Assembly: GCA_964635275.1 (NCBI GenBank)
Contig: CAZWPN010000003.1
Location: 800-64,799, forward strand
Reading direction: 5' to 3'
DNA from: an uncultured Victivallales bacterium
GTDB taxonomy: Bacteria > Verrucomicrobiota > Kiritimatiellia > UBA8416 > CAZWPN01
DNA length: 64,000 nt
Part shown: positions 1 through 64,000 of the stretch, one piece after another
Layout: every line of letters starts with the position of its first letter
Position numbering within the stretch: position 1 is the first letter of the stretch
Notes under the pieces: generated by a model
Databases searched by the model: none
What the model was told of the DNA's origin: nothing
The model's input: only the letters and a program-made list of their open reading frames with translations
Translations under genes and position numbers: made by a program

Positions 1-137
1 GTAAACTGGTACGTCAGCTCGATGCCAGCCCGGTCCCAATGCTCTCCCATTGCACGCTCCAGAGCATCGAATGACCAGGGCCTTCCCGATTTCCGGTTGA
101 CCAGTACCTTGACTTTGGTTCGCGGCTTCAAAAGCAT
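1..137 (-). CDS. Diacylglycerol/lipid kinase family (YegS/DAGK-like) protein, 5' part only; runs off the window
   Basis: Not in the ORF track. Manual translation from ATG at 137: MLLKPRTKVKVLVNRKSGRPWSFDALERAMGEHWDRAGIELTYQF, resembling the DAGK N-terminal hhhhNPxSG motif; open to base 1. Confidence 0.6.
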   Translation of the reverse strand, partial: MLLKPRTKVKVLVNRKSGRPWSFDALERAMGEHWDRAGIELTYQF

Positions 138-169
138 GCCAAACGTTAGATTAACGCTGCCTACACATC

Positions 170-205
170 CAGAAAATAAGCGACGGACAGAAAATAGGCG
201 ACGGA
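170..205. repeat. Tandem 18-bp direct repeat
   Basis: CAGAAAATAAGCGACGGA (170-187) followed by CAGAAAATAGGCGACGGA (188-205), 1 mismatch, about 30 bp upstream of the DAGK-like start. Confidence 0.85.
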
Positions 206-697
206 ATGCGCTGATCCCCGGCTAACGGTCGGCCTTGATACGGTCAAGCCATGCGCGGCTCGTTGTCCACAGGCTCATCGGGAGGTTCACTCTTCCGTCG
301 TCCCGTAAACGTTGGATATGCCCGTTATGGGGGGAGGCTCCTGCCGAGCCGTGCCAGCAGCGCGCGTGCATGAACGAGCCCTTGCAAGTACGCCGCCTTA
401 GACGAGAATGCTTTAATGGTAACATTCTGTCGCTATGAGATGTGTCACAATAACACACGGGAGGCTGGTGGGCTGATGGCAAAAGAGACCAGAAGATTCC
501 CATCTGTTCTCGCCTTGTCTTCAGGTCGGCGCGGGTTTCCGGTATCGGAACCAGCGTTCTCGGCAAATGGCAGGTCCACACTCTGTTGTGGCCGAATGAA
601 GAGGGGACCATAATGTGAACTGCTGGAGGACTCCATCCAGCGATGGCATGGTGAATGCTTTGATTGTCAATAGCGGGATAATCCAAAAAGATGGAGA

Positions 698-2164
698 ATG
701 GGAATGAATAGAATCATGACTGGTGTATTGAGTTGTGCTCTTGTGGTCAGCGTGGTTGCGTTTGAAGCCATGGCGGCTGGTGGCGACAAGGATATGTTGC
801 GGGATGAGACCGCTGCGTTGAGGCGGCAGAGCGCCGCTTTTTCTGCCGTGGCTAGAAAGACGACGCCGGCCGTTGTATTCATTCAGGTCGAGAAGACAAT
901 TAACGCGAGGATGACTCATCCGCAGTACCAGTACAACGATCCGTACAACTTCTTCGGGGATGAGTTCATGGAGAGGTTCTTTCATGGGCGCTCTGCGAGA
1001 CCGAAAGAGCGCCAGTTTCGGCAGATGGGTCAGGGGTCCGGATTCTTAATCAGCAAGGATGGGTATATACTGACCAACAACCATGTGGTGGGCGATGCGG
1101 ACAGGATAACGGTAAAGATGAAGGACGGGCGTGAGTTTCTGGCCAAGCGAGTCGGGACGGACCCAAAGTCCGAGGTGGCCGTCATCAAGATAGATGGGGC
1201 CGAGTTTCCCTTTGTTGAACTGGGGGATTCAGCGCGGCTGGAAGTCGGAGAGTGGGTTGTGGCGGTTGGGAACCCATTTGGACTGAGCGAGACGGTGACG
1301 GCTGGGATAGTCAGTGCCAAGGGCAGGAGCGGCATGGGAATCGCCGACTATGAGAATTTCATTCAGACCGATGCGGCGATCAACCCCGGCAATTCTGGCG
1401 GGCCGCTTATCAATGTTGACGGCGAGGTGGTGGGGATAAATACCGCGATTTACAGTCAGAACGGTGGATACATGGGCATCGGCTTCGCGATTCCGATCAA
1501 TATGGCCAAGGAAATCAAAGACCAGTTGGTGAAGTCAGGCAAGGTTTCTCGCGGATTCCTCGGGATCAGCATCCAGGATGTCAATGCGGACATTGCGGAG
1601 TCACTCGGTCTTGACAAGGCATCGGGCATCCTGGTCAGCGATGTCATGAAGGGATCACCGGCGGAAAGGGCGGGAATCAATCAAGGCGACGTGATCATGA
1701 AGATGAACGGCGGCAATGTGGAGAGCACAAGTGCATTCAGGAATGAAGTGTCTTCGTGCCAGCCAGGATCGAAAGTCAGTCTAGGCATTCTACGCAAGGG
1801 CAAGGCGATGGAAATTGTGGCGACGACCGAGGCGCTCCCGGGTGAGGAAACGGGGTCGGCAGATACGGGTGTGAGCGGCGAATCGGATTGGGGGTTTACG
1901 GCCATAGATCTGACGCCTGAAACCGCCGGGCAACTGGGTGTCGAGATGGGTGATGGGGTCCTGGTATCGGAGGTGGCCGACGGCAGTGTCGCATGGCGGT
2001 CTGGCATTCAGCCGGGGCACCTGATTCTCGGCGTTAACCAGGCGTCCGTGAAGACTCTGAAGGAGCTGCGTACGGCCATGGCGAAGGTCGGCAAATCCAA
2101 AACGATTCTGCTGCTGACCAGGGCCGGCAAGAACTCCAGGTACGTTGTTTTGCGCAGAGAGTAG
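698..2164 (+). CDS. degP: HtrA/DegP/DegQ family periplasmic serine protease with two PDZ domains
   Basis: Signal peptide; TNNHVV (His), DPKSEVAVIKI (acidic residue E at the usual Asp position), IQTDAAINPGNSGGPL (Ser); two C-terminal PDZ-like segments. Confidence 0.95.
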   Translation: MGMNRIMTGVLSCALVVSVVAFEAMAAGGDKDMLRDETAALRRQSAAFSAVARKTTPAVVFIQVEKTINARMTHPQYQYNDPYNFFGDEFMERFFHGRSARPKERQFRQMGQGSGFLISKDGYILTNNHVVGDADRITVKMKDGREFLAKRVGTDPKSEVAVIKIDGAEFPFVELGDSARLEVGEWVVAVGNPFGLSETVTAGIVSAKGRSGMGIADYENFIQTDAAINPGNSGGPLINVDGEVVGINTAIYSQNGGYMGIGFAIPINMAKEIKDQLVKSGKVSRGFLGISIQDVNADIAESLGLDKASGILVSDVMKGSPAERAGINQGDVIMKMNGGNVESTSAFRNEVSSCQPGSKVSLGILRKGKAMEIVATTEALPGEETGSADTGVSGESDWGFTAIDLTPETAGQLGVEMGDGVLVSEVADGSVAWRSGIQPGHLILGVNQASVKTLKELRTAMAKVGKSKTILLLTRAGKNSRYVVLRRE

Positions 2165-2431
2165 CAACGACCGGCTGAAGGTGCTTTACAGAGGATTTGC
2201 TTCGTGGGATAGTTACGCCCCTTGGAGCGCAACCCGGAACTCTTTGGCGGGCACTTGTGAGTTGTACTGTGATCGCGGCTTGCCAAGAGATCTCGCCCTG
2301 CACGGGGAACCTCTACAGTTTGTTAGTTGCGAAGGGTGGTCTACGACTCAGGCGGGTGCGCTGCCGCAATAGCCTCCGCCATTAGTTGTGTCTGGAGTAT
2401 CGCGCTTAGGTGTGGATCGGGGATCAAACGC

Positions 2432-2731
2432 ATGCACTGGATCGGGGATTTCTTTGCTGTCATGGCCCATCCAATGGCCATTGTCGGGGTTGCAGGCCAG
2501 TCGGTGTTCTTCTCGCGGTTTCTGGTGCAGTGGCTGGCGTCTGAGAAGGCGGAGCGTTCGGTGATCCCGGACTCCTTCTGGTACCTCTCCCTGTGTGGAG
2601 GGCTGCTGACGCTGGTCTACGCCATTTGGCGGCGTGATCCCATCTTCACGGTGGCGCAGACGGTGGGGTTGTTCGTGTATGTCCGCAACATCGTGCTGGT
2701 GAGGAACGAGCGGCGGAAATCGTGCTCATAG
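2432..2731 (+). CDS. Stand-alone lipid-A-disaccharide synthase N-terminal (LAB_N) domain membrane protein
   Basis: GQSVFFSRFLVQWLASEKAERSVIPDSFWYLSLCGGLLTLVYAIWRRDPIF matches the LAB_N pattern; start moved from 2327 to ATG 2432. Confidence 0.85.
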   Translation: MHWIGDFFAVMAHPMAIVGVAGQSVFFSRFLVQWLASEKAERSVIPDSFWYLSLCGGLLTLVYAIWRRDPIFTVAQTVGLFVYVRNIVLVRNERRKSCS

Positions 2732-2769
2732 CCTTTGCTCAAGCCCGAGCCAACTTTCGGGACACGGCC

Positions 2770-3294
2770 CTACTTCTTATCGGTATCGGCACCGGCCGGT
2801 GGCACGACGGGTTGCGACGGCGGGGCATTCTCCTTCTTCATGCCGGACATATCAACCACGCGCGGACGAACGCTATGGGGCGGGGCGATACGGTAACCGT
2901 CCACCTTGAGGAGCTTGTTGGTGGCGCTGCCTTCGATCTCTTCGACAATCTTGCCGATGATCCGGACCCGTTTGTCGGTCGCAATCTCGGCCATTTTAAG
3001 GGACTGTTCATCCAGTTTGATGGCGTGAGACAGCTTCTCGTTGACGACCAGGTCCATCTTTACGATCTTGTTGCCGGTGTCCCTCTCAACCTTCAGTGTT
3101 CCCGGGTATCCCGGCAGTGCCGACAGCCGTGGAGTGGTTGTGGGTGTCGGCGGGGGAACAGTTTGTTGCGGGACAACCGGCGCGGCAACTACGGCGCTAT
3201 TCGGGGCTGGTACGGTTGGATCCACGGGCTGTTGGGCCAGAAGCAGGGTGGGGGTCATAGCGGCGATGCAGAGAATAACATGCGCGGTCTTCAT
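2770..3294 (-). CDS. Hypothetical secreted protein with Pro/Thr-rich linkers around a small beta-rich domain
   Basis: Signal-peptide-like N-terminus (MKTAHVILCIAAMTPTLLLAQQ), GGAGG RBS upstream, natural-looking composition. Confidence 0.75.
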   Translation of the reverse strand: MKTAHVILCIAAMTPTLLLAQQPVDPTVPAPNSAVVAAPVVPQQTVPPPTPTTTPRLSALPGYPGTLKVERDTGNKIVKMDLVVNEKLSHAIKLDEQSLKMAEIATDKRVRIIGKIVEEIEGSATNKLLKVDGYRIAPPHSVRPRVVDMSGMKKENAPPSQPVVPPAGADTDKK

Positions 3295-3388
3295 TCAGGT
3301 TCCTCCGTATGGTGTTGCTTGCGATAGTCCGTCGCGGCGCCCGTCACTGAGAGTATTAGCTTGCGCTCCGACAGTAAAGCGTATTATC

Positions 3389-6300
3389 TCACTTCCTTCG
3401 ACGCGGCGACGAGAGGTACTTGGCCAGGATTCCTGCCGTCCACGAGCGGCTGGGTGGGGCGCTGGTCAGATCTTCAGGGGTTCCGGCGGCAACAACCTCG
3501 CCGCCGCTCTCGCCGCCGTCGGGACCCATGTCAATGATCCAGTCCGCCTCTGCCATCATGTCGAGGTTGTGCTCGATCACGACAACTGAATTGCCGGCGT
3601 CCACCAAGCGATGGAGAACGCGGACGAGTTTCTCGACATCCGCCATGTGCAGACCGATGGTCGGTTCGTCCAGAACGTACAGCGTCCCTCCGTTGCCGGA
3701 ACGATTTGCTCTTCCGGCTTTTGACAGGGAGACGCTCTTTTGTGACCGTTCCCGGGATGGCGGGCTCTGGAGGCTCTGGTGCTCTGGAACGGCGGAACGG
3801 CCAGATCGGCAACGGGCCAGTTCGGTCACGAGTTTGATACGCTGCGCCTCGCCTCCGCTCAGAGTTGGACTTTGTTGCCCCAGTTTCATGTAGCCCAGAC
3901 CAACCTCTTGTAGCAGGCGAAGCGAACTGTGGATCGGGGGCTGTGAGGCAAAGAAGACGGATGCCTCGTCCACGCTCATCGCCAGAACCTCGGCTATTGA
4001 GCGTTCCTTGAAAAGAGCGCCTAGCGTGTCGGGCGTGAATCGCCGTCCTTCGCAGACCTCACAGGGAACGGTAACATCCGGAAGGAAACTCATTTCTATG
4101 CGGCGGACGCCCTGGCCTTCGCATGCGTCGCAACGTCCGCCGGGCACATTGAAGGAGAACCGTGCCGGGCCGTAGCCGCGCAGGCGGGCCTCGGGCGTTT
4201 CCGCGAACAGTCTGCGGATGTCATCCCAGAACCCGACATAAGTTGCGGGACAGGACCGTGGCGTCTTGCCGATCGGAGTCTGGTCGACCTCCATGACACG
4301 GTCGACGCCTTCGTGTCCGAGCAACGCGTCGCATCCGACGACTTGTACGCAGGCCCGTCTGGTTCTGCGGCCTGCGCTACGCGCCTGCCTGTGCAGGGCT
4401 GACAGTGATCCATGCAGGACGTTACGGACCAGTGTGCTTTTTCCGCTACCGCTGACCCCGGTGACACAAACCAGGCGGTTCAGCGGGACGGGGATGCGCA
4501 GTGCCTTTAGGTTATGCATCCGGGCATTCACAACGGTCAGGCATGGCCCCGTAACATGACCCTCCGGAGTCCGTTGGACGGGACGGCGTCCGCCCGTGAG
4601 CGGGTGCTTCATGGGATTCCTGAGGCAGCGGCCCGTGAGCGACTCGGGATGCCGGAGCAGGGTTTGAAGCGATCCCTGGCAGACCACCCGGCCGCCGTCG
4701 ACGCCTGCGCCGGGCCCGAGGTCAACGATATGGTCGGCTCGTCGTATTGTTTCCTCGTCGTGCTCGACGAGTATCACGGTGTTCCCATGGGTCTGGAGTT
4801 CGTGCAGGGTATCCAGCAGCAGACGGTTATCCCTTGGGTGGAGTCCGATGGTGGGCTCATCGAGGATGTAGCATACGCCGCGAAGATTGGATCCCAGTTG
4901 CGATGCCAGACGGATTCGTTGCGCTTCGCCGCCGCTTAGGGTCGGTGCCGCACGATCCAGCGTCAGGTAGGGCAGTCCGACCCTGGAGAGAAACTCGAGG
5001 CGCGAGTGAATCTCCCGGACGATGTCGCGTCCGATTTCGGATTCCCCTGGTTCAAGGGCGAGCCGGTCGAAGTATTTCCGCGCGGCGTCAACCGACAGGG
5101 CCGTGATGTCGGCTATGGATGCCGTCCGGAAGGTGACGGAAAGTGCTTCTTCGCGCAGGCGTCGGCCATGGCATGACGGGCACGCTGTTTCGGCACCCTC
5201 CCACCAAGCGTTCCAGGCGATTTCCTCGCCTGTCTGTTCCTCGTCAAACCCCGGCAAATGGAGGCCGGTTCCGAAGCACTTCTGGCACCATCCGTGCCGG
5301 GAGTTGAACGAGAAGAGGCGCGGATCCATTTCGGGGAAGTTGCGGTGGCATCCAGGGCACGACCGGTGGATGGAGTAGAATGCCGGGGCCGGGCTCAGGC
5401 GGCTGCCCGCGCTGCCTGCGCCGCCATCGGGCACGGCCATTATCGCACCGCGGCCGAATTGCAACGCAGATCCCAATAGTACGCGCAACTCAGCCTCGTA
5501 TTCGGGCGCGGCGCGGACGCGGCCTACCGGCAGCTCGATATTGTGCTCGCGGAAGCGGTCCAGCCGAGGCCATTTCCCGGTCGGAATCATGGCGCCATCC
5601 ACTCGCAAGTGCCGGTAGCCCTTGGACAATGCCCAGGCGGCAAGGTCCGTGTAGAGGCCCTTTCGTGCGACGACAAGCGGCGCCAGCAATGCGACGGGGC
5701 GGTTGAGCCATGTTTTCATCAGACTCGCTAGAATGGCGTCTGGCGTCTGCGGGCGGATGGCTATCCGGCAGTCGGGGCAGTGCTGGATGCCGAGTTTAAC
5801 GAACAGAAGGCGAAGGAAATGGTATATTTCGGTGGTCGTAGCGACGGTGCTCTTACGTCCGCCCCGGCTGGTTCGTTGTTCGATTGCCACGGTTGGGGGG
5901 ATACCGAATATGGCGTCTACGTCTGGCCGGCTCGCCGGCTGGACAAACTGCCGGGCGTAAGCGTTGATCGATTCCAGGTATCGGCGTTGGCCCTCGGCGA
6001 AGAGTATGTCGAATGCCAGTGTGCTTTTCCCGCTGCCGCTGATTCCGGTAATAACGGACAGTGCGTTGAGGGGCAAGGTGACATTGATGTTCTTCAGGTT
6101 GTGCTCGCGGGCGTTATGGACACGGATGACCGGATGCGTTTGCCGGGCCTTCTTCTCTGCTGTATTGCTTCCGTCTCCGACGGAACAGGGCGGGGTGTGC
6201 ATACCACGCAGAGCCGTGCCGGTGTGGCTTTGCGCGCAGGCTGCCACGTCGATAGGAGTACCCTCGCAAACAAGATATCCACCCGCATCGCCACCTTCCG

Positions 6301-8977
6301 GCCCCAGGTCAATGATCCAGTCCGCCGTACGGATCAGATCCAGATTGTGTTCGATGACAACCACCGAGTGCCCCTCGTTGAGGAGTTCGCGCAGTGCCCG
6401 GAGGAGCTTGCCGATGTCATCGGAATGAAGTCCCGTGGTGGGCTCGTCAAAGAGAAATAGAGTTCCCCGCCCGCCCTTCATGGATCGCGAACGGTGCTCC
6501 GAGAGGTGTCCGGCGAGTTTCAGGCGCTGGGCTTCGCCGCCGCTGAGGGTTGGCACGGGTTGGCCGAGGTGCAGATAGTCCAAACCCACGCTCATGAGGG
6601 GTCGAAGCGCCTGCAGTATGGCTTCATACGCGGCAAAGACGACGCAGGCTTCAGCGACCGTCAGGTCAAGAACATCCGCCACTGAGTGCCGGCCAAAAAG
6701 TTTTACATCGAGGATCTCATGACGGTAACGGCGTCCGGCGCAGTCGGGGCACCGCAGGTAGACATCGCTCAGGAACTGCATTTCCACATGCTGGAATCCG
6801 TTGCCTCCGCAGGCGGGACACCGTCCGTTTCCCGAGTTGAAGCTGAATGTGCCGGCGGTGTATCCGCGTCGCCGGGCCGTGGACTCGCCGGCGAAAAGGC
6901 GGCGGATGCGATCGAAGACGCCGACGTAACTGGCTGGGTTTGACCGTGTGGTTTTGCCGATTGGTGACTGGTCAACCAGGATGACCTCATCCATCTGATC
7001 CCAACCGCGAAGGCCGCTGTGGCGTCCGGGAGCCTCAGTCGGCAGCCGCATGGCCCTGCGGATGGCGGGGTAGCAGACATCCTGGATCAAGGTGGACTTG
7101 CCTGAGCCGCTGACGCCTGTGATGCAAACGAGGCGGTTAAGCGGGATGCGCACGTCGATGTTCTTCAGGTTATGTTCGGCGGCGCCGGTGATTTCCAGCC
7201 AGCGGGTTGGCGGGACCGGCATTTCCGGACGCCCCACCGTTCGGCGGCCGGACAGGTAGTCCGCGGTCAGCGAGGACCGGCATGCCAGGAGTTCCGGCAG
7301 TGGCCCGGAGAAAACGATCTGGCCGCCGCGCTCTCCTGGACCCGGGCCCAGGTCGAGAACCCTATCTGCCGCAGCAATTACGTCGGGATCGTGTTCCACG
7401 ATGACCAGCGTGTTGCCTGCATCGCGAAGCCGGTGAAGAATGCCGATCAGGCGGTGAATGTTGCGCGGGTGCAACCCGATGCTCGGCTCATCGAGAACGA
7501 AAAGGGTGTTAACCAGTGATGTTCCCAAGGCTGTGGTGAGGTTGATTCGCTGAACTTCGCCACCGCTCAGGGTGCGGGACTGACGGTCCAGTGTGAGGTA
7601 GTCCAGTCCCACTTCCACCAGGTACCCGAGGCGGGTCCGGATGCCATCGAGCAGCAGTTTCGATGCCTCGTCCAGCGGCGCCGGCAGAGCCAACTTACGG
7701 AAGAAGCGATGGCACTCCCCGATTGGAAGCAGCGCAATATCCTGGAGGGTAAGCCCGTTGCCTGGGCCGATGCGCCAGAGCAGGGCATCTGGTTTCAGAC
7801 GGCTCCCGCCGCACTCAGGGCAGACCTGATATGCGCGATATTTGGACAGCAGGACACGGATATGCATCCGGTAGCTCTTGGATTCAAGCCATCCGAAGAA
7901 GCGGGAGACTCCGTACCACACGCCATCCTCCCACCGTCCTTCTCCGTCAAGGACCCAGCGTTGCTGCGCCTGGGTAAGGTCCCGCCACGCCACGCCGGTC
8001 GGGATGCCCCTCTGGCGGGCGAAGGACATCATGTCGTCCTGGCATTCGCGGTAACTCTCGCTTTGCCACGGACGGATGGCGCCGTCCTTGAGAGTGCGCG
8101 TGTTGTCCGGGATGACGAGACCGTAGTCGATGCTGATGGTGCGTCCGAATCCGCGGCACTTCTCGCACGCCCCGATTGGTGAATTGAACGAGAACAGGCT
8201 TTGAGTGGGGTTGCGGTAGGCGATGTCGCAGTCGGGGCAATGCAGTCCAATCGAGAAACGCATGGGATCGGGGGCCGACTCGGCATGGAGGTTGACTCTG
8301 CCCTGACCATGCCGGAATGCCTTCTCGAGGTCATCCAGGATGCGTGACCGTCGGGACACGGAGAACGGCAGGCGATCCTGAATTACCTCCAGGCAGCCGG
8401 CCCGGCGGGAAAAGAGCCGCGAGTATCCTTGGCGCGAGAGCAGCGATTCCGCCTCGGCATCGCTGAAGTTGTGCGGCACGGAAACAGGGAATGTGATAGT
8501 CCACTCGGTGGGAAGGGATGACGCAGCCTGCAAGTCCATGATGCGCTGGAAGACGGTGAGTGGGGTGTCGCCCTGCACTGGCTTGGCACACTGCCGGCAG
8601 TGCAGGCGAGCGGCGCGGGCAAACAGCAATTTCAAATGGTCAGACAGTTCCGTCATTGTGCCGACCGTGGAGCGCGACGCCCTGACGGTGTTGGTCTGGT
8701 CAATGGCGATTGCCGGCGGGATGCCTTCGATGCGATCCACCCGCGGCTTGTCCATGCGGTCCAGGAACTGCCGGGCATAAGGCGAAAATGTTTCCACGTA
8801 CCGCCGCTGGCCCTCGGCGTACAGGATGTCAAAGGCAAGGGAGGACTTGCCGGAACCGCTGACGCCGGTCAGGACCGTGATCTTGCCCAGCGGGATGTCT
8901 ACATCCAGTCCCTTGAGGTTATTCTGGCTTGCGCCGACGATCCGAATGCATTCCTCCTGTGTCGGCTTGATACGCAT
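3389..8977 (-). CDS. uvrA: Excinuclease ABC subunit A, double-length form (four ABC cassettes, 1862 aa)
   Basis: Four Walker A motifs (GVSGSGKS x3, GISGSGKS), four LSGGE signatures, four hhDEP Walker B motifs, CxxC zinc fingers, UvrA-typical EGQRRYVETFSPYARQFL. Confidence 0.95.
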   Translation of the reverse strand: MRIKPTQEECIRIVGASQNNLKGLDVDIPLGKITVLTGVSGSGKSSLAFDILYAEGQRRYVETFSPYARQFLDRMDKPRVDRIEGIPPAIAIDQTNTVRASRSTVGTMTELSDHLKLLFARAARLHCRQCAKPVQGDTPLTVFQRIMDLQAASSLPTEWTITFPVSVPHNFSDAEAESLLSRQGYSRLFSRRAGCLEVIQDRLPFSVSRRSRILDDLEKAFRHGQGRVNLHAESAPDPMRFSIGLHCPDCDIAYRNPTQSLFSFNSPIGACEKCRGFGRTISIDYGLVIPDNTRTLKDGAIRPWQSESYRECQDDMMSFARQRGIPTGVAWRDLTQAQQRWVLDGEGRWEDGVWYGVSRFFGWLESKSYRMHIRVLLSKYRAYQVCPECGGSRLKPDALLWRIGPGNGLTLQDIALLPIGECHRFFRKLALPAPLDEASKLLLDGIRTRLGYLVEVGLDYLTLDRQSRTLSGGEVQRINLTTALGTSLVNTLFVLDEPSIGLHPRNIHRLIGILHRLRDAGNTLVIVEHDPDVIAAADRVLDLGPGPGERGGQIVFSGPLPELLACRSSLTADYLSGRRTVGRPEMPVPPTRWLEITGAAEHNLKNIDVRIPLNRLVCITGVSGSGKSTLIQDVCYPAIRRAMRLPTEAPGRHSGLRGWDQMDEVILVDQSPIGKTTRSNPASYVGVFDRIRRLFAGESTARRRGYTAGTFSFNSGNGRCPACGGNGFQHVEMQFLSDVYLRCPDCAGRRYRHEILDVKLFGRHSVADVLDLTVAEACVVFAAYEAILQALRPLMSVGLDYLHLGQPVPTLSGGEAQRLKLAGHLSEHRSRSMKGGRGTLFLFDEPTTGLHSDDIGKLLRALRELLNEGHSVVVIEHNLDLIRTADWIIDLGPEGGDAGGYLVCEGTPIDVAACAQSHTGTALRGMHTPPCSVGDGSNTAEKKARQTHPVIRVHNAREHNLKNINVTLPLNALSVITGISGSGKSTLAFDILFAEGQRRYLESINAYARQFVQPASRPDVDAIFGIPPTVAIEQRTSRGGRKSTVATTTEIYHFLRLLFVKLGIQHCPDCRIAIRPQTPDAILASLMKTWLNRPVALLAPLVVARKGLYTDLAAWALSKGYRHLRVDGAMIPTGKWPRLDRFREHNIELPVGRVRAAPEYEAELRVLLGSALQFGRGAIMAVPDGGAGSAGSRLSPAPAFYSIHRSCPGCHRNFPEMDPRLFSFNSRHGWCQKCFGTGLHLPGFDEEQTGEEIAWNAWWEGAETACPSCHGRRLREEALSVTFRTASIADITALSVDAARKYFDRLALEPGESEIGRDIVREIHSRLEFLSRVGLPYLTLDRAAPTLSGGEAQRIRLASQLGSNLRGVCYILDEPTIGLHPRDNRLLLDTLHELQTHGNTVILVEHDEETIRRADHIVDLGPGAGVDGGRVVCQGSLQTLLRHPESLTGRCLRNPMKHPLTGGRRPVQRTPEGHVTGPCLTVVNARMHNLKALRIPVPLNRLVCVTGVSGSGKSTLVRNVLHGSLSALHRQARSAGRRTRRACVQVVGCDALLGHEGVDRVMEVDQTPIGKTPRSCPATYVGFWDDIRRLFAETPEARLRGYGPARFSFNVPGGRCDACEGQGVRRIEMSFLPDVTVPCEVCEGRRFTPDTLGALFKERSIAEVLAMSVDEASVFFASQPPIHSSLRLLQEVGLGYMKLGQQSPTLSGGEAQRIKLVTELARCRSGRSAVPEHQSLQSPPSRERSQKSVSLSKAGRANRSGNGGTLYVLDEPTIGLHMADVEKLVRVLHRLVDAGNSVVVIEHNLDMMAEADWIIDMGPDGGESGGEVVAAGTPEDLTSAPPSRSWTAGILAKYLSSPRRRK

Positions 8978-9030
8978 AAGCCTCTATCATACCTCAGCCG
9001 GTAATTCGGGGAACACCACTAAGTTGGGGC

Positions 9031-9057
9031 GCGATACTTTTTGCGATACTTTTTGCG
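9031..9057. repeat. Tandem 12-bp direct repeat in the uvrA / hybrid-kinase divergent promoter
   Basis: GCGATACTTTTT x2 (9031-9054) plus GCG. Confidence 0.85.
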
Positions 9058-9104
9058 CTTGTGGCATTGCGACTGGCTGACTAAAATCAATCAGGTACGG
9101 ATAT

Positions 9105-11204
9105 ATGCATGAGCCAGAGACATCGGTGCGAGTGCTGCTGGTAGAAGACAACCCGGCGGATGCCTTGATAATTCTGGAGTTGCTCAGGGATGGCGGGAAG
9201 GGTGTCTTCAATGTCACCCATGCGGATCGGCTGGATGTCGGGATCAGGGAACTGAATCGGGTTCCCGATGTCGTTCTCCTTGACTTGAATCTCTCGGACA
9301 GCACTGGGATGGAAACGTTCCGGGCGTTTAGGCGGCACGCTGTTCACATGCCGATCATCCTACTGACCCATATGAACGACGAGGCGCTGGCTGCCCAGGC
9401 GCTGAGCGAGGGGGTTCAAGACTATCTGGTGAAGGGTATGTCGGATCCCCGGGTGCTGACCAGGGCGATTCGGTATGCGATCGAGCGCAAGCGCGCGGAG
9501 ATGGCGCTTCAGCAGTACCAGCAGCATCTGGAGGAGATGGTGCTGTGGCGGACGCGGGAGTTGCGACAGGCCAACCAGCATCTGCAGCAGGCGGAGGAAC
9601 AGCACCGTCAGACCGGCGAGGAACTGCGGCAAAGCGAGGGGCGGTTCCGGAACGTTTTCAATCACTCCCCTCTGGGGATCGTTGTTGCTTCCCCGGATTT
9701 CACCATCATCGATGCCAACCCGGCGATGTGTCGTCTTCTGGGCTACTCCCGCGAAGAGATGATTCGTATCGGCGTTGCGGGGATTTCACGGCCGGAAGAG
9801 ATGGTTCGCGATGCCCCCATGCTCCAACACCTCGCCAGGAACGAGATGGAGGTATACCGGACGGAGAAGAGCTATTGCAGGAAGGGCGGCCGTTGGGTGG
9901 ATGGACGAGTGACGGTCTCGGCCGTGCGCAGTGAACATGGGGCTCTTCTCTACTATCTGGCAATGGTGGAGGATGTTACCGATGCAAAACGTGCCGAGGC
10001 GGAGCATCGTCTGGTGGAGACGCGGCGGCATGGTGTGCAGCGAATGGAAAGTCTCTGGGGGCTTGCTGGAGGCGTCGCGCATGATTTCAACAACATACTG
10101 ACCGGGATACTTGGGTACACGGAACTTGCCCTGATGTCTGACCGACTTGACGACGAGGTTCGCGGGCATCTGACAGAGATCATGGCGCAGGGGAAGCGGG
10201 CGGCCGAGCTTGTGTCGCGCATCATGGCGTTCAGCCGGCAGGGGGCTCGGGAGTGTCGGCCGATCCGGTTGGATGCGGTGATTCGTGACGCCGTCCTTCT
10301 GCTGCATGGCGGATTCCCGCCAACAGTAGAAGTGCGCACGCTTCTGAATGAACAATGCGGCGCAGTGATGGCGGATGCAACGCAGATCCAGCAGGTGGTC
10401 ATGAATCTGGGGGCCAATGCACGCGACGCTATTGATGGACGTTCCGGGCTGGTTGAAATCCGCCTGGATGAAGTGACTTTGGGCCAGGAGCATGTGTCAG
10501 CGCTGCCAGACCTGCTTCCGGGGCGGCACGCGCTCATTACGGTTCGCGACTCCGGTTGTGGAATTGAGGCGGATCACTTGGATAGGATTTTCGAGCCGTA
10601 CTTCAGCACCAAGCGGTCGGGTATCGGGACAGGGTTGGGACTGGCGACAGTGCTGGGCGTTGTGCGCAGTCATCATGGCGCCATCGTGGCGGAGAGCGTG
10701 CCTGGCAAAGGAAGCACTTTCAAGGTCTACCTGCCGGTCACCAATGAACCCGTGGTGGGACAGGAATCCGTTTTGGAGCCTGGTACTGCCCCTGAGGGCA
10801 CGGAACGGGTCCTTTTCGTAGATGATCTGCTGTCCGCCGCGCATCTGGCCAAGATTGGCCTGGAACGCCTGGGTTACCGCGTGGACGTGTTTACCCACAG
10901 CCCGGCGGCCTTGCAGGCGTTTCTTTTGCGCCCGGAGTACTACGATGTGGTGATCACCGATCAACTGATGCCTGAACTTAGCGGTGTTGAACTGGCACGG
11001 TGTATTCTCGACGTCCGCGGCGATGTGCCGATCATCCTGTGCACAGGTTACAGCGACCGGTTGAATGGCGACCAAGCCAAGGCTTGCGGTATACGGGAAT
11101 TCCTTTTCAAGCCGGTGCTCACGCGCGACCTTGGCAGGGTCATCCGCAAGGTGCTGGCGAGGAACAAGGTGCTTGCAGGTCGGGCTGAAACTCGGCTACT
11201 CTAG
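9105..11204 (+). CDS. Cytoplasmic hybrid sensor histidine kinase (REC-PAS-HisKA-HATPase_c-REC)
   Basis: N-terminal REC (LLVEDN...DVVLLDL), PAS/PAC, H-box GGVAHDFNNIL, N-box QQVVMNLGANARDA, DSGCGI, FSTK, GTGLGL, C-terminal REC; no TM helix seen. Confidence 0.93.
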   Translation: MHEPETSVRVLLVEDNPADALIILELLRDGGKGVFNVTHADRLDVGIRELNRVPDVVLLDLNLSDSTGMETFRAFRRHAVHMPIILLTHMNDEALAAQALSEGVQDYLVKGMSDPRVLTRAIRYAIERKRAEMALQQYQQHLEEMVLWRTRELRQANQHLQQAEEQHRQTGEELRQSEGRFRNVFNHSPLGIVVASPDFTIIDANPAMCRLLGYSREEMIRIGVAGISRPEEMVRDAPMLQHLARNEMEVYRTEKSYCRKGGRWVDGRVTVSAVRSEHGALLYYLAMVEDVTDAKRAEAEHRLVETRRHGVQRMESLWGLAGGVAHDFNNILTGILGYTELALMSDRLDDEVRGHLTEIMAQGKRAAELVSRIMAFSRQGARECRPIRLDAVIRDAVLLLHGGFPPTVEVRTLLNEQCGAVMADATQIQQVVMNLGANARDAIDGRSGLVEIRLDEVTLGQEHVSALPDLLPGRHALITVRDSGCGIEADHLDRIFEPYFSTKRSGIGTGLGLATVLGVVRSHHGAIVAESVPGKGSTFKVYLPVTNEPVVGQESVLEPGTAPEGTERVLFVDDLLSAAHLAKIGLERLGYRVDVFTHSPAALQAFLLRPEYYDVVITDQLMPELSGVELARCILDVRGDVPIILCTGYSDRLNGDQAKACGIREFLFKPVLTRDLGRVIRKVLARNKVLAGRAETRLL

Positions 11205-11210
11205 CCGCCT

Positions 11211-11903
11211 ATGAAGCTCTCGGTTGTCATACCCGTCTACAACGAAAAGGATACTATTCTGGAGCTCCTTCGGCAGGTGCAGGCGGCTGATGCCGGCGTG
11301 GAGAAGGAGATCGTAGTGGTGGACGATGCCTCCACCGATGGCACTGGTGCTGTGCTTCAGAGCATGGCTCCCATGCCGCCCAACCTGATTCTCCTGATGC
11401 ACAGGACCAACATGGGGAAGGGAGCGGCACTGCGAACGGGGTTCAAAGCGGCGACTGGCGATGCGATCATCATTCAGGACGCTGATCTTGAATACGACCC
11501 GAAGGAATACAAACTGCTGCTGGGGCCCTTGCTGGACGGCCATGCCGATGTTGTTTACGGGTCACGCTTTCTGGGCGGCGGACCGCACCGTGTGTGCTTC
11601 TTCTGGCATTATCTGGGGAACCGGTTCCTGACCCTCTTGTCAAACATGATGACTAACCTCAACCTTACCGATATGGAGGTGTGCTACAAGCTCTTCCGAC
11701 GTGAGGTTCTAAGCCAGATCGAGATCCAGGAGAACCGGTTCGGCTTTGAGGTGGAAATTACTGCCAAGGTGGCACGCGGAAACTGGCGCGTATACGAAGT
11801 GCCGGTGTCCTACTATGGGCGAAGCTATGCCGAAGGAAAGAAGATCACCTGGAAAGACGGGTTTCGCGCAATCTGGTGCATACTGAAATACAGGTTTGTC
11901 TAG
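11211..11903 (+). CDS. Glycosyltransferase family 2 (DPM1-like polyprenol-phosphate glycosyltransferase)
   Basis: [47 protein letters not shown]. Confidence 0.92.
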
Positions 11904-11906
11904 TCC

Positions 11907-12380
11907 ATGGAATTGCAGAGAGTATCGCGTTGGATTGCCACCGGTTTTGGGTTGGGGTTGTCGCCGTTCGCGCCGGGAACTGTCGGAACTGTTCTGGGCA
12001 TACCGATTGCGGCGGCGCTGTCGATCGGCGGGTTGGGTTGGGGCGCGCAGGTGGTTTGGGCGGCGTGTCTGGCGTTGGCGGCTGTTCCCGCCTGCGATTC
12101 CGCGGAGCGGCAGTTCGGCACCAAGGACGATCACCGCATTGTGGCCGACGAGTATCTGACGTTCCCGATATGCGTGATCGGGTTGCCGTGGATGGAACAC
12201 CTCTGGCTGCTGCCGGTGGCTTTTGTGGTCAACCGTGTGATGGACATTATCAAGCCGGCTCCGGCGCGGCAATTGCAGGCTTTGCGGGGCGGGTGGGGGA
12301 TTGTCGCCGACGACGTCATGTCGAGCCTGTATGCGTTAATCATCAACCATGCGGTTTGGTGTGTGTCCAGGAGTTTATAG
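11907..12380 (+). CDS. pgpA: Phosphatidylglycerophosphatase A
   Basis: ATGFGLGLSPFAPGTVGT, KDDHRIVADE, DIIKP, GGWGIVADD. Confidence 0.92.
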   Translation: MELQRVSRWIATGFGLGLSPFAPGTVGTVLGIPIAAALSIGGLGWGAQVVWAACLALAAVPACDSAERQFGTKDDHRIVADEYLTFPICVIGLPWMEHLWLLPVAFVVNRVMDIIKPAPARQLQALRGGWGIVADDVMSSLYALIINHAVWCVSRSL

Positions 12381-12408
12381 AACGAGTCGAGACAGGAAGG
12401 GATGAACG

Positions 12409-13965
12409 ATGGCAAGACCTGTGGCGCTGATTATTCGAGACGGTTGGGGGCTTAACGAGAGAACGGATGGCAATGCTGTGGCGGCGGCGCGTACGCCCAA
12501 CATCGCGGCGTACAAGGCGAAGTACCCGTGGACCATTCTGGATTGTTCGGGGGAGCCAGTGGGGTTGCCCGACGGGTATCAGGGATCGAGTGAGGTAGGG
12601 CACCTGAACATGGGTGCCGGCCGGGTGGTGATCCAGGAACTCAAGCGCATTGACGACGGCCTTCGCACCGGCACCCTCTTCAAGCAACCAAAGTGGGGGG
12701 AGTTGATCGCCGCATGGCGTCAGTCCGTGGGACGACTCCACCTGATGGGTCTCCTGCAGGATGAAGGCGTTCATGCCCACCAGGAACACCTGTTCAAGAT
12801 CATGCGGCGCGCCCGGCTGGAGTTCCCCGCCGGCGAGATCGTTATCCATCCGTTCCTTGACGGGCGCGATACCCCTCCACGAAGCACGCTGGAGTATATC
12901 GCGAAACTGAACCTTGTGATGAAGGAAGTGGGCGGTTGCCGCATTGGAACGGTCATGGGCCGGTACTATGCGATGGACCGTTCGAAGAACTGGCGGCTGA
13001 CCGATCAGGCGTACGGTTGCCTGGTCTGCGCAGAGGGGCGGCGGGCGGAGACGGCGATAGCGGCGGTTGAGGAGTCATATGCGCAAGACAAGACGCCCGA
13101 TGGCACAGACATGGCCGACGAGTACATTCCGCCATACTGCATAGGCGGCTTTGCAGGAATCAAGGATGGCGACTGCGTGGTTCATACGAACTATCGGCAG
13201 GATCGCGCGTATCAACTCTCGCGTGCGTTCGTCGATTCCGCCTATCCCGGCACGCTCAAGGTCCGGCCGAAGGTCAATTACCTTGGCCTGACTCGCTACT
13301 ATGACGAGTTCAAGAACTACCTGATGGGGCCTATGGACGAGGGGGGCGGAATGGAGAACCTGCTCGGACAGGTCATCTCGCACGCCGGTTTGAGGCAGTT
13401 GCGCATTGCGGAAACGCAGAAGTTCCGTCATGTGACGAGTTTCTTCAACGGTAAGTCAACCACGCCGTATTCGGGCGAAGACCAGGTGGAGATTCCCAGC
13501 CGCTTCGACCCGGCCACGTTCGCCAGCCATCCAGAGATGGAAGCTTACGGTGTAACGGACGACCTTCTTATGCGGCTGAAGGACAATCCGTACGCCTTCA
13601 TCGGTGTGAACTATGCGAACGGCGATATGGTTGGCCACACCGGGAACTTCGAGTCGGCCCGTCGTGCGATCGAAGTGGTGGACGAGTGCGTTGGCCGGCT
13701 TGTGGCGCGATTGATGGAACTTGACGCGCATATCCTGATCACGGCGGATCATGGCAATGCCGAAGAGATGATTGACTACGAGACTGGCATGGTGAAGACC
13801 AGTCATACCCTGAATCCGGTGGAGTGCATTTACGTCGCGAGGGAGGCGCCCCGATGCAGGCTGGTTCCGCGCGGAAAACTGGCCGACATCGCACCGACTG
13901 TTCTCCACCTTCTGGGACTGCCGATTCCGAAGGAGATGACGGCGCAGGATTTGATTCTTGTGTGA
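12409..13965 (+). CDS. gpmI: 2,3-bisphosphoglycerate-independent phosphoglycerate mutase
   Basis: LIIRDGWG, GSSEVGHLNMGAGR, FLDGRDTPP, GRYYAMDR, NYANGDMVGHTG, TADHGNAE. Confidence 0.96.
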   Translation: MARPVALIIRDGWGLNERTDGNAVAAARTPNIAAYKAKYPWTILDCSGEPVGLPDGYQGSSEVGHLNMGAGRVVIQELKRIDDGLRTGTLFKQPKWGELIAAWRQSVGRLHLMGLLQDEGVHAHQEHLFKIMRRARLEFPAGEIVIHPFLDGRDTPPRSTLEYIAKLNLVMKEVGGCRIGTVMGRYYAMDRSKNWRLTDQAYGCLVCAEGRRAETAIAAVEESYAQDKTPDGTDMADEYIPPYCIGGFAGIKDGDCVVHTNYRQDRAYQLSRAFVDSAYPGTLKVRPKVNYLGLTRYYDEFKNYLMGPMDEGGGMENLLGQVISHAGLRQLRIAETQKFRHVTSFFNGKSTTPYSGEDQVEIPSRFDPATFASHPEMEAYGVTDDLLMRLKDNPYAFIGVNYANGDMVGHTGNFESARRAIEVVDECVGRLVARLMELDAHILITADHGNAEEMIDYETGMVKTSHTLNPVECIYVAREAPRCRLVPRGKLADIAPTVLHLLGLPIPKEMTAQDLILV

Positions 13966-14015
13966 AGGTGAGGCGGGGCAGGCGAAGCGCTGGGAAGGAA
14001 GGGCGGTTTGCAGCC

Positions 14016-15224
14016 ATGCGTTCGTGCGGTGACAGTCTGAAACTGGCGTCGCTGGCGCTGTGTGTGCTGGCGCTTCCCGCGTTGGCGCTGGACGTAGTCA
14101 GTGCAATCAGCCCCCGCAACGGAGAGCGACCACGCCGCCAGCGGACTGACTTGATTATTCTGCACACAACGGAGGCGCCGACGCGCAGCTCGATCAACAG
14201 CATCCGTGCGTACGGCGAAGCCCATTACGTCGTGGATCCCGGCGGGAATGTACACCGCATCATCGATAGGGATCGGGTCGCCTACCACGCCGGGCGAAGC
14301 ATGTGGAGTCGCCAGACGGATATCGATACGGTGTCTGTAGGCATCGAAGTGGTCGGCTACCACAACCGTGATATCACGTCTTTCCAGTACGCTGCGATTC
14401 GCGAACTGATAGAGTACCTGCAGGGCAAGTACAATGTTCCGGACGAACGGGTACTCACGCACTCCATGGTCGCCTACGGGGCGCCGAACCGCTGGCATAA
14501 ACAGTCGCACCGCGGGCGCAAGCGCTGCGGGATGATCTTCGCAAAGAAAGAGGTGCGCAAGAAGCTGGGCCTGGACGCCTCGCCGGTGTTCGATCCGGAT
14601 GTGCAGGCCGGGCGGCTGGTGAACGCCGACATTTACCTCGCCCGTGTGCTGTATGGGACGGCATCCGAGCAGGAGCAGGCTCTCAGCAATTTCGTCGGCC
14701 AATTCGCGAATGTGATCTCTTCGCGGCGTTCGGCCTGGGATATAGCCGGCGATGCCTACGACGACGATGAAACCATCTATGTTCTGCCTGGCGGCCAGAG
14801 CATTCCCGGGAATCGTGTCCGTGACTGGAAGTCTGTTCCGGCAGGGACCAAGGTCCTGGTCTCGGATTGCGCACATGCGAATGCCACGGAGGGCGTTCGT
14901 GAGTTGGGTGTGGACGGAATGACGCCGTCGGAAGTCGCCGGCGTCGAGTATAACAGCGAGGGCACGGTATACTTCCTTCCCAACGGGGATGTGCAGTTTG
15001 GCAACAGTATCCGTGACTGGGCGTTGCCCGCTGGTACGCGTGTGCTTGTCGGATACCTTCACGCAGGGACCGTCACGCCACTGCGCAACATCTACGCGAT
15101 TTGCGGCAAGCGTTGGAATGATGCCTCAACTATCTACCGGATGACCGATGGAACATTCAAGAACGGCGACGAGATAGATCAGCGCAAAGTGGCTACTGGA
15201 ACCATGATCTTCCGTCGTGGATAG
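14016..15224 (+). CDS. N-acetylmuramoyl-L-alanine amidase (Amidase_2/AmpD-like) with three C-terminal repeats
   Basis: Signal-like segment, IILHTTE, AHYVVD, VAYHAGRS, SVGIEVVG, VLTHSMV; start moved from 13824 to ATG 14016. Confidence 0.85.
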   Translation: MRSCGDSLKLASLALCVLALPALALDVVSAISPRNGERPRRQRTDLIILHTTEAPTRSSINSIRAYGEAHYVVDPGGNVHRIIDRDRVAYHAGRSMWSRQTDIDTVSVGIEVVGYHNRDITSFQYAAIRELIEYLQGKYNVPDERVLTHSMVAYGAPNRWHKQSHRGRKRCGMIFAKKEVRKKLGLDASPVFDPDVQAGRLVNADIYLARVLYGTASEQEQALSNFVGQFANVISSRRSAWDIAGDAYDDDETIYVLPGGQSIPGNRVRDWKSVPAGTKVLVSDCAHANATEGVRELGVDGMTPSEVAGVEYNSEGTVYFLPNGDVQFGNSIRDWALPAGTRVLVGYLHAGTVTPLRNIYAICGKRWNDASTIYRMTDGTFKNGDEIDQRKVATGTMIFRRG

Positions 15225-17763
15225 CTCCTCGCAGACAGGGAACAGCGGCGAAGGGTGGGTGACGGCAATGGTACCCATTGAATCGGGCCGGCAATCGCGC
15301 ATGCAATGGCGTCATTTTGTATTACACATCATGTCGCCTGTGGTTCTGACGCTTGCGCTTTGTCTCGGGCTGATCTTTGCGGTGGTGATGCCATCGATGA
15401 GGCAGAACATCGTCGAGCGCAAGAAGGAGATGATTCGCGAACTCACCCAGGCCGCCTGGAGCGAATTGGACGGTTTGTACGAGCAGGAACGCCGCGGGGT
15501 TTTGACCCGAGCGGCTGCACAGGAGGCGGCCGCAGCCCGCATTCAGCGACTCCGGTACGGAGATGATGCCAAAGACTACTTCTGGATCACCGATGAACAT
15601 CCGCGCATGGTCATGCATCCCTACCGGCCGGAATTGAACGGACGTGACTTGTCCAATTACGCCGACCAGGCAGGCAAAAAACTGTTCGTTGCCTTCGCCG
15701 AACTCGTGCGTTATCGGGGCGACGGCTACAGTGACTATCTCTGGCAGTGGAAGGACGACGAGCACCGCGTTGCCCCGAAACTATCTTATGTCAAAGGCTT
15801 CAAACCGTGGGGGTGGATCATCGGAACGGGTGTCTACCTTGAAGACGTTCAGGTCGAAATCGCTCAGGTTACTCGGCGTGTGTTGAAGGTTTCGGTGGGC
15901 ATTTCGCTGATCATCGGAGGGTTGTTGGTGTACATCGCCCACCAGGGGCTGAGCATGGAGCGCAAGAGGCAACAAGCCGAGAATGCCCTGCGTGCTTCAG
16001 AGGAAAAGTACCGACTACTGATCGAAGGCACCACCGAAGGCATCCTGATGATCCTGCAGGATCGGCCAGTCTACGCCAACAAGACGCTGCTCAACCTTCT
16101 GGGTTATACCGAGCAGGAGCTGCTCGATCTGCCGCTGCAAAGGATCATTGAGCCCGTGACCAGCAGGCAGGCGCGGCTTATCGGTAAAAACGGCCAGATG
16201 ACAGATGTGCAACTCGCCGCCGCGCCTGTGCAAATCGGTGATCAGACCGGGCAGGTGCTTTCCCTGAGAGATGTTACCGACCACAAGAAAACCGAGGAAA
16301 CGCTTCAGCGCCTGCTGTCCGAAATGCAGACCTCGTTGCCGCAGACCACTCAGCCGGTGAAGGCGCTGCCACTTCTGACTGTATCCTGCGGGCTGGATAC
16401 TCCCATTCGCCATGCGGCGGCGGCAATGGTGCGCGGCAATGCCAGTGCGATCCTTGTGGCTGCCCCGTCAGGCGATCCAGTGGGTATTGTAACCGACCGT
16501 GACCTGCGCGATCGCGTACTGGCCGTGGCTCGTGACACAGCGCAGCCCGTTTCCACCGTCATGAGCGCGCCGCTTATTCGGATACCGGAGCACGCCCTTT
16601 TGTTCGAGGCCGCCAGGGTGATGCAGGAGCGCGGCATTCAACACCTTGTGGTCACCGATGAATGCGGTGGTACCCTGGGCGTGCTGGCGGGCAGCGCCAT
16701 TCTTCACGCGCAGCGCCACGCGGTCGGCCTTCTGCTGGGCGAGGTCGATCATGCCCGTTCGCCCGATGATCTCCGGGACTGCAATCAAAAGCTGCCATAT
16801 CTCGTTCAATCGCTGCTTGATGCCGGGACCCGTGTGGAACATGTCACTCGCGTCCTGTCGAGTGTGGCGGACGCCATCACGGTTCGTCTGATCGGCATGG
16901 CCGAAGCCGAACTGGGGCCTCCTCCCGCTCCCTACGCTTTCATTACGCTTGGCAGCTCGGCGCGGGGCGAGCAAACCCTGGACACCGACCAGGACAACGC
17001 GATCCTCTATGCAAATATCCCTGCGGAGCGATCCGAAGCAGTCCAAGCGTACTTCTTGCGGCTCGGGGAAATGGTGTGTGGCTGGCTGGATCATGTTGGC
17101 TATCGGCGATGCAAAGGCGAGGTCATGGCATGCAACCCTAAATGGTGTAAGCCGATGGACCGGTGGAAGGAGTATGTCTACGCGTGCATTGCCGCTGCGG
17201 ACCCGCAGGATCTGCTGGACGTGAACACTTTTCTCGACTTCCGGTGTCTTTACGGCGAAGCCGGATATGTGACGGACCTGAGGCGGCACATGGATGAAGT
17301 ATTGGGGGATGATCGGCCGGTTTTCTTTTTTCACCTTGGCCAGAGCGCTTTGCAGTTCAAGCCGCCGCGGGGTATCTTAGGCAACATTCAGCTCGAGTCG
17401 GACGGCGAACGACCGTCGACACTCAACATTAAGAGCGCCATCATCCCTCTGGTGAACTTCGCCCGGGTGTATGCGCTGCGTCATCACATTGCAGAGACCA
17501 ACACGCTCGACCGACTGGCGCGTCTCCGGAATCAAGGGGTGCTTATGCCTTCCAGCCACGGCGAATTGGTGCAAGCCTATGCCGCATTGATGCAAATGCG
17601 GCTGGCTCATCAAGCCGGACAAATGGCCCGCCGCGTGCCGCCGGACAGCAGCATAGCCTTTTCGGAGCTGACCCATCTCGAACGGGCCGTCCTTCGAAAA
17701 GTGTTTGCCGACATCGCCGTCTTTCAGGCCAGGCTGGAAACCGATTTTTCCCGCACTGCATGA
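15217..17763 (+). CDS. Membrane protein: sCache_2 - PAS - CBS pair - DUF294/DUF294_C putative nucleotidyltransferase
   Basis: Two TM helices flank a Cache_2-type domain (YFWITD..RMVMHPYRPELNG.D...D..GKKLF...YLW..KLSYV..GWIIGTGVY); PAS-like segment; CBS (VGIVTDRDL, VSTVMSAP); NTase motif LGSSARGEQTLDTDQDN; DUF294_C-like NIKSAIIPLVNFARVYAL. Start could be 15217, 15268 or 15301. Confidence 0.88.
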   Translation: MDSSSQTGNSGEGWVTAMVPIESGRQSRMQWRHFVLHIMSPVVLTLALCLGLIFAVVMPSMRQNIVERKKEMIRELTQAAWSELDGLYEQERRGVLTRAAAQEAAAARIQRLRYGDDAKDYFWITDEHPRMVMHPYRPELNGRDLSNYADQAGKKLFVAFAELVRYRGDGYSDYLWQWKDDEHRVAPKLSYVKGFKPWGWIIGTGVYLEDVQVEIAQVTRRVLKVSVGISLIIGGLLVYIAHQGLSMERKRQQAENALRASEEKYRLLIEGTTEGILMILQDRPVYANKTLLNLLGYTEQELLDLPLQRIIEPVTSRQARLIGKNGQMTDVQLAAAPVQIGDQTGQVLSLRDVTDHKKTEETLQRLLSEMQTSLPQTTQPVKALPLLTVSCGLDTPIRHAAAAMVRGNASAILVAAPSGDPVGIVTDRDLRDRVLAVARDTAQPVSTVMSAPLIRIPEHALLFEAARVMQERGIQHLVVTDECGGTLGVLAGSAILHAQRHAVGLLLGEVDHARSPDDLRDCNQKLPYLVQSLLDAGTRVEHVTRVLSSVADAITVRLIGMAEAELGPPPAPYAFITLGSSARGEQTLDTDQDNAILYANIPAERSEAVQAYFLRLGEMVCGWLDHVGYRRCKGEVMACNPKWCKPMDRWKEYVYACIAAADPQDLLDVNTFLDFRCLYGEAGYVTDLRRHMDEVLGDDRPVFFFHLGQSALQFKPPRGILGNIQLESDGERPSTLNIKSAIIPLVNFARVYALRHHIAETNTLDRLARLRNQGVLMPSSHGELVQAYAALMQMRLAHQAGQMARRVPPDSSIAFSELTHLERAVLRKVFADIAVFQARLETDFSRTA

Positions 17764-17778
17764 GCCTTTGACGACGCT

Positions 17779-18585
17779 ATGGCGGATGCGGGCAATCAGG
17801 GGGGGGAGCTTGTGCGCGTGCTGATTGTCGGTGATGTGCATGGACAACACCGTGAACTGGCCGATGTACTGCGGCGAGTCCAGACGGATTTCGGCATTGG
17901 CGCTGCCATTCAGGTTGGCGACTTCGGATTCTACAAGGGGGAGATGATGCGGCTTCTCAGTGACAGTATCCGCTTTCCGGTGCCACTTCATGTTATCGAC
18001 GGTAATCATGAGGATCATGCATGGTTGCGGCGTGCGGTATGCAGCGGGGCATCACGTCGCTGGAAAGAAGAGGCCAATCTGGTCTATCAACCGCGCCCTT
18101 CGGTGGCTCGTCTTGGCGCATCCACTGTGGGGTTCCTGGGCGGAGCGCTGCATGTGGACCGCCCCCAGCAGCACAACCTGCTCAGTCTCTTCCCGAACTA
18201 CATCCTCCGTCGGCAGTGCCAGCAGGCCGTGGCCCTGTTCAACCGGGATCCTCCGGACCTTGTGGTAACTCACTCGTGTCCAGCCGCAATAGGAATCGGA
18301 ATACGTGGCTCGCCGGAGTTAGCGCATGGTGTGGCCGAGCACGTCATGCATGCCGGGTTCGACGCAGGGCCGCCCGAAGACTGCGGTGATGCGCAATTGG
18401 CGCTTCTCTGGCATGAATTGAAGCGCCGGCCAAGTGGTTGGGTGTTCGGCCATTTCCATCGCATTCATGATGCCAGAGTGAACGGTACCCGCTTTGTGTG
18501 CGTGGGAGACAATCTGGCCGCCATGCAGCACACGCTCGTGCTGTGGGATACGGAAGAAAAGAAGGTGCTCACCGTGCGGCGCTGA
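17779..18585 (+). CDS. Calcineurin-like metallophosphoesterase
   Basis: VGDVHG, QVGDFG, GNHED, THSCP and GHFH metal-binding motifs. Confidence 0.9.
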   Translation: MADAGNQGGELVRVLIVGDVHGQHRELADVLRRVQTDFGIGAAIQVGDFGFYKGEMMRLLSDSIRFPVPLHVIDGNHEDHAWLRRAVCSGASRRWKEEANLVYQPRPSVARLGASTVGFLGGALHVDRPQQHNLLSLFPNYILRRQCQQAVALFNRDPPDLVVTHSCPAAIGIGIRGSPELAHGVAEHVMHAGFDAGPPEDCGDAQLALLWHELKRRPSGWVFGHFHRIHDARVNGTRFVCVGDNLAAMQHTLVLWDTEEKKVLTVRR

Positions 18586-18653
18586 GGCGTGCCGGCTCCG
18601 TTGCTGCGGGAGCCCGCCCGCGCCACCGTTCCGTCGGACATGATCGGCTCAGC

Positions 18654-20561
18654 TCAGGATGCCACGCCTGCCTTGTTATGACCGCGCTGCGTCAGGAGCG
18701 ACACGACGACAAGCACTATGAACCCGAGCGGGATCGTGACGATGGCCGGCTGGCTGAACGGTACAATGGCCCTGGCCGGGTCTAGGCCGTACACATCCTT
18801 GTACGCCTGAGCGCTCAGCAGTATCCACGCAAGCGAGGCAAGCATTCCGACGATAATGGCGGCGGTGATGCCCTCCTTGGTGGTGCGTTTCCAGAACAGC
18901 AGCATCAGTAACGCCGGCAGATTTGCAGAAGCGGCGATGTTGAAGGCCCAGCCCACAAGGAAATTAACGTTCATCTTTGAGAACAGTATTCCCATGATGA
19001 TCGCGATGACGCCTACGCATAGAGCGGCAATTTTCGCCGCACGAACCTTGGCGAAATCATCCATGGGAATCTTGAGGAAATTGGTCATCAAGTCGTGCGC
19101 AACAGCGCCACTGGCGGCCATTATCAATCCGCTAACCGTGCCAAGCACCGTTGTGAACGCCACAGCGGAAATCACGGCAAACAGGAATTCGTTGATGCTG
19201 CGGGCAAGAAGCGGGGCGCTCATGTTGGAATCCGTCACGTCGAGAGCGCCACTGGTCATGGCCCCGAGGCCGAGGAACAACGTCAGGACGTAGAAGAATC
19301 CGATGACCGCAATGCCTACCACCGTGCTCTTGCGGGCGCTGACCTGATCCTTGACGGTGTAGTATCGGATCAGGATGTGGGGCAGTGACGCGGTGCCGCA
19401 GAACAATGCGAGCATCAGTGAGAGAAAGTCGAGTTTGTCGATCCACTTCTTGCTGCGCACTTTCTTGAAGGTCGGACTGGAGCCGGGCGCCATGAAGTCC
19501 TTTCCGGAGGTCGGCTTTTGGTAGTACACCGTCGTGGTGCTGCCATCGGCGTTCGCTAACTTGTCGCTGGACCAGAGGATGACTTCGCTATCCTGCATGG
19601 TCTGTATAAACCCGAGCGGCCCGAGTCCGCCGGTCTTCTCCACACCGCCAGGAAGTTTGGAGGCATAGCCGACAGGATGCAAATCAGCTTCCCCAGGGTT
19701 CTTGCCTCGCGGCTTACCGTTTATGCGCTTCTTTCCATCTTTTTGGATGTCGACGGTCTGGGTCTCGGAGAAAGTGCCGTCAGCCTCCTTGCGCCAGACC
19801 GTTACGACGCCGTCAGCAGCCTGAATGTGGACGTACGGCTTGCCGATCCATGCACCCTCCTCAGGCAACACGACACCTGACAGTGCGGTGACATTGCGCG
19901 CAGCGATGTGGCGGAGGTTGCCGGCGGAGTCAGTGGGCTTGGTAGTGATGCCGCGGTGGAGCAGCAGGACGGTGATGACGGCGCAAAGCACAACGAGCAG
20001 GCTGCCCTTGATAAACTGGACCCAGGTGGTGGAGACCATGCCGGCTGTAGTGACGATCAGAGTCACGATGCAGCCGACGACAATCACCCCGACGTAGTGG
20101 GGGAATCCGAGCAACGGTTGAACCAGCGCGCCGGCACCGACCATCTGGGGAATAAGGTAGAAACAACTGACGACTAGTGTGCTGACAGCAGCGGCCAGCT
20201 TGATGCCGCGGGAATTGAACTTGTTGTCGAGTGCGTCGGCAAAGGTATATCGTCCCAGACGTTTTAGCGGTTCTGCTATGATGAACAAAGCCACGATCCA
20301 GCCGGCCAGGTAACCGATGGAGTAGAGGAAGCCGTCGTACCCGTAGAAGGCGATCATGCCGCAGATGCCCAGAAATGACGCCGCCGAGAGATAGTCACCC
20401 GCAAATGCGACGCCGTTGACAGCCCAGTGGATGCCGCCGCCGGCGGCGAAATAGCCGGAGGCGGATTTTGCCCTGCGGCCCAGGTAGAAACTGATGGCGA
20501 TGACACTACCGGCGAAGAACATGAAGATCAGGATGGCCATTAGCGAGGTTGCGTGAATCAT
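18654..20561 (-). CDS. actP: Cation/acetate symporter ActP (sodium:solute symporter family) with a large extracytoplasmic insertion
   Basis: AFAGDYLSAASFLG, GYDGFLYSIGYLAGW, YLIPQMVGAG, TTWVQFIKG, GTASLPHIL, VAFTTVLGTVSGL, ASANLP. Confidence 0.9.
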   Translation of the reverse strand: MIHATSLMAILIFMFFAGSVIAISFYLGRRAKSASGYFAAGGGIHWAVNGVAFAGDYLSAASFLGICGMIAFYGYDGFLYSIGYLAGWIVALFIIAEPLKRLGRYTFADALDNKFNSRGIKLAAAVSTLVVSCFYLIPQMVGAGALVQPLLGFPHYVGVIVVGCIVTLIVTTAGMVSTTWVQFIKGSLLVVLCAVITVLLLHRGITTKPTDSAGNLRHIAARNVTALSGVVLPEEGAWIGKPYVHIQAADGVVTVWRKEADGTFSETQTVDIQKDGKKRINGKPRGKNPGEADLHPVGYASKLPGGVEKTGGLGPLGFIQTMQDSEVILWSSDKLANADGSTTTVYYQKPTSGKDFMAPGSSPTFKKVRSKKWIDKLDFLSLMLALFCGTASLPHILIRYYTVKDQVSARKSTVVGIAVIGFFYVLTLFLGLGAMTSGALDVTDSNMSAPLLARSINEFLFAVISAVAFTTVLGTVSGLIMAASGAVAHDLMTNFLKIPMDDFAKVRAAKIAALCVGVIAIIMGILFSKMNVNFLVGWAFNIAASANLPALLMLLFWKRTTKEGITAAIIVGMLASLAWILLSAQAYKDVYGLDPARAIVPFSQPAIVTIPLGFIVLVVVSLLTQRGHNKAGVAS

Positions 20562-20573
20562 GGAAAGAATCTC

Positions 20574-20846
20574 CTATTTGGACGATTTTCGGCAGAGTTT
20601 CATATAGAGGAGCGCCAGGACGAGTGCCGCCAAGATAAGGGCGAAACCGTACACCACGGCGAGGTTGGCTCCTCCAAGAAACGGTCGACTCATAGTCTCG
20701 GGAGAGAATGCGCTCAGAGCCATGAAGCCACCGTAGAAGATGACGTAAACGAGAAAGAGTATGACGCCCTTACGGCTATTGTAGGCCACAACAGCCGCGT
20801 CTTCCTGTTCCTTGGCCACAGGTGCCTTGAAGTCTAGTCCTGCCAT
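20574..20846 (-). CDS. DUF485 family (YjcH-like) small membrane protein
   Basis: 90 aa with two TM helices (YNSRKGVILFLVYVIFYGGFM; ANLAVVYG), immediately upstream of actP as is typical. Confidence 0.88.
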   Translation of the reverse strand: MAGLDFKAPVAKEQEDAAVVAYNSRKGVILFLVYVIFYGGFMALSAFSPETMSRPFLGGANLAVVYGFALILAALVLALLYMKLCRKSSK

Positions 20847-20868
20847 GATTGACTCCTTTTCGTCGTTA

Positions 20869-22116
20869 TCAGAATGTGTACTTTGTGCCCAACGCGATCA
20901 GGTTGCGAGCAAACTCACGTCCCGATTTGCCGGGAATTCCGCTCTTTGCCTCATCATGGGAGTAGGAGATGTCGGCGATGAAATGCTTGTTGAAGGTGTA
21001 GACCAAGCCAGCACTGGGTGTGTAGATCCAGTCATCCCTCATGACAGGAGCCTGCCATTCGCCCTGGTAGCACTTCATGCCGAGTGCGGCGTTCAGTTCG
21101 TCGGTGACCTGATGCTTCCAGTTGGCGCTGTAAACGACATCCTCATAGATGCTGTGACTTGCAAAGGCGGGCTGCTCGTAACGGGTGATCAGCAAGGTGA
21201 CGGAATCACGCTTGCCGAGCGCGAGCGTCGCCGAAGCATCTACGTACCACAGAAGTTCAGCTTTTTCGAACGCAGTCGGGATGCTGGCTTCGTCGAAACT
21301 CCGGAGGTCTGGACCGGCTTGCACATTCAACTTGAGCCAGTCGGTGGGTGTTCCTTCCACGCCGGCAAGGATGCGGTGGTAGTGGCTGCTGTAGGGGCTG
21401 GCTACACCAAGTCGGTCGCCTTGGTGTTGTTGACCGTAACGATAGCCGAGCACCATCCATGTCTTGCTAAGGACTTCGGCGCCGACATCGAGGCCGCCGT
21501 TGACATCGGAACGGTCAATGTAGTTCTCGTAACTTTTGTTGCTGCTCTGGAGGGTTCTGAAATCATGAGCGTAGGACGTGATGACGGGCCGGATGAGCCA
21601 GGATCCGGCGGTCTTGGTGATCTTCGCGCTGTTGCGAAAGATGGTCGCGTCGCGTCGGTCTCGCAGCGGAACGCCGCCAATGGCGGGAATGTCGCCGCCC
21701 TGCTCGGTAAGGAATGTCACGCCTTGACCGTCCCCGTCAATGCCGACGATCGAATTGTTCACCTCCCACGCGGTCTGGCCAACCTTGCCGCCGATGTTGA
21801 AAGCTCCGCGATGGGCGATGTTGTTCTCAGATGAGGCGGAGTGGTAGTAGCTGAATTCGGGAGCGTATGAGAGGGTGGCTTTAAGGGTCGCGGCCTTCTT
21901 ATATTCGAGCGCGAGAGAAGGCGTGAAGGAAGAGACCATCGAACTCTTATCGGCGAGGTCGCTCTTCCCCTGAAGAAGGACGTTATCGTCGTATGTCTCT
22001 TTCACCGAAAGGCTGGAGGAGAGAACCCATGGAGAATCCGCCGCAGCATAGTGTGAAATGGAGCTCACGAATGTAAATACAGCCAACCCTACAACGGACT
22101 TAACGCGCAATGTCAT
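20869..22116 (-). CDS. Outer-membrane beta-barrel protein (BBP2-like)
   Basis: Signal peptide, ETYDDNV motif, alternating beta-strand pattern, C-terminal ...GTKYTF; start moved to ATG 22116. Confidence 0.8.
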   Translation of the reverse strand: MTLRVKSVVGLAVFTFVSSISHYAAADSPWVLSSSLSVKETYDDNVLLQGKSDLADKSSMVSSFTPSLALEYKKAATLKATLSYAPEFSYYHSASSENNIAHRGAFNIGGKVGQTAWEVNNSIVGIDGDGQGVTFLTEQGGDIPAIGGVPLRDRRDATIFRNSAKITKTAGSWLIRPVITSYAHDFRTLQSSNKSYENYIDRSDVNGGLDVGAEVLSKTWMVLGYRYGQQHQGDRLGVASPYSSHYHRILAGVEGTPTDWLKLNVQAGPDLRSFDEASIPTAFEKAELLWYVDASATLALGKRDSVTLLITRYEQPAFASHSIYEDVVYSANWKHQVTDELNAALGMKCYQGEWQAPVMRDDWIYTPSAGLVYTFNKHFIADISYSHDEAKSGIPGKSGREFARNLIALGTKYTF

Positions 22117-22161
22117 ACTCACCACACCTTCTGTTAATGCCGACCAGCAGATAAAACCGCC

Positions 22162-22200
22162 CTTCCGGCGGCAAGCTTCCGGCGCCAAGCGTTCCGGAAG
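22162..22200. repeat. Tandem 14-bp quasi-palindromic repeat upstream of the barrel-DUF485-actP operon
   Basis: CTTCCGGCGGCAAG (22162-22175), CTTCCGGCGCCAAG (22176-22189), then degenerate CGTTCCGGAAG. Confidence 0.75.
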
Positions 22201-22411
22201 TTCGCCCACAAACTATCGCCGTTGCGGACACGTCTGTCAATTGCTAACAAGTCAACCTGACTGATCCTGTCTTCATCCTTGCTATGCAATTCGCGCCATG
22301 GCAATCTCTCGCTTCAAGTATCTACATGGTCGTCCATGCGCGCAGTGCGTCGGGCGTCGACGATGCGGGTACGAGGAAGGCGAACACATTTCCACAACCG
22401 GGGAGGCAGAG

Positions 22412-23947
22412 GTGCTGGCCACGATCAATTCGGGCGCTGTGTATGGCGTGGACGCCTATCCCGTGGAGATTGAGGTCAATGCCGGTCGTGGCGAACCTCA
22501 GACCGTGATAGTCGGGTTGCCTGACGCGGCGGTGAAGGAGAGCAAGGACCGGGTTCATACCGCCGTCCTCAACTCCGGATTCAAGACGCACATCGGCCGC
22601 ACGACGATCAATCTAGCCCCTGCCGATGTAAGGAAGGAAGGGCCCAGCTTTGACCTGCCGATTGCGGTGGGTTTGCTGGCGGCTAAGGGGGAAATTCGCC
22701 CCGATCTACTTAGCCAGTTCTCGTTGATAGGAGAACTGGCATTGAGTGGCGAGGTTCGCAGGGTGAAGGGCATTCTGCCGATAGCGATGTGCGCGAAAGA
22801 TGAGGGGCGGCGGGGTATTCTTGTGCCGGCCGGCAACGCCGAGGAGGCTGCGGTTGTTGAGGGACTGGAGGTCTATCCGGTTCGGACACTTCGCCAGGCC
22901 GTGGATTTTCTGAACGGGATCCTTCCGCAGACACCTTGCGAGGTGGACATCGCCGCGGAGTTTGATGCGGTGAGCGAACATGATGACGACTACGCCGACG
23001 TCAAGGGGCAGGAGCAGGCCCGGCGGGCGGTCGAGGTTGCTGTGGCAGGCGGCCACAACATCCTGATGATTGGGCCTCCAGGGACTGGCAAGACCATGCT
23101 CGCCAAGCGGATACCCTCGATTCTGCCGGCGCTTTCGCTGGCGGAGGCTTTGGAGGCAACCAAGATACACAGTATCGCTGGAACACTCGATGCCCACCGG
23201 GCGTTGCTCACCAGGAGGCCATTCCGATCGCCGCACCACACGATTTCCGACGCAGGACTGCTTGGTGGCGGCGCACATCCGGTGCCGGGCGAGGTAAGCC
23301 TGGCCCATCACGGTGTGCTCTTTCTCGACGAACTTCCTGAGTTTCATAGAAATGTGCTGGAAGTGTTGCGGCAGCCGCTGGAAGACGGAGTGGTCACGAT
23401 TGCACGTGCCGCCGCTAGCGTGACTTTTCCCTGCCGATTCATGCTCGTCGCCGCCATGAATCCCTGTCCGTGCGGATTCTATGGCGATCCCAAACGCGAG
23501 TGCCGGTGTTCCCAGCGGCAGATTATGGTCTATCGCAACAAGATATCGGGACCGCTGTTGGACCGTATTGATATCCATGTGGAAGTTCCTGCAATGCGTT
23601 ACCAGGAACTGACCGCCCTCGCCAAAGGTGAAACCTCGGCCATAATGCGGGAACGCATCACCAAGGCAAGAGGCATACAGTTGGCGCGCTTCAAGGGGTT
23701 GCGCAAGGTGCACTGCAACGCGGTGATGAATCCCAAGGCGCTGCAGCGGTTCTGTACGCTGGATGCCGATACGCAGAGTCTGCTCAAGACGGCGATCGGC
23801 GAACTCAACCTGAGCGCTCGGGCGTACGACCGCATCCTGCGTGTTGCCCGAACCATCGCGGACATGGCGCACATGGAAAGCATTCGTCCGGAACATGTTA
23901 CGGAGGCCATCCAGTACCGTACACTGGACCGCCAACTCTGGGTATAA
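22412..23947 (+). CDS. comM: YifB/ComM family Mg-chelatase-like AAA+ ATPase
   Basis: [87 protein letters not shown]; GTG 22412 with GGAGG RBS. Confidence 0.93.
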
Positions 23948-23997
23948 AACAGCGGTTGTAATTGTGGCGACGGCGAGAGGCGAGAGAGGAGTAGGCA

Positions 23998-24945
23998 ATG
24001 CGAATCATGATGGCAGTGGTGATGGCGGCGACAGTGGTCGGTACTGCTGGGGCTGGACCGTTGAAGAACGCGGACGTGGCTGGCGACGCGAAGTGGGTCG
24101 TCCACATTGACATGGAACGACTGCGCCAAAGCGATATGGGCCGTTACCTGTTGGGCAAGCTCACAACGGAGGACGCCAACAATAAGTTTGCGGCTTTTAT
24201 GGCGGTTTTCAATTTTGATCCGCGTAAGGACCTTTCCGGGATCACTGCCTATGGCGCATCCAATCTCCCGGATCAGGCGGCGGCTATTTTTGCGGGGACA
24301 TTCGATACCCAGCGTCTGGTAACACTGCTAAAGGCGCTGGACACATACAAGCAGGAGGCATATGGGACGTGGGTTATCCACAGTTGGGTCGACGATAGCA
24401 AGGGAACCTCCGCAAGGCAGTACGGATGCATGTACCCCTCCGGGCGGGTTGTCATTGGGCGTGGACTGCCGGCTATCAAGAAGGCGCTGGACGTATTGGA
24501 TGGCAAGCGGGCCTCGGTGATGCCGGGTTCGGCGCTAAAGGTGCAGGGAGCGGGTGATGCTATGGTTTTTGCGGCGGCTGTGCCCTCAGAAGATGTGATG
24601 CAGACCGATATGGCTGATTTTCTCAATCTGGCGCAGTACGTTCAGTTTTCGGTCCAGGAAGCGGGAGCAAAGCTCAGGGGTGAACTGGCGTTGACTGCGC
24701 AGGATGCCTCCGTTGCGACGAACCTGTGCGCGGTTGCGCAGGGGTTCATTGCAGTGGCACAGATGACCAAGGCCCAGAATCCGGACCTTGCCAGACTCGT
24801 GCAAGGGATGACGGTGAGTCTGGATGGGGCGACCGTCTGCGCCACGATGACACTGACGGTAGAGCAGATGGCCGGAATGATTGAGGCGCAGATAGTCAAA
24901 GCCAAGGCCGCGACGAATGCGCTGCCCGGTTCCGCTACTCCTTGA
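23998..24945 (+). CDS. Hypothetical secreted/periplasmic protein
   Basis: 315-aa ORF with signal peptide, RBS (GAGGAG) upstream, coherent composition; no family recognised. Confidence 0.75.
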   Translation: MRIMMAVVMAATVVGTAGAGPLKNADVAGDAKWVVHIDMERLRQSDMGRYLLGKLTTEDANNKFAAFMAVFNFDPRKDLSGITAYGASNLPDQAAAIFAGTFDTQRLVTLLKALDTYKQEAYGTWVIHSWVDDSKGTSARQYGCMYPSGRVVIGRGLPAIKKALDVLDGKRASVMPGSALKVQGAGDAMVFAAAVPSEDVMQTDMADFLNLAQYVQFSVQEAGAKLRGELALTAQDASVATNLCAVAQGFIAVAQMTKAQNPDLARLVQGMTVSLDGATVCATMTLTVEQMAGMIEAQIVKAKAATNALPGSATP

Positions 24946-25522
24946 GCACCATGTCAATGCACAGGACGGACGCCATGATCAACTGGCGGATCGGATTGTC
25001 AGGCGGGACCTTGTCCGAGATCTCAATCACATAGTTGTCGGCGCTGGTGAAGAGTTCGCGACCGAGTCCCGCCCATTTTTTCGTGACGTGTGCGAATTCG
25101 ACGTTGTCCTTCACGAACCGGAAATCCCAGCCGCTCCACTTGCCCTTGAGGGAGCAAACTGTCTGGCCGTTGGCGTCGTGGACGTCAAACGCGCCGCCGA
25201 AGGAGAACATTTTCTGCTTGAACCCTCCTATTGGGCGATCGTTCTCGTCCAGAACCGTGACCTTTGAAAGAAAGAACGAGACGCCTCGCGTGACGCGAAC
25301 CACCTGCTGACCTTCCGGCGTGCGGACTTGAATGTCAAAGGGCGTGGACCGTCTGTAATCGGAGAAGCGGAAGAGTTTTGTGAAAAAGCCCAGACGGTCC
25401 TCACGGCACTCCAGCATTATGGCGCCGGTCTCGGGGTTAAGGATGTCAAAGTTGTTGGCGGCCTTGAAGAAACCTACGTGCTCTTTGACTAGAAACAGGT
25501 TTCGGTTCAGGATCTCGTGCAT
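24935..25522 (-). CDS. Phospholipid scramblase-related / LURP-one (Tubby-like barrel) protein
   Basis: FKQKMFSFGGAFDV, LKGKWSGWDF, VTKKWAGLGRELFTSADNYVIEI, typical of bacterial scramblase-like proteins. Confidence 0.8.
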   Translation of the reverse strand: MHEILNRNLFLVKEHVGFFKAANNFDILNPETGAIMLECREDRLGFFTKLFRFSDYRRSTPFDIQVRTPEGQQVVRVTRGVSFFLSKVTVLDENDRPIGGFKQKMFSFGGAFDVHDANGQTVCSLKGKWSGWDFRFVKDNVEFAHVTKKWAGLGRELFTSADNYVIEISDKVPPDNPIRQLIMASVLCIDMVLKE

Positions 25523-25761
25523 ATCGCGCCTCCTTTTGCCTTAACGCGGGCCGATCCTAGCCTAACATCGGTGAGGCGTCCACCGGAAACTGCGGAAGAT
25601 CACAACCCGACTTCACTCAGGGGGCAGCGCTTGTCGCTGCCTGTGTGCAGACGCAAGATCAGCCCCACCGCATACACCTGCGGCACTGCGGGGACACGGA
25701 AGATCGGCAGCGTTGAAAGCCGGAAGATTGTGAATGCCTTGGAAAGCCTTTTGGTCGGGGT

Positions 25762-26313
25762 CTAGCTCAATCCGAAGGCGGTGGTTGCCCTGACCAGAAA
25801 GTCCTGCTCCTGCGGTTTGATTGGGCCGTCGGCGTTGGCCAGGTCAGTCAGCAGGTTCACGGTTTGCCGCAGTACGGTGACATTGCCGGCATGGATGGCG
25901 CAATAGGCCTTGGCGTGAGCATCAAACGGTGTGGGACTGTTGTAGGCGCTGCGGAGCATTTCGAACAAACGCCCGCGGGCTGCCTGGTCCAATGAACGGC
26001 GCTCGGAGAGGTACAGATCCACGACGGCTGTTTCCTCCGGACGGAGCGGGCCGTCGCACAGGGCGAGTTTGCCCATCATCGAGAATAAGTGAAAGAGGCT
26101 GTCCAACTCCGGGTTGGCTGCCGCCCGGGGCTCGACCATGTCGCTGTTGGGCGGAAGATCGCCCTTTGCAGGTTCATCCGCCGGTCTATGAATCTTCGGC
26201 GCGGTGCCTTCCACTTGCTTCTTGGACCAGTCAATAATCTTCGACAGCAACCAGTAGCCAACCACGAAACACACGAGGACGAACACCATGAACCACCAGG
26301 GGATGGATGTCAT
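25762..26313 (-). CDS. TerB-like (DjlA N-terminal-like) membrane-anchored protein
   Basis: N-terminal TM, MMGKLALCDGPLRPEE and LANADGPIKPQEQDFL (two TerB half-motifs); ATG 26313 overlaps the upstream stop (TAATG). Confidence 0.75.
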   Translation of the reverse strand: MTSIPWWFMVFVLVCFVVGYWLLSKIIDWSKKQVEGTAPKIHRPADEPAKGDLPPNSDMVEPRAAANPELDSLFHLFSMMGKLALCDGPLRPEETAVVDLYLSERRSLDQAARGRLFEMLRSAYNSPTPFDAHAKAYCAIHAGNVTVLRQTVNLLTDLANADGPIKPQEQDFLVRATTAFGLS

Positions 26314-27473
26314 TATGCAGAACTCCTTTGCGCGGGCGCTATCGTTGACAGTGGCACTCCGGAACAGTCCGGACAATCGCCGGCCGACAGTGTAAACAGT
26401 CCATGGCAGCGGGGGCAATAAGAGTGGGAATCCGAGCATCCTGGCGGAGGCGCGAGTATCGCATCCAATGTCATGCCGCGTGCGCTGAGAAACGGCGTCA
26501 ACCAGAGTATCTGACGTTCCCTGAACCACGCGTCGGTTGCGCGCGTCAGCGGATCGTCAGGCAACGGATGAATGGGGTGTCTCATGTCGCGTATCAGACC
26601 TGCTGCAAAGGCCTCAAACTCGGCTCGTTTCGCGAGAAGCGCGGCAGCGGCAACAGGGTGTGTCGGTTCGGCGATGTGTCTTGAAACGGCATCGACGGCG
26701 CGGATGGCCATCGGCGGGCATGGGGCCATCTTGAGCGTGTGATCGAACCGGTCTGCAACGTGTCCCGGGAGGAACCGGCGGTGGGCCCGACGGTATAGCA
26801 GGACGACCGGCACGTGGAGCAGGATGACACCGCCAATGAGCGGAAGGAGGAGCATGAGAGAGCCGAGAATGGTTATCAGCGCGGGGCTGACTACGAAAAG
26901 GTATACCCAGAGGCCCGCGCAGAGGATACGAAGTGCGCGAGTGCCGCGTCGGAAATCTGCGAGGCGCTGATCCAGTCCGGTCGGGTCAAGCGTGGCGGAC
27001 CATGCCTTCTGCAGCGCCGCTTCGCGATCGCCGGCCTGAAGCGTACACAACAAGCGGATCAGTTCGGCGAAACGGGCTGCCGCCGGCTCGCTCTCGCACT
27101 CGGCGAATACATTTCCGTTGATGCACAAGTCCCGCCCGGAGACGGCAACATCGCTGATGTCATCAAACCGGAAACGGAGCCCGGTCTGTGGCGGTCGCCC
27201 CAGCGGCGACAGAGTCTGAGCGGAGTAGGCGGCTACGGCGTCCGGCGAGAACGACAGCGGCCAAGGGCGCGACAGTAAGACCGTGCCGAATGGCGGGAGT
27301 GGATTAAGCCACATTAGCGCGCCCCTGGCGCTACCCAGTGCTCCGTCGGCCGACCTTACGTGGTAGCGCCGGAAGAATGCTTGCAGCATGATGGCATGGC
27401 GGTGAACGAATACCATGCAGTCGCTCAGGTAGAGCAGGATCAGGACCAGCAGCAACTTGCCAGCATCCGACAT
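26313..27473 (-). CDS. Hypothetical membrane protein with C-terminal zinc ribbon
   Basis: Hydrophobic segments; C-terminal CPRC-x9-CPDC. Confidence 0.7.
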   Translation of the reverse strand: MSDAGKLLLVLILLYLSDCMVFVHRHAIMLQAFFRRYHVRSADGALGSARGALMWLNPLPPFGTVLLSRPWPLSFSPDAVAAYSAQTLSPLGRPPQTGLRFRFDDISDVAVSGRDLCINGNVFAECESEPAAARFAELIRLLCTLQAGDREAALQKAWSATLDPTGLDQRLADFRRGTRALRILCAGLWVYLFVVSPALITILGSLMLLLPLIGGVILLHVPVVLLYRRAHRRFLPGHVADRFDHTLKMAPCPPMAIRAVDAVSRHIAEPTHPVAAAALLAKRAEFEAFAAGLIRDMRHPIHPLPDDPLTRATDAWFRERQILWLTPFLSARGMTLDAILAPPPGCSDSHSYCPRCHGLFTLSAGDCPDCSGVPLSTIAPAQRSSA

Positions 27474-27475
27474 GG

Positions 27476-28327
27476 CTACTCAGATTTCTTGCGGCTGAAT
27501 AGCTTCTTAATCCAGATGCCTGCAGCGGCAGCGGCGATGATCAGGGGCTTGAGCAGTTTCTGAAGCAGGCCGGTCTTGACGGCCACAGCGGCGGCGCCGC
27601 CGGCCACCAGGGCGGCCAACCCGTACTTGGCGATCTTGTCGCCCTGCCGGAACTCACTGTACTTCTGCCCGGACTTGAACTGAAACTCCGCGATGCGGCT
27701 GTTAAAGTCGGGCAGTACTTCCGGCAGTTTGTCCGGGGCTACCACCAGGGTGGCCTTCATGACACCCTTGCGGCCGAGCAGCCGTGTGTTGTGGTTGAGG
27801 ATCATTTCGTTGTTGTCGTCCTTTGCACGGATCGACCACTCCAAGTTGTGCGTCTGCTCGTTGTAGTGCGGTTCCTTCTCCCATCCGATGATGGTGATAC
27901 CAGGGTGACCGTTACCGCGGCGGATCTTGTTGCTCTCTTCCGTGGACGCCTGGATGTTTTTCAGCATGCTTTCCGCCTGGAGGTCCTTCTTCTCGTCGTC
28001 CTTGATGTATCCGACCTCGTCGAACTCGAAAACGATAAACCAGGCAATGTTCGTAGGTGCAAGGAATCCGACCTCGTTGCCGGATACGATGTTGCCCATG
28101 GCAACCATAAGTGCGCGCGTGTCCTTGCCGTTGGCCAGAATGTAGCCGTCCGGAACATTGATCTCAGCCCATCCCTCCAGGCTGCCGGTCGCCGGGCCCT
28201 TGGTCCAGTTGATCTTGTGTTGCTTACCCCCCTTTTCATCATCCTCGGCAAGGGAAGCGGATGGAGATGACAGGGAGAACGTTAGCAGGACGAGCATGGC
28301 AACGATTCCATTGCGGTACAGTGTCAT
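27476..28327 (-). CDS. DUF2167 family membrane-anchored protein
   Basis: Signal peptide, FEFDEVGYIKDD, GWEKEPHYNEQTHNLEW, NHNTRLLGRKGV, F..G.KYSEF..GDKIAKYGLAALVAGG. Confidence 0.88.
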   Translation of the reverse strand: MTLYRNGIVAMLVLLTFSLSSPSASLAEDDEKGGKQHKINWTKGPATGSLEGWAEINVPDGYILANGKDTRALMVAMGNIVSGNEVGFLAPTNIAWFIVFEFDEVGYIKDDEKKDLQAESMLKNIQASTEESNKIRRGNGHPGITIIGWEKEPHYNEQTHNLEWSIRAKDDNNEMILNHNTRLLGRKGVMKATLVVAPDKLPEVLPDFNSRIAEFQFKSGQKYSEFRQGDKIAKYGLAALVAGGAAAVAVKTGLLQKLLKPLIIAAAAAGIWIKKLFSRKKSE

Positions 28328-28417
28328 AGAATACCCCGTTTCGTTTCTTTCTGAGCGCTGCTGGCAGGATAGGCGAAGACAGTGTTGCCGACAAGTCGAA
28401 CTTCTTCGCCTCTCGTG

Positions 28418-30034
28418 TCAAGGGACCAGTTCGCGGAGTCGCTGAATTCCAGGGTCGCCGGTCAGGATACGGCCCTCATGGTTCTTTCCTGCGGGGTCTT
28501 CCTCCGCCAGAAGCACGAGTTCGAACGCGCCTTCTGACGAGTCCAGGAATTCGTGAACGATGTCATCGGCCTGCAAGATCATCCTGCCGAACTGAGGCGT
28601 CAGTTTAAAGCGAACCGGGCCGCAGCCGTTCAATGTCCGGTAGACCAGCTCGGTGCAGCAAAGCTCGGAGGCGTCACTGAAGTCGAACTTGAAGTCGTAT
28701 TCGTCGCCGAGATACGAGTATACACGGTTGATGAAGTCCAGACGCTCGGCCGGCTTGAGAACCGGTCGCAAGACAACCACACGCAGAGCATTGTCCAGCA
28801 GGTAGTGGCCTATCGTGTTGAACACCACGCCTTCGGATACGGCCTCGATGAGATCTGCCTTGTTGCCGTGGACTGGACTGACCTCCGTGGCGCGGCGGTA
28901 CTTCTCGCGCCGGTGTTCGGGCAGGCCGGATGGTGTGAGGACGGTCAGCCCTACCGCGTTGCGCTTGTTGACCGGGCCGATGTAGGCGACCCCATGTTTG
29001 AATGTGCCCGGAAGAAAGAGGTTCGACATGTATCCGCTGCTGGCGGTCAGGGCAATGTCGCCGGGCTGCATCAGTGTCTCGACCTGCTTCACCTGTTCGC
29101 TGGAGAACTTCACGCTGTAGGCTATGGGACTCCGGATGCGGCCGACGCTGGTCAATGTGAAGGATATGGCGGCCATCATGGCGTCCTTGGATGTTTCCTT
29201 TGCCTGGCGGGTGATTTCGCCAAGTGCCGAGTGGCGTATCCGGTTCTCCACACCTGGCAGGAGGAGCGACTTCTTGCTGAGGATCCGCTGGACCTGCACG
29301 TCATAGTACTCGGCAAGGTTCGTGTTCTGTTCGCACAGTTCGCGGCAGGTCTGGTTCTTCCTGCAAAGTGCAGTGAGGGCGGACTTGGGGTCCGTCAGGG
29401 CTTCGGCATGCAACAGTGAGGCGGCGCGGACGGCCCGGATATTGTCGATGGAAGTCACCGAAAGAAATATCTTGTTGTATGTTCCTGGTGGGATGTCCGA
29501 TCTGGTGTATCCTTCGTTGAGCTTTGCGATAACGACTTCCTCTTCCATGAATGTTCCTATCAGACGGGCATCGTGGTAGGCCACTCGCAAAAATGCGTTG
29601 AACCCGATTGTCTGTCCCATTGCACGTGATTCGCCGAAGCGGAAGACGACGCTCTTCCGGCCATACCTCTCGCTGATATCCAGCAGTGTCTCCCGTAGCA
29701 TGAGGTAGCGGAAAAGGGCCAGTTCGATTCGATCATGGTCTTCGCTGGTGAAATACTCCTTGCCCTTGCGGTTGATGGATCGCTGCATGACGCTGAGTTC
29801 CTCGGCCAGCAAGTCGAGTTCATGGCCGATGCGGCGCAAGCGCAGCTCATCCACAAACAGTGAATGGGACTCGTCAGGAAGAGGATCCGCCGCCTTGGCG
29901 CCTGGAAGCACGCGGGATTCATCCCGTACATTCGCAAAGCGGTAGCCGGACGTGGTGCATCCTGGCGCGATTGCCAGCAGGACGAAAAGCAGAAAGACAG
30001 TGAGCCGCGGACGCAGGATATGTGACAGTTTCAT
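28418..30034 (-). CDS. Lipoprotein with C-terminal YiiX/YebB-like permuted papain-like NlpC/P60 domain
   Basis: Lipobox-like LLAIAPGC; PGDIAL...PGTFKHGVAYIG (His) precedes YDFKFDFSDASELCCTELVY (Cys), the permuted order. Confidence 0.8.
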   Translation of the reverse strand: MKLSHILRPRLTVFLLFVLLAIAPGCTTSGYRFANVRDESRVLPGAKAADPLPDESHSLFVDELRLRRIGHELDLLAEELSVMQRSINRKGKEYFTSEDHDRIELALFRYLMLRETLLDISERYGRKSVVFRFGESRAMGQTIGFNAFLRVAYHDARLIGTFMEEEVVIAKLNEGYTRSDIPPGTYNKIFLSVTSIDNIRAVRAASLLHAEALTDPKSALTALCRKNQTCRELCEQNTNLAEYYDVQVQRILSKKSLLLPGVENRIRHSALGEITRQAKETSKDAMMAAISFTLTSVGRIRSPIAYSVKFSSEQVKQVETLMQPGDIALTASSGYMSNLFLPGTFKHGVAYIGPVNKRNAVGLTVLTPSGLPEHRREKYRRATEVSPVHGNKADLIEAVSEGVVFNTIGHYLLDNALRVVVLRPVLKPAERLDFINRVYSYLGDEYDFKFDFSDASELCCTELVYRTLNGCGPVRFKLTPQFGRMILQADDIVHEFLDSSEGAFELVLLAEEDPAGKNHEGRILTGDPGIQRLRELVP

Positions 30035-30180
30035 AGTGTCGGCATGATCATCCTAATTCCGGATGCGCGTCAAGGACTATGAGCAGGAATTCCCATCATG
30101 GTGCACCCCGCGACCTTTCAGGCATGTTCTGCGACTTGGCGCGAAGATCGGATCAAACCAGATCGGAATCGGGTGCAGCA

Positions 30181-31674
30181 TCACACTGGCGTGAAGTTCA
30201 AGGTGCCCGGCCATCGTCCAATTGCGGCGGGCAACCGGCAGCCGGCGCAGCCGGTCCGGCGGTCAAGGCAGAAGTCCTGGGCAATCTGGATCAAGCCCTG
30301 CTGGCGCAGTCCGGTCCGATAGAGCGACGGCGAGTGATCGCGTCCGAAGAGCGCGTGGGCCGTCTCGCGGATTACGGCGTTGTTGGCCTCGATTGCCAGC
30401 GCGGCGAATAGCGGCTCGACGGACTTTCCGCAGGCGGCCAGGAACGGAAGGACGACGTTGGCGGCAATCGCCGCTTCGCGCTCGGCCCCGATCAAGGCGA
30501 TGGCCTGAGGCCGACGGCGACTCGCAAGGCCCTGGCGGTGAAGAACAAACTCCATGGCCACCGAGGCTTCCATAATGTCGTGGAGCGCATCGCGCCAGAC
30601 GATGGGATTTCTGGTGTCGATCGAAAGGATCTGGTCGGTCAGTGACAACTGTCGAACAAAGAGATCGGCGGCGCCGGCCAGCCGGCGAGTCGGGTGGTTT
30701 AGCGGGCGGCACCCGGAAAGCCGCCACAGGTTTCGCGGCAGCATTCTCTTTTCGAAGCGCGATTCGCGCTTCCACCACGCCGTCCACATCCGCCGAATGA
30801 AGCCGACAGACTCATCCTCACGATCCGGAGTGCACTGTCGTGGTATCAAGCCGGCAACACCGAGGAGGATGGCGTACGCTGTGAGGACGTCACCCTCGGA
30901 TATGTCCCTGAGTTCCTGGACTGGGATGGCATGCGCCAGATGACGGAATGCCGACCGGTTGTTCTTAAACCCGAGAGCTACCATCCACTCCTCGTACAGG
31001 GCCTGATCGGGGCCGACTTCGCTGATTGCAGTCGCCATCCGAGCGGCCTTTGCTCGAAGCCGTTCTTGTCCGGCGGCATCGAGGAGGGCCATTCTGGCGC
31101 CGCCGGGCATGGCGGCAAGCGCCTCGGCGCATGGCGGGCGTTCTGCCGTCAGAGTCGCGTAAGGGAATGCGTCAACGTCGATCGACTCGAAGGAGAATCC
31201 TGGCATGGCGGCGAGTGCGCCGCGCAGGGCAATGTGCGTGGCTCCCGGCGGGAGAACGCCGTCGGGGAGGCGGCCGGACCAGTAGGTTAGGTGGCAGACC
31301 ACTTTCGCATACGCGGGATCGCTTGAATGGCCGTGGTGCTGCCAATCCGCGGGACGAAGGTGGACCTCCACGTCGCCGACCACGCGCCGGGCCTTGTGGC
31401 CTATGGCGAGGATGGCGTCAAGGAAATCAGGGCCGGCTTCGAGATTCCAGCGTCCGGGGTCTTCGACCCGCACCGGCTCGCCTTCGAGGGTGTGCAGTGC
31501 CTGAGGGCGAAGCGAGGGATCTGCCCAGACACATCGCAGATGCCGCTCCGAAGGGGGGTCGTTCCTATCCCGTATGCCGGATTCATGGGCCACAAGTGAA
31601 GGAACGGCTGTGAGGTTCGCATAGCGGTGCGCCATGCGAAAACTGGAAGATCCCGTCAAATAATCGATTTCCAT
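30181..31674 (-). CDS. DUF2851 family protein
   Basis: PGRWNLEAGPDFLDA, GDVEVHLRPADWQHHGHSSDPAY, LGFKNNR, QQGLIQI..DFC. Confidence 0.88.
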   Translation of the reverse strand: MEIDYLTGSSSFRMAHRYANLTAVPSLVAHESGIRDRNDPPSERHLRCVWADPSLRPQALHTLEGEPVRVEDPGRWNLEAGPDFLDAILAIGHKARRVVGDVEVHLRPADWQHHGHSSDPAYAKVVCHLTYWSGRLPDGVLPPGATHIALRGALAAMPGFSFESIDVDAFPYATLTAERPPCAEALAAMPGGARMALLDAAGQERLRAKAARMATAISEVGPDQALYEEWMVALGFKNNRSAFRHLAHAIPVQELRDISEGDVLTAYAILLGVAGLIPRQCTPDREDESVGFIRRMWTAWWKRESRFEKRMLPRNLWRLSGCRPLNHPTRRLAGAADLFVRQLSLTDQILSIDTRNPIVWRDALHDIMEASVAMEFVLHRQGLASRRRPQAIALIGAEREAAIAANVVLPFLAACGKSVEPLFAALAIEANNAVIRETAHALFGRDHSPSLYRTGLRQQGLIQIAQDFCLDRRTGCAGCRLPAAIGRWPGTLNFTPV

Positions 31675-31730
31675 CGTGTGAGCCGCTGTTATCCGTTCCT
31701 GAATGGGAAAACGATTGCGTTAACCCGTCC

Positions 31731-31758
31731 TTGACTCGGGCTGGCGGGACGGGATAAT
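31731..31758 (+). promoter_or_regulatory. Candidate sigma-70 promoter for the ABC/Gld-like operon
   Basis: TTGACT (31731-31736), 16-nt spacer, GATAAT (31753-31758), about 30-40 bp before the ABC ATPase start. Confidence 0.45.
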
Positions 31759-31790
31759 AGCAATGTTTTTCGTGAAGTCAAACGCTGGGG

Positions 31791-32801
31791 TTGTCTGGCA
31801 TGATCCGGGTGGAACATCTGACCAAGTGTTTCGGAGACGTCGTAGCGGTTGACGACATTTCGTTCCACGTCCGGAGAGGCGAAGTCGTCGGGTTTCTCGG
31901 GCCGAACGGTGCTGGCAAGACCACGACGATGCGCATTCTTTCGTGTTTCCTATCCGCGACGGGCGGCAAGGTCATCATTGGCGACCGGGACGCGTTTCGC
32001 GACTCGTTGGACGTGCGCCGCCTGATAGGCTATCTCCCTGAGAGTGTGCCGCTTTATGTGGATATGAGGGTGGGAGAGTACCTGACTTATCGCGCCCGCC
32101 TGAAAGGTCTTCATGGGGGGAGATTGCGGGCACGCGTGGACGATGTGGTCGTGCAGTGCGATTTGAAGGATGTGTACCGGTCCGTTATTGGAACATTGTC
32201 CAAGGGGTTCCGTCAGCGTGTGGGGTTGGCCGATAGTCTGGTGCATGAACCGGCTGTCCTGATTCTTGACGAACCGACACTTGGGCTCGATCCCAACCAG
32301 ATCCGGCATGTCAGGCAGTTGATCAAGGGGCTGGCGCGGCGATATACCGTTCTGCTTTCGAGTCACATTCTTCATGAGATCGAGAGCGTCTGTGAGCGCG
32401 TCCTGATCATGAACCATGGCCGGATCGTGACATCCGACACAACGGAGAGCCTTATGGCGGTCATCAAGGGGCACTCGGTCGTGACGGTTGAACTGCACGG
32501 GCCTGCCGAGGAAATGGAGAAGCGTCTCCAGACTCTGACGTCCGTGGCCCGGGTTACCACCGAGACTCTTGAGCGGGGATGGTCGCGTTTTCGTATCGAG
32601 TGCCGGAAGGGGAGGGATGTCAGGATCGATTTGTTTCATATGGCCAGCCTGAACGGCTGGATTTTGCGTGAGCTTCGCGAGGAGCGCCGCAATCTCGAGG
32701 ATGTGTTTGTCTCGGTCACCATGGGTTTGGGGCAGGAGCCTGACGGTGGTGGCAGCGGCGATCCTGGCGGGATAGTTATTGAGGAGGGTGAAACGCCGTG
32801 A
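31791..32801 (+). CDS. ABC transporter ATP-binding protein (GldA-like)
   Basis: GPNGAGKTT, LSKGFRQRVGLA, LILDEPT, LSSH; start may be ATG 31800. Confidence 0.92.
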   Translation: MSGMIRVEHLTKCFGDVVAVDDISFHVRRGEVVGFLGPNGAGKTTTMRILSCFLSATGGKVIIGDRDAFRDSLDVRRLIGYLPESVPLYVDMRVGEYLTYRARLKGLHGGRLRARVDDVVVQCDLKDVYRSVIGTLSKGFRQRVGLADSLVHEPAVLILDEPTLGLDPNQIRHVRQLIKGLARRYTVLLSSHILHEIESVCERVLIMNHGRIVTSDTTESLMAVIKGHSVVTVELHGPAEEMEKRLQTLTSVARVTTETLERGWSRFRIECRKGRDVRIDLFHMASLNGWILRELREERRNLEDVFVSVTMGLGQEPDGGGSGDPGGIVIEEGETP

Positions 32802-33538
32802 GAGCGGGATTTGTCGTGTGGCGGCGGGAGTTGGGGAGTTGTTTCCTCTCACCCGTAGCGTATGTAATTATGGTGCTCTTTCTGGCGCTCAGCGGATGGG
32901 TGTTTCTCCAGCTGGCAGAGGGATACTCGGGGACTTCGGAGTCCCTGCCGGGACTTCTTTTCCGCGTGGTTGTGTTCCTATGGCTTCCGGTACTGAGCAC
33001 AGTAATAACTATGCGGCTTTTTGCCGAAGAAAGACAAGTGGGTACCATCGAGGCGTTGATGACCGCGCCGGTTAGCGAGGCGGAGGTTGTCCTGGGCAAG
33101 TATGCCGGCGCGCTCACGTTCGCGCTGGCGGTATCCTTGCCGGCGCTCAGCAGCCTGTTCATCCTTGCCTACCTCAGCCCCGGCCTTTCGGTCAGGCAGT
33201 TGGACGGCGGGGCGATCGCTGGCGGTGTGCTGATTCTTGTTCTGATGGCGGCGGCCTGCACGGCAGTGGGGTTGCTTGCCTCACTGCTGACGCGCAACCA
33301 GATCGTGGCGGCGGTGACTTGTTTCGCGGCGATTCTGTTCCCGCTGGTTGTCGGTCAGATGCTGGCGTTAACGTCGCTGATGCCGGTCGGGCTTGCTGCG
33401 TACGTGTCGGCCGACGGCCACGTTCTGTCGTTTGCCCGGGGGTCCATAGATACCCGTCCGGTTGTCCTCTACCTTTCATTGACCGCCCTGCTGCTGTTTA
33501 TATCGGTGCGGGTTTTGGAGTCGCGGCGATGGCGGTAG
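32798..33538 (+). CDS. ABC-2 type permease (GldF-like)
   Basis: RRELGSCFLSPVAYV, TMRLFAEERQVGTIEALMTAPV, VLGKY, NQIVAA; overlaps the ATPase stop. Confidence 0.9.
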   Translation: MRAGFVVWRRELGSCFLSPVAYVIMVLFLALSGWVFLQLAEGYSGTSESLPGLLFRVVVFLWLPVLSTVITMRLFAEERQVGTIEALMTAPVSEAEVVLGKYAGALTFALAVSLPALSSLFILAYLSPGLSVRQLDGGAIAGGVLILVLMAAACTAVGLLASLLTRNQIVAAVTCFAAILFPLVVGQMLALTSLMPVGLAAYVSADGHVLSFARGSIDTRPVVLYLSLTALLLFISVRVLESRRWR

Positions 33539-35061
33539 AACCAGAAGAAAGAAGCATGGTCCACGATCGTTCACAAGGGCGGCGGAGTATCTGGCGGCAC
33601 CGTGGCTGGCGGGTTGCCACTGGGTTGAACGTGTGCCTTTCGGTGGCTCTTGCGCTGCTGGCTTTCGGCATGGTCAACTACATCGGGTGGAAGTACTACG
33701 CTCGGTGGGACGTGGGGCGGTCGGATTACTACCAGCTTTCTAACAAGACGCTAAGCATGATTCGTCATCTGAGCGACGACGTGAAGGTCGTAGCGTTTGT
33801 TCAGAAGAGCTTCTGGATACACGACGAAATACAGACCTTGCTGCAGGAGTACGAGTATGCAGGGCGCCGACTTACCACGCCACGGCTCGAAGTCCGGTTC
33901 ATTGATCCGGATCGGGAATTGGCGCTGGCGAGAGATATGGCGGCACGGTATGACGTCCATGGCGCCAATGTGGTGGTCTTCGAGTGTCAGGGCCGTCGCA
34001 AGGTGGTGGAGGCTCAGTCCATTGCCGACACGGAATACACTCTCAAGGCGTCGGGCGGGTTGGAGAAGCGCATGGTAGGCTTCCGCGCCGAGGAGGCGTT
34101 CTCTTCCGCCATTCTTTGTGTCAGCCAGTCAGCCAGTCCGATTGTCTACTTTCTTCGGGGCCATGGGGAGCGTGACGTGCAGGATTTTACCGATCAGTTC
34201 GGGTATTCTGGAGTCGGTCGTGCGCTCCGGAGAGACAATATGGAAGTGCGGGCATTGCTTCTTGCCGAGCATGGCGGCGTCCCTGCCGACTGTTCGGTGC
34301 TGGTTATCGCTGGTCCTGAACAGAAATTGCCTGCGGCGGAAGTCGAGCTGATTGCCGGCTATCTGAGCCGCAACGGGCGACTTATGGTGCTTCTGGATCC
34401 GGGAGTCCGGACGGGAATCGAGCCGCTTCTGGAGGAGTGGGGGGTCAAGTTATCCACGGACGTTGTAGTTGGTCTGACCCTTACCGGGCGGGAACTTGTG
34501 GTATCCGACTATGGTGAGCACCCGATTACGAAGGGCCTGATGCGTACAGCAACCCTGTTCTACAGTCCGCGCTCGGTTGAACAGCGGGATCCCGGGTCTG
34601 ACCGTGAGGGCGCCGTTGACCGACCGCGAGTGACGCCGTTGGCGATGAACACCGCCGAGGGATGGGCCGAGGCCGATTTGAAGCAGCATCCGCCGAAGTT
34701 TGACGCGGCGGTGGACCGTCGCGGCCCCGTTTCCGTTGCCGTTGCCGTGGAGAAAGGGCCTTCTTCAGCGATCCGGACAGGACTGAAGCCGGCGCGGCTT
34801 GTTGTGATCGGTGATTCCTTCTTCGTTGCCAACGGTGCACTCTCCAAGGGCGCCGGTGGGAACAAGGATCTCTTCCTGAGCTCTATGAACTGGTTGATTG
34901 AGAGGGAGACGCTTCTGGCCATCGGGCCGAAGAAGCCCGGCGTCTGGAGCTTGAATATGGATCGCAGGGTGAGTCGGACCGCGTACCTTGTTATTGTGGG
35001 AGCGGTTCCTGGAGTTATGGCGCTCCTGGGGTTGATGGTATGGGCGAGGAGGCGGAAGTGA
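33529..35061 (+). CDS. GldG-family ABC auxiliary component
   Basis: RWDV....Y.LSNKT, FIDPDRE, EEAFSSAIL, VYFLRGHGE, LVIAGPE, LVVIGDSFF, N.DLFLSSMNWL; start moved to ATG 33529. Confidence 0.88.
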   Translation: MAVEPEERSMVHDRSQGRRSIWRHRGWRVATGLNVCLSVALALLAFGMVNYIGWKYYARWDVGRSDYYQLSNKTLSMIRHLSDDVKVVAFVQKSFWIHDEIQTLLQEYEYAGRRLTTPRLEVRFIDPDRELALARDMAARYDVHGANVVVFECQGRRKVVEAQSIADTEYTLKASGGLEKRMVGFRAEEAFSSAILCVSQSASPIVYFLRGHGERDVQDFTDQFGYSGVGRALRRDNMEVRALLLAEHGGVPADCSVLVIAGPEQKLPAAEVELIAGYLSRNGRLMVLLDPGVRTGIEPLLEEWGVKLSTDVVVGLTLTGRELVVSDYGEHPITKGLMRTATLFYSPRSVEQRDPGSDREGAVDRPRVTPLAMNTAEGWAEADLKQHPPKFDAAVDRRGPVSVAVAVEKGPSSAIRTGLKPARLVVIGDSFFVANGALSKGAGGNKDLFLSSMNWLIERETLLAIGPKKPGVWSLNMDRRVSRTAYLVIVGAVPGVMALLGLMVWARRRK

Positions 35062-36965
35062 CGTCGCTGACGACCTTCCGTCTTCTGGTCCTGGTTGCCC
35101 TGCTGGCCGGCATCATCTGGGTTCTAGACCGGCACTGGCTGGCAGTGGAGGAGCCACGTCGCGAGGAGTCCAAGTTGTTTCCTCCGTATGCCAATGATGT
35201 GGAATCTATCGTTTTGACGCGCGGTCAGACGGAGATGGTTCTCACGCGCCCGAAAGGCATCTGGGTCTTGGAGCGGCCGATTCAAGCGCAGGTAAACCCC
35301 GAGAAGATCGAGCGCATCCTCAGCGTGATGGAATCCCTGCCCGTCCGCGAGCGTATCACGGCGGAGCAGCGTCGGTTGCGGGATCTTGAGCTGGCCGACT
35401 ATGGTCTCGCGGATACCGCCATTCGCCTTACGATTTCCGCAGGCCAGCGGCGGGACGACATCCGCGTTGGAAACGTTTCTGCGCTCAGCGATATGGTTTA
35501 TGTGCGGGTGGGTGACAGCATGGACGTCATTGCCACCTCGCGTGAGATGGTCTTGGCCCTGCCATCCGGTGTGGATGAGATGAGGGATCGCGCGTTGCTG
35601 CGGGGTGATGCATACCGGACCGTGCGACTTGAGATCACACGGCCAGATGGATTCATTCAACTGGCCCGGGCCGCAGGCGGCTGGATCATTCAGCAACCTG
35701 TCAGCTTCCGGGCCGACGCTGCGCAGGTGAACCGGATGCTGGACGTCCTCTTCTCGACTCCGGTGTCGGAGTTTGTGTGGGACCCTGCAGCCGGACCAGC
35801 GGTCGACAAGGGTCGTGCGCGAGAACGCGTCGAGGCCTTCGGACTTTCTCCGGATGACGCTGCCCTGCGCATTCGTGTATGGGTGGCCGGCGACGAGGTT
35901 GGGCAGGAAGTGGTGTTCGGCAAGCCGCTGACCGACGGACGGAATCTGGTCTATGCAAAGCTTCGGGACAGCGAGTCTGTGGTGGCCGTCGGCGCGCAGG
36001 TACAGGCGGCCTTTCGCGTCGGCGTCGGCGATCTGAGGGACCGGAGGATTTTCGCGTTGTCGGCCGCGGATTCACGCTATTTCGTGTGCCGTCAGGGCGA
36101 TCGGCGCGTCGTGTTGCGTAGACAGAACGGGGCCGGGTGGATGATCGTAGAGCCGATCCAGTGGCGGGCCGACGAACCGACAGTGTCGGCGATTGTCGAT
36201 TCGGTTGCGGGGATGGCGGCGTTGTCCTTTGAGGACGGTGTGCCCCGTGGCCTGAAGGAGCTTGGGATGGACCCGCCTTGGTGCATGGTGCACTTGGGAA
36301 CAGTGGCGCCACCCGATGTTGTGCAGGTTCCGCCGTCGGCTCGGGAACCAGAGGGCGATGGTCGCAAGCGAAACAAGGACTTGGATCGGATATGGTTGTC
36401 CAACGTCATTCAGACCAATGGAACGGTCTTGGCGCGCTATGACGGGACTGAAACCTACTTCTGGGTTTCTGCCGAATCCATCTCCCGTCTGGCTCCGACG
36501 CCAGCGGAGCCGCTGGTTTACCGTGACCGACTGATGATGGCGATCCCTCCGGAGTCGGTGTCGAGTCTTTCGTTGCGGCGCGAGAAAGGAGAGCAGCGTG
36601 TAGCGCTGCTCTCCACTGGAAATGTCTGGGTCGCCGAGTCGCCAGCGACTGGAATACCGGATCAGGCGGCAATTCGGGATATCCTTTGTCTGCTGGCGAA
36701 CCTGCGCGCTTTGCGCATTGAGTACCACGGTGCGGAAAACCTCGAGGCGTACGGGCTGGACAAGGATGCCACCGTGCTGGTCGTATCGCTCTCTGGAGGC
36801 GAGGGCATTCAGAAATCACTCTACATGGGTTTTCGGTCGCGCACCGACGGGGTGTATGCCATGGTGCAGGGGCAGGACTTGGTGTTCGTCCTGGACAAGG
36901 GGCAAGTTGAACGGCTGAACGCAGATCTGGTCAGGCCGCCGCGGCCGGCTAACGAGCCACGGTAG
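35040..36965 (+). CDS. DUF4340 domain-containing protein (repeated domains)
   Basis: N-terminal TM and three DUF4340-like repeats (LADYGL, VEAFGL, LKELGM, LEAYGL); typical position after GldG; start may be GTG 35058. Confidence 0.8.
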   Translation: MGEEAEVTSLTTFRLLVLVALLAGIIWVLDRHWLAVEEPRREESKLFPPYANDVESIVLTRGQTEMVLTRPKGIWVLERPIQAQVNPEKIERILSVMESLPVRERITAEQRRLRDLELADYGLADTAIRLTISAGQRRDDIRVGNVSALSDMVYVRVGDSMDVIATSREMVLALPSGVDEMRDRALLRGDAYRTVRLEITRPDGFIQLARAAGGWIIQQPVSFRADAAQVNRMLDVLFSTPVSEFVWDPAAGPAVDKGRARERVEAFGLSPDDAALRIRVWVAGDEVGQEVVFGKPLTDGRNLVYAKLRDSESVVAVGAQVQAAFRVGVGDLRDRRIFALSAADSRYFVCRQGDRRVVLRRQNGAGWMIVEPIQWRADEPTVSAIVDSVAGMAALSFEDGVPRGLKELGMDPPWCMVHLGTVAPPDVVQVPPSAREPEGDGRKRNKDLDRIWLSNVIQTNGTVLARYDGTETYFWVSAESISRLAPTPAEPLVYRDRLMMAIPPESVSSLSLRREKGEQRVALLSTGNVWVAESPATGIPDQAAIRDILCLLANLRALRIEYHGAENLEAYGLDKDATVLVVSLSGGEGIQKSLYMGFRSRTDGVYAMVQGQDLVFVLDKGQVERLNADLVRPPRPANEPR

Positions 36966-36987
36966 CGGTCCGGCAAGGCGTGCTGGA

Positions 36988-38880
36988 ATGAAGAAGACAC
37001 ACCCCATTCTTTCGATGATGGCGTTCCTGCTGCGAACGCTTGGGCTTGCCGTTATTATTGCCCTCCTGTTTGTTCTGTGGGTTGTCTTAGTTGGCTTTCC
37101 AGACCGCCTTGTACATGCGATGTTAGGCAGGTTGGATGCGGGGTCCTATGCCATCGAGACCGACAGCGTGCGTCTCAACGGGTGGGATCAGCTCGTCTGC
37201 AGGCGCGTTCGCATCTATCGCAAGCGTGTGGTCGGCCCTCCAGCTGTCGAGGCGCAAGAGGTCAGGCTGCAAATTGACCTTGAGGCTCTGCTGCACAAGC
37301 AGTTTTGTGTGCAACGCGTCGAGGTGTTTGGGGGGGTGGTCCTTCCGGAGCAGGCGTTTTCCGTTGGTTCGGGGCGTGGAGTGGTGTCGGGCGGGGACGG
37401 CGGAAACGGGGAGTTTCGTCTTGATCTCTCGGGTTGCGAGGTCTACGGGATAAGAATCGAGTCCATGTCGTGTCACGTCATGGCAACGCGTGGCAAGATC
37501 CGGTTGGACGGGATTGACGCGGGGCTGGCGCAGGGCGACTGGCGTGGACCGGCCAAAGGCTGGTTCGTCTACGACCTTCACACGGGCGATTGGAAGTCGC
37601 GGGTCGAGACGGCATTCAATCCCCTGTTGATGAGCCCGTTTTATAAACACATGGGCTTGGAGGAACTCTCGCCGATTCTGCAGCGTTTCGAATATGCCGG
37701 TGCGCCGCCGCGTGTGGAGTTGGACTTGGGGTGTCCTCGCGGGAAGGGGTTTGCACTGAACATGGATGGCCGCGTTTCGATACAGGACGGAACGTATCGC
37801 GGGGTTCCGTTCATGCGCGCAGACGCCGGTCTGCGTGTCATGTACTCCGAGACCAACCGGCTCGTAGAAGTGGCGCCGCTCAGGGTCTTCCGCCAGGACG
37901 GCGTGGTGGAAGGCAGCCTGTCCCTTGATTTGTCGGCAGGTTTGATCGGTTTTGGCGGAACATCAACGATTCACCCGCGAGCTGCGTTGCGGATGCTTCA
38001 CATTCTCACCAACGAGTTTTTCCGGACCCTTGTCTTTGATGGGCCGGTACGCGTAACAGGGACGGGTGTGGTGGACTATGTGGAGCGGGGGCGAACCGAC
38101 TGCCGGTTGAATGTGGACGCGCGCGGGGTCGCGTGGAGGAACTTTGCCGTTGAGGATTGCGCCTTCAACCTGTGGGTGCAGGACCGGACCAACACGGCGT
38201 CCGACATTCGCGGGAAAGTTGTCGGGGGCGAGTTCGAAGGGTCGGCGAAGATCGTCTTATCGCCGAAGCCGGATGGCGATCCGTCGTATCATGTGCGCGG
38301 CACCGTCTCCAATGTGGATTTTGAAAAGCTGGTAGCGCGACTGAGTCCCTCTTCCCGATTGGAGTCCCGTGGAAGGGTTTCCGCGGAGGTTGATTTGCAG
38401 GGGGATGTCGGTGTGGGTAAGGGGCAGACGGCAAAAGGCAGGGGCACTGTTCGCATTCGTGACGGACGCATATTCTCTCTGCCGGTGTTCGGTGGGCTGT
38501 CGGCCATGATGGCGCGCATCATTCCCGGTCTTGATTTTGTGCTGCGCCAGAATAATGCGCGCCTGGCATTCGTTGTTCGCGATGGGCAGATCCGGTCTGA
38601 CCAGATTGAGGTTGAAGGTGATGTGCTCAGCCTGAGGGGGAATGGACAAATAGCGCTCGACGGGAATCTGGACTTCAACGTGCAGTTGACGCTGATGAAG
38701 GAGAACGACTGGGTCTCGCGGATCCTGCGAACCCTTACCTACCCCATCAGCAAGCTCTTCGAGTTCAAGTTGAAGGGTTCTGTAGATGAACCGCAATGGT
38801 ACCCAATCAACTTCTCGTCAGATCTGCTGGAGCGCATCGGCGTCTTGGGCCGGAAGTCAAGAAACGGCGGCGAGCCATAG
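36988..38880 (+). CDS. AsmA-like family protein (N-terminal TM, C-terminal AsmA-like region)
   Basis: Single N-terminal TM, long beta-rich body, C-terminal G.G.VRIRDGRIFSLPVFGGL...IEVEGDVLSLRGNGQI.LDGNLDF. Confidence 0.72.
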   Translation: MKKTHPILSMMAFLLRTLGLAVIIALLFVLWVVLVGFPDRLVHAMLGRLDAGSYAIETDSVRLNGWDQLVCRRVRIYRKRVVGPPAVEAQEVRLQIDLEALLHKQFCVQRVEVFGGVVLPEQAFSVGSGRGVVSGGDGGNGEFRLDLSGCEVYGIRIESMSCHVMATRGKIRLDGIDAGLAQGDWRGPAKGWFVYDLHTGDWKSRVETAFNPLLMSPFYKHMGLEELSPILQRFEYAGAPPRVELDLGCPRGKGFALNMDGRVSIQDGTYRGVPFMRADAGLRVMYSETNRLVEVAPLRVFRQDGVVEGSLSLDLSAGLIGFGGTSTIHPRAALRMLHILTNEFFRTLVFDGPVRVTGTGVVDYVERGRTDCRLNVDARGVAWRNFAVEDCAFNLWVQDRTNTASDIRGKVVGGEFEGSAKIVLSPKPDGDPSYHVRGTVSNVDFEKLVARLSPSSRLESRGRVSAEVDLQGDVGVGKGQTAKGRGTVRIRDGRIFSLPVFGGLSAMMARIIPGLDFVLRQNNARLAFVVRDGQIRSDQIEVEGDVLSLRGNGQIALDGNLDFNVQLTLMKENDWVSRILRTLTYPISKLFEFKLKGSVDEPQWYPINFSSDLLERIGVLGRKSRNGGEP

Positions 38881-40259
38881 TGCGATTTCACATCCATACC
38901 TACGGCTGCCAGATGAATGAACGCGACAGCGATGCCATCGCAGCGCTTCTGGTACGGCATGGCTATGTCCGTGTAAACGGGGAATCCGAGGCGGATGTGG
39001 TGCTCGTCAACACCTGCAGCGTAAGGGGCAAGGCGGAGGATAAGGCGCTGGGTAAGTTGCGATTGATGGTTGCCGCACGGCGTTCCGAATCGGGGCCACT
39101 GCAATTGGTCGGCGCTGTCGGGTGCATGGTGCAGCGCCTTCAGAATGAACTTCTGACCCGCGTGCCCGGCCTTGACTTCGGTGTTGGTACGCATGCGATT
39201 CACCGCCTGCCCGATGTAATCGCCCGCGTCCTCACTGGCGAAGGGCCTGTTCTGGATGCCCCAGAGGCATCCGACGACCATCCGGTCGTCGCCGACCATG
39301 CGGAGGCGGGCCTTTCGGCATTTGTCACGATTCTGCTGGGTTGTGATCGCCATTGCGCTTATTGCATTGTCCCGCGGGTCCGCGGTCCCGCCTGGAGCCG
39401 ACCGCCCAGTGACATCGTGGATGAGGTGAAGCGACTGGCTGAGGGTGGCACGCGCGAGGTAACGCTTTTGGGGCAGAGCGTCATGTCGTACGGAAGCGGG
39501 CAACAGGTGTGGGCGCCGGACTACCGCTCGTCCATGGGGTTCGTGGAACCGCTTCCGCGTCTTCTTGAGGCTGTCAGTGCAGTGCCTGGTATCCGGCGCG
39601 TGCGGTTTACGTCTGGGCATCCCAACGGCTGCACTCCCGAGCTGGCACGCGCCATGCGCGACCTTGGTCCGGTTTGCGAGCATCTGCACATGCCGCTGCA
39701 GTCGGGGTCGGACCGCATTTTGGGGCTCATGCGTCGTGGATATTCCGCTAACGAGTACCGGCGTTCGGTGGCATGCTTGCGGAAGGCGATGCCGGATGCC
39801 GGGCTCACAACGGATGTCATTGTGGGGTTTCCTACCGAAACCGCTGCCGATTTCGAGGATACGCGCCAGTTCATGGAAGAAATGGGTTTCGACAACGCAT
39901 ACATCTTTAAGTACTCTCCGCGCGAAGGCACGCCGGCGGCCGGATGGGACGACGATGTTTCCGATGAAGAGAAGGTGAGGCGGAACCAGGTGTTGCTGGC
40001 TGATCAGGATCGGCGCGGACTGGCGCGTAACACAGCTTGGATCGGGCGGGAGGTCGAAGTTCTGGTCGAGGGGGTGAGCCGGAGAAGGGCTGACCGATGG
40101 TCCGGGCGTACGCGGGACAACAAGATTGCGGTCTTTGAACCCGATCCGTCCGTGCGGGTCGGCGAGCATGTCCGGATTCTGGTTGAACGGGCTATGCCTC
40201 AAACGCTTCACGGGTGTGTGGTGTGTGGTCGAGGGGGAAATGTGGAGGGGGCGGAATGA
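38880..40259 (+). CDS. miaB: tRNA-i6A37 methylthiotransferase MiaB
   Basis: HTYGCQMNERDS, NTCSVR, radical-SAM CDRHCAYC, HMPLQSGSD, TDVIVGFPTET, TRAM domain; GTG 38880 overlaps the upstream stop. Confidence 0.93.
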   Translation: MRFHIHTYGCQMNERDSDAIAALLVRHGYVRVNGESEADVVLVNTCSVRGKAEDKALGKLRLMVAARRSESGPLQLVGAVGCMVQRLQNELLTRVPGLDFGVGTHAIHRLPDVIARVLTGEGPVLDAPEASDDHPVVADHAEAGLSAFVTILLGCDRHCAYCIVPRVRGPAWSRPPSDIVDEVKRLAEGGTREVTLLGQSVMSYGSGQQVWAPDYRSSMGFVEPLPRLLEAVSAVPGIRRVRFTSGHPNGCTPELARAMRDLGPVCEHLHMPLQSGSDRILGLMRRGYSANEYRRSVACLRKAMPDAGLTTDVIVGFPTETAADFEDTRQFMEEMGFDNAYIFKYSPREGTPAAGWDDDVSDEEKVRRNQVLLADQDRRGLARNTAWIGREVEVLVEGVSRRRADRWSGRTRDNKIAVFEPDPSVRVGEHVRILVERAMPQTLHGCVVCGRGGNVEGAE

Positions 40260-40858
40260 GTCCAATTGCTGTCGCGGCTCTGGTTCTTGGTCTGTTGTGT
40301 GGCTTCGTTCCGGCGATGCTGCTCGTGGCGCCCGCGTGGACGACGGATGGATTGCGTCGTTTTCCGAGGAACCGGCTGGCGGCGTTAGTGCTTACGGCTG
40401 TGGACCTCCTGTGGGCCGGATGGATCGTCTACCATGCGGAACTGGGGACCTACAACGAGTACAAGCCGTTCATCTTTGTGCTTGTGCCTCTGGCGTATGT
40501 ACTGGTCGTGTGGGCCATGCCGGAACTCCTGGCGGCGCGGTCGCTTGGCGGCCTGCTTCTACTTGTGCCAACTCCTATCCTAACTTCGATCCGGTGGGAG
40601 GCATCTTGGGTCAGGTTGGTTCTGGTCGTGTTCTGCTACATCATGGTTGTCAAAGGAATGATGCTGGTACTGAGCCCGTACCAGTTTCGACGTGCTGTTG
40701 AATGGATGCTGGCCAGTCGGGGCCGGACGCGAGTGGCCGCCGGTATAGGACTCGCGATAGCCGTAGTGGTTGTATGCCTGGGGCTTCTCGCCGGCACTAG
40801 CAACGTGTTGGCCAGTGAGGTTGGGGCAACTCTATCGGTAAACCCGACACGCTGCTAG
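40256..40858 (+). CDS. Hypothetical integral membrane protein
   Basis: About 6 hydrophobic helices; ATG 40256 overlaps the miaB stop (ATGA). Confidence 0.75.
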   Translation: MSPIAVAALVLGLLCGFVPAMLLVAPAWTTDGLRRFPRNRLAALVLTAVDLLWAGWIVYHAELGTYNEYKPFIFVLVPLAYVLVVWAMPELLAARSLGGLLLLVPTPILTSIRWEASWVRLVLVVFCYIMVVKGMMLVLSPYQFRRAVEWMLASRGRTRVAAGIGLAIAVVVVCLGLLAGTSNVLASEVGATLSVNPTRC

Positions 40859-41910
40859 GGCTCTGTCGAGAGTTGTTTAGCCAGTTCCCGATCGGCCGTC
40901 CCGCCATACCGCAGAGAAGTCCGATAATGTTCGCGTGCGCCGGCGATGTCTGGGGCATCCATTCGCAGCAGAATCTGGGCGAGATTGAAATGCGCCTGGT
41001 GTAGCTGGGGTTTGTTGCCAATTGCCAGTCGCAATTCGGTTGCAGCCTCGTCAAGACGGCCCAGTCCGGTCAGTGCACTGGCCAAATAGAGATGTGCATA
41101 AGCGTCGGTCGGGTCCTCCTCCAGCAGAGTGCGCAGGAGCATTGCTCCATCCTCGAAGCGGCCGGAATGGCACTGGGCCAACCCAAGAAGCAAGCGTATA
41201 GTGTGGTCATCCGGGTCCATGCGAAGACCCTCCATGAGGATTTCGCGCGCCCCAGCGGATGAACCGGCATCCAGACGCTGTCGCGCCGTAGCCTTGATCA
41301 GGGCGAGTGAGGCAACGATATCGGGATCGGTACGGATTGGTGGCTTTGCCGGGGCGGCGGTGGAATGAGCCGGTTGGCGGCTGGGCACCGCAGGAGGCCG
41401 ATTTTCCTGCCTCTGGACCATATTGACCGGCGGAGTCGCTGGAACGGAGGCAGGGTCGCCGCGGTTGGCCGCTCCGCCCAGCCCGGAATCTGCCGGTTTG
41501 CCGCCTGCGTTGGGATGTGGCGCGCCACGTTCGTCGCTGTCGAGGATGTCGCCCAATGCGTTCATCCGCTCCGTACAATGTTCGATGCGCTTACGGACAG
41601 CCTCGGGGTTCCAGCGGGGGTACTGCTCGCAGAGAATGGAATGCGCGTGATATGCCTCGCGATAAAGTTCACGGGCATCCTCGTAGTGACCCTCGCGGGT
41701 GGCTTGGTCTGCCAAGTTGACGATGCGAAGTGCGTCCTCGAACTGGACGTCGGCCGTGATTTCTTTCACCAGAGCGGGCGTGGCGCCGTGCAGGGGCGCT
41801 GCCGTCAGCAACGCCAAGACCCAGAGACCGGCCAAGCAAGCTTTCATGGCGGTATGGTTTTCCATGGGGCCGGAGTGTAGGCCCATTGCCTTCTGGTTGG
41901 CAATTCTCAT
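40855..41910 (-). CDS. Secreted tetratricopeptide-repeat protein
   Basis: Signal-like segment, N-terminal TPR-like block, Pro/Ala-rich linker, C-terminal TPRs (LRMDPDD, LEEDPTDAYAHLYLA, PQLHQAHFNLA). Start uncertain (41910, 41865 or 41847). Confidence 0.8.
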   Translation of the reverse strand: MRIANQKAMGLHSGPMENHTAMKACLAGLWVLALLTAAPLHGATPALVKEITADVQFEDALRIVNLADQATREGHYEDARELYREAYHAHSILCEQYPRWNPEAVRKRIEHCTERMNALGDILDSDERGAPHPNAGGKPADSGLGGAANRGDPASVPATPPVNMVQRQENRPPAVPSRQPAHSTAAPAKPPIRTDPDIVASLALIKATARQRLDAGSSAGAREILMEGLRMDPDDHTIRLLLGLAQCHSGRFEDGAMLLRTLLEEDPTDAYAHLYLASALTGLGRLDEAATELRLAIGNKPQLHQAHFNLAQILLRMDAPDIAGAREHYRTSLRYGGTADRELAKQLSTEP

Positions 41911-41929
41911 TATTGTGCCCTCATGTGAC

Positions 41930-43309
41930 TCAGAATCGCCAGGAAGATTGGGAAACGCCGCGACGCAGGCGTCGCAAAGACTCGGCGATGTCGAATACCA
42001 GTGAGCGTACAACAGGTGCACTCATGCAGGCTGCCACGAGCGCACCGTAACAGAGCAGGCCGATCGCAGGGGACCGTAGCTTATGCGCCGTCACGAAAGG
42101 ACGCCAGAGAACGCTGAACTCCGGGACAAACCACATGAGGTGCTCGTAGGCGTAGTTGTTCTCGTTGCAGACCTCCAGGTTATCAAGGTAGAACACCGCT
42201 CCTCCCATGCCGACCCACACGGACAGCAAAAGGCAGGCAAGGACCGCGGCGCGCTGGCTGGCGGTTTCGCAGGTGCCCAATGCTATCGCGAGCGCAAGCG
42301 ATGCAGGCACCGAGGCTATGAGCAGGAAACGCGGCCCCCAGGAAAAGCCTCCGTACCAGGCCCACCAACACCCATAGACCATGAGAAGCCCGGCAGCGTA
42401 GAACAGAGCCAGGGACATGAACTTTCGAACACAGTCAGGTACTGAACGATGGTTCCATAGGAATGGAATGAGAAGCAGGCCAGGGGCGAAAAACACCACT
42501 CCCTTGCCGAACGAGAACAGGAGTGACAATACCCCGAAAAAGAAGGGGAAACTGAAACCCTCCAGACCGGAGTAAGGCAGAAGAGTCCGGACACCGTGGT
42601 TGCCCTCGTAGTGGGTCGCTAGCGGGTGTCCGCGCCGCCACCAGTTCTCTGCTGCGACGAGCAGAACAACAGAGGCGACCACAAGAATGTGACGGAGCCG
42701 CTTGGAGTGCCATACACGGTTGGCCGCAACAACCGTGACGGCCACGAGATGTCCGGGAAGGTTGACGGCGCCTGCGCCGATTGCGATCCACCCGGCCATC
42801 CCGCCGCGAGTTGCCAGGGCCAGCAGTCCCAACGAAACCAGAACAGCGGTGAACAGGTCGGCATAGAAGTTCCGTGTCTGGGCCGGGAACATAGAGCCGG
42901 CAAGGAGCAGCAGAATGAAACGACGTATCACAGATGGATCCACTTTGCGTCGAAGGATCAACCAGAAGCCCAGGAGCCCCAACCCGAGGACGATCACGTT
43001 GAAACGCTCGCACCACCATTGGAAGCTCATGTCACCGTGCCCGATCAAGTGCAATGGCGCGGCGCACAGCGGCATGAGCAAGGAGTAGGGAGTAGTAGAG
43101 ACGCGCCCCTTCTCAATGAAATCTGCTATGGCGCGGTAGCGGTCGACGGCGTCACAGCCGCTAATTTCATGTTTCACGTTGGTAAAAAGGAGAACCAGCC
43201 CGGCGACGATCAGAACCCGTTCAAACCACGCGCATACGAGGCCGAACAGGGATGATGCTTCCGTCCGGCATTGGCTATTCGCCTGGCATGAGTCATTCTC
43301 TTCTTGCAT
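41930..43309 (-). CDS. Polytopic membrane protein, possibly a GT-C-type glycosyltransferase
   Basis: About 11 hydrophobic helices, an acidic pair in the first loop (CDAVDRY), WYGGFSWGPRFLL motif; family assignment is inference. Confidence 0.6.
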   Translation of the reverse strand: MQEENDSCQANSQCRTEASSLFGLVCAWFERVLIVAGLVLLFTNVKHEISGCDAVDRYRAIADFIEKGRVSTTPYSLLMPLCAAPLHLIGHGDMSFQWWCERFNVIVLGLGLLGFWLILRRKVDPSVIRRFILLLLAGSMFPAQTRNFYADLFTAVLVSLGLLALATRGGMAGWIAIGAGAVNLPGHLVAVTVVAANRVWHSKRLRHILVVASVVLLVAAENWWRRGHPLATHYEGNHGVRTLLPYSGLEGFSFPFFFGVLSLLFSFGKGVVFFAPGLLLIPFLWNHRSVPDCVRKFMSLALFYAAGLLMVYGCWWAWYGGFSWGPRFLLIASVPASLALAIALGTCETASQRAAVLACLLLSVWVGMGGAVFYLDNLEVCNENNYAYEHLMWFVPEFSVLWRPFVTAHKLRSPAIGLLCYGALVAACMSAPVVRSLVFDIAESLRRLRRGVSQSSWRF

Positions 43310-43357
43310 CGGACAACTCTGCTTCCGCGTCAGGATGCTATGTGTGGAACCCTCGTG

Positions 43358-45022
43358 TCATTGCCTTGAGCGAAGCATTTCGCGGGCATGGCGCAAAGTG
43401 ACGCTGGTAAGATCCTTGCCCCCGAGCATCCGCGCGATTTCTTCCACACGTTCCTCTCCTGTCAAGCGGCGCATTTCGGTGAACGTTCGTCCGCTGCGAA
43501 CGGTCTTGGATACCGCAAAATGGGTGGTGCCCTGCACCGCCACCTGCGGAAGGTGCGTTATACACAAGACCTGGCGCGACTGGGCCACTGTGGACAGCTT
43601 GGCGCCTACGGCGGTGGCCATCTCGCCGCCCACGTTGGCATCAATCTCATCGAAGACCAGCACTGGGATCCGGTCGTGCGAGGCCAGGATCGCTTTCGTG
43701 GCCAGCATGACCCGGGAAATTTCGCCGCTCGACGCGATCTGACGCAGTGGGCGCATGGGTTCGCCGGCGTTGGGAGCAAAGCCGAAGTCGATGCTGTCGG
43801 CGCCGGACGGACCAGGGGTGGTGTGGCTGATGGCCACCTGAAAAACGCCATGCGGAAATCCCAACGGCGCCAGCTCTCGCGTGATAGCCTTGCCCAGGGA
43901 CCGGGCGGCGCCTGCGCGTTTGTCGCTCAGGCGGGAAGCCACGGCGTCTACCTCGCGAGAGGCTTTTGCCATGTCCCGGTCGATGGCGGTCAAGCGCTCG
44001 GCGCGCGTTGAGAGGTCCTGAATCCGCTTGTTAGCGCGATCACGTACGGCGAGGATGTCGGCCACTGTATGGCCATACTTTCTTTTCAAACGGTGCAGCA
44101 CGGCCAGGCGATCCTCGATCCACTGCAGGCGTTCGGGATCGGCCTGGATGTGTTGGGTGCGGTCTGCAACCGCTGCCGCGAGTTCGCGAATCTGCACTAT
44201 AATGGCCGACGCCTCCTTCTTCCACGCCGCCGCATCATCCATGTACTGGACAAGGCTCTCGATCCGCTGGTTGGCAACGACCATGCTGTTGAAGGCCGCA
44301 GACTCACCTTCCATCAGCGTCTGGCTGATGGCCTCCGCGGTCTGGAGAATCTCGTGCGCGTTCGCGATCGCAGCGTGTTCCTGCATCATCGAGTCTTCGT
44401 CGACACCGTCCAGCTGTGCGTCGTCGACTTCTTTCACCTGGAAGGCCAGAAGGTCCAACTGCGCCGCGGCGTCACCTTCGGCGGCGACCAACTCCTCGCG
44501 GCGACGACGGAGATCGGTCAGTTGACCGTATATGGACTCATACTGCGATAGATCGCCTTTCAGGTGTCCGAAGGCGTCGAGGATATCGAGTTGAAAATCC
44601 TGCCTCAGGAGCGACTGATGGTCGTGGGGGCCGTGCGTATCCACCAGGAGGTCTCCGATGCGCTTCAGGGCCTGTATCGTAGCTGCGCCGTCATTGATGA
44701 AGGCCTTTCCGGACCCGGCGGCTGACCACGAGCGGCGGATGATGAGGCGTCCATCTTCACATGCCGGCAGGCCGCAGGCTTCAAGGGCCTCCATAACGAG
44801 GGCTGTGTCCTTGAGGACAAACTCGGCCTCTACCTGGCATTGATCCTCGCCGGCACGTATCATACTGCGGTCCGCGCGCTCGCCCAGCACGAGATTGAGC
44901 GCGCCAAGGATGACCGACTTGCCGGTTCCGGTCTCTCCGGTGATAACATTGAGGCCGGTGGCAAATTCGACCCGCACGTCATCCACGACGGCAAGGTTCT
45001 TCACATGCAGCGACTGCAACAT
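43358..45022 (-). CDS. recN: DNA repair protein RecN
   Basis: MLQSLHVKNLAVVD, TGETGTGKS, HGPHDHQSLL, ASSGEISRVMLA, FDEIDANVGG, CITHLPQVA; start moved to ATG 45022. Confidence 0.95.
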   Translation of the reverse strand: MLQSLHVKNLAVVDDVRVEFATGLNVITGETGTGKSVILGALNLVLGERADRSMIRAGEDQCQVEAEFVLKDTALVMEALEACGLPACEDGRLIIRRSWSAAGSGKAFINDGAATIQALKRIGDLLVDTHGPHDHQSLLRQDFQLDILDAFGHLKGDLSQYESIYGQLTDLRRRREELVAAEGDAAAQLDLLAFQVKEVDDAQLDGVDEDSMMQEHAAIANAHEILQTAEAISQTLMEGESAAFNSMVVANQRIESLVQYMDDAAAWKKEASAIIVQIRELAAAVADRTQHIQADPERLQWIEDRLAVLHRLKRKYGHTVADILAVRDRANKRIQDLSTRAERLTAIDRDMAKASREVDAVASRLSDKRAGAARSLGKAITRELAPLGFPHGVFQVAISHTTPGPSGADSIDFGFAPNAGEPMRPLRQIASSGEISRVMLATKAILASHDRIPVLVFDEIDANVGGEMATAVGAKLSTVAQSRQVLCITHLPQVAVQGTTHFAVSKTVRSGRTFTEMRRLTGEERVEEIARMLGGKDLTSVTLRHAREMLRSRQ

Positions 45023-45033
45023 CGGCAGTAGAC

Positions 45034-45912
45034 CTACTTGGAAGCTGTCGGAGCCAGCACCAGGCGAAACCCATAGTCGTTGTGCTGCTCCGATCCTACA
45101 CCGCCGAGGCGGTAGTCGCAACGTTGAGTGACGGGAGAACTGACGAACCAGGAGGCTCCGCACCACGAACCGAACGACATGCCCGTCGAATCCCCGGATA
45201 CCAGTTCCCATACGTTGCCGCCAACACCGTACAGCCCCCATGGGTTCTTCCAACTCTTTTCCACATCGCACGCCACAGCGGATCCATCTTCGAAGCCACC
45301 GTCCACGCGTGCCGAATCAAAAACCGTCTCGTCGTCATAGTTTCCGGCTTGTCCGGTGAGAGGCGGCCATTCTTCGCCCCACGGGAACGCCCTATCGTCC
45401 CCGCACTGCGCAAAAGCCTGCCACTCATCCTCGGAGGGCAACCTGTATCGGTATCCAGACGGCAGTTTGCCTGTTGTCCGGTCTTGTTGCGTCAGCCAGT
45501 CGGCGTAGGACTTGGCGTCGTCGAAGTTTACATAAACGACCGGCTGCCGGTCGGTGTTCAAACGGTGGCCTTTGTGGTCCCTGCTGTCGTGGTTTGGATC
45601 TTTCTTATGGTACTCGTCGTTGGTCACCTCATATTTGCCGACCCACATGTCCAGCATTGGCACCCACACAAATTGCATGCCAGCCGAGGGCGAGACCCAG
45701 TCAGGCTTCTCCACAAGACGGAACTTCCTCTTGGGCAACGTCGAGGGTCGCTTTCCCTCCTGAATAGCGGGTGGAGTATCTTTCGTGGATGGCTTCGTGG
45801 TCCTAAGCAGCCGCAGCGCGATGAATCCCCCGACCAGAAGGATCGCGATCACCGCAATCCAGATCTTCCATGAGGAACCCTTCTTCGTTTCCTTGTTGAC
45901 GCCTTCTTCCAT
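45034..45912 (-). CDS. Membrane-anchored FGE-sulfatase (SUMF1/EgtB/PvdO) domain protein
   Basis: TM anchor, GKYEVTN, QPVVYVNFDDA, YRLPSEDEW, NPWGLYGVGGNVWE, GFRLVL. Confidence 0.88.
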   Translation of the reverse strand: MEEGVNKETKKGSSWKIWIAVIAILLVGGFIALRLLRTTKPSTKDTPPAIQEGKRPSTLPKRKFRLVEKPDWVSPSAGMQFVWVPMLDMWVGKYEVTNDEYHKKDPNHDSRDHKGHRLNTDRQPVVYVNFDDAKSYADWLTQQDRTTGKLPSGYRYRLPSEDEWQAFAQCGDDRAFPWGEEWPPLTGQAGNYDDETVFDSARVDGGFEDGSAVACDVEKSWKNPWGLYGVGGNVWELVSGDSTGMSFGSWCGASWFVSSPVTQRCDYRLGGVGSEQHNDYGFRLVLAPTASK

Positions 45913-46110
45913 TTCGAGCCTCCCGTTGACTATAATCTTCGCAACTGCTCATGGCGTTCTGCAGAGCGGACTCTCAAATCGCAACATTCACTTGTCGCTC
46001 TCCACTCTAGCGCCTCCCATGAAGCGGCACAAGCGAGTTCTGCGCATTCGAAATCCTAACCTACGAGATGCACTCTGATCTTGGCCCCCCTTCGTGGCTC
46101 CCGATGGATG

Positions 46111-46150
46111 CGGCGTCCCGCTTCGCCAGGAGGCTACGCAGGACACGCCG
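46111..46150. repeat. Intergenic REP-like hairpin
   Basis: CGGCGT...ACGCCG arms enclosing CCCGCTTCGCCAGGAGGCTACGCAGGAC; single copy in this window. Confidence 0.5.
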
Positions 46151-46330
46151 TGTAACTCCGCCCTTTGCAAGGGGTCCTTTGTGTCCGCAAGGCGCAGGCG
46201 TAGTGGCTGATAAGGCCCAGACATTGCGGTGATCGCCATATCAGCCGATTTTTACCTTGCCCGGCGGACCGACGGGATTATGCTTTCGGGTGAATTGACG
46301 GCCGGCGTCGGCCGGACGGGGCAGGAGTTC

Positions 46331-47356
46331 ATGCGGCGGTTGTTCATCTATTTCGCGGGCATTGGGGATCTTGTTATTCTGGCCCCTCTTTTGCGGCATC
46401 TGTCGAAGACAGGGCCGGTGGATATCCTGACCAGGCCGCATGGCGCATCCCTGTTCAGAGGCCAGTCGTTCATAGCGAACGTATGGACGCTGGCTCACCC
46501 CAACCGGGGGCGGTCTGCACTCGGGCGCCGATTCCTGGGCTGCGAGCGGGTGCGACTGGGGCCCGTACTCGCGGAAAGGGGTTATGACGAGGTCATATAC
46601 TTCGATCAGGAGCGAAGCGTCATCAAGGAGTGGGTTGCGTCGTGGCCTTGCCGCACAACGGTTCGGCGCATGAACTATCCCGACGGGCATCCGGACAGGG
46701 TCAGCACAGGCGCCCGGTCTATGGGAATTGACCCGGCGGAGATGGAGCCGGTTCCGCGCATGGATCTCAACGCGACTCAGCGGCTCGTGATGGAGGATCG
46801 CCTGCGTACGATTGGGAAACGGGTGCTCGGCGTCCAAGCCGGATCGGGTCCAGTGACTCGATGGCCGCCAAGGCCTGACGTCAAGGGGCTGTCGGCGAAG
46901 CAGTGGGCCGCCTTCATGGAGGTTCTGTTGGACACGGGTGACGCCGATGCGATCGTCTTGCAGGGCAGTGGGCGCGAGAGAGCGATTGCCGAGTCGGTCA
47001 TTCGGGCGACGTCGGCGCGGTTTCGGAGCCGGATCCACGACTGGACCGGGCGGTTTTCGCTTGATGAATTACTGCATGTGATGTCCGGTTACAGGGCGCT
47101 GCTTTCGGTGGATACGGGGCCGGCTCACATGGCGGCCTCTGTTGGATGTCCGGTTCTTGCTGTTTTCGGGCCCACCGACCCGTGTGCCTACCGGATGCGC
47201 GGGAGCAGTCCTGTCGAGGTTGTGTTGGGGAAAGCGTCTTGCCAGTTCTGTGGCGGGACCGACCGTTTCAAACGGTGCCGGGAGAACCGATGCCTAAGCG
47301 ATCTGCCCCTGTCGGCGCTTCTGGACGGATGGAATGCGTTGAGAGCCAGGTTGTGA
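46331..47356 (+). CDS. Glycosyltransferase family 9 (LPS heptosyltransferase-like)
   Basis: FAGIGDLVIL, LLSVDTGPAHMAASVGCPVLAVFGPT; start moved to ATG 46331. Confidence 0.9.
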   Translation: MRRLFIYFAGIGDLVILAPLLRHLSKTGPVDILTRPHGASLFRGQSFIANVWTLAHPNRGRSALGRRFLGCERVRLGPVLAERGYDEVIYFDQERSVIKEWVASWPCRTTVRRMNYPDGHPDRVSTGARSMGIDPAEMEPVPRMDLNATQRLVMEDRLRTIGKRVLGVQAGSGPVTRWPPRPDVKGLSAKQWAAFMEVLLDTGDADAIVLQGSGRERAIAESVIRATSARFRSRIHDWTGRFSLDELLHVMSGYRALLSVDTGPAHMAASVGCPVLAVFGPTDPCAYRMRGSSPVEVVLGKASCQFCGGTDRFKRCRENRCLSDLPLSALLDGWNALRARL

Positions 47357-48576
47357 ATCCTCGGGCAATGGCCCTTGGCTGGAGGCCAAAGGCGCTTGAC
47401 GAGTGGGGGTGGCTGGCGTTTCTGGCAGCCATCTTCACGGCCGGTTTTTCGATGCCTGTATCTCGGTTTCTCCTGGTGGCTGCCGCTGCGGTGACCGTTG
47501 TCTGGCTGGTGCGGAATCAATTGAAACCATGGATTCCCGCCGTGGTGTGGCTGGCGCTGCTTTATGTCGTGTGGCTGGCGGGTGTTACCCTGTTCGGAAT
47601 CAACCCGGCCAGGGGGATGCCGAAGTTGCCCAAGTTGGTCTGGTTTCTGTTTATCCCTGTTGCCTCATTCTTCATCAATTCACCGTCGCGCTTGCTGCAT
47701 ACCTTGATTGCATATGTTCTTGGAGTGGTGGTGCTGTCGGTTCAGATTTGCGTCTGCAATCCGATGCGCGCCATGGCATCGGTTGCGTCAGGGGAATACG
47801 GCACCTTCGTCGAGGCGCTGATCGGACATGGGTCCATTACCAACGGTGAACGGCTGATGATTGGTGTCATCGCTGGTGTTGGCCTGGCGTGGATAGCCTT
47901 TCGGGAGCGGCGGCGTTTCTGGGCATGGCTGGTTCCCGTGGTGCTGATGGGCGCTGCGTTTGTTGTCAATTTTAAACGGGGATCATGGTTTGTCGGCGCC
48001 CTTTGCGCCGGGGTGTTCCTGGCTGCACACGCCGGGCGGCGTGTGGTGGCAGCCGGGACCATCGTGGTCCTTCTTCTGCTTTTGCTGCCGCCTGTGCAGA
48101 TGCGGATAGGTGAGCTGCGCCACGAATTCGACACGGAAGGCGGGGGACGTCTGACGATGTGGACGAAGGTGGCGCCGGCCCTGATCAGGGAGCATCCTTT
48201 TGGGATAGGGTACCGTGTGCTGACCAACGATATGATGCGGCGCATTGCGCCGGAAGTAGAGCCCAGACGAGATCATGTTCACAGCAATGTGCTGCAGGTG
48301 ACGATTGAAGCGGGCTGGGCTGGGTTGGCCATCTATCTGGCGTGGATGGTCACGGCGCTTTGCAATGCTGCTCGAGGTGTTGCGTGTGCTGCCGTGCTAC
48401 CCGGCGTGGGGGAACGTGCGGGACCGTGGGTGACACTTCTTATGCTATCGGCGCTTATTCTGAACGGGATCGTGGAATACAACATGGGCGATTCGGAGAT
48501 CGTTTTGCTCTATGTATGGCTGCTCGGGGCCGGGACTGCTGTGTGCAGGCCGGGCACCGTCCCGCTGCGCGCTTGA
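47353..48576 (+). CDS. O-antigen ligase (WaaL/Wzy_C) family protein
   Basis: Multi-TM; FKRGSW, GRLTMW, HPFGIG, HVHSNVLQVTIEAGWAGL; start GTG 47353 or ATG 47368. Confidence 0.88.
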   Translation: MNPRAMALGWRPKALDEWGWLAFLAAIFTAGFSMPVSRFLLVAAAAVTVVWLVRNQLKPWIPAVVWLALLYVVWLAGVTLFGINPARGMPKLPKLVWFLFIPVASFFINSPSRLLHTLIAYVLGVVVLSVQICVCNPMRAMASVASGEYGTFVEALIGHGSITNGERLMIGVIAGVGLAWIAFRERRRFWAWLVPVVLMGAAFVVNFKRGSWFVGALCAGVFLAAHAGRRVVAAGTIVVLLLLLLPPVQMRIGELRHEFDTEGGGRLTMWTKVAPALIREHPFGIGYRVLTNDMMRRIAPEVEPRRDHVHSNVLQVTIEAGWAGLAIYLAWMVTALCNAARGVACAAVLPGVGERAGPWVTLLMLSALILNGIVEYNMGDSEIVLLYVWLLGAGTAVCRPGTVPLRA

Positions 48577-48687
48577 TAGCCTTTGCGTTTTGGTCGGTTT
48601 GTGATACTGTTCCGGCGTTGCGCAGGTGGAGTGGATTTCGCCAGTGCGGGGTGAGACGTTGGTTGAACGATACTGGGAGGAGAGCAG

Positions 48688-50049
48688 ATGAACGGTAGAA
48701 TTCGCGCCGGTGTGTGGGGTGGGGTGGTGTCTGCGTTATGCGGCCTGTTTGCCCTTGTCTTGCTGGCTGGCAATGCGGCTGGTGAAGAGAAAGGGAACGA
48801 AGCCAGGTGGTATATTTCACCGGCGCTGGGCTGGATGGATTTTGAAGGCGATGAGTTGGTGAAAGACGGTCTTCACGGGACCCTGCGGCTCGGGTACGAC
48901 TGGACGGATCGCTGGACGCTGGAAGGAGTGCTAGCCGTGGCGCCGTCGCTCGACGCGAACGATAAGAAGACCACAGCTTTTGACAGTACGCATGCGGTTG
49001 GCCTTGCAGTTGACGGATTGTTTCATTTCACGCGATGGGAGCGTGTTGACCCTTATTTGGCTGCAGGCATCGGTTTGCTGAGCCTCGGGGAGCATTTGTC
49101 CGGGGGTAACAGCAGTGAAAGCATGTTCCGGGGCGGCGGCGGTGTCATGTACCACATCAATGACGAGTGGGCGATCAGGGCTGATTACCGCGGCATGATC
49201 AAGGGGTTCGGCGACAGTCCGAGCGCCAGTTCGATAAGCGATGTCGGAATCATGTGGTTCTGGGGCGCCAATGTTCCCGTGAAACTTGTGGCGACATCGG
49301 GCACGAATGACAGCGATGGGGATGGGCTCACGGACCAGGAGGAGGACGAGTTGGGAACCAACCCTTATGATCCCGACACGGACAGGGACCGTCTGACCGA
49401 CGGTCAGGAAGTGAAGGTGTATCGGACCAATCCCCTCGACCCTGACACGGATCTGGACATGCTCAAGGATGGGCAGGAGGTGCTGGATCTGAAGACGAAC
49501 CCGCTGGAGCGCGACACGGACAAGGGCGGCGTTGCCGACGGGCATGAGGTGCTTGAAGATTTGACGGATCCCCTGGATCCGAAGGATGATTTGCAGCTCT
49601 TTGAACTCTACATCCAGTTCGATCTCGACAAGGCCATCATCAAGCCGGAGTATTTCCGGCAGCTAAACGTGTTGGCCAAGGTGTTGAAACGGAATCCCGA
49701 CGCTACGGCTAAGATCGAAGGGCATGCCGACAAGACACGGAAGTCGGGCGCGTTTCACAATCGGCGGCTGTCGAAGAGGCGCGCCGATGCCGTGGAGAGC
49801 TATCTGACGGATAAGGGCGGGATCGCGTCTGGTCGTTTGAGTTCGGTGGGTTACGGGTTCGATCGTCCCAAGGCACCGAACAACCCGGTGACGGGCAATC
49901 CGCTCAATCGCAGGGTGGACGTCTACATCCGGAACGCCGATGCCAGTCTGGTCGCGGAGGATCGGCGGGAGTTCAACGAGTCGGCACCTGCAGAGACCAG
50001 AGAGACGCCGGTGAAAGTGACGAAGCCCATACCGCCAGAGGACAAGTAG
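48688..50049 (+). CDS. OmpA-family protein: N-terminal beta-barrel, thrombospondin-type-3-like Ca-binding repeats, OmpA_C domain
   Basis: Signal peptide, VDPYLAAGIG, four DxDxDxLxDGxE....TNPL repeats, IQFDLDKA, IEGHAD, NRRLSKRRA, GYGFDRP, NRRVDV. Confidence 0.92.
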   Translation: MNGRIRAGVWGGVVSALCGLFALVLLAGNAAGEEKGNEARWYISPALGWMDFEGDELVKDGLHGTLRLGYDWTDRWTLEGVLAVAPSLDANDKKTTAFDSTHAVGLAVDGLFHFTRWERVDPYLAAGIGLLSLGEHLSGGNSSESMFRGGGGVMYHINDEWAIRADYRGMIKGFGDSPSASSISDVGIMWFWGANVPVKLVATSGTNDSDGDGLTDQEEDELGTNPYDPDTDRDRLTDGQEVKVYRTNPLDPDTDLDMLKDGQEVLDLKTNPLERDTDKGGVADGHEVLEDLTDPLDPKDDLQLFELYIQFDLDKAIIKPEYFRQLNVLAKVLKRNPDATAKIEGHADKTRKSGAFHNRRLSKRRADAVESYLTDKGGIASGRLSSVGYGFDRPKAPNNPVTGNPLNRRVDVYIRNADASLVAEDRREFNESAPAETRETPVKVTKPIPPEDK

Positions 50050-50098
50050 TTGGTGGCGGTGGTGGAACGCGGCACCTGACGCAGCGACGCTGAAACGG

Positions 50099-50129
50099 AA
50101 AGGACGGCCTGTACAGGCCGTCCTTTTTT
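50099..50129. terminator. Rho-independent, probably bidirectional terminator
   Basis: Perfect palindrome AGGACGGCCTGTACAGGCCGTCCT (50101-50124), preceded by A's and followed by a T-tract, between convergent genes. Confidence 0.85.
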
Positions 50130-50134
50130 GTTGG

Positions 50135-50677
50135 TCAGAAGAACAGGAATCGCAGGGAGAAGGTGGCGGACATATCGTAGTTCTTGCCCTTTGCTTCGTC
50201 AAAGCGCTTGAAGTCGTAGATGTCATCGGTGGCGGCGCAGAAGTTCGCCTGTGCTGCGAATCCGCAGGTTTCGGTGACAAAGATCTTCAAGCCTGGTGAA
50301 AGGCTGCCAACGAGCACATTGTCGTTGTCTGTTTCGCTCAGCATCTGGACGGATGCGGCTAAGAAGGGCGTTAGTGGCGACGTGCCCTTCATGAGTTCGT
50401 ACTCGCCAAACACGCCGAGGCTCCAGACGGCGCCATAGCCCCAGAAGCTCTCGATCGTGACGCTCTCGCGCTGAACCATGCCGCCGATCTGAAACTTGTC
50501 GGTGATATAGTAGCCCAGTGATCCGCCGAGAATCAGCTCGTCTTCCTCGTGAGTGCTCCTGACATCAGCCAACACCGAGATGCTGCCCTCGGTGCAGCCC
50601 TTGCGGGCTGGTGAGGCCAGAAGGACTGAACCGGAAAGCGCGAGAACAAGACCGAAAGCTACCGCATAGCGTGTCAT
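50135..50677 (-). CDS. Small outer-membrane beta-barrel protein
   Basis: Signal peptide, GGSLGYYITDKFQIG, alternating strands, C-terminal Phe (FSLRFLFF). Confidence 0.78.
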   Translation of the reverse strand: MTRYAVAFGLVLALSGSVLLASPARKGCTEGSISVLADVRSTHEEDELILGGSLGYYITDKFQIGGMVQRESVTIESFWGYGAVWSLGVFGEYELMKGTSPLTPFLAASVQMLSETDNDNVLVGSLSPGLKIFVTETCGFAAQANFCAATDDIYDFKRFDEAKGKNYDMSATFSLRFLFF

Positions 50678-50740
50678 GTCAGAATCTCCCTCTTTATGTA
50701 TGAAATACCTGTTGTACGATGGGGCATTTCTTCCGGCCGG

Positions 50741-51343
50741 TCAAGCCCTGATCTGTAGCTTTCTAAACGAGCAGCGGCCGATCGGTTTTCCCATGGAAAG
50801 GAAGATGCGTTCGAAGTCTGTTCTCTCTTCTTCGGTCAGGGCCAGGGATGGGGCTCGCTCAAAGCGGGGGTCGGCGGAAAACAGTCGCTCAATTCCGGAG
50901 AAATAGTCCATGTGATCGGTGGCCACATGGACGGCGCCGGATGGGAGAAGCGTTCGGAATAACGAGGTCAAGAATGGTTGCGAGAAGAGACGGCGGCCAT
51001 GGTGTCGGCGTTTCGGCCACGGATCGGGGAAGAATATGTAGAATGCAGCCACTGACTGATCGGGGAGTAGATTGTCCAGGACATAGGATATCTCCAATCG
51101 AAGAAGGCGGATGTTGCGCAATCCGGCTCTGGCCGCCCTTTTCTCGATCTTCAGCAGGCGGGACGCCTGTCTGTCAATGCCAAGGAAGCCTGTGTCCGGG
51201 TTTGCGGTCGCCTTTGCAAGAAGGAATCGACCCTTTCCGCAGCCGACATCTATTTCCAGGGGGATTGTCCGGTCGAATAGTCGCTGGGATGAGAGTGCGT
51301 CAGCGACGGAGGTCGTGGCGATGATCAGGGATTCCTGTGTCAT
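50741..51343 (-). CDS. trmB: tRNA (guanine-N7)-methyltransferase TrmB
   Basis: LEIDVGCGKGRFL, FLGID, IFFPDPWPKRRHHGRRL, VHVATDHMDY, TDFERIF; start moved to ATG 51343. Confidence 0.93.
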   Translation of the reverse strand: MTQESLIIATTSVADALSSQRLFDRTIPLEIDVGCGKGRFLLAKATANPDTGFLGIDRQASRLLKIEKRAARAGLRNIRLLRLEISYVLDNLLPDQSVAAFYIFFPDPWPKRRHHGRRLFSQPFLTSLFRTLLPSGAVHVATDHMDYFSGIERLFSADPRFERAPSLALTEEERTDFERIFLSMGKPIGRCSFRKLQIRA

Positions 51344-51371
51344 TGGGATCCGGACAGACCTATCCACGGGC

Positions 51372-51728
51372 TTACCGTCCAAAGAGGCGACTGAAGAACC
51401 CACCGCCGCCTTCTTCCCTGTCCATGGCGGATTGGATGCATTCCAGAGCCAGGAACTGGAATCTCTCGGCCCCCATGCTTTGCTTGTACTTACGCGCAGC
51501 CTTGAGTAAACCCGCCTTGCCGGTCTCGACATACCGATTGACTTGTGAGACGTCGCTAGACCGCTTCTGTGCCACGGACAGGATCAAGGGCAAAAATGTC
51601 CGGATCAGACTCTGCTGGGCGCTGAAGTCACCTTTCTTAATCGCCATAACATCGCGCTCGACAGCCCGCGCCTGGGCGGCGGCTACAGGCACGGATTCTG
51701 ATGTGAGGATGTGCAGAGGGATCTTCAA
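51372..51728 (-). CDS. Small protein resembling an isolated sigma-70 region 2, with an amphipathic C-terminal tail
   Basis: KKGDFSAQQSLIRTFLPLILSVAQK...YVETGKAGLLKAARKYKQSMGAERFQFLALECIQSAMDR parallels region 1.2-2 of sigma-70 factors; ends GGGGFFSRLFGR. Start TTG 51728 (GAGG RBS) or ATG 51770. Confidence 0.65.
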   Translation of the reverse strand: MKIPLHILTSESVPVAAAQARAVERDVMAIKKGDFSAQQSLIRTFLPLILSVAQKRSSDVSQVNRYVETGKAGLLKAARKYKQSMGAERFQFLALECIQSAMDREEGGGGFFSRLFGR

Positions 51729-51857
51729 TGTCAGCCTCTTCCTTTTCGATAGCCCCGCAAAATAGACCATCGAATGGTCCCTATGCAAGTGAATAGATTG
51801 GAGGCTCGACATCGCCCATCATATGGCTTACCGTGCGCGGCGGAAGATTTCTCGACA

Positions 51858-53033
51858 ATGAGCATCAAACTCTCCGAGCGAATTGAGAAGCGATACATGG
51901 CGGTGCTGTCACGCCCCGGCGCCGATCAGGGCCACGGGAGAGGCGTTCGCGGCGTCCTTTGGGCTCTCAAGCAGCTGTCCAGAATATACCTTACCGTTGT
52001 TCAAACCAGGCTTTTTCTTTACAACAAGCGCCTTCTGCGGCCCCACACGTTGGGTTGCCAGGTCATCAGTGTCGGCAACCTGACCGTGGGAGGAACCGGA
52101 AAGACGCCGGTGGTCGAGGTTTTCGCCCGCGAGTTGACCAAGGAAGGCCGGAAAGTTGCCATTCTCAGCCGTGGGTACAAGAAGGAGTCTCCGCCGTTCT
52201 GGCAACGGCTTAAGGACAGGGTCACCTTCCGTGAACTATCAATGCCGCCACGGGTGGTCTCGGACGGGCATAAACTCCTGTTGAACTCCGCGATGAGCGG
52301 GGATGAACCGTATATGCTTGCGTCCAACCTCCCGAATGTGGCGGTGCTTGTTGATAAAAATCGCGTCAAGAGCGGCCGGTACGCAATAGATCGATTGGGT
52401 TGTGATACGCTGATTCTGGATGACGGATTCCAGTATCTTGACCTCAAGCACCGCGTGGAGATTGTGCTTGTGGACCGGACCAATCCATTCGGAAACGAGC
52501 ATGTGCTTCCCCGGGGGATTCTTCGCGAACCGATCCGCAACATACGGCGTGCGGACTTCATCTTTCTTACGAAGTCTGACGGGGTCGGCAGCGACGAAAT
52601 CAAGGCACGGCTTCGCCGGCTGAACCCGAAGGCGGAGATTGTCGAGTGCCGGCATGCGCCGCGCTACCTTCAAAATGTCTTTACGCGGGATCGCAAGGAC
52701 CTTGCCGCGCTCAAGGGGTTGAAGGTGGTTGCGGTGTCCGGGATCGCCATGCCGGCTGGGTTCGAGGATGAGTTGGTCCGGCGAGGGGCCGTACTGGTTG
52801 AACGCTTCCGTTTCGCAGACCATCACCGCTATTCGCAGCAGGAAGTGATTGATATTGTCAACACTGCGCAACGCTTGAATGTCGACGCGATTCTGACTAC
52901 GGAGAAAGACACGGTCCGATTTCCGCGACTGGAGCGTTGCGATGTGGATATCTACTTCTTGCGCGTTGATATTGATCTGCTGGCCGGCGCTGAGGACTTC
53001 AGGCAGTGCATTGAGCGTATTTGCTTCCGGTAG
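51858..53033 (+). CDS. lpxK: Tetraacyldisaccharide 4'-kinase
   Basis: VISVGNLTVGGTGKTP, ILSRGY, GDEPYML, ILDDGFQY, LPRGILREP, FADHHRY, LTTEKD; start moved to ATG 51858. Confidence 0.95.
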   Translation: MSIKLSERIEKRYMAVLSRPGADQGHGRGVRGVLWALKQLSRIYLTVVQTRLFLYNKRLLRPHTLGCQVISVGNLTVGGTGKTPVVEVFARELTKEGRKVAILSRGYKKESPPFWQRLKDRVTFRELSMPPRVVSDGHKLLLNSAMSGDEPYMLASNLPNVAVLVDKNRVKSGRYAIDRLGCDTLILDDGFQYLDLKHRVEIVLVDRTNPFGNEHVLPRGILREPIRNIRRADFIFLTKSDGVGSDEIKARLRRLNPKAEIVECRHAPRYLQNVFTRDRKDLAALKGLKVVAVSGIAMPAGFEDELVRRGAVLVERFRFADHHRYSQQEVIDIVNTAQRLNVDAILTTEKDTVRFPRLERCDVDIYFLRVDIDLLAGAEDFRQCIERICFR

Positions 53034-53064
53034 CGCAAAAGATGGCAGGCAAGGGTGGGGAGGC

Positions 53065-54072
53065 ATGGACCACGATACGGTGTTGATCTGCGGGGCGAAC
53101 TGGCTGGGCGACAGCATCATGACTATGCCGGCCATCCAGTCGTACCGGCGCCTGAATCCCGGAGTGGTGGTTGTGCTTCTGGTGAAGCCCGGCATGGCGC
53201 CGCTCTGGGAGCTGCATCCCGGGATTGATCGGGTGTTGGTTTGTGTGAGCAGTGTTCCCGGGACCTTTCGCGCCGCTGCTGCGGTTCGGCGCATCGGATG
53301 TCGGGCGGCTTACATCCTTCCCAATTCGTTTCGGTCCACGTTGATTCCCTTTCTAGCCGGTGTGCCGGAACGGATCGGTGTGGACGGGCATCAGCGTTCC
53401 TGGATGCTTACGCGTAGGATTCGGCAAGGCGCGGCAGAAGCCAGTGCCCATCAGGCAGTGGAGTGCAATGCGATTCTTGGTGTCAATGGCATCGGTGAGA
53501 TTGAATCTCCCAAGCTGCATATTTCGCCGGAGTTGGATCAGGGCGTCAGGATGCGGTTTGGACTCGAATCAGGCGTGCCATATGTTGCGCTGATGCCTGG
53601 GGCGGCTCGTGGGCCTTCCAAGCGGTGGCCATCGGAGCGATTCGTGGCGGTCGGCCGGTCCCTGGCGGCGCGAGGCTCATCCGTCCTTGTCCTTGGATCG
53701 CCATCAGAAGTGGCGCTCTGTGAGGAGGTGGCGCGTGGCGTGGGCTGCCCATGCCTGGCAGGGAAGACCAGCCTGAAGGAACTGGCGGCGGTGTTAAGCC
53801 TTTGCGCCGTATCGGTGACCAACGACAGCGGAGGGATGCACCTCGCTTCCGCGGTTGGGTCGCGGGTGGTGGCCGTGTATGGAGTGACGGATCCCAAAAA
53901 GACCGGTCCCTTGGGCGAGGGACATCAAGTTCTGCAGGCGCAGGATGTGTGCCGATCGCGGGATGTTGCGCGCGACTCGGTTGAGGCGAGTCGTGCGTTG
54001 CTGGCTGTGAGTGCGGCAGACGTGTCGGCCGCGGCGCAGGCGTGTTTGTCCCAGACTCGTCTGACCGGGTAG
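53065..54072 (+). CDS. waaF: Lipopolysaccharide heptosyltransferase II
   Basis: ANWLGDSIM, LPNSFRS, PGAARGPSKRWP, GKTSL, VTNDSGGMHLA; start moved to ATG 53065. Confidence 0.88.
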   Translation: MDHDTVLICGANWLGDSIMTMPAIQSYRRLNPGVVVVLLVKPGMAPLWELHPGIDRVLVCVSSVPGTFRAAAAVRRIGCRAAYILPNSFRSTLIPFLAGVPERIGVDGHQRSWMLTRRIRQGAAEASAHQAVECNAILGVNGIGEIESPKLHISPELDQGVRMRFGLESGVPYVALMPGAARGPSKRWPSERFVAVGRSLAARGSSVLVLGSPSEVALCEEVARGVGCPCLAGKTSLKELAAVLSLCAVSVTNDSGGMHLASAVGSRVVAVYGVTDPKKTGPLGEGHQVLQAQDVCRSRDVARDSVEASRALLAVSAADVSAAAQACLSQTRLTG

Positions 54073-55686
54073 GTGTCTCTAGTTATGCCGGGCAAACAGG
54101 TTATTCGGTCGACCGTAGCGCTCAGTGCTTGCACTGGCCTGAGTCGCATGCTGGGGTTTGTGCGCGAAATGGCCATGGCGTACTTCTTCGGGACGTCGCT
54201 GGCCAAGTCGGCCTTCGACGTGGCATTCAAGTTACCCAACCTGTTTCGGAGTCTCTTTGGCGAGGGGGCTCTGTCAGCAGCGCTTGTTCCGGTGTTCACG
54301 GAGACGCTCCACAAGGATGGCCGTGAGGAAGCCGGCGTTCTGGCCAGTCGGGTGTTGACTGCGCTGGCTTTTGTTCTCTCCGCAATTGCCGTCCTGACGG
54401 TCGGCGCAATCAGCATCTATCTCTGGTGGGGGGACCCTGGCGTGAAAGCGTCTGCGGTGTTGCCGCTGCTGCGAATCCTGTTCCCGTACATGGTGTTCAT
54501 CTGTCTGGTCGCCGGTTGCATGGCCGTGCTCAATTCGCTGCATTCATTTGTGATGCCGGCGATGTGTCCCGTCATTCTGAACGTCGTTTGGATCGTGACG
54601 CTGGTAGGGGTCAGTCCGCTGGTGACGGCTGATCCGGCCGGACAGGTTGCGGTGGTGGCTTGGGGTATTGTGGTTGCCGGTGCGCTGCAGTTGGCGATTC
54701 TGATCGCCGCAGTCTGCCGGGCTGGTATCCGGCTGCGTGTGCGATCCGACTGGCGAGACCCGAGAATCTTGAGCATCATGAGCCTGATGGGGCCGGCAGC
54801 CCTCGGGATGGGGGTGCACCAGGTCAACGTCATGATTGACGGCATTCTTGCGATGTGGGTGGGCACTTGGGCGCCGGCGGCGCTGACTTACGCGGAACGG
54901 CTCGTCTATCTGCCGCTCGGAGTCTTCGCGACGGCGTTGGGAACGGTCCTTCTTCCGACGTACTCCCGACAAGCGGCGGAAAATCAGCATGACAGGATTG
55001 CCGACACGATGGCCCAGTCGCTTCGCGTGCTCATGCTGGTGATGATGCCTGCGGCTGTTGGGCTGGTGGCGTTGGCGCGGCCGATTGTCGAACTGGTCTT
55101 TGTATGGAAGGGGGGCGCATTCCGCGCCGAGTCGATTGACTACACCACGCGGGCTCTATGGTTCTATGCGCCGGGGTTGGTGGTGTTCAGCGTCGGCAAA
55201 CTTGTGGTACCCGCTTTCTATGCGCTGAAGGACATGCGCACGCCGGTACGTCTGGGTTTGCTCGCCGTGGGGTTGAACCTGGTGATGAATATCGCTTTTG
55301 TTCTCACCTGGCCGGAGGGCTATGGGCACGCGGGGCTTGCGTGCGCCACGGTGTTGGCCAGCATGGTCAACGGCGTCATGTTGGTGAGCGCCTTCCATCG
55401 TGCTGTGGGCTTCCCGGCATGGCGGGCTGTTCTGGCCACGGCCGGCAGGACGCTGGCAGCATCCGTCGTGATGGCCGCGGTTGTGTTAGGCCTGTACCAC
55501 ACACTGCTTGGTCCAGAAGGTGCGCAAGACAGGAGCATGATTCGGTTGTTGGCCACCATCGGCGGGCTGGGTGGGGGCGTGGTTGCCTATGTTCTCATGG
55601 CGCTTGTCCTTTGCCGGCCCGAGATCGCGCTGCTCAGGCAGGGCAGGGGTGGTAAGGGGCGGTCGGGCACTGGCGGAAGCCAGTGA
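54073..55686 (+). CDS. murJ: Lipid II flippase MurJ (MviN)
   Basis: SRMLGFVRE, KLPNLFRSLFGEGALSAALVPV, YAERLVYLPLGVF, PAFYALKDMRTP. Confidence 0.94.
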   Translation: MSLVMPGKQVIRSTVALSACTGLSRMLGFVREMAMAYFFGTSLAKSAFDVAFKLPNLFRSLFGEGALSAALVPVFTETLHKDGREEAGVLASRVLTALAFVLSAIAVLTVGAISIYLWWGDPGVKASAVLPLLRILFPYMVFICLVAGCMAVLNSLHSFVMPAMCPVILNVVWIVTLVGVSPLVTADPAGQVAVVAWGIVVAGALQLAILIAAVCRAGIRLRVRSDWRDPRILSIMSLMGPAALGMGVHQVNVMIDGILAMWVGTWAPAALTYAERLVYLPLGVFATALGTVLLPTYSRQAAENQHDRIADTMAQSLRVLMLVMMPAAVGLVALARPIVELVFVWKGGAFRAESIDYTTRALWFYAPGLVVFSVGKLVVPAFYALKDMRTPVRLGLLAVGLNLVMNIAFVLTWPEGYGHAGLACATVLASMVNGVMLVSAFHRAVGFPAWRAVLATAGRTLAASVVMAAVVLGLYHTLLGPEGAQDRSMIRLLATIGGLGGGVVAYVLMALVLCRPEIALLRQGRGGKGRSGTGGSQ

Positions 55687-55714
55687 CAACAATGTTATGA
55701 TGCGGGGGACGAAT

Positions 55715-58336
55715 ATGAAACGCCAAGCAGATGAGGGACAGCTTCCGAACTTCAGCACGGGATTCACTTCGCTTGACAAGGTGCTCAAGGGCTTGCTTCC
55801 CGGCGACAATGTTGTCTGGCAGGTGGATGACATCGAGGACTACCGTCCGTTTGTGGATCGGTTTGTGGATTACGGCGTGACGACGGATGTTCCACTAGTC
55901 TACTTCCGTTTTGCCAGTCACCGGCAACTGGTGCCCGAGCGACCGGGGGTCATCATCCACAATGTCGAACCAGAAGCGGGGTTCGAGCGGTTTGTCGGTG
56001 AAATCCTCGATGTAATCGAGCAGAACGGGCGTGGTGCGCTGTATGTCTTTGACGGGTTGTCTGAACTCGCAGTGGACTGGTATAGCGACCGCATGCTTGG
56101 TAATTTCTTCATGATTACGTGTCCCTTCCTCTACAAGTTGGACACCATCACATACTTTGCTCTCTTCAAGAAACACCACTCCTTCCACGCTACCGAGAGC
56201 ATTCACCAGACCGCGCAGGTGATTCTGGATGTCTACCGCAACAGGGACCGCCATTACGTGCAGCCGGTGAAAGTGGATCGGCGCTATTCGCCCACAATGT
56301 ATACGCTGCACGTCTGGGAAGACGACGACTCGTTCGTGCCGGTTACGTCGAGTGCGACGATCTCGGATATTCTGGCAGGCACCCCGCAACCGTGGGTGGA
56401 TTTTGCGATACACAGGCCCGGAATATGGCTGAAGACCATTACCCGCGCGCAGAAGACACTTGACGCTGTCCGTATCGGGCGCGGCTCGCTGCACGAGGTG
56501 CAGGAGTCGTTCCAGCGGCTGTTGCGCAGCGCGATTACGCGGGATGAGAAGTTCATGCCCCTGGCAAAGAGGTACTTCGACCTGAACGATCTGATGACGG
56601 TGACGCAGCGGATGATCGGCACGGGGCTCATCGGCGGAAAGTCGCTGGGCATGCTCCTGGCGCGGGCCGCGATCCGGAAGAACGCACCCGGTCTGCATGA
56701 GCGGATGGAGCCGCACGATTCCTTTTTCGTTGGGTCGGACGTCTTCTATACATATCTCGTGCAGAACGGATGCTGGGAGCCACGGCGAAAGGCCAGTGAT
56801 TTGCCGCAACTTCTGGGGCGGAACGAGGAGTCGCACAAACGACTCTTGAGCGGCGGGTTCCCGGATTACATCCGCCGGCAGTTCATGGAAATGCTGGACT
56901 ACTTCGGCCAGTCTCCCATCATCGTACGGTCCAGCAGTCTGCTGGAGGATAGCTACGGGAATGCGTTCTCGGGTAAGTACGATACGGTATTCTGCGCTAA
57001 CCAGGGTAATCCTGAGCAACGGCTGGAGTCGCTGCTTGACGCCGTGCGCACCGTCTATGCCAGTACTCTGAGCCCCGATGCCCTTTCCTACCGTGCGCAA
57101 CGCGGACTCCTGGATCAGGATGAGCAGATGTCGCTGCTGATTCAGCGGGTGTCTGGTGCGCTGTATGGTAAGCACTACTTTCCGGCGATCGGTGGCGTTG
57201 GGTTCTCCTTCAATCCATTCGTGTGGAGCGAAGAGATTGACCCGAAGGCCGGCATGCTCCGCATAGTTTTCGGCCTCGGCACCCGCGCGGTGGACAGGAC
57301 GAGTGACGACTATACGCGACTGATCGCGCTCAATGCTCCGGAGCGCCGGCCGGAGGCTTCGGCCGAGGACGCCCGGCGCTACGCGCAGCGGCAGGTGGAC
57401 CTGCTCGATCTCGAAAGCAACCGGCTCACTTCCAAACCCTTCGCCGGTGTGCTCGAAGGGATTGGCAACAACTTGCCCATGGAGCTTTTTGCGGTACGTG
57501 AGGCATCGGCCTACACCCCGGAAGGTACCTGGTTTCTGACATTTGACCGCCTGATTTCGGACACGCGTTTTGTGGCAGACATGCGCGCCATGCTGGGAAC
57601 CCTTCAGGCGGCGTACGAGTATCCGGTGGATGTGGAGTTCACGGTCAACTTTCTTCTAAAGGGGGACTACCGCATCAACCTCGTCCAGTGCCGACCGTTC
57701 CAGGTCCGGGTGGCCGGCGACGGGGTTCGTTTGGGAGAGTTGGGCAGGATGCGCCGGGAAGACGTGCTCATGGAGAGCGCCGGTCCCATCATCGGGCAAA
57801 GTACGTTGGTGTCGGTGGATCGCCTCGTCTACGTTGTGCCGCGCGTTTACGGCAAACTAAGCGTGAGCGATAGGCACGCGGTCGCCCGTAACATCGGGAA
57901 ACTCAACCGGCTGGCGCTGGCCGAGCATCCGCGGCCGACTGTGATGTTGGCGGGCCCGGGTCGCTGGGCGACGACGACGCCCGCGTTGGGTGTCCCGGTG
58001 AGTTTCGCGGAAATCAACGCGGCCTCGGTCGTCTGCGAGATTGCGGCAATGCACGAGGGGCTTGTTCCGGATGTGTCCCTGGGGACACACTTCTTCAACG
58101 ATCTGGTGGAGATGAACATGCTCTACCTCGCGGTTTCGCCGGAGCAACCGGGGCACGTATTGAACGCGGAGCGAATCGAGGCGCTTCCCAACCGTCTGGC
58201 CGAGTTGTTGCCGGATTCCGCCTCGCTGGCGTCGGTCCTGCACGTTGTGGATACCGGGGGTGTGCCCGGCGGATTACGGATCCGGCTGCACGCCGACAGT
58301 ATAAAACAGAAAGCCGTATGTTACGTTGGGCAGTAG
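55715..58336 (+). CDS. PEP/pyruvate-binding (PPDK_N) domain protein with an N-terminal degenerate RecA/KaiC-like domain
   Basis: STGFTSLDKVLKGLLPGDNVV (no GKT), IGGKSLG, IIVRSSSLLEDSYGNAFSGKY, MSLLIQRVSG, FGLGTRAV, DVEF, VQCRP, GPGRW, SLGTHFF. Start ATG 55715 or 55697. Confidence 0.85.
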   Translation: MKRQADEGQLPNFSTGFTSLDKVLKGLLPGDNVVWQVDDIEDYRPFVDRFVDYGVTTDVPLVYFRFASHRQLVPERPGVIIHNVEPEAGFERFVGEILDVIEQNGRGALYVFDGLSELAVDWYSDRMLGNFFMITCPFLYKLDTITYFALFKKHHSFHATESIHQTAQVILDVYRNRDRHYVQPVKVDRRYSPTMYTLHVWEDDDSFVPVTSSATISDILAGTPQPWVDFAIHRPGIWLKTITRAQKTLDAVRIGRGSLHEVQESFQRLLRSAITRDEKFMPLAKRYFDLNDLMTVTQRMIGTGLIGGKSLGMLLARAAIRKNAPGLHERMEPHDSFFVGSDVFYTYLVQNGCWEPRRKASDLPQLLGRNEESHKRLLSGGFPDYIRRQFMEMLDYFGQSPIIVRSSSLLEDSYGNAFSGKYDTVFCANQGNPEQRLESLLDAVRTVYASTLSPDALSYRAQRGLLDQDEQMSLLIQRVSGALYGKHYFPAIGGVGFSFNPFVWSEEIDPKAGMLRIVFGLGTRAVDRTSDDYTRLIALNAPERRPEASAEDARRYAQRQVDLLDLESNRLTSKPFAGVLEGIGNNLPMELFAVREASAYTPEGTWFLTFDRLISDTRFVADMRAMLGTLQAAYEYPVDVEFTVNFLLKGDYRINLVQCRPFQVRVAGDGVRLGELGRMRREDVLMESAGPIIGQSTLVSVDRLVYVVPRVYGKLSVSDRHAVARNIGKLNRLALAEHPRPTVMLAGPGRWATTTPALGVPVSFAEINAASVVCEIAAMHEGLVPDVSLGTHFFNDLVEMNMLYLAVSPEQPGHVLNAERIEALPNRLAELLPDSASLASVLHVVDTGGVPGGLRIRLHADSIKQKAVCYVGQ

Positions 58337-58474
58337 CTGATAGTTGTATCTTTTGGTACACATGCCATGAAGAGAAACGAGCCGGGGCAGCAGGAAAGGT
58401 TCTTCAATGTCGGCGCTTCCGGGTTTAGAGTGGGTAGCCCCAATATCTTGTGGTCCAAGAAGTCGAAATCGTGA

Positions 58475-58544
58475 AAGTGGGTCGGTTAAGGGTATCCGAG
58501 TAAGTGGGTCGGTTAAGGGGGCGTGTAAGCGGGTCGGTTAAGGG
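58475..58544 (+). repeat. Left-arm tandem motif AAGYGGGTCGGTTAAGGG x3
   Basis: Copies at 58475-58492, 58502-58519 and 58527-58544. Confidence 0.9.
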
Positions 58545-58565
58545 CGAGAGAAGGATGTTGTGGCG

Positions 58566-59315
58566 ATGACGGAACCATTTGGACATGAGAAGTTGATCGT
58601 CTACCAGAAGGGCATGCGTTTCGTTGTCCTCCGGGGGGCGCTGCTGGAGCAACTGCCTCGGCGAGTGGCGGCATGCGATCATCTGGAGCGTGGCGCGGAG
58701 AGCATCCTGCTCAACATCGCTCACGCCAGTAGCACATGGTCTGCGAACGAGCGGATCGTATACTTGGGACATGCCAACGGTTCCGCCTTGGAGTGCGCGG
58801 CCTGCCTGGATGTACTGGCCGCCAAGAACCTGCTGGGCGTGGACGAAGTCCGCCCTGGCAAGAGCATCCTGGCCGAGATCGTCTGCATGCTCATCACGAT
58901 GCGCAAGACGGCCGCCAGCAGGGTTTGTGAAGACCATGCGGGTTATCGGACGAGAATGGGGCGACTATTCGATCATGAGGACCTGGACGTCTATCAGGCC
59001 GCCATCCAGGTTGTCGCCTGGCTTGAGACGTTTTGGGGTGTGGCTTCCTGCAGCGCCGATCTGCGAACGAAGCTCGACAAGTCGACGACCTCGATCGTTC
59101 TCAACATCGCCGAGGGCAATGGTCGCTTTACGGGCCATGATCAGGCGGGGTTCTACGAAACCGCCTACAAGGCCACCATCCAGTCGGCATCGCTTGTCGA
59201 TCTTGCCACCGCAGACGGCGTCGCTGACGTGGCGCGAGTGGAAGCGGGCCGCGAACTGCTCCGCCGGATTGCGGCCATGCTCACTGCACTCTCCAAGGTG
59301 GCAGCACATGCTTGA
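58566..59315 (+). CDS. Tandem (two-domain) four helix bundle protein (TIGR02436 / 23S-IVP / bAvd-like)
   Basis: Domain 1: FGHEKLIVYQK...AESILLNIAHA...SALECAACLD. Domain 2: FDHEDLDVYQ...STTSIVLNIAEGNGR. Start ATG 58566 or GTG 58560. Confidence 0.85.
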   Translation: MTEPFGHEKLIVYQKGMRFVVLRGALLEQLPRRVAACDHLERGAESILLNIAHASSTWSANERIVYLGHANGSALECAACLDVLAAKNLLGVDEVRPGKSILAEIVCMLITMRKTAASRVCEDHAGYRTRMGRLFDHEDLDVYQAAIQVVAWLETFWGVASCSADLRTKLDKSTTSIVLNIAEGNGRFTGHDQAGFYETAYKATIQSASLVDLATADGVADVARVEAGRELLRRIAAMLTALSKVAAHA

Positions 59316-59328
59316 CACACTTCATCGT

Positions 59329-59380
59329 ACCCTTAACCGAACCCTTAACCGCGCCCCTTACTCGGATACCCTTAACCGAC
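59329..59380 (+). repeat. Right-arm tandem motif ACCCTTAACCG x3 (reverse complement of the left-arm core)
   Basis: Copies at 59329-59339, 59341-59351 and 59368-59378. Confidence 0.9.
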
Positions 59381-59462
59381 TCGCTTAATCGACATGACAG
59401 CAGGAGGAGCGACACAACATGTTGGGCTACCCACACCAAACCCGGAAGGACCAGATTCTTCA

Positions 59463-60140
59463 ATGTCAAAACGTACCGACATGACCCTTATGCCCATCCA
59501 TGGCGTTGTCTTCGATATGGATGGGGTTCTTTGTGACTCGGAGCCCTTCATCTGTGAAGCGGCCATGACGATGTTCCTGAGGCAGCATGGCACGCGTGTG
59601 GTTGCGGAAGACTTTGCGCCTTTCGTCGGAGCGGGTGAGAACCGTTACCTGGGCGGGGTGGCGGAGAAATACGGACTGGCGCTCGACCTTGAGAGGGACA
59701 AGAAGGCAACCTACGATATCTACCTGGAAATCATCCGGGGCCGCCTGCAGCCCCTTCCGGGTGTGCGGGAGTTCATACAGCGATGTCGTCAACTTGGTCG
59801 TCGCCTTGCGGTCGCCACCAGCGCGGACCGCGTCAAGATGGACGGGAACCTGAAGGAAATCGGGCTGTCGCCAGAATTGTTCGACACCTGCGTGAACGGC
59901 CTGGAGGTGGCGCGCAAGAAGCCGTTCCCGGACATTTTTCTGGAGGCATGCCGCCGTCTGAACCTGCCGCCGGCGGAGTGCCTGGTGGTGGAGGACGCGA
60001 CAAACGGGATTCGCGCGGGCAAGGCTGCCGGATGCCGGTGTCTTGGACTGACAACCAGTTTCAAAGCCGAGGCGCTCCTGGCGGAGGGGGCGGACTGGAT
60101 CGCGCGCGACCTTGCCGATGTGCCGGATGTCCTGAGGTGA
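59463..60140 (+). CDS. HAD superfamily hydrolase (beta-PGM/CbbY-like phosphatase)
   Basis: FDMDGVLCDSE, VATSA, RKKPFPDIF, VVEDATNGIRAGKAAG; start ATG 59463, 59481 or 59490. Confidence 0.92.
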   Translation: MSKRTDMTLMPIHGVVFDMDGVLCDSEPFICEAAMTMFLRQHGTRVVAEDFAPFVGAGENRYLGGVAEKYGLALDLERDKKATYDIYLEIIRGRLQPLPGVREFIQRCRQLGRRLAVATSADRVKMDGNLKEIGLSPELFDTCVNGLEVARKKPFPDIFLEACRRLNLPPAECLVVEDATNGIRAGKAAGCRCLGLTTSFKAEALLAEGADWIARDLADVPDVLR

Positions 60141-63100
60141 TTACCCCGCAAAGCGGCGCGCGTTGATGAACATCCGGAACCAGGGGCCTGCCTCGCCTGT
60201 CAAGAAACCCTGCGGGCGGTATGACATCTGGATCGCGCGGAAGAGCCGCTCCGGGTGCGGCATCAGAATCGTCACCCGGCCATCCGTCGTGGTCAGGCCC
60301 GTGATGCCGTGAGGCGATCCATTAGGGTTGAAGGGGTAGCGCTCGATAGGATTGCCGTAGTTGTCTACGTAACGCACGCAAACGAGACCGCGTTTTGTCA
60401 CCTCATCCTGTGATCCCGTGATGCTGAAGTCTGCGAAGCCCTCTCCGTGGGCGGTGGGAACGGGTATGATTGCGCCTTCCATCCCGGTGAGGAATATGGA
60501 CGGTGAGGGTTCAATGGCCACTGTGACGTAGCGGGCCTCAAACTGCTCGGAGCGATTGCGTGTGAAGGCAGGCCAGTGCTCGGCACCGGGGATAATGCCC
60601 TTGAGCTGAGACACCATCTGGCACCCGTTGCAGACACCCAGCGCAAAAGTGTCCGGCCTCTGGAAGAACCTATGGAACTGTTCGCGTATGCCCTCGTTGA
60701 ACAGAATGGACTTTGCCCAGCCGGCGCCTGCGCCCAGAACGTCGCCATAGGAGAATCCGCCGCACGCCACCAGGCCCGCAAAGTCCTTCAGTTTGACCTG
60801 GCCGGAAAGCAGATCCGTCATGTGTACGTCTATGGCGGCGAAACCGGCCCGATCGAACGCCGCAGCCATTTCGACCTGACCATTGACGCCCTGTTCCCTG
60901 AGAATGGCCACGGGGGGACGGCGGGTTGTGATGCTGAACGCCGGCTCCGGATCGTAGGGCAACCGGAATGTCATCCCCGGATCGCGCTCGTCCAGAAGGT
61001 TGTCAAATTCCTGCCGCGCACAGACCGGGTTGTCCCGCAGCGCTTGCATGCGGTGCGTGAGCGCGGACCACTGGCGATTGAGCCACGTCACGGTCTCGCT
61101 GAAGACGCGTCGGGTGCCCACCGTGATCGTGAGGCGGCTGTCTTCGGAAGGCGCGCCGATGCGGTGGCTTATCGTATCCAGTCCGTGCTCGTTAAGCACG
61201 ACGTCCACGTCTTGCAGGTTTTCCCGGGCAACTTGCAGGACGACGCCGAGTTCCTCGGAGAACAGGATGGGGAGAGGGTCTCTTCCGAGTCCGTGCAACA
61301 CTATGTTAAGACCCCGTCTTCCGCCGATGGCCATCTCGGCCAGCGTCACCAGCAGCCCGCCGTCGGAACGGTCATGGCAGGCCAGGAGGAGTCCCTTCTG
61401 GACCAGCTCCTGCATTGCCTTGAAGAAGCGTCCGAACAGGGCGGGATCGTCGATATCCGGAGCCTGATCGCCGACCTGGTTGAAGACCTGGGCGAGAGCA
61501 GAGCCACCCAGTCGGTGGCGGCTGTCGCCGAGATCCACGAGGATGAGCGCGGATTCGCCAGGCTTGATGTCGGGCGTGACAGTAAGGCGGGCGTCTCGTA
61601 CGGGCGCGAAACTGCTGACAATCAGGCTAAGCGGAGAGACCATCTTCTCCGGCGTGCCGTCGGGCGCCTGCCATACGGTTCGCATGGAGAGCGAGTCTTT
61701 GCCGACGGGGATGGATATCCCGAGTTTGGGGCAGAGGTCGCGGGCTACGGTGTGGACGGTATCGAAGAGGTTGGCATCCTCACCCGGTTCGCCGCAGGCG
61801 CACATCCAGTTGGCCGAGAGTTTGATGTTGCCCATCGACCCGATGTTGACGCCGACCAGATTGGTGATGGCTTCGCCGATGGCCATGCGGCCCGAGGCAG
61901 GCGCGGAAATGAGCGCCAGGCTGGTGCGCTCGCCCATGGCCATTGCCTGACCTGTGAACCCGGCGAAAGAGGTCAGTACGACCGCGCAATCGGCGATCGG
62001 GGTCTGGTATGGTCCGACCATCTGGTCGCGGGCTACGAGGCCGGTGATGCTGCGATCGGCGATGGTGATAAGAAACGTCTTGCTTGCCACGGCCGGGAGC
62101 TGCAACACACGTTCAACAGCTTCGCGAATCCGCATTTCAGGGAGGGTCAGCGACGTGTGACGGGGCGGGAGGTGGGTGACGTCGCGCTTCATTCGCGGCG
62201 GTTTCCCGAGGATCACCCCGATATCAATGTCGATCGGCCGGGTGGCGGAGTGTGCATCTTCGAGCGAGAGTCGCCGGTTTCCGGTGGCTTCGCCGATGAC
62301 GGCGTGCGGGCAGCGCTCGCGGCGGCACAGCGCCTCGAATATGGCCAGGGATTCGGGCCGGATGCACAGGACGTAGCGCTCCTGGGCCTCGCAGCACCAG
62401 ATCTCCATGGGGCTCAGGGAGCGGTCCTCGCTGGGCACCTTGCGCAGCCAGAAGTGCCCGCCGGTTTCGGCTATGAGTTCGGGGCATCCGTTGGAAAGCC
62501 CGCCTGCCCCGATGTCGTGGATGCTAAGGATAGGATTCGCGTCACCCAGTGCAATGCAACCGTCAATGACTTCCTGACAACGCCTTTCCATTTCGGCATT
62601 GCCGCGCTGCACTGAGTCGAAATCGAGTTCGATGCGGTTGCTGCCTGTGGCCATTGACGAAGCCGCTCCACCGCCCAGGCCGATACGCATGGCCGGACCG
62701 CCGAGTTGCACGATCAACCCGCTGGGCGGGATCGCGTGTTTACGGATATGGCGGCGCTTGACGACACCCATTCCTCCGGCGACCATGATTGGCTTGTGGT
62801 AACCGCGGTGGCGTCCATTGTGGATATCCTCGTAAGTTCTGAAAAGCCCGCACAACTGCGGGCGCCCGAACTCATTGCCGTAGCCTGCTCCGCCGATTGG
62901 ACCTTCCAGCATGATCTGGAGCGGAGTGGCCAGGCGGGCGGGGAAAGACGTTGCATCCCTTTCCCAGGGCATTATGAACCCTGGCACGCGAAGATTCGAA
63001 ACCATGAAGGCGCTCAGGCCGGCGCGGCTCTTGCCTCCGATTCCGGTGGCGCATTCATCACGGATCTCGCCGCCTACGCCGGTGGCGGCGCCGGGGAAGG

Positions 63101-64000
63101 GGCAGATGGCCGTCGGGTGGTTATGTGTCTCCACCTTCATTATCAGGTCAATCTGGTCCGGCTGGTGGCGGTAAAGGCGTGAGCCGTCGCGGCTGACTTC
63201 GAACCACTCGTCGTCGAATCCCTCGACAACGGCCGAATTATCTTCGTACGCTACCAACGTGCCGGCGGGGTGCGCCTTGTGCGTCTCGCGGATCATCCCG
63301 AACAGCGTTGTGTCGCGGGGTTGGCCGTCAATCACCCACTCGGCGTTGAAGATCTTGTGGCGGCAGTGCTCGGAGTTCACCTGGCCGAACATGACCAGTT
63401 CGACGTCGGTGGGGTTATGGCCGGCGGAGCTGTATGCCTCGAAGAGGTATGCTATTTCGTCATCGCTCAGCGCCAGGCCCAGTTCCTGATTGGCCTTGTG
63501 GATGGCATGGATGCCCTCGCGCTGGATGTCAAACACCTTCAATTGCCCGGCCTCGGGATGGGCGAAGAGGTCCGAGATGTCGGTGTATACACCCTCCGTC
63601 ATTCGATCATGAAGAAGCGATAGCGCCGGTTGCAGCGTGGCGATCGGGATGACGCTGCTTCTGACGTTCCGGATTTCGTAGTAGATGCCGCGCTCGACGC
63701 GGAGCACCTCGGCCAGCCCGCAGTTGTGAAAGATGTCCGTCGCCTTTGATGACCATGGGGAAACGGTGCCTTTACGCGGCGTTACCAGGAAGCCCTGTCC
63801 GGCTGAAAACATGCGGCTTGTTCCCAGCAGCGAGGCGGTCTTTGCGAAGGCCGCCTGGTCAAGGTCCGCACCGCGAAGTTCGAGACAGTAGACGAAGGAG
63901 GCATCCATCTGACCAATCTCGGCGGCGGGAAGCAAACGCTGGAGCCCGTCCAGGATTGTGCTCAGGCGGAATGGAGAGAACGCCGAACTTCCCTGCAACA
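60141..64000 (-). CDS. purL: Phosphoribosylformylglycinamidine synthase, large single-chain form; true start probably just outside the window
   Basis: [62 protein letters not shown]; the TTG at 63998 is likely an internal Leu a few codons after the real start. Confidence 0.96.

Follow-up and report, generated by a model that had tools for sequence, protein, structure and literature searches.

The analyzed window (the whole stretch of DNA under study, 64 kb) carries a module of five genes. Two of them, encoding a predicted membrane receptor and a metallophosphoesterase (MPE), are located on the forward strand and converge on a reverse-strand operon encoding a barrel protein, a DUF485 protein and an SSF/ActP-type symporter. 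The features distinguished within this region are as follows:

15217..17763, forward: receptor nucleotidyltransferase gene (longest ORF, 848 aa; Pfam architecture)
15310..15402, forward: first transmembrane segment (TM1), aa 32-62 (hydropathy scan; long helix 31-92 in the AF2 model)
15415..15876, forward: periplasmic sCache_2 domain, aa 67-220 (Pfam, 136 bits)
15877..15951, forward: second transmembrane segment (TM2), aa 221-245 (hydropathy scan; AF2 helix 208-265)
16003..16278, forward: cytoplasmic PAS domain, approximately aa 263-354 (weak PAS_8 match, 23.2 bits; cutoff 21.8)
16378..16710, forward: CBS pair, directly upstream of the nucleotidyltransferase (Pfam CBS, 56 bits, two stretches)
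16789..17208, forward: DUF294 Pol-beta-type nucleotidyltransferase (NTase) core, aa 525-664 (PF03445, 150.8 bits; cutoff 21)
17320..17748, forward: DUF294_C helical domain, aa 702-844 (PF10335, 132.6 bits; cutoff 22.5)
17779..18585, forward: cytoplasmic metallophosphoesterase gene (Pfam Metallophos, 43.5 bits)
18654..20561, reverse: SSF monocarboxylate symporter gene, ActP/MctC-like (Pfam SSF, 240 bits)
19512..19955, reverse: insert of about 148 aa in the symporter, aa 203-350, after TM6 (split profile match; predicted periplasmic, extra-membrane)
20574..20846, reverse: gene for a DUF485 (YjcH-like) small membrane subunit with two TM segments (Pfam, 45 bits)
20869..22116, reverse: gene for an outer-membrane beta-barrel protein with a signal peptide, the first of the transporter operon (BBP2_2, 27.6 bits)
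22117..22240, reverse: promoter-like site and leader with a hairpin, a T-run and three CCGGAA repeats (pattern scan; weak evidence)

The convergent arrangement, reported in a preliminary description of this DNA, was confirmed by Pfam matches and strands. In this locus the transporter operon is not co-transcribed with the receptor and MPE genes, an observation that we count against the reading favored below.

The domain order in ORF 15217-17763, as determined by Pfam and a hydropathy scan, is TM-sCache_2-TM-PAS-CBS pair-DUF294-DUF294_C, which agrees with the earlier proposal of a two-TM sCache_2 receptor fused through PAS and a CBS pair to DUF294/DUF294_C. The probable start codon is ATG 15268, not GTG 15217. 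The same architecture was found in more than 120 homologues sharing 58-77% identity with the receptor. Hydrophobic segments (aa 32-62 and 221-245) lie on either side of the Cache domain, and in the AF2 model (pLDDT 76.8) a long signaling helix runs on from TM2. The PAS region also matches TIGR00229 (48 bits) and PAS_9 (25.9 bits, below the cutoff of that model), and adopts a PAS-like fold in the AF2 model. The CBS pair resembles nucleotide-binding CBS pairs in Foldseek comparisons, e.g. 2RIF with AMP and IMPDH.

The preliminary description placed a calcineurin-like phosphoesterase gene 15 bp downstream of the receptor gene. Its position directly downstream stands; the distance applies to the longest ORF only. 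A start at GTG 17812, 3′ of the Shine-Dalgarno sequence GGGGGGAG, is better supported; it agrees with the database gene call (257 aa) and gives a gap of 48 bp. All of the metal ligands are present (D19, H21, D48, N76, H77, H165, H225 and H227), and their pattern (DxH / GD / GNH / H / GHxH) is conserved at a level of at least 95% in 37 partner MPEs and is invariant in 22 homologues. No TM segment was detected by the hydropathy scan. The best PDB match of the MPE sequence has an E-value of 0.02, and in a Foldseek search its AF2 model is closest to Dbr1 (E 2e-10), followed by LpxH, Rv0805 and GpdQ, so by its modeled fold the protein is probably a phosphodiesterase-type enzyme. An exact-protein look-up of the MPE of the window (P0121) returned no record, and its relatives P0053 and P0004 were used for neighborhood comparisons.

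The symporter scores 416 bits with the NCBIfam MctC model (cutoff 670) and 393 bits with the ActP model (cutoff 750); both scores fall short of the cutoffs, since the 148-aa insert breaks up the match. The insert is present in 36 of 36 DUF485-type ActP proteins of related loci, absent from DUF4212-type SSF proteins, and has no match in PDB or Pfam. The barrel protein, which has an N-terminal hydrophobic segment, resembles TIGR03016 below its cutoff; BLASTP detected no homology between it and the protein occupying the same slot in relatives. Since no acetyl-CoA synthetase (acs) gene was found in the window or in 80 related loci at E < 1e-20, the module, judged by its gene content, is centered on the transporter and not on acs. 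It contains no kinase, receiver or DNA-binding domain.

Predicted sensing and catalytic functions of the receptor

The solved structures nearest to the Cache domain in a PDB sequence search are 4K08, which is acetate-bound (E 7e-34), and 5G4Y, the sensor domain of PscD (E 1.5e-28), with Foldseek TM-scores normalized to the target (TMt) of 0.93 and 0.91, respectively. The acetate/propionate contacts of PscD are Y90, W92, H103, F126, Y143, W145 and K156 (PMC5062169). All seven are kept in the Cache domain as Y121, W123, H134, F157, Y174, W176 and K188, a predicted C2/C3-carboxylate pocket that is invariant in the 75 alignable related loci (75/75) and also among 22 close homologues. The motifs MHP, YLW and KLSY, quoted earlier as ligand-binding signatures, coincide with true contact positions (H134, Y174/W176 and K188, respectively), and the two nearest structures likewise bear out an acetate/propionate-type domain. 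Because the full set of contacts of structurally characterized acetate/propionate sensors is present, a confident prediction of the input ligand is possible: the Cache domain should bind a C2/C3 monocarboxylate, most likely acetate.

The chemoreceptors PscD (P. syringae), McpP (P. putida) and Adeh_3718 have a two-TM topology like that of the receptor, and their sensor domains, 38-40% identical to the one described here, have the seven ligand contacts in common with it. Their output is an MCP signaling domain, whereas that of the receptor is a nucleotidyltransferase. At an eighth position lining the pocket, PscD has Met129 and the receptor Phe160; this position varies among relatives.

The predicted catalytic residues of the DUF294 core are G579, S580, D591 and D593 (D591xD593), together with D674, and the NTase motif reads LGSSARGEQTLDTDQDN. 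Residues G579, S580, R583, E585, D591, D593 and N594 are invariant in 22/22 close homologues and in 80/80 related loci. The adjoining DUF294_C domain has been placed in a KNTase_C/HEPN-like clan, called a "substrate-binding" domain and grouped with GlnD/GlnE (PMC3710099). In Foldseek searches the catalytic half matched GlnE (1V4A, 3K7D) and DrrA (6YX5) with E ~2e-7, TMt 0.43-0.65 and ~14% identity. These were the only NTases among the best 50 matches, and all of them are protein AMPylators or de-AMPylators. The invariant residues bear out the earlier claim of an intact NTase motif; judged by them, the enzyme is catalytically intact, and its fold is GlnE/DrrA-like. The likeness to GlnE and DrrA is moderate, and the Pfam GlnE and GlnD_UR_UTase models gave no match in the receptor at E ≤ 0.01; both observations are counted against the favored reading.

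GlnE, GlnD and DrrA/SidM combine a Pol-beta NTase core with a helical KNTase_C-type domain, as does the receptor. GlnE and GlnD are soluble and sense glutamine or PII, whereas the receptor is membrane-bound, and they carry an HD domain or a second NTase domain for the reverse reaction, whereas here a separate MPE is the candidate. In Legionella, the gene adjoining that of the GlnE-like AMPylator DrrA encodes SidD, a metal-dependent de-AMPylase. The receptor and MPE can be likened to this writer/eraser pair, whose genes are likewise neighbors and whose eraser is a metal-dependent hydrolase too.

The DUF294/COG2905 literature reports no activity, target or ligand for any member, and a literature search revealed nothing on Cache joined to DUF294 or on CBS with a nucleotidyltransferase. 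The family is automatically annotated, widespread and uncharacterized, and the Cache-type receptor is a variant of this known but unstudied kind.

Phosphoesterase partners and gene neighborhoods

Canonical COG2905 proteins, such as PA3233 of P. aeruginosa (PA3233/PA3232, encoded beside actP), Pflu5625 of P. fluorescens and Sama_1525 of S. amazonensis, have CBS-DUF294-DUF294_C in common with the receptor, at ~26-36% identity. They are linked to acetate and monocarboxylate uptake, like the Cache type, and their gene order (small subunit, SSF/ActP, DUF294, phosphoesterase) recurs in related loci such as L037, L042, L061 and L062. In contrast to the receptor, they are soluble and sense through a cytoplasmic cNMP-binding domain. 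Pfam detected no such domain in the receptor; TM-sCache_2-TM-PAS stands in its place at the N-terminus, which argues for an extracellular-ligand input. The partner also differs. Five of five annotated records of canonical soluble DUF294 genes have a DEDDh 3′-5′ exonuclease in the slot that holds an MPE here and that, in other clades of the Cache type, gives way to a fused PHP domain, while the 64-kb window contains no homologue of the exonuclease or of PHP. The suggestion that the MPE replaces the usual exonuclease is thus strongly supported.

Related loci were surveyed by HMM searches of six-frame translations. They are labeled Verrucomicrobiota, Bacteroidota, Chloroflexota, Spirochaetota and Desulfobacterota. 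An SSF/ActP gene, with DUF485 or DUF4212, lies nearby in about 57-61 of the 80 loci, and a phosphoesterase partner was found in 69. The partner is an MPE in 48 loci, in 47 of which it immediately neighbors the receptor gene in the same orientation (downstream in 26, upstream in 21); in the remaining one (L066) it is located three genes downstream of the receptor in the same operon. In 20 loci the partner is a PHP domain fused to the N-terminus of the receptor, on the cytoplasmic side before TM1, and nearest to the pAp phosphatase Cv1693 (2YB1) and RNase AM (7UG9). In one locus (L056) it is an RNase_T exonuclease. BLASTP revealed no similarity between upstream-type and downstream-type MPEs (the two main clusters), so by sequence the partner MPEs appear to comprise at least two subfamilies. 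Nine of the 80 loci have no phosphoesterase nearby, which is counted against the favored reading. The linkage to actP/SSF and phosphoesterase genes in other genomes, on which the preliminary description had made its proposal depend, came out in its favor across phyla. Every part of that description accessible to in silico analysis held, and we regard its overall reading as partly supported.

Could the NTase instead be a non-catalytic, allosteric nucleotide sensor acting through protein contact, or its proximity to the MPE and ActP genes be accidental? The literature without a demonstrated DUF294 activity, the convergent ActP operon and the nine loci lacking a phosphoesterase are compatible with this. 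However, the catalytic residues are invariant in all 80 loci across phyla and the MPE metal ligands are likewise conserved, non-homologous phosphoesterases have been recruited repeatedly (one type being fused), and the five-gene module (receptor, MPE, barrel, DUF485 and ActP-type symporter) is retained while its flanks differ. We therefore consider this explanation very improbable, and a chance association with the MPE and ActP genes is effectively excluded.

NTases paired with nuclease-family genes are common in defense systems, and a CBASS-like anti-phage module composed of an NTase and a nuclease or phosphoesterase was therefore considered. This was rejected as having a negligible probability: PADLOC models did not match the receptor, the MPE or the PHP domain, the neighbors are transporter genes rather than defense or mobile genes, and the sensor is a nutrient-type Cache domain.

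A candidate mode of transmembrane signaling

We propose, with a probability of about 0.5, that the module comprises a C2/C3-carboxylate-gated receptor nucleotidyltransferase and a resetting phosphodiesterase that together control monocarboxylate uptake; its target and chemistry are inferred. A C2/C3 monocarboxylate, most likely acetate, would enter the periplasm via the barrel protein and bind the Cache domain. This signal, integrated with the binding of a nucleotide by the CBS pair, would switch the NTase. With an NTP as donor, the enzyme would then attach an NMP to a target, most likely a protein, through one of its hydroxyl groups. The leading candidate is the transporter complex (ActP/SSF and the small subunit) or a factor controlling it, ActP itself being a guess from the gene neighborhood. 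The MPE would cut the resulting phosphodiester, freeing 5′-NMP and resetting the system; in other lineages, an RNase T-type exonuclease, an MPE of a different subfamily or a fused PHP domain of the RNase AM/pAp-phosphatase type would take over this step. The outcome would be a ligand-dependent control of monocarboxylate uptake that uses no histidine kinase, cyclase or DNA-binding domain.

The repeated recruitment or fusion of non-homologous phosphoesterases argues for a hydrolyzable phosphodiester product that requires turnover. DEDDh, PHP and MPE hydrolases would all be expected to free a terminal 5′-NMP from an O-P linkage and would suit the role of an eraser, because de-NMPylation of a protein needs 5′-NMP release. 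All three families are chiefly known for hydrolyzing nucleic acids or nucleotides (RNase T, RNase AM/pAp phosphatase and Dbr1-like enzymes). For such enzymes a protein adduct is no more natural a substrate than an oligonucleotide or nucleotide product, which speaks against the favored reading.

Such a product is the basis of an alternative that we consider unlikely, in which the NTase, on sensing carboxylate, makes a diffusible cyclic or linear oligonucleotide or a nucleotide conjugate that is degraded by the MPE, PHP domain or exonuclease and read by some receptor, possibly the transporter. Synthase/hydrolase pairs of this kind include GGDEF/EAL plus Orn for c-di-GMP and CyaA/CpdA for cAMP. 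The nearest relatives of the PHP domain, the RNase_T of L056 and of canonical loci, and the likeness of the MPE to the Dbr1, Rv0805 and GpdQ phosphodiesterases are consistent with it, and a sensor protein that carries both synthase and hydrolase recalls the logic of bifunctional GGDEF-EAL and RelA/SpoT proteins. On the other hand, DUF294 and DUF294_C are of the GlnE/DrrA type by fold and clan, no cGAS/OAS/CD-NTase or poly(A) polymerase occurs among the best 50 Foldseek matches, no PADLOC/CBASS-like match was obtained, and no candidate effector domain besides the transporter genes is conserved in the 80 neighborhoods.

DEDDh, PHP and MPE are also the three folds that provide polymerases with 3′-5′ exonuclease activity. 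This suggests a further possibility, that the NTase extends an RNA 3′ end, e.g. of the transporter mRNA or its leader, which the partner trims, so that transporter expression is controlled post-transcriptionally. The leader upstream of the barrel gene, with its hairpin, T-run and repeats, would be a candidate substrate, and in a speculation of Price et al. symporter expression depends on the COG2905/RNase T gene (10.1101/072470). Nevertheless, the fold energy of the leader (-36.2 kcal/mol) corresponds to z = -1.9, hairpin and T-run sites are no commoner than in shuffled sequence, the leader sequence is not conserved in relatives (80 loci), and Rfam identified no family in the whole window at gathering thresholds. 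Moreover, the receptor has no RNA-binding domain, its fold is nearer to protein AMPylators than to poly(A)/CCA enzymes in Foldseek comparisons, and Dbr1, the nearest fold to the MPE, is a 2′-5′ phosphodiesterase and not a 3′-5′ exonuclease. We therefore regard control at the RNA 3′ end, and with it post-transcriptional regulation of the transporter, as improbable.

The carboxylate-gated nucleotidylation favored here can be extended to a new class, "receptor nucleotidyltransferases", in which an extracellular C2/C3 carboxylate would directly switch GlnE-like protein nucleotidylation, with the SSF complex as the probable target and MPE, PHP or DEDDh enzymes as erasers. This extension is put forward tentatively, as one that we would lean against. 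The occurrence of the receptor with a phosphodiesterase and an acetate-type transporter across many phyla points to an uncharacterized mode of transmembrane signaling. If true, this would be a membrane signaling route that needs neither a classical second messenger nor phosphotransfer, reversible protein nucleotidylation would join the outputs already known for transmembrane signaling in bacteria, and the route would explain the tuning of short-chain fatty-acid uptake in many uncultured lineages. It would also provide the first function for the large orphan DUF294/COG2905 family, which the Cache-type variant opens to experiment through its predictable ligand, its apparently intact enzyme and a phosphodiester product that would be turned over.

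Expression and cofitness have repeatedly tied this family to acetate and monocarboxylate uptake. Genes PA3232-PA3235 are co-induced on acetate and propionate, and Pflu5625 is part of the acetate regulon under CrbS/R (PMC5715377). Deletion of Pflu5625 caused no acetate growth phenotype (PMC5715377), which we count against the favored reading. A DUF4212/SSF transporter is cofit with a nearby COG2905/RNase T gene, and Price et al. interpreted this as an effect on symporter expression and not on activity (10.1101/072470), an interpretation that is likewise counted against it.

The CrbS/CrbR (MxtR/ErdR) and MctS/MctR systems similarly match the function of actP/mctP-type transporters to the carboxylate supply. 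They are histidine kinase/response regulator systems acting on transcription, whereas the module described here has neither a kinase nor a receiver. Among NCBIfam models, that of the MctS sensor domain matches the Cache region best, with a score below the cutoff.

Organization of the receptor module

Five genes make up the module region of the window. Their features are given below; amino acid (aa) numbers refer to the longest receptor ORF and domains were assigned with Pfam.

Table. Genes of the module and parts of the receptor
15217-17763, + strand: receptor gene, 848 aa
receptor aa 32-62 and aa 221-245: hydrophobic segments on either side of the Cache domain
receptor aa 67-220: sCache_2 (136 bits)
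receptor aa ~263-354: PAS (weak)
receptor, CBS pair (56 bits)
receptor aa 525-664: DUF294 (150.8 bits)
receptor aa 702-844: DUF294_C (132.6 bits)
17779-18585, + strand: calcineurin-like metallophosphoesterase (MPE) gene, full set of metal ligands, without TM segment or signal peptide
18654-20561, - strand: ActP/MctC-like SSF symporter, converging on the receptor and MPE genes
20574-20846, - strand: DUF485, same convergent group
20869-22116, - strand: outer-membrane beta-barrel protein, same convergent group

Since the Cache domain is flanked by two hydrophobic segments, it is placed in the periplasm and all parts beyond TM2 in the cytoplasm. The Pfam hits and hydrophobic segments bear out the preliminary description, in which a receptor fusion with an MPE neighbour converged on a barrel-DUF485-actP operon, and the nucleotidyltransferase (NTase) signature that it had read as intact, LGSSARGEQTLDTDQDN, is complete. 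The proposed 15-bp gap between the receptor and MPE genes has to be revised to 48 bp, as the true MPE start is most likely GTG 17812, which is preceded by the Shine-Dalgarno sequence GGGGGGAG and agrees with the database gene call (257 aa). Translation of the receptor most likely begins at ATG 15268. At the amidase-receptor junction (13824-15224 and 15217-15268) the longest ORFs share 8 nt, where the receptor GTG start runs into the amidase stop codon; the amidase ORF also overlaps the iPGM gene by ~140 nt. In both cases the overlap is probably an artefact of choosing the longest ORF, with the real starts located further downstream.

A protein search yielded more than 120 receptor homologues (58-77% identity) with an identical domain set throughout, mostly in MAGs that carry a Verrucomicrobiota or other PVC label. 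Scanning of one genome per species provided at least 80 loci with a full-length match, from Cache through DUF294_C. The matches listed carry the labels Verrucomicrobiota/Kiritimatiellia, Acidobacteriota, Chloroflexota, Bacteroidota, Spirochaetota, Desulfobacterota, Riflebacteria, Armatimonadota, Gemmatimonadota and Elusimicrobia. The Cache-type DUF294 architecture is a widespread family, already present in databases under automatic names, i.e. an uncharacterized kind that is known rather than a new one. In a literature search, neither this architecture, nor the partner swap, nor any biochemical activity was found described.

Sensor domain and linked transporters

The solved structure nearest to the Cache domain is sCache_2 of Adeh_3718, crystallized with acetate (4K08, E 7e-34), followed by that of PscD with propionate (5G4Y, E 1.5e-28); superposition of the receptor's predicted structure on these two gives TM-scores normalized to the target (TMt) of 0.93 and 0.91, respectively. 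Seven PscD residues contact the ligand (Tyr90, Trp92, His103, Phe126, Tyr143, Trp145 and Lys156; Brewster et al., PMC5062169), and these are identical in PscD, McpP and Adeh_3718, binders of acetate, propionate, pyruvate and glycolate (PMC5062169). Their receptor equivalents in a HMMER alignment, Y121, W123, H134, F157, Y174, W176 and K188, are unchanged in 22 close homologues and in all 75 loci with a complete, alignable Cache domain (of 80 among the matches listed). Only an eighth pocket-lining position varies: PscD Met129 corresponds to receptor Phe160, with F/A/M/S/I/V/G/Y in relatives. A C2/C3 monocarboxylate is strongly predicted as the Cache ligand.

The equivalent of F160 (nt 15694-15696) in PscD, Met129, limits C3 ligands. 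Most loci among the matches listed have Phe at this position; in many from Bacteroidota it is Ala, Ser or Gly (related Cache-DUF294 loci noted for it are L015, L019, L020, L023, L032, L040, L041, L075 and others). Several of these Ala/Ser/Gly loci have a DUF4212-SSF in place of ActP, a transporter tied to lactate and alanine by published fitness data. The size of the Cache ligand may track transporter type.

An SSF transporter is encoded within a few genes of the receptor in 57-61 of the 80 loci among the matches listed, either of the ActP type with DUF485 or of a second type with DUF4212, and its position may be upstream, downstream or convergent. The complete five-gene module (receptor and MPE; convergent SSF, DUF485 and a 430-450-aa outer-membrane protein) recurs in two relatives by independent gene calls, where the flanking genes are entirely different. 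Linkage to actP/SSF and a phosphoesterase in other genomes, set beforehand as a test, is conserved across phyla among the matches listed; no acs gene linked to the module was found in the window or in the 80 loci (E < 1e-20).

Published data on the canonical relatives, soluble cNMP-CBS-DUF294 proteins (COG2905), point the same way. In Shewanella amazonensis and Pseudomonas stutzeri, DUF4212/SSF shows cofitness with a COG2905/RNase T gene close by (10.1101/072470). Acetate and propionate induce P. aeruginosa PA3232-PA3235 together, and the CrbS/R acetate regulon includes Pflu5625, whose deletion is without phenotype on acetate (PMC5715377).

The ActP-like symporter carries an insert of ~148 aa (aa 203-350; 19512-19955, - strand) after TM6, which is extra-membrane and predicted to be periplasmic. 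This insert is missing from the canonical ActP and MctC profiles. Among the matches listed, it occurs in 36/36 DUF485-type ActPs encoded beside Cache-DUF294 genes, in several phyla, and in none of the DUF4212-type SSFs. Across phyla 131-148 residues align with ~25-30% identity, and searches of Pfam and the PDB matched nothing.

The transporter operon always begins with a gene for an outer-membrane-type protein of ~420-450 aa (window 20869-22116 compared with L085:15690-17039, L084:15916-17211, L008:~16100-17400 and L057:7686-8945). No BLAST similarity was found between these proteins of the relatives, which are BBP2_2-like in the window, weakly DcaP-like in L008 and elsewhere without a Pfam hit; different barrel families seem to take the porin position. 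Just upstream of the operon (22117-22240, - strand), a promoter-like TTGACA-17-GATAGT precedes a leader in which CCGGAA is repeated three times and a GC hairpin is found with a T-run. This region looks attenuator-like with weak statistics (z = -1.9), has no Rfam match and is not conserved in sequence in relatives.

Nucleotidyltransferase domain and its phosphoesterase partners

The NTase residues G579, S580, R583, E585, D591, D593 and N594 are unchanged in 80/80 loci among the matches listed, in which D674 and R676 are nearly invariant, as expected for a predicted active Pol-beta-type NTase. When an AF2 model of the receptor (pLDDT 76.8) was compared with the PDB using Foldseek, the sole NTases among the top 50 matches were E. 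coli GlnE (1V4A, 3K7D) and Legionella DrrA (6YX5), with E ~2e-7 and TMt 0.43-0.65. In line with these matches, DUF294_C has been grouped with the C-terminal domains of GlnD/GlnE in published work (PMC3710099). The Pfam GlnE and GlnD models did not match the receptor, so the relationship to GlnE/DrrA is one of resemblance, not membership.

The strongest new result is the recruitment of several different phosphoesterases beside this NTase. Partners at the 80 loci among the matches listed were tallied with HMMs on six-frame translations and Pfam checks.

Table. Phosphoesterase partners at the loci among the matches listed
MPE directly downstream, same strand: 26 loci, including distant ones (23-30% identity) and divergent ones (L014, L054 and L060)
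MPE directly upstream, same strand: 21 loci
MPE further along the same operon: 1 locus (L066)
PHP domain fused N-terminally ahead of TM1: 20 loci
RNase_T exonuclease upstream: 1 locus (L056)
no recognizable partner: 9 loci
contig ends, partner not judgeable: 2 loci

BLAST revealed no significant similarity between upstream- and downstream-type MPEs. The fused PHP domain precedes TM1 and hence lies, like the NTase, in the cytoplasm; it is of the TrpH/YciV type, nearest to the pAp phosphatase Cv1693 (2YB1, E 1e-21) and RNase AM (7UG9). For the window MPE (model pLDDT 75.9) the nearest fold is the lariat-debranching phosphodiesterase Dbr1 (E 2e-10), then LpxH, Rv0805 and GpdQ. Five annotated canonical records (Vibrio, Paracoccus, Hymenobacter, P. 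aeruginosa and Rhizobium) show a gene for a 3'-5' exonuclease either beside the DUF294 gene or further down the same operon, at a distance of two to three genes, and no exonuclease or PHP homologue was found within the 64-kb window. The tally, these records and the window support the earlier proposal that the MPE replaces the exonuclease. The tally and the dissimilarity of the partner types indicate that a phosphoesterase is needed and that recruitment has drawn on at least four or five different enzymes: the partner is kept by function, not by fold.

Periplasmic carboxylate binding, integrated with a nucleotide bound to the CBS pair, would switch the GlnE-like NTase, which would place an NMP on a hydroxyl group of its target; the phosphodiesterase would free the 5'-NMP and reset the system, and the output would be control over monocarboxylate uptake. 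GlnE and DrrA put AMP on, or take it off, protein tyrosines, and the gene of the AMPylator DrrA neighbours that of its hydrolase, SidD. We favour a protein as the target (probability about one half) because of the GlnE/DrrA-like fold, the DrrA/SidD precedent, and the ability of DEDDh, PHP and MPE hydrolases alike to cut an O-P bond, freeing a terminal 5'-NMP. The partner families, with their nucleic-acid flavour, fit the main rival, in which a nucleotide or oligonucleotide would diffuse as the signal and an enzyme would degrade it; we regard this as rather unlikely. A switch based on RNA 3'-end tailing and trimming appears more doubtful still. The analysis shows the anatomy and the conservation of pocket, catalytic residues and module, and the interpretation of the preliminary description is supported wherever it is testable in silico. 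A chance association, a pseudoenzyme and a defence system are all disfavoured. The Cache-type module is a good entry point for assigning a function to DUF294/COG2905.

In L056, a Cache-type locus with the label Myxococcales, the place of the MPE or PHP domain is taken by an RNase_T-domain ORF (8318-9976, + strand) immediately ahead of the receptor gene; this locus may represent a transition between the canonical arrangement and the Cache type. The loci partnerless within the fetched flanks are L020, L021, L023, L032, L043, L045 (the cultured isolate Carboxylicivirga), L053, L055 and L063; their downstream genes include those for YceI-like and SnoaL-like proteins. Bacteroidota-type loci (L015, L019, L020, L023, L032, L040, L041, L059 and L075) share a conserved TPR protein of ~257 aa, whose gene is located between that of the SSF and those of the porin, MPE and receptor; in L020, L023 and L032 it is encoded directly upstream of the receptor, without a phosphoesterase.

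Other genes of the window

A hybrid sensor kinase of the receiver-PAS-HisKA-HATPase_c-receiver type (9105-11204, + strand) is encoded ~4 kb upstream of the module; its presence near the module is not conserved in relatives. An ORF of 1862 aa (3389-8977, - strand) with ABC_tran, UvrA_inter and UvrA_DNA-bind domains is about twice the normal UvrA length and, judged from its sequence, looks like a tandem-fused UvrA-like protein.

Follow-up and report, generated by a model that had tools for sequence, protein, structure and literature searches.

A conserved stand-alone sigma-70 domain 2 protein with recoded surfaces and a MinD-like C-terminal tail, encoded beside trmB in a Victivallales genome

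Gene Organization of the Locus

The window analyzed here is the whole 64-kb stretch of DNA from an uncultured Victivallales bacterium, and the features of the locus are collected in Table 1. The ORF map and Pfam analysis confirmed the initial annotation, in that the gene of interest precedes trmB and diverges from lpxK-waaF-murJ. The true start of lpxK is probably ATG 51858; lpxK homologues align only from residues 18–35 onward.

Table 1. Features of the sigma-2-like gene and its surroundings in the window.
Feature	Coordinates	Strand	Evidence or remark
trmB, tRNA m7G46 methyltransferase, 200 aa	50741..51343	minus	Pfam Methyltransf_4, E 1.5e-40
CDS of the sigma-2-only protein, 118 aa	51372..51728	minus	TTG start, TAA stop
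Gly-rich linker and predicted C-terminal amphipathic helix EGGGGFFSRLFGR, MinD-MTS-like	51375..51413	minus	Tail pattern, AF2
Sigma-70-type domain 2, residues 15–105	51414..51686	minus	AF2 helices, profile-to-PDB alignment, Foldseek
Conserved N-terminal peptide (M)KIPLH	51711..51728	minus	Family consensus M-K-I-[PAS]-L-N
Shine-Dalgarno-like aaggaagagg	51735..51744	minus	6 nt before TTG; L019 equivalent aaaggacaagg
Conserved promoter-like block	51759..51788	minus	TTGCAT 51788..51783, 18-nt spacer, TATTTT 51764..51759
lpxK, divergent	51774..53033	plus	Pfam LpxK, 4.8e-83
waaF-like gene, after lpxK	52942..54072		Pfam Glyco_transf_9, 1.1e-39
murJ	54073..55686		tblastn of the window ORF against loci with Pfam MurJ genes

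The gene lies in a minus-strand ORF that closes with TAA at 51372–51374 and encodes ...GDFSAQQSLIRTFLPLILSVAQKRS...GKAGLLKAARKYKQSMGAERFQFLALECIQSAMDREEGGGGFFSRLFGR. Two further candidate starts, ATG 51812 (the mechanical ORF, 146 aa) and ATG 51770 (132 aa), lie upstream of TTG 51728. By comparison with its homologues, TTG 51728 is the true start, because all of them open with M/V-K-I-[PAS]-L-N at exactly that codon, because the Shine-Dalgarno sequence lies 6 nt before it, because the closest relative has GTG at the same codon, and because ATG 51770 falls within the conserved promoter-like block. The predicted protein is thus 118 aa long. The initial annotation had given a range of 118–132 aa, of which the lower value stood, while the 132-aa form was set aside on the homologue N-termini, the Shine-Dalgarno sequence and the GTG of the relative.

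The promoter-like block is kept between the window and the L019 locus, and the sequence farther upstream diverges, with an indel. Its conservation with this one close relative makes it a putative promoter; it failed a strict consensus scan, in which no sigma-70 promoter was found near the 118-aa gene. Terminator-like matches were not above chance. A search of positions 50000–52500 against Rfam gave nothing meaningful, and therefore no leader or riboswitch is indicated in this interval.

Domain Composition and Predicted Structure

The gene had been described initially as a stand-alone sigma-70 region 2 without regions 3 and 4, and a lack of structural similarity to sigma region 2 had been named as a possible refutation. 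The description was borne out. All 25 families shown in an NCBIfam search were sigma factors (best E 1.9e-5), as were 59 of 60 phmmer matches in the PDB. A profile built from 44 family sequences gave 72 matches in the PDB; all 60 of those listed were sigma factors (best E 5.1e-9), and the alignment covered profile positions 11–104, spanning regions 1.2 to 2.4. Foldseek likewise ranked sigma region 2 first, in the PDB as well as in the viral library. These comparisons confirmed that the similarity to sigma region 1.2/2 exceeds chance; Pfam Sigma70_r2 alone scored 12.3 bits, under its cutoff of 24.

The AF2 model (overall pLDDT 82) has a four-helix sigma-2 fold with helices at residues 15–31, 35–56, 60–80 and 83/86–105 and a core pLDDT of at least 90. 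The layout consists of a region 1.2-like helix followed by helices 2.1, 2.2 and 2.3/2.4. Repeating the AF2 prediction with 46 sequences led to the same model, and the termini were not improved. Together, the alignments and the model show a predicted complete sigma-70-type domain 2, nearest to that of group-3 (SigB/F/G-like) sigma factors.

The protein stops after residue 118 and contains no sigma-3 or sigma-4. When the 64-kb window was searched by tblastn with library proteins of 200–450 aa, no sigma-3/4-like coding was found; matches were obtained with 15 of these queries, all onto the sigma-2-like ORF. Pfam analysis of 37 large window ORFs detected no sigma and no anti-sigma factor. No deviant Walker A P-loop domain of the MinD/ParA ATPase type was matched in Pfam or NCBIfam, and the body of the protein is entirely sigma-2 fold.

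Family Extent and Selection

At E ≤ 1e-10, the library search retrieved 55 representatives out of 1.84 billion, which gives the family about 55 clusters (50% identity). The majority of members are 113–122 aa long; 40 of the best 53 fall within 108–126 aa, and 189 aa is the upper limit. The sole match above 200 aa better than E 1e-8 was a 657-aa protein with a sigma-like N-terminus (P0062, E 3.9e-12). Proteins of 200–450 aa appeared from about E 1e-7 onward and were taken as sigma factors by their length and by local tblastn.

All named sources are metagenome-assembled genomes (MAGs) of Lentisphaerota or Victivallales, except one MAG labelled Verrucomicrobia. These results show an undescribed and unnamed family, restricted to Lentisphaerota as far as the labels show. 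Conservation as an intact short ORF, initially suggested as a check across PVC genomes, was found, but within this narrower range of named members. Family entries carry the name 'hypothetical protein' at NCBI and 'specialized sigma subunit' at JGI, the latter being a misleading label. The NCBI entries now gain a defined family.

Comparison with a 91% identical homologue gave a dN/dS of 0.10 for the 118-aa gene, with 8, 2 and 22 differences at the three codon positions, indicating that the gene is real and under purifying selection. This bears on the possibility that the ORF is a truncated sigma pseudogene or has arisen by chance, which a single sigma domain and a Pfam Sigma70_r2 score under threshold might suggest. 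The initial annotation had reasoned that full-length sigma factors as homologues would make the gene such a pseudogene; the relatives found are about 118 aa long and are not full-length sigma factors. About 55 divergent clusters share the same length and conserved ends. No remnants of regions 3–4 were detected in the window by tblastn, and there is no room for them behind the gene because trmB begins 28 nt after its stop. The pseudogene reading is refuted by the family of short proteins, the dN/dS and the tblastn search for remnants, and the probability left to it is negligible.

Recoded Sigma Surfaces

The fold-determining residues F419 and F427 (E. coli numbering) are retained, and the two working faces of sigma-2 are inverted in charge. 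The net charge of helix 2.2 is +3.0 in the family versus −1.7 in 62 sigma factors, and that of helix 2.3/2.4 is −1.35 versus +1.4. Core binding by region 2.2 involves D403, Q406, E407 and N409 in E. coli (bioRxiv 10.1101/2020.09.07.285775). All four positions are replaced in the family (D403 by R/Q/K, Q406 by E, E407 by A and N409 by K). Further replacements are N383 to F, R385 to P, Y394 to R (98%), and D417 and E420 to K/R. On the DNA-facing side, W433 has become D, R436 E (85%) and T440 D (80%), forming a conserved acidic D/E/D ridge, and Y425 has become A/P/G. Within the −10/−12 set (Y425, Y430, W433, W434, R436, Q437 and T440), aromatic character survives only at Y430 (F) and W434 (F/Y), a comparison to be read with the absence of the WW pair from group-3 sigma factors as well. 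The degenerate −10 melting and recognition residues of the initial annotation are therefore real, with Y425, W433, R436 and T440 all replaced.

The replacements are in turn conserved among family members, so these surfaces remain in use. The basic helix 2.2 also bears specifically conserved N64 and E68, which points to recognition of a protein more than to generic binding of lipid. Overall basicity was considered as a family trait (median pI 9.8; +6.2 per 100 aa versus +4.0 in the nearest sigma factors, measured over their matched sigma-2 segments) and dropped, since those segments are almost equally basic; only the distribution of charge per helix is distinctive.

The initial annotation had proposed a decoy sigma that sequesters core RNAP or an anti-sigma factor at the membrane. 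In its core-RNAP form, such a decoy would dock on the beta' clamp helices, parking or blocking the polymerase at the membrane in competition with real sigma factors. As a genuine homologue of sigma-2 whose fold is intact, the protein would suit this role. The backbone motif G-x-x-G-L-x-K-A of helix 2.2 is kept and its exposed positions are conserved, which argues for a persisting binding face, and an acidic ridge at the position of −10 DNA would render a bound copy promoter-blind. Functional Hodgkinia sigma factors also carry E407A and N409R, and mutations at core-binding sites merely weaken binding (bioRxiv 10.1101/2020.09.07.285775). Against this, the replacement of every core-binding residue is accompanied by an inverted helix 2.2 charge, whereas sigma-2 and T4 gp55 dock by acidic residues on a positively charged clamp-helix groove (PMC7892883), and E407K and N409D alter the sigma–core interaction in E. 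coli (PMC3326312). A compensatory change in beta' is unlikely because beta' must still bind canonical sigma factors. On these grounds, the decoy reading is considered improbable.

Pairing with trmB

The family gene was followed directly by trmB in every distinct context examined, comprising 10 besides the window at 30–92% identity. The two genes are co-oriented, with a spacing of −4 to 44 nt and, once, 187 nt. The other neighbours vary, with at least five different genes upstream and at least six downstream across the contexts; genes seen beside the family include trmB, lpxK, uxaC, rpsA, Wzy_C, OmpA and others. This invariant pairing was absent from the initial annotation. No sigma-4 or HTH gene adjoined the family gene in the contexts examined.

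The last result weighs on a second initial proposal, that of a split sigma of which the protein would be one half. In such an arrangement, as for B. subtilis RsoA with SigO, it would supply −10 recognition while sigma-4 is encoded elsewhere. Pairs of a sigma-2-only protein with a separate sigma-4 partner are indeed known, in SigO-RsoA (PMC7826278) and in T4 gp55/gp33 (PMC7892883). However, a sigma-4-like gene is neither adjacent in the contexts examined nor present within the window, and the constant neighbour is trmB. In addition, the core-binding residues are replaced, Y425 is gone, and W433, R436 and T440 are now the conserved D/E/D. A split sigma is accordingly regarded as very improbable. 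These results show that the protein does not work as a sigma factor and is not a pseudogene either.

Conserved Termini

The N-terminal peptide MKIxLN, a feature absent from the initial annotation, is strongly conserved among 82 members (M, K and I at 88–90% each, L at 95%). Its codons vary synonymously, which shows the selection to be on the amino acids. AF2 gave this end low confidence (pLDDT below 50 for residues 1–10 in the first model and 4–12 in the second).

The C-terminal tail had been likened initially to the membrane-targeting sequence (MTS) of E. coli MinD, KGFLKRLFGG (PMC5471200). The likeness holds across the family. Behind the Gly linker, the tail pattern was defined as two hydrophobic residues, any residue, R/K and two hydrophobic residues, and its stricter form opens with G; the E. 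coli MinD MTS satisfies both. Among 44 members 42 carried the simpler pattern, and among 83 members 77 did so, compared with 3 of 93 sigma factors. The stricter form was seen in 60 of 83 members and in one of 356 window ORF segments. By this measure, the tail is the most constant feature of the family. AF2 placed a helix at residues 111–116 with moderate confidence (pLDDT 54–75). This predicted amphipathic helix would present four large hydrophobic residues on one face, with basic residues beside them, as a MinD-type sequence does. A scan of GTDB genomes with an 8-sequence alignment, driven by the tail peptide, found 161 sites, only four of which were family members, and an unrelated Kribbella ORF ends in an almost identical tail. 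This distribution would fit a portable, generic module or a generic target such as lipid.

The tail could instead be a protein-docking peptide, whose target might be a hydrophobic groove of TrmB or, in the manner of the gp55 tail, a sliding clamp. The clamp-binding tails of T4 are acidic. The family tail is basic and amphipathic like that of MinD and lacks the clamp motif QL[SD]LF, and its recurrence on the unrelated actinobacterial ORF and at the GTDB sites outside the family also argues against docking. A docking tail would be consistent with the moderate AF2 confidence and with gp55, another sigma-2-like protein, whose linker leads to a hydrophobic tether at the C-terminus (PMC7892883). We judge docking to be distinctly improbable, and a sliding-clamp-binding motif as a reading of the tail was rejected as unlikely.

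Proposed Function

Our preferred, though tentative, explanation is that the protein could well be a reversibly membrane-bound adaptor for which a sigma-2 fold has been re-purposed. Its short C-terminal tail would insert into the inner leaflet, assisted by the basic helices 2.1 and 2.2 (about +3 each). MinD-type helices are transplantable, and their membrane affinity is weak and valency-dependent (PMC6803595). If MinD is a guide, one tail alone would bind weakly, so that attachment would be expected to depend on valency or on the formation of a complex. The acidic ridge on the former DNA-facing helix (D96, E99 and D103), together with the disordered N-terminal peptide, would hold a partner at the membrane.

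Several partners may be considered for this adaptor. Co-expressed TrmB (pI 10.0) or its tRNA substrate is possible, if less than probable. To our knowledge, no bacterial TrmB requires a partner or the membrane. Operon linkage may also outlast any physical interaction, as in rpsU-dnaG-rpoD. The sigma-2 of a genuine sigma factor, sequestered in an anti-sigma-like way via complementary charges, would be a somewhat unlikely partner, and core RNAP, reached through the beta' clamp helices, a doubtful one.

Sequestration can also be formulated as a full alternative, in which a sigma-derived anti-sigma factor pairs its charge-inverted sigma-2 with a genuine one and holds it at the membrane until release. 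The basic helix 2.2 would lie on the acidic core-binding helix of the sigma factor and the acidic helix 2.4 on its basic DNA-binding helix, and both surfaces are indeed electrostatically complementary to real sigma factors. The holding of sigma factors at the membrane is common regulatory logic, as illustrated by membrane-anchored anti-sigma factors and membrane-associated pro-sigma-K/E. Sigma-32 is membrane-targeted as well (PMC4823717), and the envelope genes lpxK-waaF-murJ often adjoin the family gene. However, the argument is made purely from charge, sigma-2/sigma-2 heterodimers have no known precedent, no sigma gene lies nearby in the window, and the trmB link is left unexplained. We regard an anti-sigma role as unlikely. 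Its most specific version, which we consider quite unlikely, is an electrostatic mirror image of sigma-2, a former sigma factor turned by evolution into a peripheral-membrane anti-sigma: helix 2.2 would mimic the beta' clamp-helix groove and helix 2.4 the −10 DNA, covering both working faces of sigma-2 until a change in membrane state or valency releases the sigma factor.

Comparison with Known Systems

Stand-alone sigma-2 proteins are rare, and the known ones, RsoA and gp55, are both still promoter-recognition subunits. RsoA (YvrHa) of the B. subtilis SigO-RsoA system is likewise small and sigma-2-like only, apart from sigma-4 (PMC7826278, PMC10141391). It is encoded with SigO and completes a functional sigma factor, whereas the family lacks a sigma-4 partner gene in the contexts examined. 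Compared by description, the family further differs in its charge-inverted core-binding and −10 residues, its membrane-type tail and its N-terminal peptide.

T4 gp55 shares with the family a minimal sigma-2-homology body, a linker and a short C-terminal hydrophobic tether, which concentrates gp55 on the surface of the gp45 sliding clamp (PMC7892883). In gp55, an acidic H3 docks on the clamp helices, a −10-like element is read, and an extra helix-loop-helix is present. In the family, by contrast, H3 is basic, the DNA-facing helix is acidic, the AF2 model has no helix-loop-helix, and the tail is of a basic amphipathic, lipid type.

The MTS of MinD/FlhG resembles the family tail in closing the protein behind a flexible segment and in its residues, including the G that comes after the shared pattern (GFFSRLFGR here versus KGFLKRLFGG; PMC5471200). 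It differs in that the tail described here sits on a sigma-2 fold, not on a ParA/MinD ATPase; no nucleotide switch is evident, and membrane binding is predicted.

Among sigma factors, pro-sigma-K and pro-sigma-E are membrane-localised through their pro-sequences. Membrane placement of a sigma-family protein also serves as a control step for sigma-32, via SRP (PMC4823717). Sigma-32 and pro-sigma-K/E are, however, complete sigma factors that return to RNAP, unlike the family protein, which is without the parts needed for sigma action.

The family thus provides a clear case of a re-purposed core transcription domain, in which a sigma-2 fold, maintained by an entire bacterial lineage under strong selection, has its two canonical interfaces reversed in charge and a lipid-type tail added. 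Depending on its partner, it could reveal a new coupling of membrane state to transcription, a new anti-sigma class or the first accessory factor of the bacterial tRNA m7G46 methyltransferase. The question is directly testable, as cultured Lentisphaerota exist (Victivallis and Lentisphaera).

Gene extent and upstream region

The ORF of the small gene would encode 146 aa if counted mechanically from the first ATG (51812) to its end at 51372 on the minus strand, and the 132 aa that the initial annotation gave as its upper estimate correspond to ATG 51770. The N-termini of its relatives all read M/V-K-I-[PAS]-L-N at the codon corresponding to TTG 51728 in the window, the sequence aaggaagagg is located 6 nt upstream of this codon, and the closest relative (92% identical) carries GTG in its place. 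These sequence features indicate a true product of 118 aa, so that the lower end of the original estimate of 118–132 aa stands and the upper end does not. Each motif quoted earlier (GD..A...LI...LPLI, GLLKAARKY, FQFLALEC, and the ending GGGGFFSRLFGR) was found in this protein. Comparison with L019, the locus of the closest relative (91% nucleotide identity), gave codon-position differences of 8/2/22, with dS of 0.33, dN of 0.034, and dN/dS of 0.10, indicating a real gene.

A TTGCAT-18 nt-TATTTT block, within which ATG 51770 falls, is kept in the closest relative, and an indel and divergence are found farther upstream; we infer that this block is the promoter of the small gene. Homologues of the listed lpxK ORF align only from residues 18–35 on, and its true start is probably ATG 51858 (MSIKLSE...), which leaves a divergent intergenic region of ~130 nt common to lpxK and the small gene.

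Coordinates of the features discussed (window positions unless stated otherwise)
Feature	Position	Strand	Description
Small gene	51372..51728	-	118 aa; start TTG 51728
N-terminal peptide	51711..51728	-	Family consensus M-K-I-[PAS]-L-N
Putative promoter	51788..51759		TTGCAT-18 nt-TATTTT
lpxK ORF as listed	begins 51774	+
180-aa ORF	50135..50677	-	Signal-peptide-like N-terminus; 63 nt downstream of trmB
UvrA-like ORF	3389..8977	-	1862 aa; UvrA interaction and DNA-binding domains; at least four ABC/P-loop stretches
Cache-CBS-DUF294 ORF	15217..17763	+	848 aa; periplasmic Cache sensor, CBS, DUF294 nucleotidyltransferase with C-terminal substrate-binding domain
Scramblase-family homologue	24935..25522	-	Bacterial; Pfam PF03803, E 3e-17
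Tandem-domain ORF	58560..59315	+	Two tandem 23S rRNA-intervening-sequence-protein (four-helix bundle) domains
Cys-rich ORF, locus L013 (Kribbella caucasensis NZ_SNWQ01000034.1)	5824..6132	+	Small, unrelated to the family; ends SEGGGGFFARLFGR

Homology to sigma domain 2

The proposed region 1.2/2 sigma identity was borne out by profile and structure searches. Pfam Sigma70_r2 scored the protein below threshold (12.3 bits; cutoff, 24), and all 25 listed of the 32 NCBIfam families matched were sigma factors (best E value, 1.9e-5), each below its own cutoff. No Pfam model exceeded its cutoff for the family, and NCBIfam yielded nothing beyond these sub-cutoff families. Among the phmmer matches listed against the PDB, 59 of 60 were sigma factors. 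A 44-member family profile matched 72 PDB sequences, and the 60 listed were all sigma factors, with S. aureus SigB (5.1e-9) and SigF (5.5e-7) as the best; the match spans profile positions 11–104, running from region 1.2 into the opening turns of 2.4. AF2 runs on two independent alignments gave the same model of four long helices (15–31, 35–56, 60–80, and 83/86–105) with core pLDDT of at least 90 and low confidence for the N-terminus and the short terminal helix. Its best Foldseek matches in the PDB and a viral library were region-2 parts of sigma factors (TM 0.5–0.65 on the query). The sequence matches and the predicted model thus indicate that the protein shares both ancestry and fold with sigma domain 2.

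Family membership and taxonomy

An exhaustive family-profile search of 1.84 billion representative proteins returned 55 proteins at E ≤ 1e-10. Among the best 53 matches, 40 were 108–126 aa and none exceeded 189 aa, the longer members being upstream start calls or chimeric-looking fusions; the short form is thus conserved. P0062 (657 aa; E value, 3.9e-12), whose N-terminus looks like that of a sigma factor, was the only match of >200 aa above E 1e-8. From about E 1e-7 down, matches were mostly 200–450 aa and aligned to profile positions ~25–105 only; on the basis of their lengths and local tblastn, we regard them as complete sigma factors. In P0008, P0054, P0063, and P0065, unrelated N-termini, for example methyltransferase-like or ATP-grasp-like, are joined to the C-terminal half of the family only; such proteins are most probably artefactual chimeras of metagenome assembly or gene calling rather than genuine fusions.

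No sigma-3- or sigma-4-like coding was detected after the stop of the small gene or elsewhere in the 64 kb, in agreement with the absence of regions 3 and 4 noted originally, and Pfam found no sigma or anti-sigma factor among 37 large ORFs of the window. A broken sigma factor was rejected because the relatives form a family of short proteins and the 64 kb hold no such coding.

A word-indexed search added 44 clusters, which are named "hypothetical protein" of Lentisphaerae bacterium MAGs in NCBI (one labelled Verrucomicrobia bacterium) and "specialized sigma subunit" in JGI. The GTDB genome scan recovered the family in four species genomes, including a Victivallis vadensis MAG, all from Victivallales (Lentisphaerota, PVC group); their LpxK proteins are 65–71% identical to that of the window, which indicates that the window, too, derives from a Victivallales-like bacterium. 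A literature search found no published description of the family.

Linkage to trmB

The family gene is immediately followed by trmB (-4 to 44 nt, once 187 nt) in the window and 10 further distinct contexts, with 30–92% identity to the window protein. Neighbours differ both upstream (lpxK, uxaC, and ORFs of 340, 560, and 656 aa) and downstream (Wzy_C, OmpA, rpsA, a cold-shock gene, and others), and divergent lpxK-waaF-murJ is frequent, not obligatory. The conserved unit is the family gene–trmB pair, not the larger neighbourhood. No terminator-like site lies between trmB and the 180-aa ORF on the same strand, which may be co-transcribed with it and had no tblastn match in related loci.

Recoded surfaces

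Columns of 82 members and 62 full-length sigma matches were compared in E. coli numbering. Fold residues are kept (L386, A391, G408, G411, L412, A415, F419 as Y/F, F427, A431, and I435), whereas functional sigma residues are swapped for other, family-conserved residues: N383 to F, R385 to P, Y394 to R (98%), D403 to R/Q/K, Q406 to E/D, E407 to A, N409 to K/R, D417 to R/K, E420 to K, Y425 to A/P/G, W433 to D, R436 to E (85%), and T440 to D (80%). Net charge is +3.0 in helix 2.2 (sigma factors, -1.7) and -1.35 in helix 2.3/2.4 (sigma factors, +1.4), with p-values inflated by the relatedness of the sequences. Because the recoded positions are themselves conserved, these surfaces are still in use, for something other than sigma function.

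The initial annotation had proposed a decoy for core RNAP or one half of a split sigma. Region 2.2 binds core through D403, Q406, E407, and N409, and the melting aromatics are Y425, Y430, W433, and W434, with F419 and F427 structural (bioRxiv 10.1101/2020.09.07.285775); L402F, E407K, and N409D change the sigma–core interaction (PMC3326312). With these core-binding residues replaced and helix 2.2 basic, the family protein would be poorly suited to the canonical beta' site, which must still serve the ordinary sigma factors of the cell and so cannot have co-varied. The melting aromatics are degenerate, as had been observed, and -10 DNA recognition is excluded by the acidic D/E/D ridge that stands where sigma factors have W433, R436, and T440. 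Together, the basic docking helix and acidic ridge argue that the protein is neither a sigma factor nor half of a split sigma, and they make a core-RNAP decoy improbable.

The N-terminal M-K-I-x-L-N is 88–95% conserved across the family; its codons vary synonymously while the amino acids are kept. Conserved yet disordered in the AF2 model, it bears the signature of a short linear motif and is probably a binding site.

C-terminal tail

The last 12–13 residues begin with a Gly-rich linker, after which come G, a hydrophobic pair, one residue of any kind, R/K, a second hydrophobic pair, G, and R/K. Of 83 members, 77 carry a looser version of this pattern within their last 16 residues, as do 3 of 93 sigma factors. 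A stricter version is present in 60 of the 83 members and 0 of the 93 sigma factors; among the window's 356 stop-to-stop segments exactly one, the small gene itself, has it. The membrane-targeting sequence (MTS) of E. coli MinD, KGFLKRLFGG (PMC5471200), fits both, confirming the tail as MinD-like. Helices of this type have only weak membrane affinity unless at least two copies act jointly (PMC6803595).

The Kribbella Cys-rich ORF, placed between DtxR/MntR-like and CsoR/RcnR-like ORFs, ends in a near-identical tail. Across GTDB genomes the tail pattern matched 161 places, only four of them family members, against under ten expected by chance (a rough estimate with uniform codon usage). These matches suggest a portable, generic module used on small proteins of distant phyla, for which lipid would be the most economical target.

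Working model and comparison with known systems

Pro-sigma-K/E are precedents for sigma-family proteins at the membrane. Sigma-32 is another (PMC4823717). The family protein resembles gp55 in its sigma-2-like body, linker, and short C-terminal tether (PMC7892883), RsoA in being sigma-2-only (PMC7826278), and MinD in its tail; by their defining membership tests it belongs to none of the protein families compared. It is a stand-alone sigma-2 protein whose architecture is new and whose surfaces have been recoded. Both modules were rightly identified at the outset, and the mechanisms proposed for them are disfavoured.

In our working model, the family protein would be a membrane-associating adaptor, with the tail and basic helices 2.1 and 2.2 on the anionic leaflet and the acidic ridge and N-terminal peptide holding a partner. 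Candidates are TrmB, the product of the operon neighbour (pI 10.0), a genuine sigma factor, electrostatically complementary on both of its faces, and, less likely, the RNAP core.

Other features of the window

Four further ORFs of the window are listed in the table. At ~2 times the normal UvrA length, the 1862-aa ORF resembles a UvrA-like tandem or fusion protein, and the signalling architecture of the 848-aa protein is unusual.

Follow-up and report, generated by a model that had tools for sequence, protein, structure and literature searches.

A hairpin-enclosed S23p/Avd-like four-helix-bundle gene is probably carried by a non-autonomous, ISL3-type mobile cassette

Mobile insertion cassettes have IS-type ends around passenger genes and are moved in trans, as is MIC231 of Bacillus cereus, and an 8-bp target-site duplication is a trait of the ISL3 family of insertion sequences. 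Correia/NEMIS elements of Neisseria and ERIC elements of enterobacteria are MITE-like, are co-transcribed with their neighbours, and form hairpins that are cut by RNases. To our knowledge, about 30 years have passed without a function being assigned to the S23p or 23S-rRNA-intervening-sequence protein family. ORF-bearing 23S rRNA intervening sequences have been described in Leptospira, Coxiella, Xanthomonas, and others, and their ORF was proposed to serve mobility (PMC4990558); an older proposal traces ORF-bearing intervening sequences back to mobile elements (Ralph and McClelland 1993, as cited in PMC4990558). Here, we describe a gene of this family in a cassette within a 64-kb window (the whole stretch of DNA analysed, 64,000 nt). 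The cassette is probably a non-autonomous ISL3 element of the mobile-insertion-cassette kind, on which a DDE transposase would act in trans.

The sequence TTCTTCAATGTC is present exactly twice in the window, at 58400-58411 and 59456-59467, and the two copies bracket 1,044 bp (58412-59455). Two more sites match it with at most one mismatch (9204 and 51721; shuffle mean, 0.27), and these were inspected, found to be chance-like, and dropped. The direct repeat extends to 15 bp with one mismatch, with AGGTTCTTCAATGTC as the left copy (58397-58411; no strand assigned) and AGATTCTTCAATGTC as the right copy (59453-59467; no strand assigned), the last 12 nt of the left copy being identical to the right copy. 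The true ends of the element, GGCG at 58412 and GACC at 59452, were defined by homology with other copies. Since the 15-bp repeat abuts these ends, a caveat of the first-pass annotation, which had seen the repeats lying 4 and 7 nt outside the inverted repeat, is removed. All following features are on the plus strand. The left terminal inverted repeat (GGCGCTTCCGGGTTTAGAGTGGGTAGCCCC..., with GTGGGTA at end positions 19 to 25) covers 58412-58456, and homology between copies begins here; the right one (59406-59452) reads GGTCCTTCCGGGTTTGGTGTGGGTAGCCC as its reverse complement. This outer inverted repeat is complementary at 23 of 25 positions between 58416-58440 and 59424-59448, and the pairing continues imperfectly to approximately 58456 and 59406. 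The left inner arm (58470-58544) is G-rich and consists of three direct repeats of about 25 nt (CGTGAAAGTGGGTCGGTTAAGGG), seen as three 23-nt repeats spaced by 27 and 25 nt, and in the right inner arm (59329-59391), the arm unit recurs three times in inverted, C-rich form (CCCTTAACC...). Between the arms, 58481-58504 and 59357-59380 form 24 uninterrupted Watson-Crick pairs, and GGTTAAGGG has three occurrences per strand, which are the only ones in the window (6 observed versus 0.15 expected).

When the arms alone were folded as RNA, 119 inter-arm pairs from 58409 to 58564, including 8 G-U pairs, were obtained (-176.8 kcal/mol), and the long inter-arm stem reappeared when the whole 1.1 kb was folded. 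The ribosome-binding site (AAGGA) and start region of the gene occupy 58545-58565, and 58545-58564 pairs with 59310-59327, around the stop codon. The G-U pairs T58478-G59383, G58480-T59381, and T58444-G59421 were all seen. Thus, recounting and folding put the direct repeat, the arms of about 120 bp, the perfect 24-bp core, and the G-U pairs where they had been reported earlier. RNA folding of 350-nt flanks over-extends stems and was dropped for the definition of boundaries.

The only ORF of the cassette (58566-59315) encodes a 249-amino-acid protein that matches PF05635/TIGR02436, so the earlier statement that the sole gene inside encodes a four-helix-bundle protein holds. The protein is a tandem of two S23p/Avd-like four-helix-bundle domains that are 30% identical to each other, and the best solved-structure matches are 2GSC and 2RLD. 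At the level of the protein fold, these domain and structure matches bear out the kinship with rRNA intervening sequences and Avd that had been put forward (PMC4990558; PMC10053308). Copies of the gene at different sites gave dN/dS ratios of 0.12 to 0.16 (about 0.13), and therefore, the passenger gene is under purifying selection and functional. Searches of PADLOC and PHROGs with the protein gave no matches, nor did tblastn against plasmids, and a catalytic domain was not recognizable in domain, PADLOC, PHROGs, or structure searches.

The outer inverted repeat of the cassette is recognizable as an ISL3-family terminal inverted repeat. At the left end, 26 of 30 positions agree with an end that directly adjoins the remnant of an ISL3 transposase on a Desulfolutivibrio plasmid, the sole match to the cassette end in the plasmid database and one that by DNA alone has an E value of 1; the remnant is the C-terminal part of an ISL3 transposase (PF01610, E = 5.9e-14; NF033550). 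Moreover, the layout of the window ends matches ISL3 ends in L208, L209, L132/L153, and L212/L213, the pattern GGnnCTTCC...GTGGG is common to the ISL3 ends of L208 and ISEc53, and GTGGGTA at end positions 19 to 25 is common to the window cassette and the autonomous elements L212 and L213. These two are identical 1,584-bp ISL3 copies in one genome, with a 417-amino-acid transposase, a left inverted repeat of GGTTCGTCAGCAGAATTCGTGGGTAAG, and 8-bp target duplications (GTTTTCAG, and AATATTA plus one base). L132 and L153 encode transposases of the same clade on contigs that also hold the arm motif, and their end, ...GCAGAATCTGTGGGTAGAT, has 19 nt identical to the terminal inverted repeat of the cassette subfamily L045/L016/L021. 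By sequence comparison, this sister subfamily has an autonomous ISL3 counterpart whose ends match and which is flanked by 8-bp duplications. L132, L153, and L212 to L214 were considered as partners of the window-type ends and rejected, as their ends match the sister L045 type, and L210 and L211, which have ISL3 transposases of the L132 clade, have no clear window-like ends. An autonomous ISL3 element with window-type ends (GGCGCTTCCGGGTTTAGAGTGGGTAG) was not found among the fetched loci, the closest being the transposase remnant, from an unrelated phylum. A tblastn search with two ISL3 transposases found none in the 64-kb window, and the only ORF of the cassette is the PF05635 gene; therefore, the element is non-autonomous. 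No transposase or reverse transcriptase domain was found in the window ORFs scanned, which were the cassette gene and the two flanking genes.

Cassettes occur in bacteria of the PVC superphylum (Kiritimatiellia, Lentisphaerae, and Verrucomicrobia), with up to five tandem four-helix-bundle loci in one metagenome-assembled genome. Many copies were found on contigs of approximately 1 kb. Near-identical ends of the window type were present at at least 14 independent, unrelated sites, often directly after T-runs; copies with 90% protein identity sit in unrelated gene contexts, and closely related copies (86 to 90% nucleotide identity) are found at many other sites. Exact, AT-rich duplications of 8 bp abut the ends without offset in six relatives with both ends intact (L163, L171, L045, L030, L081, and L014), and 0 of 390 null pairings gave an abutting 8-bp duplication. 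The window copy departs from this length, its duplication being 12 bp long when exact and 15 bp when one mismatch is allowed. The duplication of L075 is 11 bp long, direct repeats of 17 to 20 bp occur in other subfamilies, and no clean duplication was found at the ends of L001 and L092. Internal-deletion derivatives lack 150 to 682 nt and retain both ends (L171, L163, L133, L091, L045, and L059), and at least 31 of 120 arm-motif loci are tight hairpins without a gene, which would have arisen by internal deletion as well. The first-pass annotation had proposed a mobile element, and that part stands: the cassette is a discrete mobile unit that is flanked by a duplication and itself encodes no transposase, integrase, or reverse transcriptase, and the unrelated sites and contexts and the internal deletions speak for its mobility. 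What is not supported is the further claim of a distinct selfish class that is defined or moved by its RNA stem. Since the ends are ISL3 terminal inverted repeats and the relatives have 8-bp, AT-rich duplications, mobility is explained by a DDE transposase acting in trans on DNA.

Spelled out further, the earlier model would have the element move via its folded transcript, with the Avd-like protein recruiting a reverse transcriptase encoded elsewhere and with duplications of variable length. Indeed, the family is structurally related to Avd, which diversity-generating retroelements require for the action of their reverse transcriptase (PMC10053308; bioRxiv 10.1101/2023.10.23.563531), the duplications do vary (8, 11, and 12/15 bp, besides the longer repeats of other subfamilies), and the orientation is strongly biased towards sense, 41 loci having both neighbours on the strand of the gene and 3 having both on the other strand. 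Moreover, two G-U pairs are common to all five copies of the window type. However, the commonest duplication is exactly 8 bp, next to ISL3 ends, and the derivatives are internal deletions with both ends and not 5' truncations. Nor do the arms bear out the claim that G-U wobbles reflect selection on an RNA duplex. Isolated mismatches in 60 loci comprised 46 G-U, 33 A-C, and 81 others (G-U versus A-C, P = 0.18); a less strict count gave a weak asymmetry (135 G-U versus 101 A-C, P = 0.03). Compensatory changes in the five alignable copies amounted to 5 double changes in 114 pairs; at least as many arose in 69 of 500 shuffles, and covariation was thus not above the shuffled control. With the scanned window ORFs also devoid of transposase and reverse transcriptase domains, the RNA-based model is already disfavoured, and we regard it as very improbable.

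The cassette lies in a run of genes on its own strand. Upstream is a gene for a PPDK_N (PEP/pyruvate-binding) domain protein (55571-58336, plus strand), downstream is a gene for a HAD-family hydrolase (59463-60140, plus strand), and the surroundings also include a 1,285-amino-acid ORF on the opposite strand. The insertion is just upstream of the HAD start codon: the left duplication copy holds a duplicated start codon (ATG at 58407) after the original HAD ribosome-binding site, GGAAAGG, and the right copy holds the working one (ATG at 59463). The right end of the cassette supplies GGAAGGA 12 nt upstream of this start codon and could thus take over from the ribosome-binding site that was displaced. 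Promoter and terminator prediction gave none in 58200-59700, and Rfam gave no matches in the window or in 20 related loci. The empty allele expected at this locus reads ...CAGGAAAGGTTCTTCAATGTCAAAACG, and the corresponding pattern, GGAAAGGTTNTTCAATGTNAAAACG, had 0 matches in metagenome contigs; an all-against-all comparison of about 200 fetched loci gave no filled/empty pair for the cassette family. Thus, the search for an empty site, which had been suggested as a check, recovered no empty allele from metagenome contigs or fetched loci. L006, whose HAD protein is 89% identical and which lacks the cassette, was rejected as an empty site because its upstream gene is a different one, and the upstream gene of L001 (928 amino acids) is unrelated to that of the window despite its similar length. 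A relative with a 97% identical HAD protein (L005) carries the cassette at the same site. Together with the failure to recover an empty allele, the atypical duplication with one diverged position, and the GGAAGGA that could stand in for the ribosome-binding site, this would fit a cassette that is an immobile fossil now used by the host, for instance to have the transcript processed by RNase III or to insulate the HAD gene from the upstream gene in translation. Such a fossil is compatible with an origin by ISL3 transposition and concerns only the present state of the locus; however, the ends and the ORF are intact, copies of 86 to 90% identity sit at many other sites, and no direct evidence for any host function was found. 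We therefore give this alternative hardly any weight.

The hairpin around the gene is more widespread than the ISL3-type ends. Inverted repeats flanking the gene scored above every null value in 67 of 78 tandem four-helix-bundle loci, and the enclosure persists at 35 to 45% protein identity with unrelated arm sequences, whereas both ISL3-type ends were seen in only a minority of the 78. Arms built from tandem modules of roughly 12 to 14 nt, with 12 nt as the commonest period, were seen at 51 of 72 loci and in 5 of 60 controls. At 55 of 60 loci, the 5' arm is rich in G, and the arms are 87 to 90% identical where synonymous sites are about 70% identical, that is, more conserved than these. Furthermore, a subfamily (L050, L053, L055, and L056) has different ends (TAGAGGTCTGAGCAAACC...) with duplications of about 5 bp, and therefore, the hairpin-plus-gene module is not tied to ISL3; these ends gave only chance-level matches in the plasmid database. 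On this evidence, the primary selfish or functional unit might be the module itself, much like a non-rRNA intervening sequence, with its own means of spread or upkeep, a protein acting on the arm repeats, and ISL3 ends as one of several vehicles; 23S intervening sequences, proposed to be mobile, hold the same gene family in a stem cut by RNase III (PMC4990558). But a mechanism or boundary independent of transposon ends was not found, every clean, duplication-flanked boundary found is a transposon-type end, and the protein lacks a recognizable catalytic domain. The G-U excess and the covariation, too, are not significant. We consider it unlikely that the module comes first in this sense. A more far-reaching proposal, which is doubtful, is that gene and hairpin form a self-contained protein-nucleic-acid module that is carried along by several transposons unrelated to each other, those of the ISL3 type and of one or more other types. 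Its protein would sit on units with a period of about 12 nt along one face of the duplex, cutting of the module from host transcripts would make insertion near-harmless, and ORF-bearing 23S intervening sequences would be the special case that landed in rRNA.

For the non-autonomous ISL3 element that we favour, the following sequence of events can be envisaged. An ISL3 DDE transposase encoded elsewhere in the genome would bind the ends of about 30 to 45 bp and insert the cassette into AT-rich DNA. The slot of the transposase gene is taken by the passenger, the S23p/Avd-like gene inside arms of about 100 bp made of short G-rich units. Transcription probably occurs by read-through, since no promoter is predicted and the cassette is in sense to neighbouring genes that all lie on one strand. 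Once transcribed, the arms would pair into a duplex of about 120 bp that hides the ribosome-binding site and start codon of the gene, and this duplex may be a substrate of RNase III, as in 23S rRNA intervening sequences with a gene of this kind. The most likely binding target of the protein is the repeat unit of the arms.

If this is true, a cassette without a known means of moving becomes a case of ordinary trans-mobilisation by an ISL3 transposase, and the S23p family travels in genuine transposons as a passenger under selection, inside a hairpin built of repeats (67/78 loci). The arm repeats would then be the likely ligand of S23p-type proteins, and a mobile-element origin of ORF-bearing intervening sequences would become directly testable. 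Should the module reading be true, it would give a testable origin for ORF-bearing 23S intervening sequences and a first function for the S23p family. Cassettes and gene-less hairpins also break metagenome assemblies. PF05635 genes have been reported between operon genes, for example, between cmr3 and cmr2 (PMC3936711), and cassettes may account for them.

Compared with known systems, the cassette resembles ORF-bearing 23S intervening sequences in having a PF05635 (S23p) gene in the loop of a long inverted-repeat stem (PMC4990558), a ribosome-binding site in or beside the stem, and short tandem repeats upstream of the ORF. It differs from them in its location between protein-coding genes and not in helix 25 or 45 of the rRNA, in its two-domain fusion protein, in its stem of about 120 bp (28 bp in Coxiella), and in being bounded by transposon ends and a target duplication. 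With Avd of diversity-generating retroelements it shares the four-helix-bundle fold and the superfamily (PMC10053308), but the cassette protein is a tandem and not a single-domain protein, and no reverse transcriptase domain was found in the three window ORFs scanned; within 58300-59600, only short repeats and no long direct repeat pair of the template/variable-repeat kind were found. Like Correia/NEMIS and ERIC elements, it is an intergenic inverted-repeat element that would be expected to be co-transcribed and to form an RNase substrate, whereas those elements are 100 to 160 bp long and gene-free, and IS family and host phylum differ. ISL3 insertion sequences have the same end pattern (GGnnCTTCC...GTGGGTA, positions 19 to 25), AT-rich targets, and the 8-bp duplications seen in the relatives, but the cassette is without the DDE transposase gene (PF01610), and its duplication in the window is 12/15 bp and not 8 bp. 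Finally, as in mobile insertion cassettes and MITEs, the terminal inverted repeats belong to a known IS family, the target is duplicated, a transposase is lacking and a passenger stands in its place, copies occupy many unrelated sites, and shorter gene-less derivatives exist. Unlike in these, the passenger is a tandem four-helix-bundle gene of the S23p/Avd type enclosed in a hairpin, the inverted complementarity runs past the terminal inverted repeats up to the ORF, and gene-keeping cassettes are almost always in sense to their neighbours. The cassette is thus best regarded as a variant within an already known type of mobile element, distinguished by its unusual passenger.

The 12-bp direct repeat TTCTTCAATGTC is present in exactly two copies in the 64-kb window, at 58400-58411 and 59456-59467, and brackets a 1044-bp segment (58412-59455) whose single gene (58566-59315) encodes a four-helix-bundle protein matching PF05635 and TIGR02436. 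One-mismatch matches to the repeat at 9204-9215 (GTCTTCAATGTC) and 51721-51732 (ATCTTCAATGTC) look like chance, with no element ends close by in their context. The outer inverted repeat (58416-58440/59424-59448) is complementary at 23 of 25 positions, and 58481-58504 forms 24 uninterrupted Watson-Crick pairs with 59357-59380; these repeats had all been placed correctly by the first-pass annotation. RNA folding of the arms gave 119 inter-arm pairs, including 8 G-U pairs, that extend from the element ends to the ORF (-176.8 kcal/mol for the arms by themselves), and folding of the full 1.1 kb gave the same arm stem. The G-U pairs named in that annotation are part of the stem. GGTTAAGGG units occur three times per strand and nowhere else in the 64 kb (6 observed versus 0.15 expected), and three 23-nt direct repeats lie in the left arm. 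The G+C content of the cassette is 59.2%, versus 59.7% for the window overall, and no Rfam match was found in the window.

More than 1,000 relatives of the 249-aa product were found in a public protein collection, about 120 of them at 69 to 91% identity. Many of them lie on contigs of about 1 kb, a usual effect of repeated elements on assemblies. The two nearest relatives (91 and 90% identical) have conserved arms in gene contexts unrelated to that of the window or to each other, and window-type ends (88 to 96% identical) adjoin at least 14 different flanking sequences. A one-genome-per-species scan gave 527 loci; the best 80 of these, up to five per genome, are nearly all in metagenome-assembled genomes of Kiritimatiellia, Lentisphaerae, and Verrucomicrobia. 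Several internal-deletion derivatives, with ORFs short by 150, 231, 315, 585, or 682 nt, have kept both arms. Searching with a 21-nt arm motif returned more than 120 metagenome loci; an ORF of any kind is present in only about 25 of these, and at least 31 are gene-less tight hairpins. At one locus (L158, 316-450), about 135 nt of a window-type left end and arm (95% identical) remain before unrelated sequence takes over; this sequence has an antisense ORF and is probably a further insertion into the cassette. Compared with L097 (1304-1588), L135 (240-1430) contains an insertion of about 0.9 to 1.2 kb, in which an antisense ORF is accompanied by an arm-type hairpin (GGTTAAG.../...CTTAACC) and by 90 bp duplicated from the flank. 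A separate repeat family (L110, L118, L123, L134, and L206) gave many insertion-like matches of about 100 to 250 nt, spaced by about 1,555 nt, in the all-against-all comparison.

Alignment of the copies put the true element start four bases outside the outer repeat described at first; the element starts with 5'-GG(C/T)(G/C)CTTCCGG and finishes with CCGGAAG(G/C)(A/G)CC-3'. A search of 7.3 Gb of plasmid sequence with the initial 30 nt of the element in the window gave one match (26/30 identity), which directly abuts a truncated ISL3 transposase gene of which the C-terminal part remains (PF01610, E = 5.9e-14; NCBIfam NF033550). The pattern GGnnCTTCC...GTGGG is common to two more annotated ISL3 ends, those of Solidesulfovibrio and ISEc53. 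A 417-aa ISL3 transposase is encoded on two metagenome contigs that also bear the arm motif (L132 and L153), and the end of this element (...GCAGAATCTGTGGGTAGAT) has a 19-nt identity with the terminal repeat of a sister cassette subfamily (L045, L016, and L021). A pair of identical 1584-bp elements from this ISL3 clade, both in one genome (L212 and L213), gave exact boundaries, with the IRL GGTTCGTCAGCAGAATTCGTGGGTAAG, the IRR (reverse complement) GCCTCGTCAACAGAATTCGCGGGTAAA, and 8-bp target duplications (GTTTTCAG; AATATTA plus one base). GTGGGTA occupies end positions 19 to 25 in the window element, L045, and L212. By sequence, then, the outer inverted repeat of the cassette is an ISL3 end. 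Both ISL3-type ends were seen in only a minority of the tandem four-helix-bundle loci, and a single one was seen at several. One subfamily (L050, L053, L055, and L056) has a different terminal inverted repeat, TAGAGGTCTGAGCAAACCGCCACCCC, located about 230 to 250 nt upstream and 165 to 205 nt downstream of the ORF, with duplications of about 5 bp (CATTG, CATTC, and ATCGA); a plasmid search with these ends gave matches at chance level only. In the autonomous ISL3 elements (L132, 4559-4699; L153, 11822-11999), the transposase frame continues into the right terminal repeat, where it reaches its stop codon. The element in L132 lies about 30 nt past a gene-less arm hairpin that is followed by a T-run.

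Exact 8-bp duplications abut both ends of six related cassettes or deletion derivatives: AAAATTGA (L163), ATACTTAT (L171), AGAGTTGT (L045), AAAATAAA (L030), AAAAAAGA (L081), and ACAAATAG (L014). Scanning mismatched flank pairs in the same way gave zero matches. The target sites are AT-rich, often with a T-run just before them. The window copy is atypical in that its duplication (AGGTTCTTCAATGTC/AGATTCTTCAATGTC) is 12 bp when exact and 15 bp with one mismatch; that of L075 is 11 bp, and L001 and L092 have no clean target duplication. The L001 copy is nested in a second, unrelated inverted repeat (3780-3847 and 4877-4940) made of CACGGAT units (GAGAACCACGGATAGACACGGATGAACACGGAT ... ATCCGTGTTTATCCGTGGTTCTC). 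The start codon of the downstream host HAD gene (59463-60140, + strand) lies inside the window duplication; a HAD relative at L006 likewise begins with ATGTCA, and the 225-aa relative P0122 begins at the same ATG. The original ribosome-binding site of the HAD gene, GGAAAGG, is now upstream of the element, and GGAAGGA from the right end of the element is located 12 nt before the HAD ATG. The duplicated ATG (58407) starts a spurious 44-codon ORF (MSALPGLEWVAP...; 58407-58541) reading into the left arm, which, behind the original ribosome-binding site of HAD, may be translated as a by-product.

The unusual part of the element is its passenger module, the four-helix-bundle gene together with the hairpin. 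The 249-aa product is a fusion of two PF05635/TIGR02436-type domains with 30% identity between them, and its AlphaFold model (pLDDT 87.9) has two four-helix bundles, the closest solved structures being the S23p proteins 2GSC and 2RLD (target-normalised TM-score of 0.83 to 0.88). The ORF is under purifying selection, since dN/dS between copies at different sites is 0.12 to 0.16. For the arms, 330-nt flanks were taken on both sides of each tandem four-helix-bundle ORF, the upstream flank was compared with the reverse complement of the downstream one, and the best local inverted-repeat score was recorded, with mock genes 1.7 kb away as the null. The median was 63 at real loci, versus a mean of 19.6 for mock genes, none of which scored above 33; 67 of 78 loci exceeded this mock maximum, including loci at 35 to 45% protein identity with arms that have no sequence in common with those of the window. 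Of 72 loci, 51 have tandem modules in the arms, compared with 5 of 60 controls, with 12 nt as the commonest period and the others near-multiples of 12 to 14. In the left flanks (260 nt upstream, 72 loci), module sequences vary by subfamily (e.g., GACGAAGTGTGG, GATTAAGATTAC, GGATCGGGACAA, and GTGTACGAGTAG) and have in common the period of about 12 to 14 nt and a (T/G/C)(A/G)AAG-like core. A period of 12 nt nearly matches one helical turn of an A-form duplex and would put the units on one face of an RNA helix. The units can expand to long arrays: L012 (2700-2990) has 16 GGTTAAGGG units in the left arm (28-nt period, 8.6 copies) versus 4 on the right, and a 27-nt unit is present nine times in the left flank of L017. 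At 55 of 60 loci, the 5' arm is rich in G (38%, with C at 15%). Since the arms are 87 to 90% identical between copies with only about 70% identity at synonymous sites, and 34 of the 44 central-helix pairs are invariant in five copies, the arm sequence itself, beyond mere pairing ability, appears to be constrained.

G-U wobbles had been taken as a sign of selection on an RNA duplex. This argument was not borne out by the isolated clean mismatches at 60 loci, with 46 G-U, 33 A-C, and 81 others (P = 0.18); under less strict counting, the figures were 135 G-U versus 101 A-C (P = 0.03). The covariation check also came out negative, with 5 double changes in 114 pairs among five alignable window-type elements, a count reached in 69 of 500 shuffles. 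The G-U pairs at 58478 and 58480, fixed in 5 of 5 copies, are suggestive and no test in themselves. Relative to both neighbours, the gene is in sense orientation at 41 loci and antisense at 3; equal numbers would be expected from random insertion. Because of this bias and because no promoter or terminator was predicted in or around the cassette, the data indicate a role tied to one strand, which could be exerted in the transcript. In the simplest reading, sense insertions alone would express the gene, by read-through, and selection would keep the gene only in sense copies, with the other copies decaying to the abundant gene-less hairpins. In the folded transcript, 58545-58564 pairs with 59310-59327, and folding would hide the start codon together with the ribosome-binding site; the duplex of about 120 bp would be an expected substrate of RNase III. 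A precedent is the 23S rRNA intervening sequence, in which the S23p ORF lies in an RNase III-cleaved stem and the cut removes the ribosome-binding site (PMC4990558).

In the open-access literature that could be searched, the database names of the family appear in only five papers, and no description of hairpin-enclosed PF05635 genes within transposon ends was found among them. PF05635-family genes between cas genes, e.g., cmr3/cmr2, were reported without explanation (PMC3936711), and an old idea holds that intervening sequences are mobile elements whose ORF serves mobility (cited in PMC4990558). A diversity-generating retroelement was rejected, as there was no reverse-transcriptase domain in the three window ORFs scanned and no template/variable repeat pair in the cassette region. 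The cassette shares its gene family and stem-loop layout with ORF-bearing rRNA intervening sequences, a class that is ruled out by its location outside rRNA. The initial reading as a selfish element stands as far as a mobile cassette without a transposase is concerned; the ISL3 ends speak against a new class, and selection at the RNA level was not shown. The cassette behaves as mobile insertion cassettes or MITEs of the ISL3 family do and is filed, with caveats, as a non-autonomous ISL3 element in which the four-helix-bundle gene and the repeat-built hairpin travel together.
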